From: Candidatus Eiseniibacteriota bacterium
Lineage (GTDB): Bacteria; Arandabacterota; Arandabacteria; JAGLYR01
Assembly (NCBI GenBank): GCA_023132135.1
Contig: JAGLYR010000147.1
Coordinates: forward strand, 1 to 46,222
Direction of reading: 5' to 3'
DNA length: 46,222 nt
A program made the position numbers and the translations under genes. Positions 1 to 46,222 of the stretch are shown here, piece after piece (the first letter of the stretch is position 1; the number at the start of each line of letters is the position of its first letter). The notes beneath the pieces were generated by a model. It made no database searches. It worked only from the letters and a program-made list of their open reading frames with translations, and was not told where the DNA came from.

Positions 1-108
1 GGGGTCGATTTCGACCGGAGGCGTAGCCGATCTCCGCTGAGGATCGAAATCGGCGCCGCAACGAAGTCCAGACACATCCTGCGACACTCGCAGCAGGGAT
101 TCATAAAT

Positions 109-231
109 AATCCAGGCTAGTGATAGCGTGCTTGTTGAATTGCTCTTCGAAATGTTGTATAATGGAGTTGTGCGGATGCATTTGCCTGGATCATGCCCGG
201 ATCCGCCTGGATCCAGGCACAATCCAGGCTA
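109..231. promoter_or_regulatory. Cluster of ATCCAGGC / GCCTGGAT octamers (candidate operator array) around the promoter and leader of the 248..5149 operon
   Basis: ATCCAGGC at 110-117, 211-218 and 222-229. The reverse complement GCCTGGAT is at 184-191 and 205-212, with a one-mismatch copy GCCCGGAT at 195-202. The sites at 205-218 form a perfect 14-bp palindrome GCCTGGATCCAGGC. The 11-mer AATCCAGGCTA occurs at 109-119 and 221-231. Confidence 0.5.
135..163 (+). promoter_or_regulatory. sigma70-like promoter, TTGAAT-17 bp-TATAAT
   Basis: -35 TTGAAT at 135-140, 17-nt spacer, -10 TATAAT at 158-163. It lies about 85 nt upstream of the ATG at 248 in a locally AT-rich stretch. Confidence 0.6.
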
Positions 232-247
232 TGGGGAGGGTTGAGCA

Positions 248-1666
248 ATGAGATGGATGACACTTCTGGCTGTTGCAGGAATTCTGGCCGCAGTGGCCGG
301 GGTCGCGAACGCGACCCCCTACTGGAGTCCTGAGTACATCCAGTCCCTCAGGGACAGACCCGTTGTCAAGAGCGAGACCCATGAATTCCTGGCGTGGCAG
401 TCCCGGGATCATGACTACATGCTGGAATATGAACGGGTGGTCCAGTTCATCGCGTCGCTTCAGGTTATGGACCCCGAGGATCCCGACTACGGCGGACTGC
501 GGGAAGCCGAACACATGCTGAATGTAATCCAGACGGACAACACTTCCGAGCTGATCTGGGTTCTCAGCCGCTACCGGGAGATGACGGGCGATACGCAGTA
601 TGACGACCGCGTCCAGGCGGCATGGACGTACGTCATGAACTCCCCGGCATACCTGGAAGAGGGCGGCTCGGCCGCGACTACGGGTTACTATCGCATCTAC
701 AACTGCGGCTGGGCCCTGAGAGCAGAGATGAAATACCGCCAGGTGTACGGTGACGATACCTACACGGACTACGCGGACACGTGCGCAACCTACCTGGTCG
801 ACCACAATCTTCAGCTCACCGTGGATCCGACCTACATGATCATCAACCCCACGGTTCTGGCCTGGGCGGGCGGGAATCTGTACGCCTACGGCGTGGATCG
901 GGAGAACGAAACCTATCGCGAGTACGGGATGTTCCGGGGACGACGTGTAAAAAACTGGGTCGCAGCGGATTCCCTTCTCCTGGGCAAGGAAGCCTGGGCC
1001 ATGTCCGGCGGTGCGATCATGTGGGGAGTCCTGAACTCTTACTATCAGTACTATCCTGACAGTCTGGAGATCTGGGCGGGCGCGCTCGGACCCCATATGG
1101 ACACCTATTCCGATCCCGGGCAGTTCCAGAACGCCTGGAACGCCTGGTATTCTCTCGGTCATCTGGCAGCGGGCGAGACCCTGAACAGCCCGGACTATCT
1201 GGCGAACCATCATGCTCTGGTGGACACCCTTCTTTTCGAAGACGGGGACGACGACGGAGGCATTCCGGCCAAGCCGGCGGATACCGATGACATGGACCAC
1301 GCCTGGATTGCCAACTACCAAGCCTTCATGGGGCTCGATGCCCTCATCAGCACAACCGACATAGCGTGGAACACCCCAGGAAATGGTCTTAATGTTGTAC
1401 TTGAAGACAACTGGCCTAACCCGTTCAATCCATATACGACTATATGCTTCTCTATTCCTAACGCGGGGAGCGTTTCTCTTCAGGTGTTCAGCGTCGAGGG
1501 ACGGATGGTGAGGACGCTCCTGGACGGCTACTGCCAGGAGGGCCACGGGGTCGTGTCGTGGGACGGTCTGGACGAATGCGGCCGGACCGTCTCCCCCGGC
1601 GTGTACTTCTACAGACTTGCCGCAGGCGGCGAGGCCCTCAGTCGCAAGATGGTGCTGGTGAAGTAG
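248..1666 (+). CDS. Secreted protein of unknown function with C-terminal FlgD-Ig / T9SS type-A sorting-domain-like CTD
   Basis: 472-aa ORF. GGGGAGGG Shine-Dalgarno lies 7 nt before the ATG. Signal peptide MRWMTLLAVAGILAAVAGVANA. The C-terminus (NWPNPFNPYTTICFSIP...GVYFYRL...RKMVLVK) matches the CTD shared by five other ORFs in the window. The central domain is unassigned. Confidence 0.8.
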   Translation: MRWMTLLAVAGILAAVAGVANATPYWSPEYIQSLRDRPVVKSETHEFLAWQSRDHDYMLEYERVVQFIASLQVMDPEDPDYGGLREAEHMLNVIQTDNTSELIWVLSRYREMTGDTQYDDRVQAAWTYVMNSPAYLEEGGSAATTGYYRIYNCGWALRAEMKYRQVYGDDTYTDYADTCATYLVDHNLQLTVDPTYMIINPTVLAWAGGNLYAYGVDRENETYREYGMFRGRRVKNWVAADSLLLGKEAWAMSGGAIMWGVLNSYYQYYPDSLEIWAGALGPHMDTYSDPGQFQNAWNAWYSLGHLAAGETLNSPDYLANHHALVDTLLFEDGDDDGGIPAKPADTDDMDHAWIANYQAFMGLDALISTTDIAWNTPGNGLNVVLEDNWPNPFNPYTTICFSIPNAGSVSLQVFSVEGRMVRTLLDGYCQEGHGVVSWDGLDECGRTVSPGVYFYRLAAGGEALSRKMVLVK

Positions 1667-1687
1667 AATGTATCGAGGTGAACCCGA

Positions 1688-4600
1688 TTGAGACAAGTCC
1701 GGCCATCCAGTCTGCTGATCACGTTGGGGATACTCGCGACCTTGAGCTCCGCAGCTGCGGGTGAGACGCTCATGCTCAGGGTCACATCCACTCCCTATGA
1801 GATCGCGCGGCTGGATTCCGGTTTCGATCGCGTGTCGATGGAGGGCTTCTCACGTTCCCTGGTTCCAGGCAAACCGCGGTTGCCCGCCAGAGTCGTCCAC
1901 GTTCCTCTCCCGCCCGGCGTAAGGGTATCGTCCGTCGAACTCGCTGCTTCGCACACCGTGCTGCTCCCCGGCCGCTATCGCGTGGAGGCCGCCGGGCCCA
2001 TGACTCCAGCGGGTGCAGATCCCCGGGATACGGAGGAGTGCCTGGAAACCTGGTCCGCCAATCACGAGAACACCTACGGATCCAACAAACCATGCCCGCC
2101 TTCGCCCATCGAACTGCTGGGCCAGAGCGCCAGGGGATCGGAGGTCTTCGCTCGTGTGAGATTCTCACCTTTCCGCTACCGTCCCCTCTCCGAAACACTG
2201 GAGCTCGTTGAATGGGCCGACATCGTGGTCCACTACGAACCACTGGACACGCCACAGCCGCTTTTCACGAAGAGGAGTACGGGCGCCCGCGACGGGTCCT
2301 TCCCCTACGTCATTGTCACTACCGATTCACTCTCTGCGGCCGTCGACACCCTGGTAACGTGGAAGACGTACGTGGGGCTGCCGACGCAGGTGGTCACGGA
2401 TTCCTGGATTGCATCGAATTACGCCGGTGAGGACATCCAGGAGAAGGTCCGCAATTTCCTGATCGACAAGTACACGGACTGGGGCATCCAGTGGGTGCTG
2501 ATCGTCGCAGACAGTACCGCAGTCCCGATGCGGGCCTGTCATCCCGTTGCCAACAGCCCGTACGGCATACTCCCCACGGACTACTACTACGCGGATCTGA
2601 CGGGCGATTGGGATTCGGACGGCGACGGGTACTATGGCGAATACGGTAACGACGACTACGACTACGTCGCCGAGGTCTTCGTGGGGCGGATCCCTTTCGG
2701 GGAGTTCGACGCCGTGAAGTCCGTTTGCGAGAAACTGGTGGCCGTCGAGGCCGACACCACAGACTGGAAACACGATGCCCTTCTCATGGGCGCGATCCTG
2801 AATTTTGAGAACGAGGCCCATATGGGACGGCCCCGAACGGACGGGGCGGAACTCATGGAACAGCTCCGGACCGACGTTTTCCTGAACGGAACCAGACACA
2901 CGTTGTACGAGAAGGAAGGCATCGAACCCTGCCCCTACGAATGCACGTGGCCTATCGAACTGTACCGGGTCCGGCAGATGTGGAGCGCCGGAGACTATGG
3001 ACTGGTCACGTGGCACTCTCACGGGCTCTTCGATGAGGCAAAGCGCAAGTACTGGGAATGGGACGACGGCGACAGTATTCCCGAATACGCTGAGCTGGAG
3101 CGATTCCCATTCTTGTGGAGCCAGGAGGCCGATTCGCTGGACGACGAGCATCCCGGAGTCGTTTTCGCTTGTGCCTGCGACAACGGGGATCAGGATGAGC
3201 CCGTGAATCTGGCTTTCGCACTTCTGAAAAACGGGGCTTCCTCCATCGTCGCGGCAACGCGTCCCGGCTACTACACCAACGGCTGGCTGGACAAGAGCGA
3301 CGGCGGCATTGCGTCTCTCGACTATTATTTCTTCGACGCCCTTGTTGGTGGGCAGAAGGTCGGCGAAGCCCTGTTCACAACCAAGGAAGTCTACGCGGAT
3401 AGTTTCTTCTGGTGGGATGTCGCCTCTCATCAGAACATGCTCACTTTCTGCCTCTACGGAGACCCTGCTTTTGTTCAGCCCGGGATCGGGGCCCTGACAC
3501 CGGAAATCGTGGTCCAGTCCCCCGCGGCGGGTGAGAACGGCATCCCCGTGTGGTCCGGAATTGAGATGACCTTCTCCCGCCCGATGAAGGCTCAGACTAT
3601 CAATGGGAACTCCTGGATTGTTACAGGGCAACGGTCGGGTCCCCACTGCGGCGTGGTGGACTACGATCCGGCCACACTTACGGCTCACTTCGCCCCGGAG
3701 CAGGAATTCGCTCCCGGCGAGCAGGTAACCGTTGTCCTGACCGACACCGTCATCTCCACAATGAGTCTGCGACTGGAGCATCCTTACGTCTGCGGTTTCT
3801 TCACCCGATCCTTTGACGGGACCGGGGACTTCGCGACCGCCGACACACTGGAGATCGCCGGGTATCCGTCTGCCGTGGCCGCCGCGGATCTCAACGCAGA
3901 CGGTTTGCCGGACCTTGCGGTCACCCCAAGTCAGGGCCATCAGGTCAGTGTTTTCCTCAACCTCGGCAACGGGCACTACGCCGGCGCTGTCGACTTCCCC
4001 GGTGGGGTAACCCCGGCAGCCATCGCACCCGGAGATCTTGACGGGGACGGTGCGGTCGACCTGGCTGTGGCCGGCGATGGGACCCTGACCCTTCTGTTCA
4101 ACGACGGCAACGGTTCCTTTCCGTCCCAATCCACCTACACCGTCGGCGACAGCGCGTCTGCCGTGGTGGTAGGTGAGATCGACGGTGACGGAGATCTCGA
4201 TCTGGTCGTGGCCGATCGAAGCCTGGACAGCGTGTGGGTGTTCTTCAACGAAGGCGACACCCTGAGCGCGCCGACGGTCCTGTGGGCGGGCGCCCGGCCC
4301 ACTGCCCTGGCGTTTGGTGACATTGACGGCGACGGCTGGATGGACCTGCTCTGTGCACTCCGGGAGAGCGATTCGCTGGCGGTCTTCATCAACGAGGGCG
4401 GGAGCTACGGCGCCAGAACCACAGTGTTGCTGGGAGGACCCTCGAGCGCTGTCACCTGCGGGGACCTGAACGGAGACACCTGGATCGACGTGGCCGTCAC
4501 CGATCCTGCTGCGGATTGCGTCCGGGTCTTTCTGAACCAGGGCGGAGTCCTGCTGCCGGATTCAACCTACAGTACCGGGGGCGCGCCCCTGGATGTGGCC

Positions 4601-5149
4601 ATCAGCGACTTCGATGGCGATGGGGACCTTGATCTCGCAACCGCCGACTACGGCGGGGCCGGCGTGACAGTTTTCCTAAACAATGGAGACGGCTTTGTCC
4701 CAACGGAACGTCCCGTTGCCGCCGGGGTGGCGGGTTTAGCCGTGTGTGATTCGGACAACGATTCCGATGTCGACCTGGTGGCGGCCCTCGCCGCTCCCAA
4801 CAGCAATGTGATGGTGTTGCTTAACTCATCTGATCCGACGGCCGCCGACGAGGGGAGCGGAATCTCCATCTCCCGCCTAGCCCTGCACCAGAACACACCC
4901 AATCCGTTCAACCCTGTGACCGAAATCCGGTTTGACCTGCCCCGGGCAATGCCGGTTTCCCTCGCCGTCTACGATGTGCGCGGCCGCCTGGCCCGCCGCC
5001 TGATGAACGCGAACCTGCCTGCGGGCGCACATCGGGTTGTCTGGGACGGCCACAACGAGCATGGCCGGCAGGTCGCGTCGGGAATCTACCTGTACCGGTT
5101 GGAAACAGGTCGGGAGACGTTGGTGCGAAAGATGGTGGTCGTTCGGTAG
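1688..5149 (+). CDS. Peptidase C25 (gingipain-like) family protein with Ig-like domain, FG-GAP/VCBS repeats and T9SS-type CTD
   Basis: 1153-aa ORF with a TTG start and GAGGTGA SD 6 nt upstream; it begins 22 nt after the previous stop. Signal peptide present. C25-like pattern: YVIVTTDSL...LVTWK, candidate catalytic His in TWHSHG and Cys in VFACACDNG. There are about seven D-x-D-G-D-G-x-x-D FG-GAP repeats. CTD reads NTPNPFNPVTEIRFDLP...GIYLYRL...RKMVVVR. Confidence 0.75.
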   Translation: MRQVRPSSLLITLGILATLSSAAAGETLMLRVTSTPYEIARLDSGFDRVSMEGFSRSLVPGKPRLPARVVHVPLPPGVRVSSVELAASHTVLLPGRYRVEAAGPMTPAGADPRDTEECLETWSANHENTYGSNKPCPPSPIELLGQSARGSEVFARVRFSPFRYRPLSETLELVEWADIVVHYEPLDTPQPLFTKRSTGARDGSFPYVIVTTDSLSAAVDTLVTWKTYVGLPTQVVTDSWIASNYAGEDIQEKVRNFLIDKYTDWGIQWVLIVADSTAVPMRACHPVANSPYGILPTDYYYADLTGDWDSDGDGYYGEYGNDDYDYVAEVFVGRIPFGEFDAVKSVCEKLVAVEADTTDWKHDALLMGAILNFENEAHMGRPRTDGAELMEQLRTDVFLNGTRHTLYEKEGIEPCPYECTWPIELYRVRQMWSAGDYGLVTWHSHGLFDEAKRKYWEWDDGDSIPEYAELERFPFLWSQEADSLDDEHPGVVFACACDNGDQDEPVNLAFALLKNGASSIVAATRPGYYTNGWLDKSDGGIASLDYYFFDALVGGQKVGEALFTTKEVYADSFFWWDVASHQNMLTFCLYGDPAFVQPGIGALTPEIVVQSPAAGENGIPVWSGIEMTFSRPMKAQTINGNSWIVTGQRSGPHCGVVDYDPATLTAHFAPEQEFAPGEQVTVVLTDTVISTMSLRLEHPYVCGFFTRSFDGTGDFATADTLEIAGYPSAVAAADLNADGLPDLAVTPSQGHQVSVFLNLGNGHYAGAVDFPGGVTPAAIAPGDLDGDGAVDLAVAGDGTLTLLFNDGNGSFPSQSTYTVGDSASAVVVGEIDGDGDLDLVVADRSLDSVWVFFNEGDTLSAPTVLWAGARPTALAFGDIDGDGWMDLLCALRESDSLAVFINEGGSYGARTTVLLGGPSSAVTCGDLNGDTWIDVAVTDPAADCVRVFLNQGGVLLPDSTYSTGGAPLDVAISDFDGDGDLDLATADYGGAGVTVFLNNGDGFVPTERPVAAGVAGLAVCDSDNDSDVDLVAALAAPNSNVMVLLNSSDPTAADEGSGISISRLALHQNTPNPFNPVTEIRFDLPRAMPVSLAVYDVRGRLARRLMNANLPAGAHRVVWDGHNEHGRQVASGIYLYRLETGRETLVRKMVVVR

Positions 5150-5175
5150 CCCGCGCCCTTTGTGGTCTTCGTGGT

Positions 5176-5808
5176 TCAAGCTTCGCCGTGCTTCTCGCAG
5201 AGATCCAGCACAGCCGCCTCGATTTGCCCCGCCACGTCATCCACCGATGCACTCGCGTCGACGTGTCTGATCCTGGGCCCCGTCAACGATCGGAACACGG
5301 CCGCCACCTTTTCGAGGTACTCCTCCCTCTCAAAACCCGTCGTCCCCTGCCCCCGCCGGTTGACGCGTCCGAGTCCGGTCGCCGGATCCGTGTCCATGAT
5401 GAGCCACAAGTCGGGCTCCGGCGCAAAAGCCTCGTTCGCCTCCCGGACGCCATCCGGCGTCATGCCCTCCAGCACACCCTGGTACGCCACGCTGGAGAAG
5501 TAGTACCGGTCCAGGACAACGATTTCCTTCTCCTTCAACGCGGGCTTGATCAGTTCCTGGATGTGCGCCTTCCGGTCGGCGATGAAAAGATCGACTTCTT
5601 CCCTGGGGGACAGGGATCGTTCAGATTTCGACGCCTCCAGAATCCGTCTCCCGTGGGGTCCCCCGGTAGGCTCACAGGACAGGGCGACGGAATAGCCCCG
5701 TTTCACGAGGGCGGCCACCAGCCGCCGCGCCTGTGTGCTTTTCCCCGTACCGTCGATCCCCTCAATGGCGATGAGGAGACCTTTGCTGAGTTGCATACTC
5801 ACACGCAC
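5176..5808 (-). CDS. tmk: Thymidylate (dTMP) kinase
   Basis: P-loop LIAIEGIDGTGKSTQ with overall Tmk-like layout. 5808 is the longest ORF (GTG start). The GGAGG at 5808-5812 favours a start at GTG 5802 or ATG 5796. Confidence 0.9.
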   Translation of the reverse strand: MRVSMQLSKGLLIAIEGIDGTGKSTQARRLVAALVKRGYSVALSCEPTGGPHGRRILEASKSERSLSPREEVDLFIADRKAHIQELIKPALKEKEIVVLDRYYFSSVAYQGVLEGMTPDGVREANEAFAPEPDLWLIMDTDPATGLGRVNRRGQGTTGFEREEYLEKVAAVFRSLTGPRIRHVDASASVDDVAGQIEAAVLDLCEKHGEA

Positions 5809-5895
5809 CTCCAGTTATCCCAGCTGAGACCGATGGCATTGTTCGTGAACGCGGAATCAACGTCAAGGCAATTCCGTTTTTCCGGTTTTCCCCTC

Positions 5896-5924
5896 TTGCA
5901 TAGGACTGCACCCTGTTCTACTAT
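5896..5924 (+). promoter_or_regulatory. sigma70-like promoter, TTGCAT-17 bp-TACTAT
   Basis: -35 at 5896-5901, 17-nt spacer, -10 at 5919-5924, about 80 nt upstream of the ATG at 6003. Confidence 0.5.
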
Positions 5925-6002
5925 GGACCCGGCTTCTTGTCTAAGCATCTGCAATCGGTGATTTTGTTTCATGGGGACACTCACCCTACTGTGGAGGCAT
6001 CC

Positions 6003-7049
6003 ATGAGCGCTGCACGCGCAAGTTCCGGACTCGCACTCATAGTCATCCTCATCGCATGCGCGGCAACACCTGCGAGTGCAATGCCGGATTCCAGCACCGC
6101 GTACCATGCAATCACCGGGATTAGTCCTACCCGAGTCGCTGCCGGCGATGTTGTGACAATTCGGGGTGTCGGGTTTCCACTGGCGCCCTGGAGAACCCGG
6201 CTGGAGGTGGACGGCCAGGAAATCCCCTTGCAGCATTTCAAGATCGTCTCGCCCGCCGAGATCCACCTGACACTCCAGGCCGGTGGAGCATCGGGAACGT
6301 CCCGGGTCCCCGGGGAACGGGAACACTCGGTCGTCGTGTGGGTGGATGAACAACCGTCCAACACCGCGATCTTCACGGAGATCGGTTGGGGTGTCGTGAC
6401 ACAGCCACGTGTCTTCATCCCCATACTCGTGTATCTGGTGCTTCTTGCCGGAACGCTGCTCCTCCAGGGCGGCGGCTTGTTCCTGAGCGCCACGGGCAAT
6501 CTGAGCCTGTCGAAAATCCAGATGGGCATCTGGATCCTTCTGTTCAGCTTCTCCTACGTCCTTCTCGCCTCCATCTGGAGGGACTTTATCCCCGTGACTC
6601 CGGGAATGCTCTGGCTGTTGGGAATCAGCTCCGCCACTGCGGTCGGCGCGAAGGTCATCGCCAAGAAGAACGATCCGGACCCGCCCCTGCGGAGCCGGGC
6701 CAGCCGCATCTGCTCGGAGATTCATCCCACGCTCGGAACCTACAAGTGTGAGATTCACCGGTGCCAGGCCATGCTGTGGACGTTGATCGTCCTGGTGGTC
6801 TATGCGGTGCAGCTCATCTCGACAATGCACCTGCCGGACATCCCCGGCGTACTTCTAATCCTGATGGGTGTGGGAAGCGGGACGTATCTGGGCTTCAAGT
6901 ACCCCAAGACCGTCGTTCGCGCCCGGTCCGAGAGCAGCGCGCGGAGGCCCGAGCAGTCCGCAAAGGTGTGGAGGAAGCGGCCGCGACGGCGCCCGAGCGG
7001 CACTTCCAGCGGTACTTCCAGCGGCGCTTCCAACGGCGATAAAAAGTAG
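6003..7049 (+). CDS. Membrane protein: signal/anchor, one IPT/TIG-like Ig domain, about four TM helices and a basic Ser/Gly-rich tail
   Basis: ORF frame is open from 5937, but GGAGG lies 5 nt before the ATG at 6003, which starts a signal-like MSAARASSGLALIVILIACAATPASA. IPT/TIG-like pattern ITGISPTRVAAGDVVTIRGVGF. Hydrophobic segments: VFIPILVYLVLLAGTLLL, MGIWILLFSFSYVLLASI, MLWLLGISSATAV, MLWTLIVLVVYAV and LLILMGVGSGTYL. Confidence 0.7.
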   Translation: MSAARASSGLALIVILIACAATPASAMPDSSTAYHAITGISPTRVAAGDVVTIRGVGFPLAPWRTRLEVDGQEIPLQHFKIVSPAEIHLTLQAGGASGTSRVPGEREHSVVVWVDEQPSNTAIFTEIGWGVVTQPRVFIPILVYLVLLAGTLLLQGGGLFLSATGNLSLSKIQMGIWILLFSFSYVLLASIWRDFIPVTPGMLWLLGISSATAVGAKVIAKKNDPDPPLRSRASRICSEIHPTLGTYKCEIHRCQAMLWTLIVLVVYAVQLISTMHLPDIPGVLLILMGVGSGTYLGFKYPKTVVRARSESSARRPEQSAKVWRKRPRRRPSGTSSGTSSGASNGDKK

Positions 7050-7057
7050 ACGCTGTC

Positions 7058-7642
7058 ATGGACACACGTGGTTCAGGCTTTTTCCTATTGCTCCTCGTCA
7101 CCTGGATACCGTCTTGTGCTCCTCCCCCACCGTTGGAGTATGTTCACGAGGAACCGGGGCCGTCCGACCATCTTTACGCCGATCATCACATCCTCGAGAT
7201 TGCTTCGCAGGTTCAGGACATCACGGTGCGCGCTGTTTCGGAGGCTGTTGTCCGTCTCGATCGCGGCACTCCGGACTATGGCCCCCTTGAGTTCACCAGC
7301 TCCCTCGGATTGAGACTGACGTACAAGGTCACGGCGGAAGATAGGCTCGACCATCACAGGATCACACTGTCCTCAACCCGGCCCCCTCTCTCCGACGCCG
7401 CCGCACTGAACATGCTCCGTTTTGTTGCCGACCTTCTGGGTGTCCAGGTATCCGAAGCCCATCGGGATGACGACCGTCGCTACGTCCTCCCCTTTGATCT
7501 CAACCGCGAAGGACAGACCGCTCTGCTGGATAACCTCCAGACCGCGTTTGACCAGGATGACATCCTCCTGATCTGGAAACAATCCGTGCTCAATCAGGTG
7601 TCCGTGAAGCCGATACGACTGGAATCGTTATATGACCAGTAG
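7058..7642 (+). CDS. Hypothetical lipoprotein
   Basis: 194-aa ORF starting 9 nt after the previous stop. Lipobox-like N-terminus MDTRGSGFFLLLLVTWIPSC. No recognisable domain. Confidence 0.65.
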   Translation: MDTRGSGFFLLLLVTWIPSCAPPPPLEYVHEEPGPSDHLYADHHILEIASQVQDITVRAVSEAVVRLDRGTPDYGPLEFTSSLGLRLTYKVTAEDRLDHHRITLSSTRPPLSDAAALNMLRFVADLLGVQVSEAHRDDDRRYVLPFDLNREGQTALLDNLQTAFDQDDILLIWKQSVLNQVSVKPIRLESLYDQ

Positions 7643-7667
7643 GCCGTCGGGTCAGGCCGCTGCTTTT
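7637..7667 (+). terminator. Possible intrinsic terminator after the 7058..7642 gene
   Basis: Imperfect stem CAG-GGCC / GGCC-CTG with a 9-nt loop, followed by CTTTTG. It overlaps the TAG stop codon. Confidence 0.3.
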
Positions 7668-7670
7668 GTC

Positions 7671-7699
7671 TTGACACGACGGCAACGTTTTCATATTCT
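7671..7699 (+). promoter_or_regulatory. sigma70-like promoter for the tRNA pair, TTGACA-17 bp-TATTCT
   Basis: -35 at 7671-7676, 17-nt spacer, -10 at 7694-7699. tRNA-Gln starts 13 nt downstream of the -10. Confidence 0.55.
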
Positions 7700-7711
7700 T
7701 CGAAGCTAAGT

Positions 7712-7785
7712 TGGGGAGTCGTCTAATGGCAGGACTGCAGACTCTGGATCTGTCTATGGGGGTTCAAATCCTCCCTCCCCAGCCA
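7712..7785 (+). tRNA. tRNA-Gln (anticodon CUG)
   Basis: Hand-folded cloverleaf. Acceptor TGGGGAG/CTCCCCA with the U1-A72 pair typical of bacterial tRNA-Gln. D arm GTCT-AATGGCA-GGAC. Anticodon arm GCAGA-CTCTGGA-TCTGT (anticodon CTG). T arm GGGGG-TTCAAAT-CCTCC. Discriminator G and an encoded CCA. Confidence 0.9.
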
Positions 7786-7811
7786 GAAAAGCAGAGATGA
7801 AGGAAACACGC

Positions 7812-7887
7812 GGCCCCATCGTCTAGTGGTCGAGGATAGATGGTTCTCAGCCATCAGACCGGGGTTCGATTCCCCGTGGGGCTGCCA
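7812..7887 (+). tRNA. tRNA-Glu (anticodon CUC)
   Basis: Aligns to the classical bacterial tRNA-Glu layout (GxCCCCxTCGTCTAG...GGGGTTCGAxTCCCC...GCCA). Anticodon arm GATGG-TTCTCAG-CCATC (anticodon CTC). CCA is encoded. The acceptor stem closes with a G1-U72 wobble. Confidence 0.9.
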
Positions 7888-7936
7888 GCACGCGTATGCG
7901 CCGGGCGATTATCGCCCGGCGTTTGCGCGTGCTGGC
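7884..7936 (+). terminator. Compound hairpin immediately after tRNA-Glu (terminator-like)
   Basis: Outer arms GCCAGCACGCG (7884-7894) and CGCGTGCTGGC (7926-7936). Inner hairpin GCGCCGGGCGA-TTA-TCGCCCGGCG is followed by TTTG. Confidence 0.5.
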
Positions 7937-7966
7937 GGAGAGGTGAGAGGAGAAAGGTGAAAGGTG

Positions 7967-7983
7967 AAAAGCCCCGCAGGGGC
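7967..7983 (-). terminator. Intrinsic terminator for the minus-strand OMP gene
   Basis: On the minus strand, GCCCC-TGC-GGGGC is followed by TTTTCACCTTTC, about 60 nt downstream of the stop at 8046. Confidence 0.55.
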
Positions 7984-8045
7984 TCCGCCCACAAGAAATC
8001 GGTGTTATGTCCCCGATTACGGGTGGGCTGCTGATTCCAGCTCGG

Positions 8046-9299
8046 CTACTCCTGAAGCACACGCAGTAATGCGACGGGATCCACAAACAGGTTAAAGCCC
8101 TCCCGCTCGTTTCCGTCAAGTCCTCTGGCATTCGGGACGCTGGCGCGGTCGTATCGGAAGCCGGCTACCCGTCCATAGCTCATCCCCAGACCCCATCCGG
8201 AGGTCGTGCCGCAAATGTCCCCGTCTGGGTCTCTGTAGATTCCTCTTCGAAGTGTGATTACGTTGGCCAAGGTCACCTCCCACCCCGTGGTCTTGACGGT
8301 TGACTCATCCGAGAGCTGCGATTCCTTCCAGTCCCATGTCCTTCCGTAGGAGACGAGGGGGCTGAAGAACCGCGCGGCCCACCCGAGACCCATGTCATCC
8401 AGAACGGCCCTGATGCCCGGAGGAAACCCGATGGCTCCGCGAAGCGCCCATCCTTCTAGCTTCTCATTCGGCAGAGGAGCCGTTTGCTCGACATCAATGA
8501 ACGCGATCTCGGCATCGTTGTAGCCCTTCCTTCCCTGCCCATAGCCGGCATCCAGCCGCAGTCCCCCCAACGGATCGAGAAAGCCATCCAGCGGAGGAAG
8601 GAGTCCATCAAAATCGATCGAGTTGTAGGGAGTCACCCGCGCCAGGAATCCCCAGTCCTTGGCATCGCCTACTGCTTTTGCTCCCTCGCAGGTCCACGCT
8701 GTAGGTTTGGCAAGAACAACATGGACCTTGTGAGAAGCATACCCGAGGCTGAGGTCGCCAAACCGACTGATGTGGGGGCCGTCGGCTCCCAGAAGCCGGA
8801 GCATGCTGTCGACCAGCTCCCCTACACTCACACCGATTCCCCAGGACTTCGCCTCTTCCCACGACGAGAAGAAATCGCCGGGTTCGCCGCTCTCGCCCAT
8901 CGCCTGCCATATGCCGTATTCCAGTCTCGTCTTGCCGATGTCAAGGGGACGACCTGCTAGATGCAGGGTTGCTCCGAATGCGCCGACTGTGAAGCGACTC
9001 GTCTTGAGGTACACGTCATCCGCGAGACTTGGGATGAGCTGTGTTCTGCCCCAATCGTACCGAAGGCCATGGTGATAACCCAGGAGCGCCGGATTGGCCC
9101 AGTAGTTGGGATCGCCGCCCCAGAAGACGGCCGTCCCAACCCTTCCCATACCGGCCGCCCGAACAGAGGGATTGATCGCGAGACATGGAGCGGCGGCTTC
9201 AGATACGGCCTCCGACGGCGCGGATGCCACCAGGAGGAATCCTATGACGATCGCGGCCACAACGAGATGCTTATTTCTGTACATGGCAACCCGCTTCAT
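8046..9299 (-). CDS. Outer-membrane beta-barrel protein, PorV/PorQ/FadL-like
   Basis: 417-aa ORF. Signal peptide ...VAAIVIGFLLVASAPSEA. N-terminal pattern INPSVRAAGMGRVGTAVF...DPNYWANPALLGY resembles the (I/L)xPxxRaxGMGxxGxA...NPA motif of PorV/PorQ/FadL-type barrels. The remainder is rich in G/Y/W/D alternating strands. Assigned by motif only. Confidence 0.5.
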   Translation of the reverse strand: MKRVAMYRNKHLVVAAIVIGFLLVASAPSEAVSEAAAPCLAINPSVRAAGMGRVGTAVFWGGDPNYWANPALLGYHHGLRYDWGRTQLIPSLADDVYLKTSRFTVGAFGATLHLAGRPLDIGKTRLEYGIWQAMGESGEPGDFFSSWEEAKSWGIGVSVGELVDSMLRLLGADGPHISRFGDLSLGYASHKVHVVLAKPTAWTCEGAKAVGDAKDWGFLARVTPYNSIDFDGLLPPLDGFLDPLGGLRLDAGYGQGRKGYNDAEIAFIDVEQTAPLPNEKLEGWALRGAIGFPPGIRAVLDDMGLGWAARFFSPLVSYGRTWDWKESQLSDESTVKTTGWEVTLANVITLRRGIYRDPDGDICGTTSGWGLGMSYGRVAGFRYDRASVPNARGLDGNEREGFNLFVDPVALLRVLQE

Positions 9300-9302
9300 A
9301 CC

Positions 9303-9332
9303 AGTAATTCGAGTAATCCGGAGTAATTCGGG
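9303..9332. repeat. Three tandem ~10-bp repeats AGTAAT(T/C)CG(G) directly upstream of the OMP start codon
   Basis: AGTAATTCG at 9303-9311, AGTAATCCGG at 9312-9321 and AGTAATTCGGG at 9322-9332. They lie between the ATG (9299, minus strand) and repeat copy A. Confidence 0.7.
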
Positions 9333-9341
9333 ACAAAGCCG

Positions 9342-9498
9342 CTATTAGCAGAATTCGTTACCCACCTTGGGATTACGACCTTTCGTTCTTGGCCCGAGCA
9401 ATCGTCCCAGCATTTTCTCCAGCCAGCCGCTCTCCTGTGTTTCCATCCGCTCTCAAGCCTACCTGCATTCCTCAAACAGATCAAGAACTTGTGGATCA
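9342..9498. repeat. 157-bp noncoding repeat, copy A
   Basis: Direct repeat of 12884-13040 with no indels and 15 mismatches (about 90% identity). The first 52 nt (9342-9393) are identical in both copies. Confidence 0.95.
9456..9484 (-). promoter_or_regulatory. Candidate minus-strand promoter inside repeat copy A, TTGATC-17 bp-TAGGCT
   Basis: On the minus strand, -35 is at 9484-9479 and -10 at 9461-9456. Both hexamers are identical in copy B while the 17-nt spacer carries 3 substitutions. This would give a leader of about 150 nt to the OMP start. Confidence 0.35.
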
Positions 9499-9510
9499 TG
9501 TTCGACTCCC

Positions 9511-9539
9511 TTGACTCTGCCCCTCGCCCATTGTATCCT
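9511..9539 (+). promoter_or_regulatory. sigma70-like promoter, TTGACT-17 bp-TATCCT
   Basis: -35 at 9511-9516 and -10 at 9534-9539, followed by GGAGG (9549-9553) and the ATG at 9560. Confidence 0.5.
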
Positions 9540-9559
9540 TGATGCGTCGGAGGTTCCCC

Positions 9560-10198
9560 ATGTCCGCATCGCCTCGTTCAATCTTCGTCTCTGCTGCACT
9601 CATCGTCCTCATTCTGTGTCTTGGCAGCTGCGCCAAGGATGCCACCAAGCCCGAGCCTCAGCCGGAACCCCATGCACGCTCCACGCTGATGGGTACCATC
9701 GAGTTCTTTGCCCAGGCGCATGAGAACGAGGATATCGAAGCCTACACGGAATGCCTGCACCCAGAGTACGCCTTCTGGTTCTCAGAGGATGACCGAGATG
9801 ATCCTAACTGGGGCTGGCAAGACTGGATCGGCACAGTTGAAGATGTCCAGGTCACTGCGGCCATGTTTGAAGCGGAGAGCGTGAGGGACATCCGTATGAC
9901 CCTGACGAATCTGATAACGAACCCCGACTCACTGGGTTTCTACGTGGGAGGAGAGACCCGCAGCAAGCACAGTTTCACGTATTTCTGGGCGATCTTCGCT
10001 GCTGACATCCACGTTGTCGAGGAAACGCAGGATCAGGAGATCGATCGCTGGGTCGACGGCCGAGCGCACATCTTCTTGCGTCCGGATCCCAACGAGAGCA
10101 ATCTCTGGACCATCTGGAAGATCGAAGACAAGGGCAACGAGCACAAGGGCACCGAGGACACCTCTTGGTCTGGAATCAAGGCACTATTCCGGAAGTGA
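9560..10198 (+). CDS. Lipoprotein, tandem paralog A (unknown family, possibly NTF2/SnoaL-like fold)
   Basis: The ORF is open from 9539, but GGAGG lies 6 nt before the ATG at 9560. That start gives MSASPRSIFVSAALIVLILCLGSC (lipobox LGSC). Roughly half its residues are identical to the next ORF. The C-terminus reads DTSWSGIKALFRK. Confidence 0.75.
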   Translation: MSASPRSIFVSAALIVLILCLGSCAKDATKPEPQPEPHARSTLMGTIEFFAQAHENEDIEAYTECLHPEYAFWFSEDDRDDPNWGWQDWIGTVEDVQVTAAMFEAESVRDIRMTLTNLITNPDSLGFYVGGETRSKHSFTYFWAIFAADIHVVEETQDQEIDRWVDGRAHIFLRPDPNESNLWTIWKIEDKGNEHKGTEDTSWSGIKALFRK

Positions 10199-10209
10199 GG
10201 TAGCCGAGA

Positions 10210-10848
10210 ATGATGGCCGGGAGAAAGCACCAACTCACAGTCCTCTGCTTGATGGTTGTGCTTGCTGGCTGTTCGAACGAGAGCCTGAAACTGCCCCCCA
10301 TAAAGTTACCTGTCATCGAGCCCGACCGCACGACGATCGCCGGCCTGTTCGACGTCTTCCAAGACGCGCACCAGGATCGTGAAATCGATTCCTTCGCAGA
10401 GTGTCTGCATCCCGAGTACATCTTCTGGTTCTCCGAAGATGATCGGGACAGTCCCTCATGGAACTGGAACGACTTCATCAACAAGATCGAAGACCGGGAT
10501 GTTACTGATGAGATGTTCGAAGCCGAGATAGTGACGGACATCCAGATAGACTTCACGAATCTCACTTTCGATCCCGACACGCTGGATCTCTGGATTCACG
10601 AAGATACGGGAGATCCAGAACCGTTCACGTACTACTGGGGCGTCTTTGCAGTAGACATGCATGTTGTCGAGCAGACCGAGGATGGCTTGATCGATCACTG
10701 GGTGGATGGCCGTGCCCGGATGTACGTTCGGCCGGATCCGGCGTTCGAGGGCCTCTGGACCATCTGGAAGATCGAGGATCTGGGCAACGAGCACAAAGCC
10801 ACCGATGACACCTCTTGGTCCGGAATCAAGGCACTATTCCGGAAGTGA
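10210..10848 (+). CDS. Lipoprotein, tandem paralog B
   Basis: 212 aa. Lipobox in MMAGRKHQLTVLCLMVVLAGC. Shared blocks with paralog A: ECLHPEY.FWFSEDDRD, MFEAE, HVVE.T.D..ID.WVDGRA and LWTIWKIED.GNEHK. The C-terminus is the same DTSWSGIKALFRK. Confidence 0.8.
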   Translation: MMAGRKHQLTVLCLMVVLAGCSNESLKLPPIKLPVIEPDRTTIAGLFDVFQDAHQDREIDSFAECLHPEYIFWFSEDDRDSPSWNWNDFINKIEDRDVTDEMFEAEIVTDIQIDFTNLTFDPDTLDLWIHEDTGDPEPFTYYWGVFAVDMHVVEQTEDGLIDHWVDGRARMYVRPDPAFEGLWTIWKIEDLGNEHKATDDTSWSGIKALFRK

Positions 10849-10863
10849 GGTTCTGATTCGCCT

Positions 10864-12834
10864 TCACTCCTTACTCGCAGGCATCTCCCCACACACCTCA
10901 CTCAGGAACGTGCGCATCATCACGCGCACCGAATCCCAATCACACCAGATAAGCGGCCAGCCGAAGTACGCCGTGCTCCCGAGATCCGGGTCGCCGGAAC
11001 TGTCCACGATCAGGGCAGCGCAGTCGCCCTGCATGACCTGGGTGGAATCCAGGCCCGGCGGCACGAAGTAATCGAACATGTACAGGGCGCGCGCGTTGAC
11101 GTACGGGTTGATGTTGTCGGATTCGAGAACCTCTACCTCCCAGAGATACGTCGTGTCCGTCTCCGTGAAGTAGGGCCACGTGTCTCCAAAAGGAAGATCG
11201 GGGTAGACGCCGGGAATGGCCGAAATGGCTCCCCGAAAGGCATCGTGGCCGACGATGAACAGCTCCCGAATGCCGAAGGCGGTGTAGCTGATGGGAATGT
11301 TCTGGTCCGGCCGGCAGATTTCTTCGCGGTACAGGAAGGGGTAGTTGGGCCGGCCCCGGCAATCCGGGTCCAGGGACAGCCCCGGCACCTGGCCGATCAT
11401 GATCACGTTTCCCCCGACCTTGACGTAGGCATCGAGATAGCGGTTTCCCCTGTGGAACAGCTCCCGAAGACAGCTGCCCTCCTCGTCATAGAAATCGACG
11501 TACCAGATGATCGTGCGGTGCCGCCCGGCCAGAGAAACGGGAGGCGCGTCCAGCTCGTGCACCAGACAGTCCCACTCGGTGAAGGGGTATCCGGAGAGAA
11601 TGTGGTCGAGAAACCGGGCCTCGGTCTCGTCGGCATTATGACCCTCCCAGGAACCGAAGGAATGGGGAATGCCCGATGCCTGCGAGTCGTCCACCAAGAG
11701 CAGCGCGTACGTGTCACCCGTGTTCGGCCCCGCCTCTACCGTGAACTTGAACAAGCATACCGATACCTCACCCAGCTCGTCGATGGACTGCACGTACAGG
11801 ACGTGGTTGCCCAGCTCCGGCAGGAACGTCCCCCCGTTCTCGGGATACTGTGTGGAACCCGAGTACCATCGGGTCCAGACCGTGCTATCCTCCAGCGCGT
11901 ACCGGTATCCGGCAACCCGGGCGCCGTACTCCGATGCGTCGGCCTCCCACTGGAATGAGATCGGCACGCCGAGAAAAATCTCCGCCACGCGGCCCACGTA
12001 GTACGGCCCGCCATTCACCCTATTCTTCCGTGTTCCCAACACCCCGCCGTGGATCGTGATTTCTGCGGACCGGATCAGAACCGGGTCGAAGCAGCACCAG
12101 TTCTGGCCGGGCACCAGGATCTGTTCCATGGCACCGGCGTTGTCCTTACCGACGACGGCAAAGGAGTTGTGGCGGCCGGTCTCGGGGAGCATTCGCGCCA
12201 CTCCGGAGAACACGACATGCGTGCAATCAGCCCCGACCCGCGACCAGGTCGAGTCGACGGCGAGCATGATCCCCCCGGGGTTGATCTTGTAATAGAAGGA
12301 ATCCACCGTCCCTTCGTCGGGATCGAAACTGGTCCACTCGAAGAGAATGTTCGACCCGGTGGCGCTGCAGTAGTTCCGGTCACAGGGACCGCGCGTGATC
12401 GTCGTCTGGGGCGCCACAGTCTCTGCCGTGAAACTGCGGTGGGCAGGGGTGGGGTCGTGCATCCCCCCGTCGTCGACGGCCTTGATCCAGAAGGTGTGAA
12501 AACTCGCGTAGTGGGACCAGTCATCAGAAGAGGGAACGCAGCTGTCGGCCGTCACCGCAAACGTGCTCCCCGTCCCTGTGGTCCACTGCCACCGGGTCGT
12601 ATCCTCCCAAGCGAAGTAATACCCAACGACCTGGCCATCGGAGTCATTCCCAAACCAGCTTATGTCCACGCTGAAGGAGGTGATGCCGGCGTGTGGGGGC
12701 GCGCTGGAAAGCAACGTCTCGGGGGCCTGGTTCGGAATCTCGTTGCCGAACTCCGATTGCGTGCAGCCGCAGACGAGAAGAAGTACGGCGAGAATGCAAA
12801 CCCGACCATGCTGCTCCGGTGCCGTCTTCTGCAT
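10864..12834 (-). CDS. Large lipoprotein with three repeated beta-sandwich-like modules and a C-terminal domain of unknown function
   Basis: The ORF is open to the GTG at 12876. The ATG at 12834 gives MQKTAPEQHGRVCILAVLLLVCGC (lipobox). The repeated pattern W.G.D.DG.V.GY.Y...W occurs three times. The C-terminal half (ALLLVDD...YVKVGGNVIMIG) is faintly GATase1/ThuA-like, with low confidence. Confidence 0.65.
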   Translation of the reverse strand: MQKTAPEQHGRVCILAVLLLVCGCTQSEFGNEIPNQAPETLLSSAPPHAGITSFSVDISWFGNDSDGQVVGYYFAWEDTTRWQWTTGTGSTFAVTADSCVPSSDDWSHYASFHTFWIKAVDDGGMHDPTPAHRSFTAETVAPQTTITRGPCDRNYCSATGSNILFEWTSFDPDEGTVDSFYYKINPGGIMLAVDSTWSRVGADCTHVVFSGVARMLPETGRHNSFAVVGKDNAGAMEQILVPGQNWCCFDPVLIRSAEITIHGGVLGTRKNRVNGGPYYVGRVAEIFLGVPISFQWEADASEYGARVAGYRYALEDSTVWTRWYSGSTQYPENGGTFLPELGNHVLYVQSIDELGEVSVCLFKFTVEAGPNTGDTYALLLVDDSQASGIPHSFGSWEGHNADETEARFLDHILSGYPFTEWDCLVHELDAPPVSLAGRHRTIIWYVDFYDEEGSCLRELFHRGNRYLDAYVKVGGNVIMIGQVPGLSLDPDCRGRPNYPFLYREEICRPDQNIPISYTAFGIRELFIVGHDAFRGAISAIPGVYPDLPFGDTWPYFTETDTTYLWEVEVLESDNINPYVNARALYMFDYFVPPGLDSTQVMQGDCAALIVDSSGDPDLGSTAYFGWPLIWCDWDSVRVMMRTFLSEVCGEMPASKE

Positions 12835-12883
12835 GAGAGCCAAGGGTATCCTTCTCCGCCAGGGGCATTTCGGCACAGAGCCC

Positions 12884-13040
12884 CTATTAGCAGAATTCGT
12901 TACCCACCTTGGGATTACGACCTTTCGTTCTTGGCTTGAGTGATCGTCCCAGTGCTTTCTCCAGCCGGTCGCTCTCCTGTGTTTCTATCCACTCTCAAGC
13001 CTACTTGGATTCCTGAAACAGATCAAGAGCTTGTGGATCA
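12884..13040. repeat. 157-bp noncoding repeat, copy B
   Basis: Same orientation as copy A (offset 3542 bp). The identical 52-nt core is at 12884-12935. Confidence 0.95.
12998..13026 (-). promoter_or_regulatory. Candidate minus-strand promoter inside repeat copy B, TTGATC-17 bp-TAGGCT
   Basis: Hexamers identical to copy A, with -35 at 13026-13021 and -10 at 13003-12998. The implied leader to the ATG at 12834 is about 155 nt. Confidence 0.35.
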
Positions 13041-13083
13041 ATCTGCACCGCTGTCCCGAGAAACCCTCATCAAAAGCAGCATC

Positions 13084-13112
13084 TTGACTTGTTGGACCGA
13101 ATCGACTATAAT
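13084..13112 (+). promoter_or_regulatory. Near-consensus sigma70 promoter, TTGACT-17 bp-TATAAT
   Basis: -35 at 13084-13089, 17-nt spacer, -10 at 13107-13112, in an AT-rich patch about 58 nt upstream of the ATG at 13170. Confidence 0.65.
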
Positions 13113-13169
13113 TATATGTGACAGATGACGTTCCGATGACTGTGGTTCCCAGTGACCCGGGAGGATGTC

Positions 13170-14669
13170 ATGTCTGCGAACCCCTCCACCCACCGTCCCG
13201 GCCGAGCGCTCCATGCCGCGGCCTCGTTCCTGATCCCGGCGGCACTCCTGCTTCTCCTCACCCCAACCGACGCCGGGTCCCGCTTCTGGCCGAACAAGGA
13301 CTGGGAGAACCGCAAGCACAAGCTGAAGGTCTGCCTCAGCGATCCTCGCGGCCGGTGCCCCGCCGGCATGGCCGACTCCATCAAGACTGCCATCGCCATC
13401 TGGGACAGCACGGGACTCACGTGGCAGTTCACCTGGACCGACAGCTGCGATTCAGCCGACATCAAGATCCAATGCAAGGTCGTCACCGGCCTCGGCAAGT
13501 GCAGGCAGCATCCGAGTGGACTCTCGGGAGGAACCTACACGATCGATCGCGCCACCATCGACATCAACCCCTTGAAGGACTGGGGCTGGTGCGACGACAA
13601 GCAGGAGATCGTCGATGTGATCATGCACGAGCTGGGCCATTGCGCCATGCTGATGGACATCAATACGAACGATCAGACGCGCTTGATGCGGGCGGCGCGG
13701 AGAGAGCAGGGGCACAGCCGTGGACTCTCCAAGGCAGACAGCCTCGAGGCGGCATCGTCGGACACATCCGGGACCGTCGGAGTGAATTCCGCACCCCAGG
13801 GCGCCGCGAGACACAACGAGTACTCGGGAATCATCACGGCCGCACCAGGCACCCCGCCCCTCAACCTCAGCCAGGCGCAGGATATCGTTCTCACGGCCTT
13901 CCAGCCGGAGTATCTCGAGATCCTGGAATACTGGCCGATGGGCGAGGAGGAGATTTTCTGGCGCGCCCTTCCCATCAGCGACCAGGACGAGATGCAGGTC
14001 TACTTCGTGGCGATCGACTACGAGAGAGGCTGGGAAGTGCGCCAGGGGATCCTCTACGTCACAAACTTCCCGTGGGAGCCGGGATGGGCGCCGGTCGCCG
14101 TCGCCCCCGCGGATACGGTCGTTCCCAACGACACTTCGCAGGTGATTCTCGACTACCAGGCCTCTACGCACCCGAGCGGATTGGTGGAGGTCGTATCGTT
14201 CGCCTGGGTGGTGGACGATACCATCTGGGTCGAGGGCGGACCCGTGACCTCCATCATGCTACCCGAGGGCCCTCATCTCGTTGAACTCCTGGCCATGGAC
14301 GAGTACGGTCTCACCGACCGGGATACGATGTTCGTGCTCGTCGAGGAATCCGTGACCGGCGTCCTCGAGGAGAGGGACCTTCCAGCTCCTGCGAACCTGC
14401 GCCTCGATTTCCAGGTTCCCTTCCGCATGGGCGGACGCCTCGCGATCCGTTACGATCTCCCCCGCCTCTCGGACGTGGAGCTCACTGTGTACGACACGCG
14501 GGGCCGGCGAGTCGCCACCCTGGTGAAGGGTGTCCTTCCTCCCGGCCAGCGCGAAACCGCCTGGAACCTCCGGGATTCCCATGGGCATCCCGTGGCGCCA
14601 GGCATCTACTTCTGCTCCCTCAGGGTCGGCGAATCGCGGACTCTCCGGAAGATGGTGCTAGTGGACTAG
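13170..14669 (+). CDS. Secreted zinc metalloprotease (HExxH, matrixin/M10-like pattern) with divergent T9SS-type CTD
   Basis: The ORF is open from the GTG at 13152. GGGAGG lies 5 nt before the ATG at 13170. Signal-like ...ALHAAASFLIPAALLLLLTPTDAGS. Zinc motif VIMHELGHCAMLMD. C-terminal domain: RLAIRYDLPRLSDVELTVYDTRGRRVATL...GIYFCSLRV...RKMVLVD. Confidence 0.75.
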   Translation: MSANPSTHRPGRALHAAASFLIPAALLLLLTPTDAGSRFWPNKDWENRKHKLKVCLSDPRGRCPAGMADSIKTAIAIWDSTGLTWQFTWTDSCDSADIKIQCKVVTGLGKCRQHPSGLSGGTYTIDRATIDINPLKDWGWCDDKQEIVDVIMHELGHCAMLMDINTNDQTRLMRAARREQGHSRGLSKADSLEAASSDTSGTVGVNSAPQGAARHNEYSGIITAAPGTPPLNLSQAQDIVLTAFQPEYLEILEYWPMGEEEIFWRALPISDQDEMQVYFVAIDYERGWEVRQGILYVTNFPWEPGWAPVAVAPADTVVPNDTSQVILDYQASTHPSGLVEVVSFAWVVDDTIWVEGGPVTSIMLPEGPHLVELLAMDEYGLTDRDTMFVLVEESVTGVLEERDLPAPANLRLDFQVPFRMGGRLAIRYDLPRLSDVELTVYDTRGRRVATLVKGVLPPGQRETAWNLRDSHGHPVAPGIYFCSLRVGESRTLRKMVLVD

Positions 14670-14686
14670 CCTGGATAACCCAGGCT
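14668..14686. terminator. Short hairpin between convergent genes (weak terminator candidate)
   Basis: AGCCTGG-ATAAC-CCAGGCT, a 7-bp stem overlapping the TAG stop of the metalloprotease gene. There is no clear U-tract on either strand. Confidence 0.3.
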
Positions 14687-14726
14687 AAACGGGACTATGC
14701 TCTGACCAGCTCAGGGCCGAGAAACC

Positions 14727-15068
14727 CTACTTCAATGAGTATGACTCCTCAATGAAATGAGCGACATTCTTCTCTTCGATGTCACTCGCCTTATGTATCT
14801 TGATGTGCCTCATTTGCTTGCCTTTACCTTCCAGGATTTCATCTGGATCAGATAGCTCCGAACCCCTGTCGAAAATGACCGACACATATTTCTCGTAAGG
14901 CATAATGCCTACAAAGGCCCTTTCGCCTTTGAACAGGCATAGAGCATTCCACTTAATATCTTCCCTTGCTCCTCGGGATAGGCCGGAAGACAGTTCTCTC
15001 AGGAGAGATACGATATTTCGCTTTTCATCATCCAAGCCAAGAATGAATTCGCTTATTTCAGCAGTCAT
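14727..15068 (-). CDS. DUF1801 (YdhG-like) domain protein
   Basis: The track ORF extends to 15296 and overlaps the upstream gene. GAAAGGA lies 5 nt before the ATG at 15068. The 113-aa product MTAEISEFILGLDDEKRNIVSLLREL...VGIMPYEKYVSVIF...HIKIHKASDI matches the DUF1801 pattern. Confidence 0.65.
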   Translation of the reverse strand: MTAEISEFILGLDDEKRNIVSLLRELSSGLSRGAREDIKWNALCLFKGERAFVGIMPYEKYVSVIFDRGSELSDPDEILEGKGKQMRHIKIHKASDIEEKNVAHFIEESYSLK

Positions 15069-15100
15069 ACCTGTCCTTTCTTGAGGTCTAACGGCGGAGC

Positions 15101-15469
15101 TCACTGTGGAAATCCAGCTATCAGAAACGCCAGAATGGCCACGTTCACCGGAACCCCGATCTTGGAGTCCGGCCATCCCAGAATGCTCAGCACCAGTGAA
15201 AACCCGGCGGTGCAGAGCGCCAACCAGCGCCACCACGGAAACGGAGCGATTATCCCCACGCCCGCCGCGACAAAGGCAACTGCCGCAGCAAGCCACAGGA
15301 TCCCTACGAGCCGAATGCCGACATCTCCCACATCGACCGCGCCTGAAAGCAGAGTGGTCTTGTAGGGTGCATCCTTGAGAGTAGCGATTCTCCAGGGCAC
15401 AACGAAACCAACCAGATGTGCGAGTCCGTGAACGAACAGCACTATCGCGATGCCGATGCGCACTGCCAA
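15101..15469 (-). CDS. Small integral membrane protein (about 4 TM), unknown function
   Basis: 122-aa ORF with four hydrophobic helices: IGIAIVLFVHGLAHLVGFVV, IRLVGILWLAAAVAFVAAGVGII, WWRWLALCTAGFSLVLSILGW and VNVAILAFLIAGF. Confidence 0.6.
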   Translation of the reverse strand: MAVRIGIAIVLFVHGLAHLVGFVVPWRIATLKDAPYKTTLLSGAVDVGDVGIRLVGILWLAAAVAFVAAGVGIIAPFPWWRWLALCTAGFSLVLSILGWPDSKIGVPVNVAILAFLIAGFPQ

Positions 15470-15485
15470 CTCCCTTTCTCCACCA

Positions 15486-16277
15486 TCAATCCGTTAGTTC
15501 CCCGCCGAGGACCGTGATGGCCCGCCCTCCCAGATGCACCCGGTCACCCGCAACGCGGACTCTCACTACGCCTCCACGTGCTGATGCCTGATAACCTACG
15601 AGCTCATCCTTCCCAAGCCGCTTGCTCCAGAAGGGACCAAGACAGCAATGGGCCGACCCTGTCACTGGGTCTTCATCGATACCGACTGCCGGCGCGAAAA
15701 ACCGGGATACGAAATCATGTTCCCCAGACCCGGCAACGCTAGTAACCATGGTACCACGAATCGGCAACGCCCTCAGCTTGCCGAAGTCAGGCTTCAGCTT
15801 CCGCACCGTTTCCTCGGACTCCACCTCCACGAGATAGTCGTATTGGGTTCTGCCGACGTACTTGGGCACTACGCCCAACGCCTCACTCAGGCCGGCAGGG
15901 GCGCTCGCCGGTTCATCAGGAGTAGCGGGAAAACCGAGTTCGATTTCATCTCCCCTGCGCTCCGCTGTCAGCAACCCGCTTCGAGTATGAAACCGCGCTT
16001 GCTCCCGAGGAGCCAACAGACCGATTTCCCAGAGAACATGCGCGCTCGCCAGCGTGGCGTGACCGCACAATTCAACCTCGACGGCGGGGGTAAACCAGCG
16101 GAGACCGAAACCGTCCTCTTGCCTGTGCAAGAAGGCCGTTTCGGACAAGTTCATCTCTCGCGCCACATTCTGCATCCAGTCCGCATCCCGCGGTGCGGGC
16201 AGAATACAGACCCCAGCCGGGTTGCCTGTGAATAGCCGATCCGCGAACGCATCCACGTGAAAGATCTGCACTCCCAT
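15486..16277 (-). CDS. PhzF-family isomerase (phenazine biosynthesis-like protein)
   Basis: 263 aa. FHVDAFADRLFTGNPAGVCIL, EMNLSETAFL, LRWFTPAVEVELCGHATLASAHVL. AGGAGA SD lies 6 nt upstream. Confidence 0.85.
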   Translation of the reverse strand: MGVQIFHVDAFADRLFTGNPAGVCILPAPRDADWMQNVAREMNLSETAFLHRQEDGFGLRWFTPAVEVELCGHATLASAHVLWEIGLLAPREQARFHTRSGLLTAERRGDEIELGFPATPDEPASAPAGLSEALGVVPKYVGRTQYDYLVEVESEETVRKLKPDFGKLRALPIRGTMVTSVAGSGEHDFVSRFFAPAVGIDEDPVTGSAHCCLGPFWSKRLGKDELVGYQASARGGVVRVRVAGDRVHLGGRAITVLGGELTD

Positions 16278-16292
16278 GACGCTTCTCCTGGT

Positions 16293-17729
16293 TTACAGCC
16301 AGTCGGTATGGACAAATCCTTCCTCCGGGCGATCGGTACGCTGGTAGGTATGTGACCCGAAGGCATCGCGTTGGGCCTGGAGCAGGTTCTGAGGCAAGTT
16401 TGCCGTACGGTACCCATCGAAATACGCCAGGCTCGCGCTTGTTGCCGGAACCGGAATCCCCAGCGCGGCGGCTGCACGGACAGCCATTCGCCATCCCGCC
16501 TGATATCCCCCGATCTCTTCATTCAACCGACCGTCAAGCAGCAGACTGCGAAGACCCGGACGCGCTTCGTAGGCTTCCATGATCAAGCGGAGAAGATCTG
16601 CGCGAATAATACACCCGCCGGTCCAGATGCGTGCTACCTCCTTCGTACTGATGTTCCATCCGTATTCGTCCGAAGCCGACCGAATGAGATTCATTCCCTG
16701 GGCATAGGAGCAGACCGTGGCGGCATACAGACCGTCCCGCGCGGCGAGGAGCAGATCTCCTCTATCTGTCTCCGGAAAATCTTCGAGGGAGACCTTCATG
16801 ATCCCACTCGCCTCAACCCGGTCGGATTTGAGGGACGACAGCACGCGCGCTTCAAGCGCGGCCGTGATGGTGGGAATCGGAACACCCAGGGCCAACGCAG
16901 TCTCCACGGTCCAACGACCTGTTCCCTTCTGGCCGGCCCGATCCAGCACCAGGTCCACGAGCGGGCGGTTTGTATCCGGGTCCTTCACTGTCAGCACCTT
17001 TGCGGTGAGGCCGACCAGGAAAGACTCGAGAGGGCCCCGATTCCACTCCGCAAAAACAGCCGCAAGGTTGTCCGCATCAAGATCCAGCCCTTGCCTCAGA
17101 AGATCATACGCCTCTGCAATGAGCTGCATGACACCGTATTCAATTCCGTTGTGGACCATCTTCACGAAGTGTCCCGAACCGTCGGGACCGATATGGCTCA
17201 CGCACGGCCCCCACTCGGTCTTGGCCGCTATCGCCTCCAGAATCGGCTTCAGGTGCTCGTACGCATCCCGATTTCCCCCGGGCATGAGCGACGGTCCGAA
17301 GCGCGCTCCCCGCTCGCCCCCGGAGACTCCGAGGCCGAAGAAGCGGATTCCATTCTCACCAAGGGCCTCCTCGCGCCGGCGGGTATCCGCGAAATGGGAA
17401 TTCCCGCCATCGATAAGGATGTCACCCTTGTCCAGAAGGGGCGTGAGACTCTCCGCCACGCGATCAATCGCCTCACCGGCCTTGATCATCAGGAGAATGG
17501 AGCGAGGGCGCTCGAGCGCGCGTACGAATTCTTCCAGAGTCGTAGTTCCCGTGAACCGCTTTCCCGCGTTCTCCTCCACAAAGCGCGCCGTTTTGGCTTC
17601 GTCCCGGTTGTAAACCGCCACGGAGAACCCGTGATCTTCGATGTTGAGGGCCAGGTTCTTCCCCATCACCCCCAGCCCCATCACACCAATTCGTGCCTTC
17701 CCTTCATCGCTCCCGACTTTGTCTGTCAT
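16293..17729 (-). CDS. gnd: 6-phosphogluconate dehydrogenase, decarboxylating
   Basis: 478 aa. N-terminal Rossmann [29 protein letters not shown] aligns with E. coli Gnd. Gnd-like throughout ([15 protein letters not shown]). The start overlaps the tkt stop by 26 nt. Confidence 0.95.
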
Positions 17730-19752
17730 CAGTGCTCACTCCGTTGCTAGCCATGGATATTTTCACCGCTTCCGCCACAGCCTCCGCCGTGAAGCCGAAT
17801 TCCTGCATGTTGGTCTCGCCGGGAGCAGACGCCCCGAATCGCTCTATTCCCAGAATCTCTCCGGCGTCTCCGACCCACCGCTCCCATCCCATGCGAACCC
17901 CCGCTTCGACCGCCACCCGCGCCTGCACCCTGGGCAACAAGACCGAATCCCGGTAGGCTTTGTCCTGGGCCTGGAAAGCTTCCCACGAGGGCATGGACAC
18001 CACGCGGGCGGCCACTCCTTCATCGGCCAGGAGTTCCTGCGCGGCCAAAGCCACATGCACCTCGGATCCTGTGGCGATGATGATGGCTTCCGGCTGCCCT
18101 TCCTCCGGGTCGGACATAATGTACGCGCCGCGCAAGACCCCGCGAGAGGGCCCGAAACGTTCCCGATCCAGGACGGGAAGTCCCTGCCGGCCGAGGACGA
18201 GGGCCGTAGGCCCGTCCACTCGCAGAATCGCATAGCGCCACGCCTCGGCCGCCTCGTTGGCGTCTCCCGGGCGAAACACGTGAAGGTTCGGGATGATCCG
18301 AAGCGCAGCGAGATGTTCGACGGGTTGATGGGTGGGTCCGTCCTCGCCCACAGCAATCGAATCGTGGGTCCACACAAAGATCACGGGAAGGCCGCTCATG
18401 GCCGCCAGCCTGACGGAAGGCTTCATGTAGTCAGAGAAGACGAAGAACGTCGCCGTATAAGGGCGGATCCCCCCGTGATAGGCCATGCCGTTGGCTATGG
18501 AACCCATGGCATGCTCCCGCACTCCGAAGTGAATATTTCGCCCATCTCCGGAGAGACCGTGGAAATCGCCCGCGTCCTTCAGGGCCGTGTTGGTGGAGCT
18601 GGAAAGATCCGCGTCCCCGCCCATGACCCGCGGCAAGTTTGCGGCAATTGCGTTGAGTGCGGATCCCGACGCTTTTCTTGTGGCAACGGACTCCCCGGAC
18701 TTCCACCGGGGCAGATCCGCGGCCCATCCCTCCGGGAGCCGGCCGGCCATGGCCAACCTCCATTCCTCGGCCAATTGGGGATGCTCGCGTGCATAGCCGT
18801 CGAGTCTCCTCTCCCAATCCTCGCGGGCATTTGCAGATTCATCTCCCCGGGAACGGAAACGGGCAACCGCCTCGTCCGGAACGTGGAAAACCCGATCGGG
18901 ATCCCAGCCCAATGCCTGTTTCGTCAGAGCCACTTCCTCCGCGCCCAGGGGGCTCCCGTGTGCCGAGGACTTCCCCTGCTTGTTCGGCGAGCCGTAACCC
19001 AGGGTGGTCTTGATCAAGAGGATCGAAGGGCGCCGTGAATCGGACTTCGCTTCCGCTATGGCCCGGTCCATCGCGTCGAGATCCTTGTCGCCCTCCTCCA
19101 CCCGGAGAACCTGCCATCCATGCGCTTCGTACCGCTTCGCGACATCTTCCGTGAACGCGAGGGATAATGGTCCCTCCAGAGACACGTCGTTGGCATCGTA
19201 TAGGCAAATCAGTTTCCCGAGTTGGAGGTGGCCGGCGAGGGAGGCGGCCTCGGCGGAGATCCCTTCCATGAGATCTCCATCGGAGACCATTGCGTAGGTG
19301 TAATGATCAACGAGAGTATGGCCGGGACGGTTGAAGCGCGCAGCCAGCGCCCGCTCGGCAATCGCCATTCCGACCGCGTTCGCCGCTCCCTGGCCCAGCG
19401 GACCCGTGGTCGCCTCGACGCCGGGTGCGCATCGGAACTCCGGGTGCCCGGGCGTTCGGGATCCCCACTGGCGAAAGGACCTGAGATCGTCCAGGGTCAC
19501 ATCGTACCCGGACAGGTGAAGAAGCGTGTAGAGCAACGCGCTCCCATGGCCCGGAGAAAGAACGAACCGATCCCTATCCGGCCACTCCGGGGCCTTGGGA
19601 TCATGCTTGAGATGGCGGTGCCAGAGCACGAAAGCCATGGGCGCCGCACCCAGCGGAAGACCCGGATGGCCCGAGTTGGCCTGCTCAACCATATCGATCG
19701 AAAGGGTCCGGAGGGTGTTGATGCACAACCAATCCAATTCCTCGCTGTTCAT
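17704..19752 (-). CDS. tkt: Transketolase
   Basis: 682 aa. [28 protein letters not shown] is the ThDP-binding N-terminus. [10 protein letters not shown] and [19 protein letters not shown] are transketolase signatures. Confidence 0.95.
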
Positions 19753-19794
19753 TCTTCCTCCCCTTCAGCCACAGATTCGGTGGATGTTCTTTTC

Positions 19795-20499
19795 TTACTT
19801 CGCCGTGAGTCTTCCTGCCGCCGCGCGATCCAGGATCCACGTACCCCCGAGTGCCAGCTGCGCCGGGATCTTCCTGGGATCGTAAGGACCTTCGATCGCC
19901 CGGGCAACCATCTCCGCCTTTGCCTCACCGGCGACAAGGACGATGATGGAGCGAGCGGTCTCGATCACGGGTCTCGTGATGGTGATTCGAAATCTCGGCG
20001 AGATTGGTCCTTCGACGGGAAGCACCCGTCGAGTGGTTTCATCCAATGCCGGCGATCCCGGAAACAGAGACGCCGTGTGACCGTCCACCCCCATTCCCAG
20101 GAGCAGCAAATCCAATTCTGCAGGAAGCCGATTCTCATACTCGCGAGCGGCCTCCTGGCGATTTTCCTCTTCGCCCCGGATACGCTCTATTCCGGCAGGA
20201 CTCAAGCGCCCATTGCCAAGGAGGGTTTCATACACCATACGGTAGTTGCTCGCTGAATCCTCCGGAGGGACGCAGCGCTCATCTGAGAAGAGAAGATGAG
20301 TCTTGTTCCAGGGAATCTGCAGCGAGAACTCTTCACTCGCCAGCTTCTCGTAGACGGGTCTCGGAGTATCCCCGCCGGACACTGCAACGGTGCAAATGCC
20401 CCGCCCGTTCACAATTCGGTTCATCTCGGCGGCAATTCTCCCGGCCGCAACGAGGGCAAAACCTCCAGCACCCTCAGTCAGAACGAGTTCGGGCTGCAT
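19795..20499 (-). CDS. pgl: 6-phosphogluconolactonase
   Basis: 234 aa. AVSGGDTP and LLLGMGVDGHTASLFPG motifs. The start overlaps the zwf stop by 26 nt. Confidence 0.9.
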   Translation of the reverse strand: MQPELVLTEGAGGFALVAAGRIAAEMNRIVNGRGICTVAVSGGDTPRPVYEKLASEEFSLQIPWNKTHLLFSDERCVPPEDSASNYRMVYETLLGNGRLSPAGIERIRGEEENRQEAAREYENRLPAELDLLLLGMGVDGHTASLFPGSPALDETTRRVLPVEGPISPRFRITITRPVIETARSIIVLVAGEAKAEMVARAIEGPYDPRKIPAQLALGGTWILDRAAAGRLTAK

Positions 20500-22081
20500 C
20501 CCTGAAGCCTTTCCAGTGACACCCGTGCCTGCCGGTGAGTCTTCCGGCTTCGTCGGGCCCGGGAGATCCCGGTTTGTAGACCAGAACCGGTTCTGATCCG
20601 TTCTCCCACGCTTCGACGATGGGTGTCACGAATTCCCATTCCAGCTCGATCCCGTCCCGGCGTGCAAAGAGCATCTGGTCCCCCCGCATGCAATCGAGCA
20701 GGAGTCTCTCGTATGCCCCTCGAGGACTCTGTTCAAATGCACGCTCGTAGCTGAAGCTCATCTCCACTCCGCCGACCCAGAGATCATCCGCGGGCAGTTT
20801 GGTGGTGATGTCCAGGGCGATGCCTTCGTCGGGATCAATTCGAAGGACCAGCACGTTGCGAGGCACCAACGGACACGTGTCTTGTCCTCCAAACAGGCAG
20901 AAGGGAATCGGTTTGAAGTGGATCGCGACCTCGGTCACTTTCTCGCAGAGTCGCTTTCCTGCACGAACATAGAAGGGCACTCCTTGCCACCGCCAGTTAT
21001 CGATCATGACCTCGAGCGCGGCGTAGGTGGGTGTCCGAGAATCCGGATCGACGTTCTCCTCTTCCCGGTAGCCCTCATATTGGCCGAAAACAACGCGTCG
21101 CGTCACGTCTTCTCCCACAATGCGGCGAAGTGACCGAAACACCTTCGTCTTCTCATCGCGAATCGCATCGGCATCGAAGGAAGTGGGCGGTTCCATGGCG
21201 CAGAGAGCCAGAACCTGCAACAGATGATTCTGAATCACGTCGCGGATCACGCCGGTCTCGTCGTAGAAGTGGCCCCGACGCCCGATGCCGAGGGTCTCGG
21301 CCGCCGTGATCTGCACGTGATCTATGTACTTCTGATTCCAGATGGGCTCGAATATGGCATTTCCGAAGCGGAAAACCAGAATGTTCTGGACCGTTTCCTT
21401 GCCCAGGTAGTGGTCCACGCGGAAGGTTTGGCTCTCATCAAGGACCCGGGCAACGCGATCGTTGAGCTCCACTGAGCTCGCGAGATCCCGCCCGAAGGGT
21501 TTCTCGACCAGCACTCGCGGCCAGAGGGAGCCCTTCTCGCCGGTGACCGGCCTGAGGAGCCTTGCCTTCTCGAGGCCATCCAGGATTGTTGGGAACAGGC
21601 CGGCAGGGGTAGCGCAGTAGAAGAGAGTCCGGCCGTCGATCCCATGCTGTGCGCCGACTTCTTCGATTCGTGACCTCAGTTGTTCGTAGAGGTCTGGCCC
21701 CGAGAAATCTCCGTGCACGTAATCAATGGATGCGGCTACGTGGTCCCACGTTCCCCGGTCTACCGGCTGAGTTCGGGAGAATTCCTCCACCGATTTCCGA
21801 AGGAGATCTCGCAGTTGATCGGGACTCTGTTCGGCCCGCCCGACCCCGATCACCGGAAAGGGTTCCGGGAGAGCCGCGTCTCGAGCCAGATTGTAGATCG
21901 CCGGAACCAGCTTCCGCCGGGCCAGGTCTCCGGTGATTCCAAAGACCACCAGCGAGCACGCTTGAGGTTCTCCCTGCTTGAGAATGAGAACCCTCGAATC
22001 CGCAAAAGTACTGACTTCCGCCCTCGCGTCTTTCATCAGCCTGTACCTTTCGTGATATCGTGACAGAAGATGGTTATTCAC
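20474..22081 (-). CDS. zwf: Glucose-6-phosphate 1-dehydrogenase
   Basis: 535-aa ORF with a GTG start at 22081; the alternative ATG is at 22036. Motifs [15 protein letters not shown] and RVDHYLGKE. Confidence 0.95.
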
Positions 22082-22396
22082 AATGTAGAATGGACATCTG
22101 CCTCGCGCAAGTCATGTTTTTCCCAGCAGTTGCTCGGAACATCCGGGTGCGGGGCGCGCCCGTAGGCCGCGGTCTTTACTTCTACCGACTCGTCTGGAAC
22201 GGCAAGAGCCGCACCCGCAGGCTGATCCTCGACTGAACGGCGTTTCCCTTATCACCATTACAAATACACCATTTCCAGACCTTTCCTTCAGGAGTCCGCC
22301 GGGCACTCGAGAGTACAATTCGGGTGTAGGCGGAATGATTCATCACCGACAACGGGGCGGTTCGCCCCACGGCACACCCGAGGAAAGGAGACCACC

Positions 22397-24244
22397 ATGC
22401 GAGCCCTTTTCATCACGCTGGCAATTCTGCTCGTTCCCGCCTCTGCGTCGACCCAGGAAGCGGTCCAGACCGACTGGTCGGGCGGCGGGGGCGCGGCCGG
22501 GCCCGTCGCCGACTGGGGCCACCGGTTCGATTCCGCGTCGGGCACATCCTCGCTGTCCGTGCCCGGGCAGCTGGCGCTCTCGGGGACGGCTCTCGCCTTT
22601 CCGTCCGTACACCTTCTGAGTGACGCCTACCAGGGCACGATCGGCGTCGCCGTGGGAGACGTCGACGGGGACGGCGACATGGACGTCGTCGGCACGGCGC
22701 AGACGACGCAACTCGTCACGCTGTTCGTCAACGAGGGTGGGGACCCCGTCACCTGGTCCGAACAGACCATTGCCACCCCGGCCGGCGCTGCCGGTGTGGA
22801 TCTCGCCGACATCGACGGCGACGGGGATCTCGACGTGGTCATCATGTGCGTGGCGCCCCGTAACAAGATCCTCCTCCGGCTCAACGAGGGCGGCGACCCC
22901 ATCATCTGGAGCAATCACGTGATCCAGAATCCGTGGTACGACGCCTGGGAGATCTCCACCGGCGACGTCAATGGCGACGGCCACATGGACGTGATGTGCA
23001 CCTGCTGGTCCATGGGCGATGTCTCCTGGTGGCGCAACGACGGTAACAATCCGATTACCTGGACAGAGAACCTCGTGGACGGGAACATCTTCGGCGCCCA
23101 CTCGGTCCGCGGCGCCGATTTCGACGAGGACGGTGACATGGATCTGGCGGTGGCGGCCGGCATGGCCGACAAGATCGCCGTTTACTGGAACGATGGCCAA
23201 GACCCTATCGGCTGGACGATGCAGGTCGTCCGGGAGAACTTCGAGGGGGCCCGCTCGGTCTGGATCGGCGACATCGATCGGGACGGGGACCCCGACATCG
23301 CCGGCATCTGCTGGGAGAGTGACCTGGCCTGGTGGCGGAACGACGGCGGCGATTCCGTCTCGTGGACCGAGCAGACAATCTGCACCGACTGCCACGGGGG
23401 ACATGCCTGCTGCATCGCGGACATCAACGGCGACGGCCGGCCGGACATCCTGGGCGCCTGCTCCAACAGCAACAAAATCGCCTGGTGGGAGAACGGCGGC
23501 GGCAATCCCATCACGTGGACCGAGCGCATCCTCGCCGGCCATTGGGAGGGCGCCATCACCGTCCGCGCCGCCGACCTGGACGGCGACGGCGACGTGGATC
23601 CGGTCGGCGCGTCCTGGACCATGGGCGAGTTCTCCTGGTGGGAGGCAACGGCATTCGCGTCCCCGGGAGACCTTACAAGCTCGATCCTCGACACGGGGGA
23701 GAAATCCCGTCTCGGGGCGATCGACTGGACGTCGATCGAACCCGCCGGCACGTCGGTCGCCTTCCAGGTTCGCAGTTCAGACGATCCCGCTGATCCCGGG
23801 GCCTGGTCGGCCGACATCACAAACCCCGGCGCTCTGCCTGAGCCCCTCGACCGTTACATCCAGTACCGGGTCTTCCTCGATACCACCGACCCCGACGTCT
23901 CCCCCATCCTCCACGACGTGACCTTCGGACCCGGGATGACCGCCGTAGAGATCGTCACTTCGGACCTGCCGGCCGCCGGTCTCTCCGCACACCCGAACCC
24001 CTTCAATCCTGCGGTCACCATCGCCTTCGGTCTCAGAACGGAATCGTCCGTCCGCCTGGACGTCCTCAACGTGGAAGGACGCCGCGTGCGAAGCCTGGCC
24101 GGGACCGTCATGGCCGCCGGCGACCACCGGATCGACTGGGACGGCCGGAACGACCACGGACAGGCCCTGCCGTCGGGCGTCTACTGGGTCCGCCTGGAGA
24201 CCCCAGACATCCAGGACACGCAGAAGCTCGTCCTCCTCCGATGA
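22397..24244 (+). CDS. Secreted FG-GAP/VCBS-repeat beta-propeller protein with T9SS-type CTD
   Basis: 615 aa. GAAAGGAG SD. Signal peptide MRALFITLAILLVPASAST. There are about eight repeats of the type GDVDGDGDMDVV...W. CTD reads HPNPFNPAVTIAFGL...GVYWVRL...QKLVLLR. Confidence 0.85.
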   Translation: MRALFITLAILLVPASASTQEAVQTDWSGGGGAAGPVADWGHRFDSASGTSSLSVPGQLALSGTALAFPSVHLLSDAYQGTIGVAVGDVDGDGDMDVVGTAQTTQLVTLFVNEGGDPVTWSEQTIATPAGAAGVDLADIDGDGDLDVVIMCVAPRNKILLRLNEGGDPIIWSNHVIQNPWYDAWEISTGDVNGDGHMDVMCTCWSMGDVSWWRNDGNNPITWTENLVDGNIFGAHSVRGADFDEDGDMDLAVAAGMADKIAVYWNDGQDPIGWTMQVVRENFEGARSVWIGDIDRDGDPDIAGICWESDLAWWRNDGGDSVSWTEQTICTDCHGGHACCIADINGDGRPDILGACSNSNKIAWWENGGGNPITWTERILAGHWEGAITVRAADLDGDGDVDPVGASWTMGEFSWWEATAFASPGDLTSSILDTGEKSRLGAIDWTSIEPAGTSVAFQVRSSDDPADPGAWSADITNPGALPEPLDRYIQYRVFLDTTDPDVSPILHDVTFGPGMTAVEIVTSDLPAAGLSAHPNPFNPAVTIAFGLRTESSVRLDVLNVEGRRVRSLAGTVMAAGDHRIDWDGRNDHGQALPSGVYWVRLETPDIQDTQKLVLLR

Positions 24245-24251
24245 ACCGTCT

Positions 24252-26369
24252 CTATGGCAACTGATCCACGAGCACGAGATCGGAGCCGGTGATTTCGAGG
24301 CGATCGCAGATAACAGAGCGTCCGTCGGGGGACACGTCGATGTTGATGGCAAGGAAGTACGCGCTGGAGATGACGGGGGAGGCGACGCCCGTCGACCGAT
24401 CGAGGAACCGGAGCGTGAGATCCCCGTCGTAGAGGCAGAAGAAGTAGATCCCGTCGGCGGACTCCCGCCACCCGCAGGGCACCACCGTTTCCGGTTCGTT
24501 GACGACGCAATGCTCATCGGTTCCGTCCACGAGGGATTCCCAGACACCCGACGTGTCGGCCCGGGAGTACAGGAGGTGGCGGCCGTCCCGGGACTCGGCC
24601 ATGCGGAAGACATCCTTTTGCATGAGATCGGTCCGGCCGGAGCCGTCGGTCCGCATCTTCCAGACCCACCACGCTTCGTCCCGCTCCGATTTCCCGTAGA
24701 TCCAATCCCCGTCGCGCGACCAGCCGAGACACTGCTCGTGCCGCTGTGAGGACGTGACCCGGCGGACTTCACCGGTTTCCCGGTCCGCCACGTAGATGGA
24801 CGTGTAGCTCCCCGGCGCCGCGCTGAAGGCCACGTACCGCTCGTCGTAGGACCAGTGGTGGTTTTCGATGTAGGCGTTGTCGAATTCGGTCAACTGCCTC
24901 GGGTTCTTCCCGTCCACCCCGGAGACCCAGACCTGCGGACTGCCCGACCGGGTGGAGAGGAATGAGACGTACGATCCGCCCGGGGAATACTGAGGGGCGT
25001 AGTCCTGAAGCGTGGAAGCAATGAGCGGAGACGAGGGCCCCGCCTCTCCGTCCATTTCCCCCAGGCGCACGACCCAGATGTCGCAGCGCACGGACTGTTC
25101 CTCGAACACCATGGCCGGCCCATCGATCGCCGACGACGGGCGTGTGGGGCGGTCGGCGCGCGTGGGAAGCCACTGGAGGGTTCCCTCTTCCACATAGAGA
25201 CGCCACATTCGGAATCCCCCGGCGTGGGTCGGCCCGGCGGTGAAGACGATCGATTTCCCGTCGGGTGTCCAGTCGAACCCGCTGACACTGTGCTGCGAGT
25301 AGGTGAGGCGGTGGACGTCTCCCCCCTCGGCGGGAATCCAGAAGAGGTCCCGGAGGTTCGTGCGATCCCCCCGGAGGAAGGCGATCCTGCGGCCGTCGGG
25401 CGAGAACGCCGGCCGGTAGTCACCGAGCGTCCCCGGCGCGGGCAGCGTGAGCTCCCGGGATTGTCCGGTCGCGAAGGAGAATAGGTGGAGCCGGAGCGGG
25501 CGGCCCGCGTCCGGCCGGGCGGAATACGCGAGCCGACGGCCGTCGGGAGACCAGTCCAGCCCGGCGAAGCCGACCGGCGTATCCAGGATCTTCCGGGCCG
25601 GCCCGCCGATGGCGGGAAGTGTATAGATCGATTCCCCCTCCTCTTCCTCGACCGCGTAGGCCAGCGACGCGCCGTCCGGCGACCAGCACGCGTAGAATTC
25701 GCTCTTCGGCGTGTCCGTCAGGCGAAGCGGGTTCTCGGTGTTCCGCTGCTTCACGTAGATGTCGTAGTTCCCGCTTTCGCCGCCGTCCCAGGAGAAAGCG
25801 ACCCGCGTGCCGTCGGGCGAGAGGGCCGGACAGATCTCCCGGCCCTCGTAGCTGGTGAAGGGAATCTCCTCGAGCGGCGCCGGGGGAAGCGACACGGAAG
25901 AACGCGTGCGGGAGAGAAAGGGTGTGAGAGCAATCGCAACGACGATGACGACGGCGACGGCGAGAACGCCGTGCAGTCGCCGGTCGGTACCCACGGATTC
26001 CGGCCTGGCCGGGGACCGGACGGTTGCCACGATCCGGTAGCCGCCCTTGTGAATTGTCTGGATGTAGCGCGGGTTCCTGGAATCGTCCCCGAAGACGTGC
26101 CGGAGCTGAGAGATGGCCTGGGTGAGGGCTTCTTCGTTCACCACGGCTCCGCTCCAGACGGTGTCCATGAGATCGGCCCTGGAAAGGACCTGCCCGGGCC
26201 GGTGCGCCAGACAGGTGAGCACGTGCATGACGCGCGGTTCCAGCGCTGAGGACGCGCCCGCGCGCCGGACGCGATTTAGAGAAGGCTCGACGAGCCTGTC
26301 GCCGAGCTGGAAGGGCCCGGCGTCCGAGGGACGCCGGGGTAGGGAGGTCTCCGGGCCTGTACCGTTCAT
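24252..26369 (-). CDS. ToxR/CadC-like membrane-anchored transcriptional regulator: N-terminal OmpR-type winged helix, one TM, periplasmic TolB-like (PD40/WD40-like) beta-propeller
   Basis: The ORF is open to 26543. The ATG at 26369 (MNGTGPE...) is the first start that does not add a non-domain extension, so the start is uncertain. wHTH: LEPRVMHVLTCLAHRPGQVLSRADLMDTVW...AISQLRHVFGDD...IQTIHKGGYRIV. TM: LHGVLAVAVVIVVAIALTPFL. There are at least seven SPDG..(V/I/L)A(F/Y)S PD40-type repeats. Confidence 0.8.
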   Translation of the reverse strand: MNGTGPETSLPRRPSDAGPFQLGDRLVEPSLNRVRRAGASSALEPRVMHVLTCLAHRPGQVLSRADLMDTVWSGAVVNEEALTQAISQLRHVFGDDSRNPRYIQTIHKGGYRIVATVRSPARPESVGTDRRLHGVLAVAVVIVVAIALTPFLSRTRSSVSLPPAPLEEIPFTSYEGREICPALSPDGTRVAFSWDGGESGNYDIYVKQRNTENPLRLTDTPKSEFYACWSPDGASLAYAVEEEEGESIYTLPAIGGPARKILDTPVGFAGLDWSPDGRRLAYSARPDAGRPLRLHLFSFATGQSRELTLPAPGTLGDYRPAFSPDGRRIAFLRGDRTNLRDLFWIPAEGGDVHRLTYSQHSVSGFDWTPDGKSIVFTAGPTHAGGFRMWRLYVEEGTLQWLPTRADRPTRPSSAIDGPAMVFEEQSVRCDIWVVRLGEMDGEAGPSSPLIASTLQDYAPQYSPGGSYVSFLSTRSGSPQVWVSGVDGKNPRQLTEFDNAYIENHHWSYDERYVAFSAAPGSYTSIYVADRETGEVRRVTSSQRHEQCLGWSRDGDWIYGKSERDEAWWVWKMRTDGSGRTDLMQKDVFRMAESRDGRHLLYSRADTSGVWESLVDGTDEHCVVNEPETVVPCGWRESADGIYFFCLYDGDLTLRFLDRSTGVASPVISSAYFLAINIDVSPDGRSVICDRLEITGSDLVLVDQLP

Positions 26370-26615
26370 GAGTGGTCGGGGCTCCTCTCGAAGGGAGCGG
26401 GGCCGTCGCCCCAGGGCGTTCCGTGCAGACGCACTATACGAAAGGAAGACGCGGGGGTCAAGATGCTGCTTCTCGGGACAGAACTTGCATGAACCGATGA
26501 GCAGAGGTAACATGGCTCTGGCAAACTGGCCCGCATTTCTCACCAGCCTCGTCGCGAGGCGTTGTAGATACCTGTAATGACGATAAGTCCGGAATGACGC
26601 CGGCGGGAACGAAAC

Positions 26616-27380
26616 ATGTTGACCTCACTCCAGGAGCTGGATCGATGCCAAACGCCGTTGGGCGAGCTGACCCTGTGGCGGCGGCGTTCGGCGTCCCAGG
26701 GTGGGACGGAGTTCTACGAGGTCCGGCTGGACGGAGAATTTCTCATGTCCAGCCTGGTCAACCACTCCGAGATTGCCCTGGCCAAGCTGGCTCTGGCGGA
26801 ACTGCCCGATGGAGAGTGGGATATCCTGGTCGGGGGACTGGGATTGGGCTACACGGCCAAAGCGGCCCTGGATTTTCCGAATGTCCGATCCGTGACCGTG
26901 GTGGAGTACCTGGAACCCGTGATCAACTGGCACCGGTGGCAGATCGTACCTCTGGGTGTGGAACTCACAACGGACGGGCGCTGCCGCCTGGTCCAGGCGG
27001 ACTTCTTCGATATGGTGGGCCCGTCAGATGGTACCGTCGAAGCCAATCCTGCGTCTCAAACCTATCACGGGATCCTCATCGATATTGACCATTCGCCCTG
27101 CCATCTGATCCGTGCCTCCCACGCGCCTTTCTACGAAACGGAAGGTCTCCGGCGCCTGGCGGCCCACCTCGCGCCGGGCGGAGTGTTCGCCCTCTGGTCC
27201 GCCGAACCGCCGGAAGAGGAGTTTCTGGCCCGCCTGCATACCGTCTTCGCCGACGCCAAAGCCTGTGAAGTCGAGTTCTTCAATCCCCTGGTAGATGAGA
27301 AAGACACAAACTGCATCTACATTGCGGCCGGGCCGAGACGGCACCGCGGGTCGAAAAGCTCAAGTTCGCGTTTTCCTTAA
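26616..27380 (+). CDS. Spermidine synthase-like (polyamine aminopropyltransferase family) SAM-dependent transferase-fold protein
   Basis: 254 aa. LGELTLWRRR...FYEVRLDGEFLMSS, GxGxG-type DILVGGLGLGYTAKAAL and VTVVEYLEPVINW. Family assigned by pattern only. Confidence 0.6.
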   Translation: MLTSLQELDRCQTPLGELTLWRRRSASQGGTEFYEVRLDGEFLMSSLVNHSEIALAKLALAELPDGEWDILVGGLGLGYTAKAALDFPNVRSVTVVEYLEPVINWHRWQIVPLGVELTTDGRCRLVQADFFDMVGPSDGTVEANPASQTYHGILIDIDHSPCHLIRASHAPFYETEGLRRLAAHLAPGGVFALWSAEPPEEEFLARLHTVFADAKACEVEFFNPLVDEKDTNCIYIAAGPRRHRGSKSSSSRFP

Positions 27381-27437
27381 CCGACATGGATATTGAGGGT
27401 TAGATCCCTTGCCAGCGAGTGTGCAGAAAGATTCTGC

Positions 27438-27466
27438 TTGACCGCCGGCTCTTTTTGTACTACAAT
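27438..27466 (+). promoter_or_regulatory. sigma70-like promoter of the sulfate-transport operon, TTGACC-17 bp-TACAAT
   Basis: -35 at 27438-27443, 17-nt spacer, -10 at 27461-27466. The leader to the GTG at 27548 is about 75 nt. Confidence 0.6.
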
Positions 27467-27547
27467 TGGAGTGTGATTGGAGTGCAGCTAGATACAACGC
27501 CGTACCAGATGGCTGGTGAAAAACGCGGGCCATAAGGAGGACGGATC

Positions 27548-28612
27548 GTGGATCGACTTGGATGGCTTCGCTCGAGGAGGCTGTGGGTGGCCCTGGTGGT
27601 TTTGGCCATGGCGGGGACCTCCGGCTGCGGGAGCAAGGGACAGAAGGGAGAATCCGGGACGGAGGAAGACGTCCTGGTGCTGGCCGCCTACACGGTTCCC
27701 AAGGAGGCCTACGAGAAGGAGATCATCCCGGCCTTCCAGCGGCTCTGGAAGGCGAAGACGGGTCGGGACCTCACCGTAGAGCAGTCCTACGAGGCCTCCG
27801 GCGCCCAGGCGCGGGCCGTACTGGGCGGTTTCCAGGCCGATGTTGTCGCGCTCTCCCTCGAGGGGGACGTGGACAAGCTGGTGGATGCCGGCCTCATCAC
27901 CCACAACTGGAAGAAGCGGATCTGGAACGGGTTTATCACGCGCTCGGTTGTGGCCATCGGTGTCCGCCCCGGGAATCCGAAGAACATCCGCGGCTGGGAA
28001 GACCTCGCGAGACCCGACGTGGAGGTCCTCTACCCCAACCCCAAGACGTCGGGCGGGGCGATGTGGTGCGTGAATGCAATCTACGGCGCCGGCCTCAAGA
28101 TGTCGGAAGAGAAAACAGGCAATGCGGATCCCGGACAGGCCCGTGAGCTACTCAAGCGGATCCAGAGACGCGTGAAGGTGATGGACAAGTCCGGGAGATT
28201 GTCGGTGAGCACGTTCGAGCGCGGAATCGGGGACGCCATCCTCACCTACGAGAACGAAATCCTGCTCCGCCAGCTCCAGGGCCGGGACTTCCCCGTGGTC
28301 GTGCCCCCGGCGACAATCCTGATCGAGAACCCGATCGCAGTCGTCGACAAGAACGCCGAGAAGCATGGAACACGTGATCTGGCGGATGCCTTCGTCGAAT
28401 TCTGCCACACCGACGAGGCCCAGCGGGTCTACGCCCGGTACGGATTCCGCGCCGCGAACCCCGAGATCCTCGAGGAATTCGCCGACCAGTACCCGGTTCC
28501 CCCAATGCTCTTCGACGTCGAGTATCTGGGCGGCTGGGCCCGCGTCCGGGAGACGCTCTACGGTCCGGAGGGAACCTGGACCCTCGTGACTCGGGAACTG
28601 GCGAAGGAGTAG
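27548..28612 (+). CDS. cysP: Sulfate/thiosulfate ABC transporter substrate-binding protein
   Basis: 354 aa. GTG start with AAGGAGG 7 nt upstream. Lipoprotein-like N-terminus ...LVVLAMAGTSGC. Sbp/CysP-like pattern: LAAYTVPKEAYEKEIIPAF...SYEASGAQARAV..GFQADVVALSLEGDVD.L. Sbp and CysP cannot be distinguished here. Confidence 0.85.
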   Translation: MDRLGWLRSRRLWVALVVLAMAGTSGCGSKGQKGESGTEEDVLVLAAYTVPKEAYEKEIIPAFQRLWKAKTGRDLTVEQSYEASGAQARAVLGGFQADVVALSLEGDVDKLVDAGLITHNWKKRIWNGFITRSVVAIGVRPGNPKNIRGWEDLARPDVEVLYPNPKTSGGAMWCVNAIYGAGLKMSEEKTGNADPGQARELLKRIQRRVKVMDKSGRLSVSTFERGIGDAILTYENEILLRQLQGRDFPVVVPPATILIENPIAVVDKNAEKHGTRDLADAFVEFCHTDEAQRVYARYGFRAANPEILEEFADQYPVPPMLFDVEYLGGWARVRETLYGPEGTWTLVTRELAKE

Positions 28613-28616
28613 CCCG

Positions 28617-29468
28617 GTGGCCGTCGAGACGATCCAGGGCAAAAAGACCGGGCGGAGCAGCAGAGGATGGAACGCGGACCCGATGCTCCGCGGAATCTCC
28701 CTGTCCTACCTCGGCCTGTTCGTGGCGCTCCCGATTGCAGCCCTCACCGTCCGGGCGTGCGGCGGGGGGATTGCGCGGCTCTGGGTGGAGTTGACGAGGC
28801 CGGAAGCGCTCTTCTCTCTCCAGCTGACCCTGGCGATGGCGGGCGCCATGATCGTGGTCAACGTCCTGATGGGAACACTCACGGCATGGGTGCTTGTCCG
28901 CTACCGCTTTCCCGGTCAGTCCGTCATCAACGCCCTGATCGATCTGCCGTTTGCGATCCCGACTGTGGTCACCGGCCTCATGCTCGTCATGCTCTATGGG
29001 CCACAAAGCGCGGTCGGCAGCTTTCTGTCCTCCCAGGGGATCGAGATCATCTATGCCAAGCCCGGCATCGTTCTGGCTCTCCTCTTCGTCACGTCTCCCT
29101 TCGTCGTGCGCGCCGTCCAGCCGGTGTTGATGGAGATGGACCAGGACATGGAGGAGGCCGCGGCCACCCTCGGAGCCAGCCAGTGGACCGTTTTCCGGAA
29201 GGTGATCATACCGTCCATCCTGCCGGCCGTCCTGACCGGCGCCGCCCTGTCCTTCAGCCGGGCGCTTGGCGAGTTCGGTTCGGTGGTCATGGTTGCGGGG
29301 AACATCCCCATGAGGACCCAGGTCGCCCCCGTGTTCATCTACGGCGAGGTGGAGAGCGACAACCCTCTGGGCGCGCTCGGGGTCTCCCTCGTTCTCCTGG
29401 CCGGCTCTCTCACCATCCTCGTCCTCCTGAACCTGCTGCAGCGAATGGGGAGGAAACGCGATGACTGA
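28617..29468 (+). CDS. cysT: Sulfate ABC transporter permease CysT
   Basis: 283 aa, GTG start 4 nt after the cysP stop. Polytopic. Carries the permease EAA-type loop EEAAATLGASQWTVFRKVIIP. Confidence 0.85.
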   Translation: MAVETIQGKKTGRSSRGWNADPMLRGISLSYLGLFVALPIAALTVRACGGGIARLWVELTRPEALFSLQLTLAMAGAMIVVNVLMGTLTAWVLVRYRFPGQSVINALIDLPFAIPTVVTGLMLVMLYGPQSAVGSFLSSQGIEIIYAKPGIVLALLFVTSPFVVRAVQPVLMEMDQDMEEAAATLGASQWTVFRKVIIPSILPAVLTGAALSFSRALGEFGSVVMVAGNIPMRTQVAPVFIYGEVESDNPLGALGVSLVLLAGSLTILVLLNLLQRMGRKRDD

Positions 29469-30348
29469 TCCCGGACTCGCTGTCCAGTTGCCCCCGGATG
29501 GCCTCCCGGTACACCGTCCCGCCGGCCGCGCGGGTCTCGGGGCCGCCCCCTGGGGCCGCTGGGGCCTCATTGCCCTGGTGCTGGTCTGGTTTACGGTGCT
29601 CACACTCTTCCCAATCGGGGCCATCATCAAGGGAGCTTGGCAGGAAGGGCTCACCGCATCTCTGGCGGCCCTGCGGACCCCGGCCGCCACCCGCGCCTTC
29701 ACTCTGACGGTGGGAATCACCGTGACGGCGGTCGTGATCAACACGTTGTTCGGGACCGTCCTCGCTCTGGTTCTGGCGCGGCAGCGTTTCTGGGGCAAGC
29801 TGCTCGTCGAGGGAATCGTGGACCTGCCCTTCTCGGTGTCACCCGTGGTGGCCGGGGTCATGTTCATTGTTCTGTTCGGACCGGAGGGCTGGCTCGGCAG
29901 ATGGTTCGAGGCCGGCGGGATCCGCATCGTCTTCGCCGTGCCCGGGATGGTCCTGGCGACGATCTTCGTCACGCTGCCCTTCGTGACGCGGCAGGTGGTG
30001 CCGGTTCTCCGGGAGTGCGGGCTGGAACAGGAGGAAGCCGCCCGGACCCTCGGCGCCAACCCATGGCAGACTTTCTGGCGGGTGACTCTGCCGTCGGTAC
30101 GCTGGGGGCTGGCGTACGGGATCACGCTGACCACCGCGCGGGCCCTCGGGGAGTTCGGGGCCGTACTTGTGGTGAGCGGCAGCATCATCGGGCGAACGCA
30201 GACCGCCACCCTCCACATCCACCAGGAGTTCACCAACTTCCACTACGCGGGCGCGTTCTCCGCCTCGCTGGTTCTGGCCGTCGTATCGTTCTGCCTGCTG
30301 CTGGCCATGGAGTTCTTGAAGACGAGAGTCGAAAGCAGAACCCAGTAG
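29461..30348 (+). CDS. cysW: Sulfate ABC transporter permease CysW
   Basis: 295 aa, overlapping cysT by 8 nt. Polytopic. EAA loop EEAARTLGANPWQTFWRVTLP. Confidence 0.85.
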   Translation: MTDPGLAVQLPPDGLPVHRPAGRAGLGAAPWGRWGLIALVLVWFTVLTLFPIGAIIKGAWQEGLTASLAALRTPAATRAFTLTVGITVTAVVINTLFGTVLALVLARQRFWGKLLVEGIVDLPFSVSPVVAGVMFIVLFGPEGWLGRWFEAGGIRIVFAVPGMVLATIFVTLPFVTRQVVPVLRECGLEQEEAARTLGANPWQTFWRVTLPSVRWGLAYGITLTTARALGEFGAVLVVSGSIIGRTQTATLHIHQEFTNFHYAGAFSASLVLAVVSFCLLLAMEFLKTRVESRTQ

Positions 30349-30381
30349 CCGGCCGTCCCCAGGACGCGCCGGCAACCCGGA

Positions 30382-31506
30382 GTGAACACGATGGGGATTC
30401 TAGTCAATGGAGTGACGAAGCGGTTCCCGCCCGGACGCGGGGAAGCCCTGGGCCACCTGGCAGTGGACGACGCCACCTTCTCCGTGCCGCGCGGCCACCT
30501 GGTGGCCCTGCTTGGGCCCAGCGGGTCGGGTAAGAGCACGATCCTCCGGATCATCGCCGGCCTCGAGGAACCCGACGCCGGCGAAGTCTACCTCGACAGC
30601 GAGCTCGTCACCGCTCACCCGGTCCACCGGCGCGGCGTGGGGTTCGTCTTCCAGCACTACGCCCTGTTCAAACACGCCAGCGTGGAGAAGAACATCGCGT
30701 TCGGTCTCGAAGTCCGCAAATGGCCGCGCCCCGAAATCCAGAGACGGGTGGCCGAGCTTCTGGACCTCATCCAGCTCCAGGGGTACGAGGACCGATATCC
30801 GTCACAGCTCTCGGGCGGGCAGCGGCAACGCGTCGCCCTCGCCCGGGCGCTCGCGCCCCGCCCGCGCGTGCTCCTCCTGGACGAACCATTCGGCGCCCTC
30901 GACGCCAAGGTCCGCCGCAACCTGGCCACCCAGATTCGCCAGCTGCACAGCGAGTTCCAGACGACCACCGTCTTCGTCACCCACGACCAGGAGGAAGCCA
31001 TCGAGATCTCCGACGAGATCGTGGTCATCAACCGCGGGCGCGTCGACCAGATAGGGTCCGCCGAGGAGATCTACGACCACCCCAAGAACAAGTTCGTCGC
31101 CAGCTTCATCGGGAACGTGAATGTGATCGAGGGGTACCTGGTGAACGGCACCCTCTCCATCGGCCCTCAGAGGATCCCCGTGCCGAGCCGCCGGACTGAA
31201 GTTCCGGATGGCGAGGTCGTTCTGCTCGCCCGTCCGGAGGACGTGGAGCTGGTCGAGGAGACCATGCCCGGCGCCATGAAGGGCATCGTCAAGGAGGTCC
31301 GCTACCGGGGCGACCGCTACGAGCAGGAAATCGAGATCGCCGGCCAGACGATACGCGTGGTCGAGATCAAGAGCCGCGGTCAAGCGGTCGTTCGCCATGC
31401 GGGCCAGCGCGTGGGCGTCCGCTTCACCCGCCACCGGCTGTTCGAGGTCGAGAAGGATCACGAGGCGATCCGGGCGCAGCTGCAGAGCCTCGGGTACATC
31501 GAGTGA
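30382..31506 (+). CDS. cysA: Sulfate ABC transporter ATP-binding protein CysA
   Basis: 374 aa. Walker [12 protein letters not shown], signature [15 protein letters not shown], Walker [12 protein letters not shown], and a C-terminal TOBE-like domain. The alternative ATG start is at 30391. Confidence 0.9.
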
Positions 31507-31548
31507 GTCTCCCGGGCGTCCTACTTCGCCCTCTCCCTGAACTTCGCC

Positions 31549-31577
31549 TTGAACCCACCCGCCACATTCCGTATAAT
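31549..31577 (+). promoter_or_regulatory. sigma70-like promoter, TTGAAC-17 bp-TATAAT
   Basis: -35 at 31549-31554, 17-nt spacer, -10 at 31572-31577, followed by GGGAGA SD and the ATG at 31629. Confidence 0.6.
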
Positions 31578-31628
31578 CACAGATACAGGTCAGCCGGCAG
31601 ATCCTTGTCTCAAACTCGGGAGAATCAA

Positions 31629-32702
31629 ATGTCTATCCGTATCATCGCAATCACCTTGCTGTTCCTGGTTTTCAGCGTTGCTGCCACCGACGCCGGCGCT
31701 GAGGCCATCATTGCCGATCATTCGGGAGTCTCGCAGTTCGAGGAAATCCCCGACGCAGTGATCACGTACATTCAGTCGAACTACGAGTTCTTCTACGGTC
31801 ACACTTCGCACGGTAGCCAGATAATGACGGGCCTCGACGTGCTGTACGACGAGGATCCCTTCTACGCGGAGCCTCCCTTCACTGAATACGGGGACGACCT
31901 GGGACACAACGGCGATGTCTCATGGGTTCCCCCCACCACGAACTACCTCGATTCTCACCCTGAATGCAACGTCGTGATGTGGTCGTGGTGCGGCGGCTGC
32001 TCGGACAACACGGAAGCGGGAATCAACACCTACCTGGATGCGATGAACCAGCTGGAACTGGATTACCCGTTGGTCACCTTCATATACATGACCGGGCACC
32101 TGGACGGGTCCGGACTGGCCGGGAACCTCTACGCCCGCAACAACCAGATCCGGCAGTACTGCACCGCGAATTCAAAGGTCCTTTTTGACTTTGCAGACAT
32201 AGAGAGCTGGGACCCGGACGGGAACTACTACCCCGACGAGTCCGACAACTGCTCCTGGTGCTCAGTGTGGTGCGCTTCTCATCCGTGTCCTTCCTGTGGG
32301 TGCGCCCATTCCCATTGCTTCAACTGCTACCAAAAGGGCAAAGGTTTCTGGTGGATGATGGCGAGGGTGTCCGGTTGGGATCCGACGACCGCGGTCCAGG
32401 CGGCCTCCGCGCCGGCTTCGGGCAGAGCCTCCTTCCTCGAGCAGAACTACCCGAACCCGTTCAACCCATCCACGACAATCGGCTTCCGGTTGCCGGCTGC
32501 CCTGCACGTCCACCTGGAGATCTTTGACGTCTCGGGCCATAGCGTGGCCGTCCTGCTGGACCGCCGGTTTGGGGCCGGTGACCATGTCATCGAGTGGGAC
32601 GGCAAGGACTCCACCGGCCGGCCCGTGGCAACCGGAACGTACTTCTGCCAATTGCGCGCCGGTGATCTCACAGACACGAAGAAGATGACGCTTCTCAAGT
32701 GA
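31629..32702 (+). CDS. Secreted protein of unknown function with a Cys-rich insert and T9SS-type CTD
   Basis: The track ORF starts at 31503, inside cysA and the promoter. GGGAGA lies 5 nt before the ATG at 31629, giving signal peptide MSIRIIAITLLFLVFSVAATDAGA. Cys cluster NCSWCSVWCASHPCPSCGCAHSHCFNCY. CTD reads NYPNPFNPSTTIGFRLP...GTYFCQL...KKMTLLK. Confidence 0.75.
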   Translation: MSIRIIAITLLFLVFSVAATDAGAEAIIADHSGVSQFEEIPDAVITYIQSNYEFFYGHTSHGSQIMTGLDVLYDEDPFYAEPPFTEYGDDLGHNGDVSWVPPTTNYLDSHPECNVVMWSWCGGCSDNTEAGINTYLDAMNQLELDYPLVTFIYMTGHLDGSGLAGNLYARNNQIRQYCTANSKVLFDFADIESWDPDGNYYPDESDNCSWCSVWCASHPCPSCGCAHSHCFNCYQKGKGFWWMMARVSGWDPTTAVQAASAPASGRASFLEQNYPNPFNPSTTIGFRLPAALHVHLEIFDVSGHSVAVLLDRRFGAGDHVIEWDGKDSTGRPVATGTYFCQLRAGDLTDTKKMTLLK

Positions 32703-32803
32703 TGTAGAGCAAGAAGAACCCGCAGGACACGCGCAGCGTACGGTGTCGCTCGCGATTGTCCAGTCTCGTCCAGGCACCTGTCCCCCTTGCCGGGAGGTGA
32801 ACC

Positions 32804-34015
32804 ATGAGGCTCGCTATTGCTGTTTTCCTGCTCGCTTCGTTCCTCACCATATCCGCCCCCGCCCTGGCCGCGAGCTGGAACGTCCCATCTCAATGTCCGA
32901 CCATCCAGGCCGGAATCGATTCAGCAAGCGCCGGAGACACCGTGCTGGTTGCCTGCGGCACGTACCACGAATATGACATCGTCATGAAACCGGGCGTCTT
33001 GTTGAGGAGTGAAACGGGCGAGGCCGACTGCGCAACCATCCATGCCCAGCAGCAGGGCAGGATCTTCTACTGCAAGTGCCTGGACGTAACGCCCGGCATC
33101 GAGGGGTTCACAATCACGGGTGGCTATGCCACGGGAGAATACCCCGACTGTTGCGGGGCAGGCATGTACTGCGAGGCTTCTTCTCCCTTGATTGTCAATT
33201 GCACCTTTTCCGGCAACTCCGCCCAAGGCATGGGCGGCGGAATTTACTGCCGCCAGTACGCCTCCCCAACACTCATTGGCTGCACCTTCTCCGGTAACTC
33301 GGCGGGCGGCGCGGGTGGTATGTACTGCGAGAACGGCTCCTCCCCCGCGCTCACCAATTGCACCTTTGCCGACAACCTTGCCGACTGCGGCGGGGCCCTG
33401 AGCTGCATATGGGGAGGTCTTCCTGCATTCACCAACTGCACCTTCTCCGGCAACTCCGCAGCGGACGGCGGCGCTGTCGAATGCTGGGGCTCTTCTCCTG
33501 TATTCACCGGCTGCGTCTTCTCGGGCAACTCCGCCTACGGCTGGGGCGGCGGAGCAATGGGACTCCACAAGTTCTCCAATCCCACAATTACCGGCTGTAC
33601 CTTCTGCGGGAATTCAGGTCCTGAAGGCGGCGTGATACTCTGCGACATCTACTGCGATCCTGCTCTGGAGAACACAATCATCGCCTTCAGCACCGAAGGG
33701 GAAGCCATCTGCTGCCTCGGCGGCAGCAGTCCCACCCTCAGCTGCTGCGATGTCTACGGCAACGAGGGCGGCAACTGGACAGGGTGCATCGCCGGTCAGC
33801 ACGGTGTTGACGGGAACTTCTCGGAGTGCCCGCTGTTCTGCGATTCGCAGAACGGGGACTTCCATCTTCAGAACTGCTCTCCCTGCGCTGTGGGCAATCA
33901 CCCCGACGGCTGCGACTGCGGGCTCATCGGCGCGTATGACGTTGGCTGTGAGTGCGGTCTGCCAACGGCAGTGGAGCAGGCAAGCTGGTCGTCGCTCAAG
34001 ACTCTCTACCGTTAA
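32804..34015 (+). CDS. Secreted right-handed beta-helix protein with Pmp-like (FxxN / GGA-type) repeats
   Basis: 403 aa. GGGAGGTGA SD. Signal peptide MRLAIAVFLLASFLTISAPALA. There are about eight tandem 22-25-aa repeats of the form (N/G)C(T/V)FSGNSA..GGG(I/M)YC...SP.L. The protein ends ...ASWSSLKTLYR. Confidence 0.7.
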   Translation: MRLAIAVFLLASFLTISAPALAASWNVPSQCPTIQAGIDSASAGDTVLVACGTYHEYDIVMKPGVLLRSETGEADCATIHAQQQGRIFYCKCLDVTPGIEGFTITGGYATGEYPDCCGAGMYCEASSPLIVNCTFSGNSAQGMGGGIYCRQYASPTLIGCTFSGNSAGGAGGMYCENGSSPALTNCTFADNLADCGGALSCIWGGLPAFTNCTFSGNSAADGGAVECWGSSPVFTGCVFSGNSAYGWGGGAMGLHKFSNPTITGCTFCGNSGPEGGVILCDIYCDPALENTIIAFSTEGEAICCLGGSSPTLSCCDVYGNEGGNWTGCIAGQHGVDGNFSECPLFCDSQNGDFHLQNCSPCAVGNHPDGCDCGLIGAYDVGCECGLPTAVEQASWSSLKTLYR

Positions 34016-34056
34016 CCTGGATAACCCGGGCCAAGGCACGGCTCTTGCGCAACGGA

Positions 34057-34085
34057 TTGACAGGCACCCGGCCTCTCCATATATT
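34057..34085 (+). promoter_or_regulatory. sigma70-like promoter, TTGACA-17 bp-TATATT
   Basis: -35 at 34057-34062, 17-nt spacer, -10 at 34080-34085, in the gap after the 32804..34015 stop. Confidence 0.55.
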
Positions 34086-34197
34086 GAGACAGAGAGGAGC
34101 GTCGGCTACGAACAAGACTCGATTCGGATCCAGTTGGACCCGCCTGCTGGCGGGAGCGGCTGCAGGAACTGTGGTCGGTTGCCTGGCCGGGTATGTC

Positions 34198-35889
34198 ATG
34201 GCCACCCGTACCGTGGCGATGAACGTCATCGGGCTCAGCTCCGACGGCTTCCTGCTCGGTGTCTATTTCGTCCTCATCTATGGCCTGGTCGGCCTGGGTG
34301 TGGGACTTCTCTTTGGTCTCCTCTTCTCCCTCGCGGCTCTCCTCGGCCGCCCGGCACGCGCGCAATCGGTCTTTGCAGCTTCGCTCGGCGCCGTCCTCGG
34401 TCTCTATGTTTTCCTCTCAGGAATGCGGCTCTACAACACCGACCTCTACTTCTACGACTACTCCTTCATCCATTCGTACCGCGGGATGCAGCTCTTCTTC
34501 GCCGCACGGTCGGTCATGATCCTGGCAATCGCGGCCGCCGGAGCCTGGAGCATCTTCCGGCTCGGTTGCCGTGCTCCGAAACGGGTTGTTCTCGGACTGG
34601 TCATTGTCGTGGCCGGCGGCGGTCTCTTCCTCAACATTGCAAACCGGGAACCTCCGCGGACAACGGCAACTCACCTTCCGGTTGTGGAACGGGATTCCTC
34701 CATCCCGAAGATCGTCCTCATCGGGTGGGACGGGGCTACGTGGTCTGTGATGGACCGCCTTCTTGCGGCCGGCAGGATGCCCAACACCCGGCAGCTGATC
34801 GAGCGGGGGGCCAGCGGGAACCTCAAGACACCATCCCACACGGTCTCGGCGGACATCTGGACCCGCATCTATACCGGCAAGAGCAAGAGCCGGCATGGGA
34901 TCTATGGCTTTGATTACTACGTCGTGCCGGGACTCAAGCGGCCCGTCGTTCCGCCCTGGCGGGGCCTGGGAATCTCGCGCATTCTCAGATTCTGTCTCCA
35001 CCGGAGCTGGATTGACGTCCTCATCGCCAACCGCACGCTCGGCCGCGTGACCCCCATCTGGCAAATCATGAATGACGCGGGCCGCTCCGCCGGGGTCATA
35101 GGCCCGCTCGTGAGCTGGCCCGCATCGCAGACAGAACCCTTCCTCATAAGCAGCACAACCGGAGACATTGCCCTGAAGGTTCGACGCGGTGAGATTGATC
35201 GGGGCTCATTCCTGTCCGCGGAGCTCTTTCATCCACCGGATCTCGAGGAGGGTGTATGCGAGCTCCTCCTTCAGGAAGCCCGCTGGCGGGAGGCGGTTGG
35301 GCCCTACCTCTACCGCAAGTACCGCCCGGACTTCTTCACGATCTACTTTGAAGAGCCGGATCGCACCCAGCACTTCCGGTGGAAATGGATGGAGCCCCAG
35401 TACTATTCAGGAGTGACCAAAGCCGATCTTTCCAGGTACGGGGGTAGTATCGAGGGTGAGTACGTCCGGGCCGACAGCCTGCTCGGCAAATTTCTCAGGA
35501 TAGCGGGGGACAGCACGACCGTGATGGTGCTGTCCGACCACGGGTTCAGCCCGGCCTACCGGGGAGGACCGCAGCAAGCCGGTCATTACGGGGGTCCGGA
35601 TGGCATTCTGATCGCCGCTGGTCCTGCTATCCGGCCCGGCCTTCGCGTGACCGGCGCCCACGTCCACGACATCACGCCCACACTCCTCGCCCTGGCCGGC
35701 ATGCCGGTTGCCCGCGACATGGACGGCCGCGTCATCGAAGAGATCATCCGGCCCGAGTTTCTCGAAGAGCATCCGGTGCAAACAACCGCGACCTACGAGA
35801 CGCGGGCCTCGATAATGCCCGTGAGGCAATCCGCGGCGGAAAAAGAGCTCTACGACAAGCTCAGGGCGCTGGGGTACGTGGGCGGGTAA
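34198..35889 (+). CDS. Membrane-anchored alkaline-phosphatase-superfamily enzyme (type I phosphodiesterase / nucleotide pyrophosphatase-like)
   Basis: The frame is open from 33952. In-frame starts are TTG 34084 (inside the predicted -10), GTG 34171 and ATG 34198, so the start is uncertain. N-terminal polytopic region (about 5 hydrophobic helices). Followed by KIVLIGWDGATWSVMDRLLAAGRMPNTRQL...PSHTVSADIWTRIYTGKSKSRHGIYGF and MVLSDHGF. Confidence 0.7.
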   Translation: MATRTVAMNVIGLSSDGFLLGVYFVLIYGLVGLGVGLLFGLLFSLAALLGRPARAQSVFAASLGAVLGLYVFLSGMRLYNTDLYFYDYSFIHSYRGMQLFFAARSVMILAIAAAGAWSIFRLGCRAPKRVVLGLVIVVAGGGLFLNIANREPPRTTATHLPVVERDSSIPKIVLIGWDGATWSVMDRLLAAGRMPNTRQLIERGASGNLKTPSHTVSADIWTRIYTGKSKSRHGIYGFDYYVVPGLKRPVVPPWRGLGISRILRFCLHRSWIDVLIANRTLGRVTPIWQIMNDAGRSAGVIGPLVSWPASQTEPFLISSTTGDIALKVRRGEIDRGSFLSAELFHPPDLEEGVCELLLQEARWREAVGPYLYRKYRPDFFTIYFEEPDRTQHFRWKWMEPQYYSGVTKADLSRYGGSIEGEYVRADSLLGKFLRIAGDSTTVMVLSDHGFSPAYRGGPQQAGHYGGPDGILIAAGPAIRPGLRVTGAHVHDITPTLLALAGMPVARDMDGRVIEEIIRPEFLEEHPVQTTATYETRASIMPVRQSAAEKELYDKLRALGYVGG

Positions 35890-35906
35890 TTGATGCAGAT
35901 GAAGAC

Positions 35907-35989
35907 AAAGCCGGAAGACCCTTGCCTCCGACATCTCCCGAGGCGAGGGTCTTCCGGCTTTGCAGGGGCGACGCACGCGTCGCCCCTGC
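35907..35989. terminator. Two back-to-back strong hairpins between convergent genes (bidirectional terminator)
   Basis: Hairpin 1: AAAGCCGGAAGACCCT (35907-35922) pairs with AGGGTCTTCCGGCTTT (35946-35961). It is flanked by A-run/T-run, so a U-tract exists on both strands. Hairpin 2: GCAGGGGCGACGC-AC-GCGTCGCCCCTGC (35962-35989). Confidence 0.65.
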
Positions 35990-36004
35990 TGTCCTGCTCA
36001 AGTG

Positions 36005-38743
36005 CTATTTCAGCAAGAGCATTTTCCGGGTGTCTTCGAGTCCATCCGTCCGGAGTCGATAGAAGTAGACGCCCGACGGAACGTCCCGCCCGTTGGTATC
36101 CCGACCATTCCACACCGCCGCGTGCAGACCCGCCTGTCGCACCTCATCCACGAGAGTGCAGACGAGACGGCCGGCCACATCGAACACCTCCAGACTCACA
36201 CGGCTGCTCGCCGGGATCTGGTACCGGATCTCCGTCACCGGGTTGAACGGGTTCGGCACATTCTGCTCGAGACCGAAACTCCGCGGGGTGCTGGTCTCTT
36301 CCCCGACATCAGTCACCGGAATTCCCCGAAGCATGAATGCCAGGTCAATGGACTGTCCCTGCATCTCATGTCCCGGCGGGTAGATCAGCTCGTACCACGG
36401 CCCCATGTACGGTTCCACCCCATGACCCCACACAGCGTCGTCATTCCAGTGTTCCAGAGATGTCTTCCACCCGAAAAACGCTTCCTGGTCGTGGGGTTCC
36501 GCCTGCACATCCAGCCAATACACCTGCGGCCGGTCTTCCGTACCCTCCTGACGGAAAGCCTCGGGCTGCGGGATCTCGAACTTGTACAACCAGCAGACGG
36601 TGTCCCCTGGGAAGAAGTACTCCTCCGGCGGGGTCATCCAGCCTTCCTGAATGTCGTCCTGCCAGATCTGGGCGGTGAAATCACCCGGCCCGAACATGCG
36701 GAACCACTCGACATTGCCCGGCATGCTGTACTGCGTCGGACTCATCGAGTCGGGGATATCCTTGTGGAAGCTCAAGGTAAAGGTAACCGCCTCGGGATCT
36801 TCCCCGAACGGCAGGTAGTCGTACCTCCAGGACGCCCAGACGAAGACATCGGTAATGTACCCGGCCTCCGTGCACAGGAAATCGTCGGCCAGGATATACG
36901 GCTGTGTCGCATTGACGTCAATTCCCATGATCGACAGATCCGGCCGCTGGAGCCACTTGTATGCCTGCTGCTCTTCGATCCGGACCTCGTGGTCTTCGAC
37001 CTCGCCGTCCCAGGCGGCATCCACAGGTGTCAATCCACCCGCCGTGCTGATGCGGAAGCGAGCAAAGGTCTGGCCGACGACCACGCCCACGGGAGTGGTA
37101 ACGGCTATCGTGTGATTTCCATCGGGCAACCAGCCGGCGAAAATCTGCTCGACCCCCTGCCAGATATAGTCCCCATTGAAGTCGATCCAGGCCTCGACGA
37201 CACCACCGCCGCCGCCCACCGTCACATTGATCTCACCTGTCTGGCCCTCAACAAGAACCGGGATCTGAACGCCATCCTCGTCGTCACTACCATCGTTGTC
37301 GTCGCCCAAGGCGTTGGAGTCAGGCTGTCCATCGAGTTCAGGATCGGGAGAATCCCCTCCCACACCCGAAACGTCGTCGAAGAACGGACCGCCGATCATG
37401 TGTCGGGCGCCGTTACTGACTAACAGCGTCGGATAGTTGGGGCCGCCTATGAAGTCGGGCGCATCGCCGAAGTCCCATTCCTCCGGAGGAGCTTCAATCC
37501 ACACCTCGTAGTCCTCCACCTCTCCATCGTCGGCCGGGCCGTCGGGCTGCAACCCGCCATAGGTCGTGATCCGGAAGCGGGCGAAGGTCTGCCCGACAAT
37601 TGAGGTCACGGGTGTGGCGACATTGAATGAGTGCGTGCCGTCGAGCAGTGAGCCGGCGAACACCTGTTCACTTGCCTCCCAGGACTGGCTGCCGTCGAAA
37701 TCGATCCAGACTTCCAAGACACCGCCGCCACCGTTGATTTCCACAATGATCGTCGAGAACTGGCCCTGTACCAGCGTCGGCATCAACACCCCATCTTCGT
37801 CGTCATTGCCGTCGTTGTCGTCACCCTTGGCATCCAGGGTCGGTTGCCCGTCGGGCTCCGCGTCGGGAGCGTCGTTGTCGTCACCCAACCACGGCCCCCA
37901 GATGATATGATTGGCGCCGTTGTTGATGAGCAGCGTTGGATAGCCGGGGGCCGCAGCGCCGTCGGGCGCATCACCGAAGTCCAGATCCTGCGGCTGATGC
38001 TCCCCCACCATCACGAACGCCAGATCGATGGGCTGTCCCTGCATCTCGTGTCCCGGCGGGTAGATCAGCTCGTACCATGGCCCCATGTACGGCTCCATCC
38101 CCTGCCCCCAGACGGCGTTGTCATTCCAGTGGTCCAGAGAGGTCTTCCAGCCAAGCTTCGCCTCCGGATCCCCGGGGCTCGCCTGCATGTCCAGCCAGTA
38201 CACCATCGGGTTGTCCGGAGTGCCCATTTGATAGAACGCTTCCAACGGATCGATGAAGAAGTTGTACTGCCAGCAAGTCCAGTCGGCGGGGAACTCATAG
38301 CTCTCGGGAGGATCCATCCAGCCTTCAACGATCTCACTCTGCCAGACCTGGACTGTGAATTCGCTTGGCTGGAAAGTCCGGGACCAGAGCAGTTCCCCTG
38401 GCATGCTGTAGCCCGTTGGGCTCTGCGAGGCCGGGATGTCCCGGTGGATGCTCAGCGTGAACGTCACATTCCTCGGGTTGCCGCCGCCAGGCAGGTAGTC
38501 GTGCAGCCATGATGCCCAAATGTGAATGCCCGTGAGCGGGCCAGGCAGCGTGCACTCGAAATCGTCGGCCAGGATGTACCCCTCGCCGGCTGCATCCGTC
38601 GACGCATTGACGTCGATACCCATCGGACTGAGATCCGGATACTGGACCCACTTGTACGGTTGTTCCGGGTTCCAATCCGCAAGCGTTGATGCGGGCACTA
38701 CCAGCGCGACCATCACCGTCAGCAATAGCAATCCCTGTCTCAT
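36005..38743 (-). CDS. Large secreted protein: two copies of an unknown ~215-aa domain flanking two GEVED-type domains, plus T9SS-type CTD
   Basis: The track ORF extends to 38800, but that ATG lies inside the predicted promoter spacer. GGAAGGAG lies 7 nt before the ATG at 38743, giving signal peptide MRQGLLLLTVMVALVVPASTLA. YKW.Q.PDLS.MGIDVNA...GPWYELIYPPGHEMQGQ.IDLAF occurs twice. FGDAPD...YPTLL..NGA.H...GDDNDG.DDEDGV...FARFRI...DGEVED.EV.I occurs twice. CTD reads NVPNPFNPVTEIRYQIP...GVYFYRL...RKMLLLK. Confidence 0.8.
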   Translation of the reverse strand: MRQGLLLLTVMVALVVPASTLADWNPEQPYKWVQYPDLSPMGIDVNASTDAAGEGYILADDFECTLPGPLTGIHIWASWLHDYLPGGGNPRNVTFTLSIHRDIPASQSPTGYSMPGELLWSRTFQPSEFTVQVWQSEIVEGWMDPPESYEFPADWTCWQYNFFIDPLEAFYQMGTPDNPMVYWLDMQASPGDPEAKLGWKTSLDHWNDNAVWGQGMEPYMGPWYELIYPPGHEMQGQPIDLAFVMVGEHQPQDLDFGDAPDGAAAPGYPTLLINNGANHIIWGPWLGDDNDAPDAEPDGQPTLDAKGDDNDGNDDEDGVLMPTLVQGQFSTIIVEINGGGGVLEVWIDFDGSQSWEASEQVFAGSLLDGTHSFNVATPVTSIVGQTFARFRITTYGGLQPDGPADDGEVEDYEVWIEAPPEEWDFGDAPDFIGGPNYPTLLVSNGARHMIGGPFFDDVSGVGGDSPDPELDGQPDSNALGDDNDGSDDEDGVQIPVLVEGQTGEINVTVGGGGGVVEAWIDFNGDYIWQGVEQIFAGWLPDGNHTIAVTTPVGVVVGQTFARFRISTAGGLTPVDAAWDGEVEDHEVRIEEQQAYKWLQRPDLSIMGIDVNATQPYILADDFLCTEAGYITDVFVWASWRYDYLPFGEDPEAVTFTLSFHKDIPDSMSPTQYSMPGNVEWFRMFGPGDFTAQIWQDDIQEGWMTPPEEYFFPGDTVCWLYKFEIPQPEAFRQEGTEDRPQVYWLDVQAEPHDQEAFFGWKTSLEHWNDDAVWGHGVEPYMGPWYELIYPPGHEMQGQSIDLAFMLRGIPVTDVGEETSTPRSFGLEQNVPNPFNPVTEIRYQIPASSRVSLEVFDVAGRLVCTLVDEVRQAGLHAAVWNGRDTNGRDVPSGVYFYRLRTDGLEDTRKMLLLK
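36335..36961 (-). repeat. Intragenic duplicated module, copy 2 (C-terminal)
   Basis: Clearly alignable at DNA level to 38015-38656, at an offset of 1680-1695 nt with five codons of indel. One example is CTGTCCCTGCATCTC.TGTCCCGGCGGGTAGATCAGCTCGTACCA.GGCCCCATGTACGG in both copies. Confidence 0.85.
38015..38656 (-). repeat. Intragenic duplicated module, copy 1 (N-terminal)
   Basis: See 36335-36961. Confidence 0.85.
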
Positions 38744-38790
38744 ATCCGAACTCCTTCCATTCGGGTGGAAATCACTCCAACGGAGTGCGA

Positions 38791-38819
38791 ATTGTAGCAT
38801 GTTTTGCCCTCTGAGTCAA
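38791..38819 (-). promoter_or_regulatory. Near-consensus sigma70 promoter on the minus strand, TTGACT-17 bp-TACAAT
   Basis: On the minus strand, -35 is at 38819-38814, followed by a 17-nt spacer and -10 at 38796-38791. The leader to the ATG at 38743 is about 40 nt. The -35 is part of an inverted repeat AGTCAA-TAC-TTGACA (38814-38828). Confidence 0.6.
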
Positions 38820-38938
38820 TACTTGACAGGAATTGGATAATCGCACTCTGTAGAATACTGATTATGCGTGGGAGACTATAGTGTCAGCGTAGTGATCCAG
38901 AGTGGTATTTCATAGTGAGTGGTGGAGCAACTGCATGC

Positions 38939-39208
38939 CTACTCGGTGCCGGAGTACTCCGGCACCTCCATCTCCGGGAATGGCAACTCCAGAATCCCGC
39001 AGTCCTGCTTGTAGACAGCCGCTTCCCGGCCCTCCGTGTCGCATGGTGATTCCCCCAACCCATCTGTGATCGGTCCCATGATCGGCGGGAGTCCGGGCAG
39101 AACGAGCCATACCCTGCCGTTCCTCCTCACGATGGGAGCAAAGGCGCCGACCCTGTGCCATCCCGGGACCGGCTCGCGACTGATATTGGTCCTTCTGGAC
39201 AAGTTCAT
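38939..39208 (-). CDS. Small hypothetical protein (89 aa from ATG 39208; frame open to TTG 39289)
   Basis: Third-position GC counted by hand is about 75-80% in this frame, against about 45% in the overlapping 38910..39335 frame. There is no convincing SD. The product has an acidic C-terminus and no recognisable domain. Confidence 0.35.
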   Translation of the reverse strand: MNLSRRTNISREPVPGWHRVGAFAPIVRRNGRVWLVLPGLPPIMGPITDGLGESPCDTEGREAAVYKQDCGILELPFPEMEVPEYSGTE

Positions 39209-39340
39209 GTGGCACGATTCCCCGTCTGCTGGGCTGAGAATCCTTCGGGCAACACGGGTGTGTCTGCCCCTTCTGCTCTTCAGACCCAACGAACGGCAAT
39301 TCCTGCCAAGAACTTGAGCCGGCTTTCGCCCGCAACGCTG

Positions 39341-40027
39341 CTAGAAACCCACTGTAACCCCCCCATAGAAGGACCAGTGGGATCCCGGCTTTCCGAACTC
39401 CTCGTCGGACTTGATGAGATAGCGGACCTCACCGTAGAGGGCCAGGGGCAAAGCCGGGGGTTTCAGCCTGATGCCTCCCAAGCCGTGGAAACCGACCTCA
39501 AGATCCTTGTCGATGAGTTCCTTGGGATCCAGAGTATCCGTCGCGTCACTCAAACTGTCCATGATCAGGTTCTTGTTCATCACCGGGCTCACGTAGTGGA
39601 GCCCCAGTCCCCCTCCCGCATAGATCTTGACCACCGATGTCACAGGTGGGAAGGAAAGGAGATTCTTCTTGAGCGTTGCCAGAACACTGATGCGACTGTA
39701 GTAGATGTCGTCCGACGCGGCCTGTCCCTCGTTCGTTGAGTAGTCGAAGTGGTACTTCCTGAAAGCCGCCTCAGCTGCGATCTCCAGATCCAGCACGGGC
39801 AGGAGCCCTGTCCCGAGAGTCACACCAAGGAGGAGAGGCCGGTCGATCGCCTCGCGCACCAGTGTGGCCGTACCGGTCCCAAGTGTGAAGCCGGCGACTT
39901 CATGAGCATCCCAAGTCGTATGGTCAACTCCTATCCTCGCGCCGAAGTTGATGAACCCAAGCGCCGGCGATGCGGAAATGCCAACGACAACGATAGCCAG
40001 AATGGCCACACTGGTTCGGTTCTTCAT
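39341..40027 (-). CDS. Small outer-membrane beta-barrel protein (OmpW/OmpA-barrel/porin-family-like)
   Basis: 228 aa. AGGAGG SD lies 6 nt upstream. Signal peptide MKNRTSVAILAIVVVGISASPALG. The sequence is rich in alternating hydrophobic and G/Y residues and has a C-terminal beta-signal ...FYGGVTVGF. Confidence 0.75.
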   Translation of the reverse strand: MKNRTSVAILAIVVVGISASPALGFINFGARIGVDHTTWDAHEVAGFTLGTGTATLVREAIDRPLLLGVTLGTGLLPVLDLEIAAEAAFRKYHFDYSTNEGQAASDDIYYSRISVLATLKKNLLSFPPVTSVVKIYAGGGLGLHYVSPVMNKNLIMDSLSDATDTLDPKELIDKDLEVGFHGLGGIRLKPPALPLALYGEVRYLIKSDEEFGKPGSHWSFYGGVTVGF

Positions 40028-40206
40028 CGTCTTCCCTCCTGTTGTCAGGGGTTGTCGGGCAATCAGATACTTGGGTAGCAGACGAAAGAGCAGGTGTCAA
40101 AGGAAAACCGGCGGCCACGGTCATTCCACTACTCGATTGTTCCATTGGACTTTGTTCTTGATCTCCTGCCACTTGTTGCGTATCCTTGCCACAGGAGGTG
40201 ATCCTC

Positions 40207-40839
40207 ATGCGGATCCTGTGTCTGCTGGGAGTGCTCGCGATGATCGGAGGATGCGCGACCGGCGCGCCTGTCTATGACATCGCGATGGAAAACGCTACGG
40301 ATGCGGTTATCCAGGTCTACGAGGACGAGTCGATTGCGATTCGCTTCACGCCGGGTCGGGATCATCTTGCCTTCGATCTCAAGAACAAGACGAATGGTGT
40401 GATTGAGATCCTGTGGGACCAGATCATCTTCGAGGATGTGGAGGGCCACCATCACTCGGTGCTTCGTTCGGGAACCAGCTATGCGGACAAGGACAAACCG
40501 CAGGAACCCACCGCCGTCCCGCCCAAGAAGAGGATCCAGGGGGAAATCATCCCAAAGGATCACATCTCCAAATCGGAGAAGGACCCCGGGAAATGGGAGA
40601 CCGCTCCCCTGCTTCTTCCCAAGGGCATCGAGCTGATCGAGACCAAGAGTCTCTCAAACCTGGTCGTCGGGAAGAACTTCACCGTAGTTATTCCCCTCAT
40701 TGTCGGGGGTCAACGCCAGTCCTATCCCTTCAGCTTCAAGGTCATCGGAGTCTCCGGCCCCAGTGGCAAAGGCCCGCTCCAACGCCACGGAGACCGAATA
40801 GACGCCCGTCCGACAAGCAGCGGGAGAAAAGTGGACTAG
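40207..40839 (+). CDS. Hypothetical lipoprotein
   Basis: The track ORF starts at 40186. AGGAGG lies 8 nt before the ATG at 40207, giving MRILCLLGVLAMIGGC (lipobox). No recognisable domain. Confidence 0.7.
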   Translation: MRILCLLGVLAMIGGCATGAPVYDIAMENATDAVIQVYEDESIAIRFTPGRDHLAFDLKNKTNGVIEILWDQIIFEDVEGHHHSVLRSGTSYADKDKPQEPTAVPPKKRIQGEIIPKDHISKSEKDPGKWETAPLLLPKGIELIETKSLSNLVVGKNFTVVIPLIVGGQRQSYPFSFKVIGVSGPSGKGPLQRHGDRIDARPTSSGRKVD

Positions 40840-40927
40840 CCTGCGTTTCTCACCCGGAAATGCGCTAGCCCGGCTCATCTGTAAAGACTACCAAGGTAAA
40901 GGTAGACAGGAGGATGGATACTCCGGG

Positions 40928-41023
40928 CTAGCGGTTTTTCTTCTTGTGGCGGTTCTTGCGGAGCCGCTTCTTTCTTTTGTGGGTAGCGATCTTGTGACGC
41001 TTTTTCTTCTTTCCACAAGGCAT
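40928..41023 (-). CDS. 31-aa highly basic micro-protein, bS22 / AURKAIP1(mS38)-like small ribosomal protein candidate
   Basis: Not in the ORF track because it is under 60 aa. On the minus strand, AAGGAGGT lies 7 nt before the ATG. Hand translation: MPCGKKKKRHKIATHKRKKRLRKNRHKKKNR-stop (TAG at 40930-40928). It starts 18 nt downstream of the HU/IHF stop. The ...KRHK.ATHKRKKRLRKNRHKK pattern recalls the AURKAIP1/COX24-domain micro-proteins annotated in FCB-group bacteria. Confidence 0.65.
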   Translation of the reverse strand: MPCGKKKKRHKIATHKRKKRLRKNRHKKKNR

Positions 41024-41041
41024 AGGCAGTACCTCCTTAGT

Positions 41042-41365
41042 CTACAACACGGGCGGTGAATCCGGCGGAGTCCTTTCCGCGCTCTCCTGCTCCTGTATGA
41101 CTCTCGCCCTCAGTTCTTTCGAAGCCTTGAAGTATGGAACCACCTTCTCGGGTACGAAAACAGATTCGCCGGTCCTCGGATTGCGCGCCTGGCGCGCTTT
41201 TCTCGTCTTTGTTTTGAAGCTGCCGAGCCCACGGATCTCCACATGGCCACCCTTGACGAGCGCTTCGCAGATCCCCTCAAGAAGATGATCAGTGATAACC
41301 GCAACGTCTTTCTTGGTAAGCCCAGTTCTCGCCGCGACCCTCTCGACCAGATCAGCCTTCGTCAT
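41042..41365 (-). CDS. HU/IHF-family DNA-binding protein with a C-terminal acidic/Pro-rich extension
   Basis: 107 aa. MTKADLVERVAARTGLTKKDV....L...I.EAL.KG..VEIRGLGSFKTK.RKARQARNPRTGE.V.VPEK.VPYFKASKELR is the classical HU/IHF pattern. It carries an extra 18-aa tail. Confidence 0.9.
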   Translation of the reverse strand: MTKADLVERVAARTGLTKKDVAVITDHLLEGICEALVKGGHVEIRGLGSFKTKTRKARQARNPRTGESVFVPEKVVPYFKASKELRARVIQEQESAERTPPDSPPVL

Positions 41366-41463
41366 GGCCCCGATCTCCTCTCACATCGCGAGCTACTCCC
41401 CGGTCCGTCCAGGATCCTTGTCTACTCGAGCTCCTGAGGGCAAAGGTAGCAAAGGTGTTCCTG

Positions 41464-42312
41464 TCATGTCAATTGCTTTCCTGCACCGGTTGCCGTCCTG
41501 GTCTGGTATTCCAGGACCCCCTCATATACAACCTTCGCGTCCCCTTCCAGAGTCACCCCCCGAACACCCTCACCGTCCACGCGGTATTTCACCCTCAGCG
41601 TTCCCCCCGGCGCTCTCAATTCCACAGGTGAGCCTGCACCCTTTTGCAGACACGCTCCCACCGCCGCGGCTACCGCGCCCGTGCCGCATGCCAGAGTCTC
41701 CCTCTCGACGCCCCGCTCATAGGTTCTCAGCCTGAGAACGGACGGTCCCAGGACCTCCGCAAAATTGACGTTGGTTCCCTCAGGCTGGAACCGTGGATCG
41801 AACCGGAAGACCCGTCCCACCGCCTCCACATCCACCCGATCCACATCATCCACCCACAGAACCAGGTGCGGAACACCGGTATCGAGTGAGATACCCACAA
41901 AGACCCGACCCTCGTGCGAGAGCTCTATCTTTCCTTCACAAACCTGTGGATCCCGCATCCCAAGACAAACTCCATCCGCCAGGATCTCGGCGCGGTGCGC
42001 CCCGTCGTCGGCTTCGAGGATCAGGCTTTCGCCAACCCATCCTTTCCGAAAAGCGTAGCGAGAGGCGCAGCGGCCGGCATTGCCGCACATCCCGGCCCGG
42101 CTACCGTCCGCGTTGAGGTACACCATCCTTGCCCGGTCGCCGCCCAGCGATCGAACCGTCACCAGCCCATCCGCCCCAACGCCGTGCCTTCGGCGACAGA
42201 CATCCGCGGCCAGGCGGCTCAGAATTCCATCTTCCAACCCGCCGACGAGGTCATGATCGATCATCACGAAATCGTTTCCCGCCCCGGACATCTTGACAAA
42301 AGGCAGCCTCAC
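41464..42312 (-). CDS. dapF: Diaminopimelate epimerase
   Basis: 282 aa. FVKMSGAGNDFVMID, the two catalytic Cys contexts GNAGRCASRY and LACGTGAVAAA. The GTG start forms a GTGA overlap with the upstream stop. Confidence 0.9.
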   Translation of the reverse strand: MRLPFVKMSGAGNDFVMIDHDLVGGLEDGILSRLAADVCRRRHGVGADGLVTVRSLGGDRARMVYLNADGSRAGMCGNAGRCASRYAFRKGWVGESLILEADDGAHRAEILADGVCLGMRDPQVCEGKIELSHEGRVFVGISLDTGVPHLVLWVDDVDRVDVEAVGRVFRFDPRFQPEGTNVNFAEVLGPSVLRLRTYERGVERETLACGTGAVAAAVGACLQKGAGSPVELRAPGGTLRVKYRVDGEGVRGVTLEGDAKVVYEGVLEYQTRTATGAGKQLT

Positions 42313-43457
42313 TCTTCCTCCATCTCCCTCAGGATCTCAACGTCCCGGACCACGGCACCCGCCTCAACCTCCAGGGTGTCGGCAACCGTGACCCGAGGCT
42401 CCGGAAGATCCTCGATCGTATCCCACTGCCCGTCGCCATTCATATCCTGGAATACGCTCAGGAAGTACTTCCCCGCGGGGACTCCGCCCATCCGGAATGG
42501 ACCAGGCCGGCTGATCCTCGTGCTCCTGGCAACCGTCGAATCCCCCGGGACAGACGCTTCCACCCACACTGGGAACTCCGGATCCCAGTCACCCAGTACG
42601 CAACCCATGACGAGGCCGGTCTTCCTGGAATCCCACACTTCAATCTCGATTCCGCCAATTGTGTCCGGAAACGCGGCCACGCTGACCGGCTCCGGGTAGA
42701 ACCCCGACGGATCCCCTTCCTCAAAAGCTCCCGTCCGGTTCTGGTCCAGAAAAGCGAAGAGCTCATACCCCCTGGATACCGGACGTAGAAAGGGAAGCAC
42801 GAAGTTGCCATCGGGGTCGGTCTCGGTCTGCCGGTAGGGAACGTCCACCTCCGGATCCGCCTCCCTGCCATCCTTCCAGACATACAGCAACACGCCGGCG
42901 CCCGCTACGGATTTCCCGGACCGGAGCACGCGTCCGACCAAGGCGCTCTCGTCAAGGTTGGGGCCCGTTGAGAATCCAATGGCAACCGGAATTCCAATCC
43001 GGTTGGAGCGCCGGTCCTGCACCGCCGCTCCAAGGGTTACCACGTAGGTCGTGTCTGCGTAGAGGGAATCGAGAGGGGCCAGAGTCACCACTGCCCCCGA
43101 GCACGACGGTCTGCCCCCGCGGATCCGGGGATTTACCCACAATCCCTTTTCCAACGAACGCTTGTCCAGCTTCTCGGAGAACACAAGGCGGATGGATCCG
43201 GTGACAGGAAACCCCCTCGTCCCCGCGGCCGGCTCGCTTTCCACCAGTTTGGGCGCGGTCTTGTCCACCGGTCCGCCTGGAGGAGCCGCCTGCTTGGCAC
43301 AGGAGCTCAACACGACCATCAGAGCTGCCGCTGCCAACCAAGCAACCAGGCGCGCACCTGAATACCCGGCCGTCTCGTCGCGGGAGCAGGCCTGGACCGG
43401 CCGCGAATCACCAACACCCATTCCAGCTACCCTCTTGACGCGTCCCCACATCAGCAT
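42309..43457 (-). CDS. Lipoprotein with bacterial Ig-like (SbsA/Big_5-type) domain
   Basis: 382-aa ORF. The start is uncertain (ATG 43457, 43451 or 43421). Lipobox ...LAAAALMVVLSSC. DKTAPKLVESEPAAGTRGFPVTGSIRLVFSEKLD resembles SbsA Ig-like domains. The remainder is unassigned. Confidence 0.6.
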   Translation of the reverse strand: MLMWGRVKRVAGMGVGDSRPVQACSRDETAGYSGARLVAWLAAAALMVVLSSCAKQAAPPGGPVDKTAPKLVESEPAAGTRGFPVTGSIRLVFSEKLDKRSLEKGLWVNPRIRGGRPSCSGAVVTLAPLDSLYADTTYVVTLGAAVQDRRSNRIGIPVAIGFSTGPNLDESALVGRVLRSGKSVAGAGVLLYVWKDGREADPEVDVPYRQTETDPDGNFVLPFLRPVSRGYELFAFLDQNRTGAFEEGDPSGFYPEPVSVAAFPDTIGGIEIEVWDSRKTGLVMGCVLGDWDPEFPVWVEASVPGDSTVARSTRISRPGPFRMGGVPAGKYFLSVFQDMNGDGQWDTIEDLPEPRVTVADTLEVEAGAVVRDVEILREMEEE

Positions 43458-43518
43458 TCCCCTGTTGAGCCAGCCTTATCCTTCCAGACTGGCCCGCGTC
43501 ATGCACGAATCTTGCGGC

Positions 43519-44424
43519 CTAGTGGATGAGCCCAGTCAGGATCGCCTTCTGAAGATGCATGCGGTTTTCAGCCTGGTCCAGGACAACGGAATTCGGCCCG
43601 TCAATCACCTCATCCGTGATCTCCTCGCCACGGTGCGCCGGCAGGCAGTGCATCACGATAACGTCCTCAGGAGCCTTCCGCAGCAGCGCCCCGTTCACCT
43701 GCAGGGAGGTCATTCCCTTCCGGCGTTTCCCCCGCTCCTTTTCCTGGCCCATGCTGGTCCACACGTCGGTGTAGATCACGTCCGCGTCCCGGACCGCCTC
43801 GGCCGGATCGTAGATGACCTCCACCTTGCTTCCGGCAAAGGCTTTGGCATTGGCCGCAATTTTCTTGTCCGGCTCCTGCCCCTTGACGGTGCAAATCGTC
43901 AGGCTCATGGGCAGAACGGAGGCGGCGTTCAACCACGAGTTTGCCACATTGTTGCCATCGCCAATGTAAACCACCTTGAGGAACTCCAGATCTCCACGCT
44001 TCTCCTGGATCGTGAGAAGGTCCGACAGGATCTGGCACGGGTGGAGGAGATCAGTCAGACCGTTGATGACGGGCACGGAAGCAGCCCGGGCCAGATCCAC
44101 GGCGATCTGGTGAGAAAAGGTCCGGATCATGATTCCGTCCACGTAACGCGAGAGCACGCGGGCAACATCGCCAATGGACTCGCGGGCGCCGATCCCGATT
44201 TCCTGGTCGGTGATGTACACGGACCGGCCTCCCAGCTGGGACATACCTACCTCGAAGCTTACGCGGGTCCTCAGGCTCGGCTTGTGAAACACGAGCGCCA
44301 GCACCTTGTTCTTCAGGACATCCGCGAAGATCCCCGCGCGGACTTCCGCTTTCATCTCCACCGCTTTGTTCAGAATACAGTGAATCCGGTCCCCGGTGAG
44401 ATCGGCGATTGACAGAAGGTGCAT
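43519..44424 (-). CDS. argF: Ornithine carbamoyltransferase
   Basis: AAGGAG lies 5 nt before the ATG at 44424; the track ORF extends to the GTG at 44445. Motifs SLRTRVSFEVG (carbamoyl-phosphate site), HPCQ, DVWTSMG and HCLPAHRGEE. Confidence 0.9.
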   Translation of the reverse strand: MHLLSIADLTGDRIHCILNKAVEMKAEVRAGIFADVLKNKVLALVFHKPSLRTRVSFEVGMSQLGGRSVYITDQEIGIGARESIGDVARVLSRYVDGIMIRTFSHQIAVDLARAASVPVINGLTDLLHPCQILSDLLTIQEKRGDLEFLKVVYIGDGNNVANSWLNAASVLPMSLTICTVKGQEPDKKIAANAKAFAGSKVEVIYDPAEAVRDADVIYTDVWTSMGQEKERGKRRKGMTSLQVNGALLRKAPEDVIVMHCLPAHRGEEITDEVIDGPNSVVLDQAENRMHLQKAILTGLIH

Positions 44425-44449
44425 GGTGGCTCCTTTCTCATCCACAGCG

Positions 44450-45856
44450 CTACAGAATGTACCGGCTGATGTCCACGTCCTCGATAATGTCTTTCAGTCT
44501 CTCCTGAACGGTCTCGGCCGTGATCCTGATGGATCGCTCGCCGGAATCGGGGATGGAGAACAGGATATCCTCCAGAAGAGCCATCATCACGGTGTGGAGC
44601 CGCCGGGCTCCAATGTTCTCCATCCGCTCGTTGGCGGCATACGCAACGGCTGCCATTTCCCGGATGGCATCCTCCGTGAACTCGCACTTCACCCCCTCCG
44701 ACTGAAGGAGGGCCTCGTACTGAAGCACGAGGGCATTCTCCGGTTCGGTCAGAATCCGGACGAAATCCTCCTCTGTCAGGTTTTCCAACTCCACACGGAT
44801 GGGGAATCGTCCCTGAAGCTCGGGCACCAGGTCCGACGGCTTGGACGCATGAAACGCGCCGGCGGCTACAAAAAGAACATGATCGGTCTTCACTATCCCG
44901 TACTTGGTGGGAACTGCGCAGCCCTCGACGATCGGCAGAAGATCCCGCTGGACACCCTCCCTCGACACATCAGGTCCGCTCTTATTCCCGGGCCCGGCAA
45001 TCTTGTCCAGCTCGTCAAGAAACACGATGCCCGTGTTCTCAACTCGCTCAATTGCTTCGGCCGTCACTTTTTCCATATCCACGAGTTTCTCGGATTCCTC
45101 CTGCGAGATAATTCCCCGCGCTTCCGCCACTGTGAGCCGCTGGCGCTTGCCCCGCTGGGGCATCATACCTCCCAGCATCTGGCGGAGGCCGAACTCCATC
45201 TGCTCCATCCCCGGACCGGAGAAGATCTCAATCAGAGGCAGTCCCTTGTTCGACACATCCAGCTCCACGATCCGTTCTTCCAGCCTCCCGCCCTGCAGGA
45301 GCTCCCGCATTTTCTCCCGAGTCCGCTGCCAGCGGTCCTCTTCGCCTGCGCCGGAGTTCGTCACTTCGGAACTGTTCTCGCCAGCGGCTTCAAAGACCCG
45401 GGCCCTGGGTACCAGAAGATCCAGCAGCCGGCTCTCGGTGGCCGCCGCGGCCGCTTCCTGTACTTCCTCTGCCATCTCCGCCCGGACCATGTTCACCGCA
45501 AGGTCGGTGAGATCGCGGACGATTGATTCCACATCACGCCCCACGTACCCCACTTCTGTGAACTTCGACGCCTCGACCTTCACGAAGGGCGCCCCAGCCA
45601 GCTTGGCTAGCCGTCTCGCGATTTCCGTTTTCCCTACGCCGGTTGATCCGATCATGATGATGTTGGCGGGCAGAATCTCGTCTCTCAGATCTCCCTCGAC
45701 CTGCTGGCGGCGCCAGCGGTTCCGGAGCGCGATGGCAACGGCCCGTTTGGCCTTGGCCTGACCGATGACATAGCGATCCAGCTCCTGGACAATCTGCCGG
45801 GGCGTGAGCTGGCGCGCCAGCGATTCTGAATCTACATCCGTCTGCTTGATTTCCAT
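44450..45856 (-). CDS. hslU: ATP-dependent protease ATPase subunit HslU
   Basis: 468 aa. [34 protein letters not shown], Walker [26 protein letters not shown]. Confidence 0.95.
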
Positions 45857-45903
45857 TGTGCCGCCTCGATTGTTTCCTTCGTGCTCTTCGCTGTTCAGGC
45901 TCT

Positions 45904-46222
45904 CTAGAGAACTTCGATCGTGATCTGATCGTTCGTGTACACGCAGATTCCCGCGGCAATTCTCAGAGCGTCCTCCACAATTTCCCTTGCCGACATCTCC
46001 GTGCGTTTCATCAGGGCCCGCGCCGCGGCCAGGGCATACGGACCACCGGACCCAATAGCGAGAATGTCATCGTCCGGCTCGATCACATCTCCCGAGCCCG
46101 AGATGAGAAACGACTGCTCCTTGTCAACCACCACGAGCAGGGCCTCCAGGCGCCTCAGCACCCGGTCGGTCCGCCACTCCTTGGCCATCTCGATGGCGCC
46201 CCGCGCCAGGTTTCCCTTGTAT
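45904..46222 (-). CDS. hslV: ATP-dependent protease subunit HslV (5-prime end outside the window)
   Basis: The frame is open to the window edge. ...[35 protein letters not shown]...[16 protein letters not shown] aligns with the C-terminal two-thirds of HslV. Confidence 0.9.

Follow-up and report, generated by a model that had tools for sequence, protein, structure and literature searches.

A duplicated intergenic region with an identical 52-nt core lies upstream of two unrelated envelope genes in Candidatus Eiseniibacteriota

Introduction

Homologous upstream regions that stand before unrelated genes in one genome have been described as putative mobile promoters (PMPs) (Matus-Garcia, Nijveen and van Passel 2012; PMC3575422). 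As set out in that source, the sequence criterion is at least 80% identity over at least 50 nt inside the −150 to −50 region; most PMP families are pairs, mean identity is 92%, and more than 4,000 families were catalogued in 2012. As characterized there, PMPs form a descriptive class rather than a mechanism: they are non-coding, precede non-paralogous genes, have no associated IS and are of unproven function.

Other short non-coding repeats, among them the Correia elements of Neisseria, ERIC and REP/REPIN, likewise occur before unrelated genes and can supply promoters or leaders; these are multi-copy, carry inverted repeats at their ends or palindromic hairpins, and have defined insertion sites. 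Regulon operators and alternative-sigma promoters shared by envelope genes, for example those of ECF sigma regulons, are motifs of 15-30 nt with independent origins, and Rfam catalogues riboswitches and leader RNAs with a highly conserved block in a long 5′ leader.

Here we analyze a repeat pair in a window of 46,222 nt, the whole stretch of DNA considered, from Candidatus Eiseniibacteriota. The organism belongs to a deeply branching FCB-like cold-seep lineage that has been sampled only once. Like PMPs as that class is described in PMC3575422, the pair is non-coding, has non-paralogous downstream genes and no associated IS, and is of unproven function; unlike PMPs generally, its copies occupy adjacent divergent intergenic regions, just 3.5 kb from each other, and share a 52-nt identical island within a three-zone identity profile. 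In contrast to the Correia, ERIC and REP families, the element has two known copies and no inverted ends, target duplication or stable hairpin. It resembles regulon sites in that one cis site in common precedes both an outer-membrane protein (OMP) gene and a lipoprotein gene, but the element extends over 157-179 nt and its copies are related by descent. It resembles Rfam leader RNAs in its possible long 5′ leader position and highly conserved block, but has neither an Rfam match nor excess folding stability.

Results

A direct repeat with an identical core

The initial annotation reported a repeat at 9342-9498 and 12884-13040, and direct alignment reproduced it in full: the copies share the same orientation with 0 indels, all 15 mismatches in 157 nt fall within 9394-9487, that is, in the distal 105 nt, and the 52-nt core (9342-9393 and 12884-12935) is 100% identical. 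A repeat search lengthened the pair to 9320-9498 and 12862-13040 (179 nt, 88% identity), adding a 22-nt extension beyond the core with 6 additional mismatches (16/22 identical). From the gene-proximal end, identity is thus 73%, 100% and 86%, followed by a sharp stop. The parts are as follows.

9320..9341, minus strand: copy A proximal part, 22 nt in which similarity fades, lying between the core and the ribosome-binding region specific to the gene
9342..9393, minus strand: copy A core, 52 nt, identical to copy B; minus-strand sequence GCCAAGAACGAAAGGTCGTAATCCCAAGGTGGGTAACGAATTCTGCTAATAG
9394..9498, minus strand: copy A distal part, 105 nt, 86% identical to copy B, with a candidate minus-strand promoter inside and a sharp end at 9498
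12862..12883, minus strand: copy B proximal part, likewise 22 nt in which similarity fades
12884..12935, minus strand: copy B core, 52 nt, identical to copy A
12936..13040, minus strand: copy B distal part, 105 nt, with a sharp end at 13040

Substitutions between the copies were largely transitions (13/15; C>T 7, A>G 4, C>G 2, T>C 1, G>A 1), those adjoining the core were clustered (CC>TT, CA>TG, CAT>TGC), and the longest identical run outside the core was 16 nt. The core contains a 23-bp imperfect palindrome, CGTAATCCCA-AGG-TGGGTAACG, and terminates in TGCTAATAG.

A second assembly of the same reads (SRR13892599) by a different assembler confirmed that the pair is real. Its contig (Logan L002) stops at window position 9371, and the next 31-mer (9342-9372) is the first that both copies have in common; because this independent assembly breaks exactly where a 31-mer becomes shared, the repeat is no assembly artefact. 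Both copies are non-coding: we found no conserved small ORF, every frame having a stop or non-synonymous changes between copies, and in a six-frame query against 5.8 billion clusters no predicted protein resembled any frame. A leader-peptide attenuator was rejected on the same grounds, since the only frame open through the core loses both ATGs (ATA and GCA in copy B); all inter-copy differences in this frame change the amino acid.

The repeat is positioned with two unrelated minus-strand genes

Each copy lies within a divergent intergenic region and ends 40-42 nt ahead of the start codon of a minus-strand gene.

8046..9299, minus strand: 417-aa outer-membrane beta-barrel, PorV/PorQ/FadL-like (PorV_fam sub-threshold), downstream of copy A
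10864..12843, minus strand: 656-659-aa lipoprotein, with tandem Ig/FnIII-like domains at the N terminus and an alpha/beta domain at the C terminus, downstream of copy B

The annotated distances from the core to the minus-strand starts, 42 nt to the ATG at 9299 and 49 nt to the ATG at 12834, were correct; for the second gene, the TTG at 12843, which is the start chosen by the ENA gene caller and has an AAGGA ribosome-binding site, lies 40 nt from the core. The distances on the other side, 12 nt (9511) and 43 nt (13084) from the repeat end to the −35 boxes of the plus-strand promoters, were likewise accurate. Since these promoters lie outside the repeat and at variable distance, the repeat goes with the minus-strand genes. 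Homology fades at the onset of the gene-specific ribosome-binding sites, and this gene-proximal decay is in keeping with a cassette that was joined to different genes.

The flanking proteins are unrelated, as had been claimed (BLASTP best E = 1.0 for the OMP against the 656-aa protein and E = 1.8 for lipoA against the protease). Their labels hold broadly, with caveats. The OMP's match to the PorV/PorQ family is weak and below the cut-off (PorV_fam E = 1.3e-5); it has 70 homologues, the closest 46% identical, and the distant ones carry PF19572/PF03349. The lipoprotein gene, given as 670 aa, more likely encodes 656-659 aa. The “protease” does contain an HExxH motif, but its sole Pfam domain is a C-terminal FlgD_ig domain, with no peptidase Pfam match. 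One OMP homologue in another organism is divergent to an ECF sigma gene (L089). At the locus itself, two tandem lipoprotein paralogues are 92% identical over their last ~100 nt versus about 60% elsewhere, with 23/27 codons identical among identical residues; this conversion-like tract sits 600 nt from the repeat.

Set against the sequence criteria as given in PMC3575422, the stretch 9349-9449 and its in-register partner differ by 11 mismatches in 101 nt (89% identity inside −150 to −50), the adjacent coding sequences are non-paralogous by the BLASTP values above, and both copies are non-coding and overlap no gene. On these sequence criteria the pair is a putative mobile promoter, its capacity to drive transcription being predicted from a consensus match.

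A candidate promoter in register in both copies

We asked which sigma-70-like sequences accompany the two copies and found the following.

9456..9484, minus strand: candidate sigma-70-type promoter of the OMP gene, TTGATC (9484-9479), 17-nt spacer, TAGGCT (9461-9456)
12998..13026, minus strand: candidate sigma-70-type promoter of the 656-aa lipoprotein gene, TTGATC, 17-nt spacer, TAGGCT
9511..9539, plus strand: sigma-70-like promoter of the plus-strand lipoprotein genes, TTGACT-17-TATCCT, outside the repeat by 12 nt
13084..13112, plus strand: sigma-70-like promoter of the plus-strand HExxH/FlgD_ig gene, TTGACT-17-TATAAT, outside the repeat by 43 nt

TTGATC-17-TAGGCT is the top minus-strand sigma-70-like match in both copies and stands in the same register, with both hexamers identical between copies and 3 of the 15 mismatches in the spacer; homology ends abruptly 14 nt upstream of it. 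Its PWM score of 8.9, near the 95th percentile of the top scores that random 276-nt windows give, is weaker than the 10.7-15.6 of clear promoters in the same genome, where canonical sigma-70 promoters are in use (tRNA 13.7, SBP 14.3, lipoA 11.9, protease 15.6). It lies 154-156 nt from the start codon, as against 12-114 nt for the genome's plausible candidates. The probability that 12 hexamer positions stay unchanged at 14% divergence is about 0.16, so hexamer conservation proves little. Inside the core, a PWM scan and inspection gave no good sigma-70 or sigma-54 match, and no ECF (GGAAC-N16-CGT) or sigma-54 (GG-N10-GC) spacing was recognizable by inspection.

Our best explanation, which we hold at roughly even confidence and which is drawn from sequence, is that an upstream regulatory cassette, comprising a promoter and most of a 5′ UTR, was duplicated and now stands before two unrelated minus-strand envelope genes. 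Transcription of both genes would start ~7 nt past the −10 box, near 9449 and 12991, giving leaders of ~150 nt with the identical core at about +56 to +107. The core may hold a site that one trans-acting factor recognizes in both copies, whether a DNA-binding regulator that binds the 23-bp imperfect palindrome or an RNA-level partner, and through such a site the two genes would be switched together. As a variant, the core could serve a non-sigma-70 promoter as its binding region for RNA polymerase or an activator; with a start just after its terminal motif it would span about −58 to −7 and leave an ordinary leader of ~35 nt. Local duplication or promoter capture, rather than transposition, is the probable route by which the cassette spread. 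Of the earlier proposal of a shared cis-regulatory module or structured leader, the support for the module is anatomical (orientation, 40-42 nt spacing, homology fading at the ribosome-binding site, in-register promoter and agreement with the PMP sequence criteria as published); the structured leader was not supported, as set out below.

If functional, the pair would show neatly how regulation can be rewired in nature when a promoter and leader, and not a gene, are copied, and would put an OMP barrel and a surface lipoprotein under one control signal in an uncultured lineage. A duplicated promoter-plus-leader cassette, the likeliest identity of the pair, is a common kind of repeat, and with more than 4,000 PMP families catalogued by 2012, according to the source cited above, the general significance of this two-copy pair is modest.

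How unusual is the identical core?

The core had been considered unlikely to arise by chance (roughly 3 in 10,000 for a clean 52 nt), a value that proved too small because the substitution rate had been taken from the variable part alone. Given 15 mismatches in 157 nt, we recomputed a probability of 0.0017 for zero mismatches in that fixed, pre-specified block; for any mismatch-free run of at least 52 nt it rises to 0.026, and in the 179-nt alignment with 21 mismatches it is 0.0097.

These values, about 0.01-0.03 after allowing for post-hoc choice, are compatible with a neutral relic, in which an old local intergenic duplication drifted to about 86% identity and a short recent gene-conversion or repair tract then re-homogenized 52 nt, leaving a core without a function of its own. 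Recent gene conversion is a live explanation for the identical core: just two copies are known, they are close together, the mismatches beside the core are clustered in the way expected of tract borders or multi-base events, neither a structure signal nor a known family was found, and the lipoprotein paralogues supply another conversion-like tract at the same locus, so an identical core need not reflect selection. However, a neutral relic leaves unexplained the common orientation, the start-codon distances that match within 2 nt and the three-zone identity profile. RecA-dependent exchange in E. coli usually needs roughly 25 nt of identity to start; the longest run outside the core, at 16 nt, is shorter, which makes a conversion tract bounded exactly by the core awkward. 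We regard the neutral account as possible but less likely.

RNA structure

We next considered the more specific of the two readings in the initial annotation, a structured cis-regulatory RNA in both 5′ leaders, whether riboswitch-like, an RNA thermometer or a protein-binding platform. The core would indeed be transcribed if the distal promoter is real, and the minimum-free-energy folds of copies A and B have one hairpin in common, UGGGACGAU(U/C)...GGUCGUAAUCCCA, whose single U-to-C change keeps the pair (U-G to C-G); the predominance of transitions is also in keeping with structure, 5 substitutions in predicted stems being G-U-compatible. Against this, fold energies resembled those of shuffled sequence, with z-scores of +0.27, −0.90, +0.44 and +0.07 for the whole element on either strand and of −1.09, −0.53, −0.03, −1.18, +0.37 and −1.65 for sub-regions and putative leaders, and the minimum-free-energy folds of the distal part differed between copies A and B. 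No pair within the repeat changed on both sides, two sequences being too few for covariation. Rfam matched only two tRNAs across the whole window at the gathering threshold, and at E ≤ 10 gave two chance-level matches, both outside the repeat. The sequences adjacent to the start codons differ between the genes, so a common mechanism for hiding the ribosome-binding site is not evident. The structured 5′ leader proposed earlier thus found little in its favor, and we judge an RNA of this kind very unlikely.

Copy number and conservation

A 24-mer from the core occurred exactly twice in the window at up to 3 mismatches (0 expected). Neither a third copy nor a fragment of one turned up in 65.6 kb of this genome, public collections, including plasmid, phage and viral ones, gave no third copy, and no repeat-like sequence lay upstream of 80+ OMP homologues or of homologues of the 656-aa family; as these proteins are just 30-56% identical, the upstream comparison is a weak test. 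The initial annotation had named a lack of further copies and of conservation at orthologous loci as an outcome that would refute it; within the sequence searched neither turned up, which goes halfway towards that outcome.

A bolder reading is that the 52-nt core is the signature of an undescribed cis-regulatory element marking a regulon of outer-membrane, lipoprotein and type-IX-secretion-related genes, with more copies elsewhere in the MAG before other envelope genes. Such an element could act in DNA, as an operator combined with a promoter, or in RNA, as a leader to which a protein or small RNA binds. We consider this reading unlikely; if more genomic copies exist, the invariant core would offer a handle for defining an envelope regulon.

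Mobile and recombination elements

Some features of the locus recall mobile or recombination elements of several types: MITEs, IS ends, integron attC sites, attL/attR pairs of phages or islands, and template/variable repeats of DGRs. The copies are direct repeats on either side of three genes that make up a 3.4-kb block, there are tRNA genes 160 nt past the neighbouring gene, and an identical core with diverged arms is superficially att-like. Yet the 86% similarity of the arms outside the core sets them apart from att arms, the fold is non-palindromic, and plasmid, phage and viral collections had no match; we give this family of explanations scarcely any credence.

Specific candidates were rejected individually. 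For a MITE or IS repeat, there were no terminal inverted repeats (local score 5-6 versus a null mean of 5.7-5.8) and no target-site duplication, and the 2 copies in 65.6 kb are not multiple and dispersed. For an integron attC, the R″ RYYYAAC and R′ GTTRRRY boxes were absent on both strands, there was no stable fold, the flanking genes are divergent and the window held no tyrosine recombinase. For a DGR pair, mismatches were not adenine-specific, both copies are intergenic and the window held no reverse transcriptase. No integrase, transposase or reverse transcriptase was found within about 30 kb of the repeat; the nearest integrase-family gene, of Xer type, lies just beyond the right end of the window, more than 30 kb away.

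A repeat pair upstream of two unrelated envelope genes

Base-by-base alignment of positions 9342-9498 (copy A) with 12884-13040 (copy B) reproduced the repeat described in the initial annotation: the two copies share the same orientation, align without indels and differ at 15 of 157 positions, with 9342-9393 and 12884-12935 matching over 52 nt without any difference (the core). All 15 mismatches, 13 of which are transitions, lie within 9394-9487. A repeat search carried the pair leftward to 9320/12862, yielding an extended repeat of 179 nt at 88% identity with 6 mismatches in the additional 22 nt, and the identity profile along it runs from 73% through 100% to 86% before stopping abruptly at 9498/13040. 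When up to three mismatches are allowed, a 24-mer taken from the core has exactly two matches in the window, compared with zero expected.

The window derives from ENA scaffold_126 (sample SAMN18200501), collected as RS_13 at the Site-F cold seep in the South China Sea (PMC9357000), and the region is also found on a 156-kb contig of the NCBI MAG GCA_030630205.1. In the Logan assembly of the same reads (SRR13892599; k = 31 unitigs), contig L002 stops at window position 9371, exactly one base before the first 31-mer common to both copies. Because this independent contig breaks at the first shared 31-mer, an assembly artefact is ruled out as the source of the pair; the two-copy repeat is real and well described.

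Both copies sit in divergent intergenic regions, flanked by the following features.

Genes and plus-strand promoters flanking the two copies
8046-9299, minus strand: outer-membrane barrel protein, 417 aa, left of copy A, with a weak PorV/PorQ family match
9511-9539, plus strand: sigma-70-type promoter TTGACT-17-TATCCT, outside the repeat, 12 nt from its end
9560-10198 and 10210-10848, plus strand: two tandem lipoprotein paralogues, 212 aa each, right of copy A
10864-12843, minus strand: lipoprotein, 656-659 aa, left of copy B
13084-13112, plus strand: sigma-70-type promoter TTGACT-17-TATAAT, outside the repeat, 43 nt from its end
13170-14669, plus strand: HExxH protein, 499 aa, right of copy B, with a FlgD_ig type-IX-secretion C-terminal domain

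Comparing the proteins on corresponding sides of the two copies revealed no relationship, in agreement with the earlier view that the flanking coding sequences are unrelated. The outer-membrane barrel has 70 homologues, the nearest just 46% identical, and one distant member of this set is labelled Latescibacterota. For the lipoprotein after copy B, an AlphaFold model (pLDDT 75.5) has tandem Ig/FnIII-like sandwiches towards the N-terminus and an alpha/beta domain at the C-terminus, with tandem FnIII/Ig arrays as the top Foldseek matches. Its identification as a lipoprotein stands; the length of 670 aa first assigned to it is replaced by 656-659 aa, with the start at TTG 12843, which is the ENA gene-call start, has an AAGGA ribosome-binding site and is consistent with alignment A4, which places the lipobox Cys at residue 27.

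From the end of the core it is 42 nt to ATG 9299 and 40 nt to TTG 12843. Since these distances are nearly equal, and since the plus-strand promoters lie outside the repeat at 12 versus 43 nt (the same values as first reported), the repeat belongs with the minus-strand genes, as had been proposed.

The identical core is unusual but not overwhelming

The chance of an identical core had been put at roughly 3 in 10,000, which turned out to be over-optimistic. Conditioned on 15 mismatches in 157 nt, the probability that a pre-specified 52-nt block is free of mismatches is 0.0017, and that of any mismatch-free run of at least 52 nt is 0.026 in the 157-nt alignment and 0.0097 in the 179-nt alignment with its 21 mismatches. 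An identical island of 52 nt is thus out of the ordinary without being compelling, and selection acting on the core is unproven.

The identical stretch may instead be a recent gene-conversion tract in an otherwise drifting duplicate. Some 600 nt away at the same locus, the two tandem lipoprotein paralogues carry a conversion-like tract, their 3' ends (10103-10201 and 10753-10851) being 92% identical, with identical codons at 23 of 27 identical residues, and the rest of the two genes about 60% identical; homogenisation thus occurs locally, and the 52 nt may have arisen in the same way. The clustering of substitutions at the border of the core is likewise compatible with conversion. What pure neutrality has to contend with is the shared orientation of the copies and their shared distance to two unrelated genes.

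Written as plus-strand changes from copy A to copy B, the mismatches within 9394-9487 comprise seven C>T, four A>G, two C>G, one T>C and one G>A, a strand-asymmetric and clustered spectrum that includes the adjacent changes CC>TT, CA>TG and CAT>TGC at the border of the core. The similarity of the paralogue 3' ends may alternatively reflect a constraint acting at the nucleotide level on the LWTIWKIED..GNEHK..DTSWSGIKALFRK tail at the C-terminus.

A candidate promoter-plus-leader cassette

The most likely reading of the repeat is a duplicated cassette of upstream regulatory DNA that serves two envelope genes. It is fixed in orientation and keeps a near-identical distance to two unrelated start codons, homology between the copies fades at the gene-specific ribosome-binding region, and its distal edge is sharp, all of which fit a promoter-plus-leader cassette fused to two genes. 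The shared cis-regulatory module originally suggested is thus upheld as far as this anatomy, ahead of both minus-strand genes, is concerned; the accompanying co-regulation of the two genes we infer from the arrangement.

A position-weight scan of the minus strand returned the same best sigma-70-like candidate, in the same register, in both copies.

Candidate minus-strand promoters from the position-weight scan
9484-9479 and 9461-9456, minus strand: TTGATC-17-TAGGCT, copy A
13026-13021 and 13003-12998, minus strand: TTGATC-17-TAGGCT, copy B

The score of this candidate (8.9) corresponds to about the 95th percentile of best scores in random 276-nt windows. Judging by promoter sequences, the organism clearly uses canonical sigma-70 promoters, which score 10.7-15.6 upstream of tRNA-Gln, tmk, SBP, the plus-strand lipoprotein gene right of copy A, the HExxH protease gene and a 472-aa gene. 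Both candidate hexamers are unchanged between the copies, 3 of the 15 substitutions fall in the 17-nt spacer, and just 14 nt separate the candidate -35 box from the distal edge of the repeat upstream of it. Transcription from this candidate, if it is used, would start near 9449 and 12991 and give the two mRNAs leaders of about 150 nt, placing the invariant core at approximately +56 to +107. For other genes in the genome, plausible promoter candidates are found at a distance of 12-114 nt from the start codon; a leader of the length predicted here is long by comparison and would suggest that control is exerted through it.

In a variant of the cassette reading, the promoter would be of a kind independent of sigma-70, with the core itself (about -58 to -7) as the site bound by polymerase or an activator, and transcription would start near 9335 and 12877. 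The core, which ends in TGCTAATAG at a typical spacing of 40 nt to the start codons, holds a 23-bp imperfect palindrome, CGTAATCCCA-AGG-TGGGTAACG, a size bound by dimeric regulators. Scanning and inspection of the core found no acceptable sigma-70, sigma-54 or ECF spacing.

Copy A alone is accompanied by three AGTAAT(T/C)C units, spaced at 9-10 nt and occupying 9303-9330, in the stretch that separates the core from the start of the outer-membrane protein gene; these units are the reverse complement of GGATTAC inside the core and have no counterpart in copy B.

Coding, structured-RNA and mobile-element readings

A coding sequence was rejected, as no frame is conserved between the copies. In the sole frame open through the core, every difference changes an amino acid and both ATG codons of copy A become ATA and GCA in copy B; a small ORF or leader peptide was rejected on the same lack of conserved start codons. 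A protein query made from the concatenated six-frame translation of both copies, aimed at catching spurious ORF calls over other copies, matched no predicted protein at E <= 10 among 5.8 billion clusters.

As a structured RNA the repeat is unsupported, and with it the structured 5' leader offered in the initial annotation. At the gathering threshold, Rfam reported only two tRNAs in the window (at 7712 and 7812), and at E <= 10 it reported nothing inside either copy, in keeping with the earlier failure to match the element to a known riboswitch or leader. Relative to dinucleotide shuffles, the minus-strand folds had z-scores of +0.27 and -0.90 and the plus-strand folds +0.44 and +0.07, with values from +0.37 to -1.65 for the core, the core-plus-hairpin region and two putative leaders, and folds of the distal 105 nt differ between copies A and B. 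A hairpin, UGGGACGAU...GGUCGUAAUCCCA, recurs in both copies with a single U-to-C change that preserves its pair, one event in two sequences that proves nothing.

Several mobile-element classes were also rejected: a MITE (no terminal inverted repeats or target duplication), an attC site (no R'/R'' boxes), a DGR repeat (mismatches not adenine-specific) and an att pair. Neither a recombinase nor a reverse transcriptase was detected close to the repeat or elsewhere in the window. The nearest integrase-family gene, of Xer type, lies just past the right end of the window, more than 30 kb from the repeat. A blastn search of plasmids and phages with the 179-mer gave no match, the exact 20-mer of the core palindrome had zero matches in viral contigs, and the base composition of the region is unremarkable, with no island signal. 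Unlike Correia, ERIC and REPIN elements, the repeat has neither inverted ends nor hairpins of that kind, and has only two known copies.

The pair resembles putative mobile promoters

The arrangement of a pair in one genome, upstream of unrelated genes, is that of the "putative mobile promoters", defined by an identity of 80% or more across 50 nt or more inside the -150 to -50 region of unrelated genes (PMC3575422). With 89% identity over 101 nt, the repeat pair falls within this sequence definition and, by sequence, appears to belong to this already-described descriptive class. The catalogue of these families runs to more than 4,000 across 1,362 genomes, mostly pairs with a mean identity of 92%, and its authors leave open whether selection or recency causes the identity (PMC3575422).

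The exact 20-mer of the core palindrome had zero matches in GTDB-representative genomes and zero in JGI metagenomes; the former collection excludes this MAG (a unique 37-mer of the same scaffold is absent), so that its result is silent on the rest of the genome. Another 20 kb from this scaffold and MAG contig (L005, L007) contained no third copy, nor any fragment of the element in a 14-mer scan allowing up to two mismatches. Across 84 loci that carry a homologue of the outer-membrane protein gene (80 from JGI and 4 others), nhmmer and blastn detected no similarity to the element (best E 3.8), and k-mer enrichment upstream of these genes returned coding-like words only, none from the core. In the family of the 656-aa lipoprotein, the closest relative is 74% identical and three tandem paralogues occur on one 37,454-bp contig of JGI metagenome 3300042731, with gaps of 507, 337 and 140 nt upstream of them; nothing resembling the element was seen at loci of relatives at 55-56% identity. 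Clustering about 15 billion proteins at 90% identity leaves HslU, 6-phosphogluconate dehydrogenase and transketolase from this organism each as a singleton; the lineage, FCB-like as far as it can be placed, has therefore been sampled once. We consider it improbable that the core is the signature of a regulon of envelope or type-IX-secretion genes in this once-sampled lineage.

Relatives of the 656-aa lipoprotein occur in tandem arrays of 2-3 paralogues beside PMT_2 glycosyltransferase and phosphodiesterase genes (L091, a fetched contig, 7133-11532; JGI 3300042731), and in L091 the ends of these genes and their downstream regions are repeated at about 80% identity over 205 nt.

Additional features of the window

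A tRNA-Gln(CTG) and tRNA-Glu(CTC) pair lies just downstream of the outer-membrane protein gene; a strong TTGACA-17-TATTCT promoter ends ahead of it at 7699, and an inverted repeat of 26 nt (7884-7909 and 7911-7936, 88% complementary) comes directly after it, the tRNAs and the inverted repeat together spanning 7712-7936. Type IX secretion features are abundant (248-5149, 13170-14669, 22397-24244, 31503-32702 and 36005-38800), including a PorU-like Peptidase_C25 protein of 1153 aa and, in at least five proteins, C-terminal domains of the FlgD_ig or Por_Secre_tail type. A 300-nt internal direct repeat, 73% identical (36332-36631 and 38012-38311), in a 931-aa DUF7901/GEVED/FlgD_ig gene is probably a domain duplication. 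The only DNA-binding regulator identified in the window is a 763-aa protein (24252-26543, minus strand) that combines an OmpR-type winged-helix domain (Trans_reg_C) with PD40 beta-propeller repeats and looks like a membrane-anchored, ToxR/CadC-like one-component regulator.
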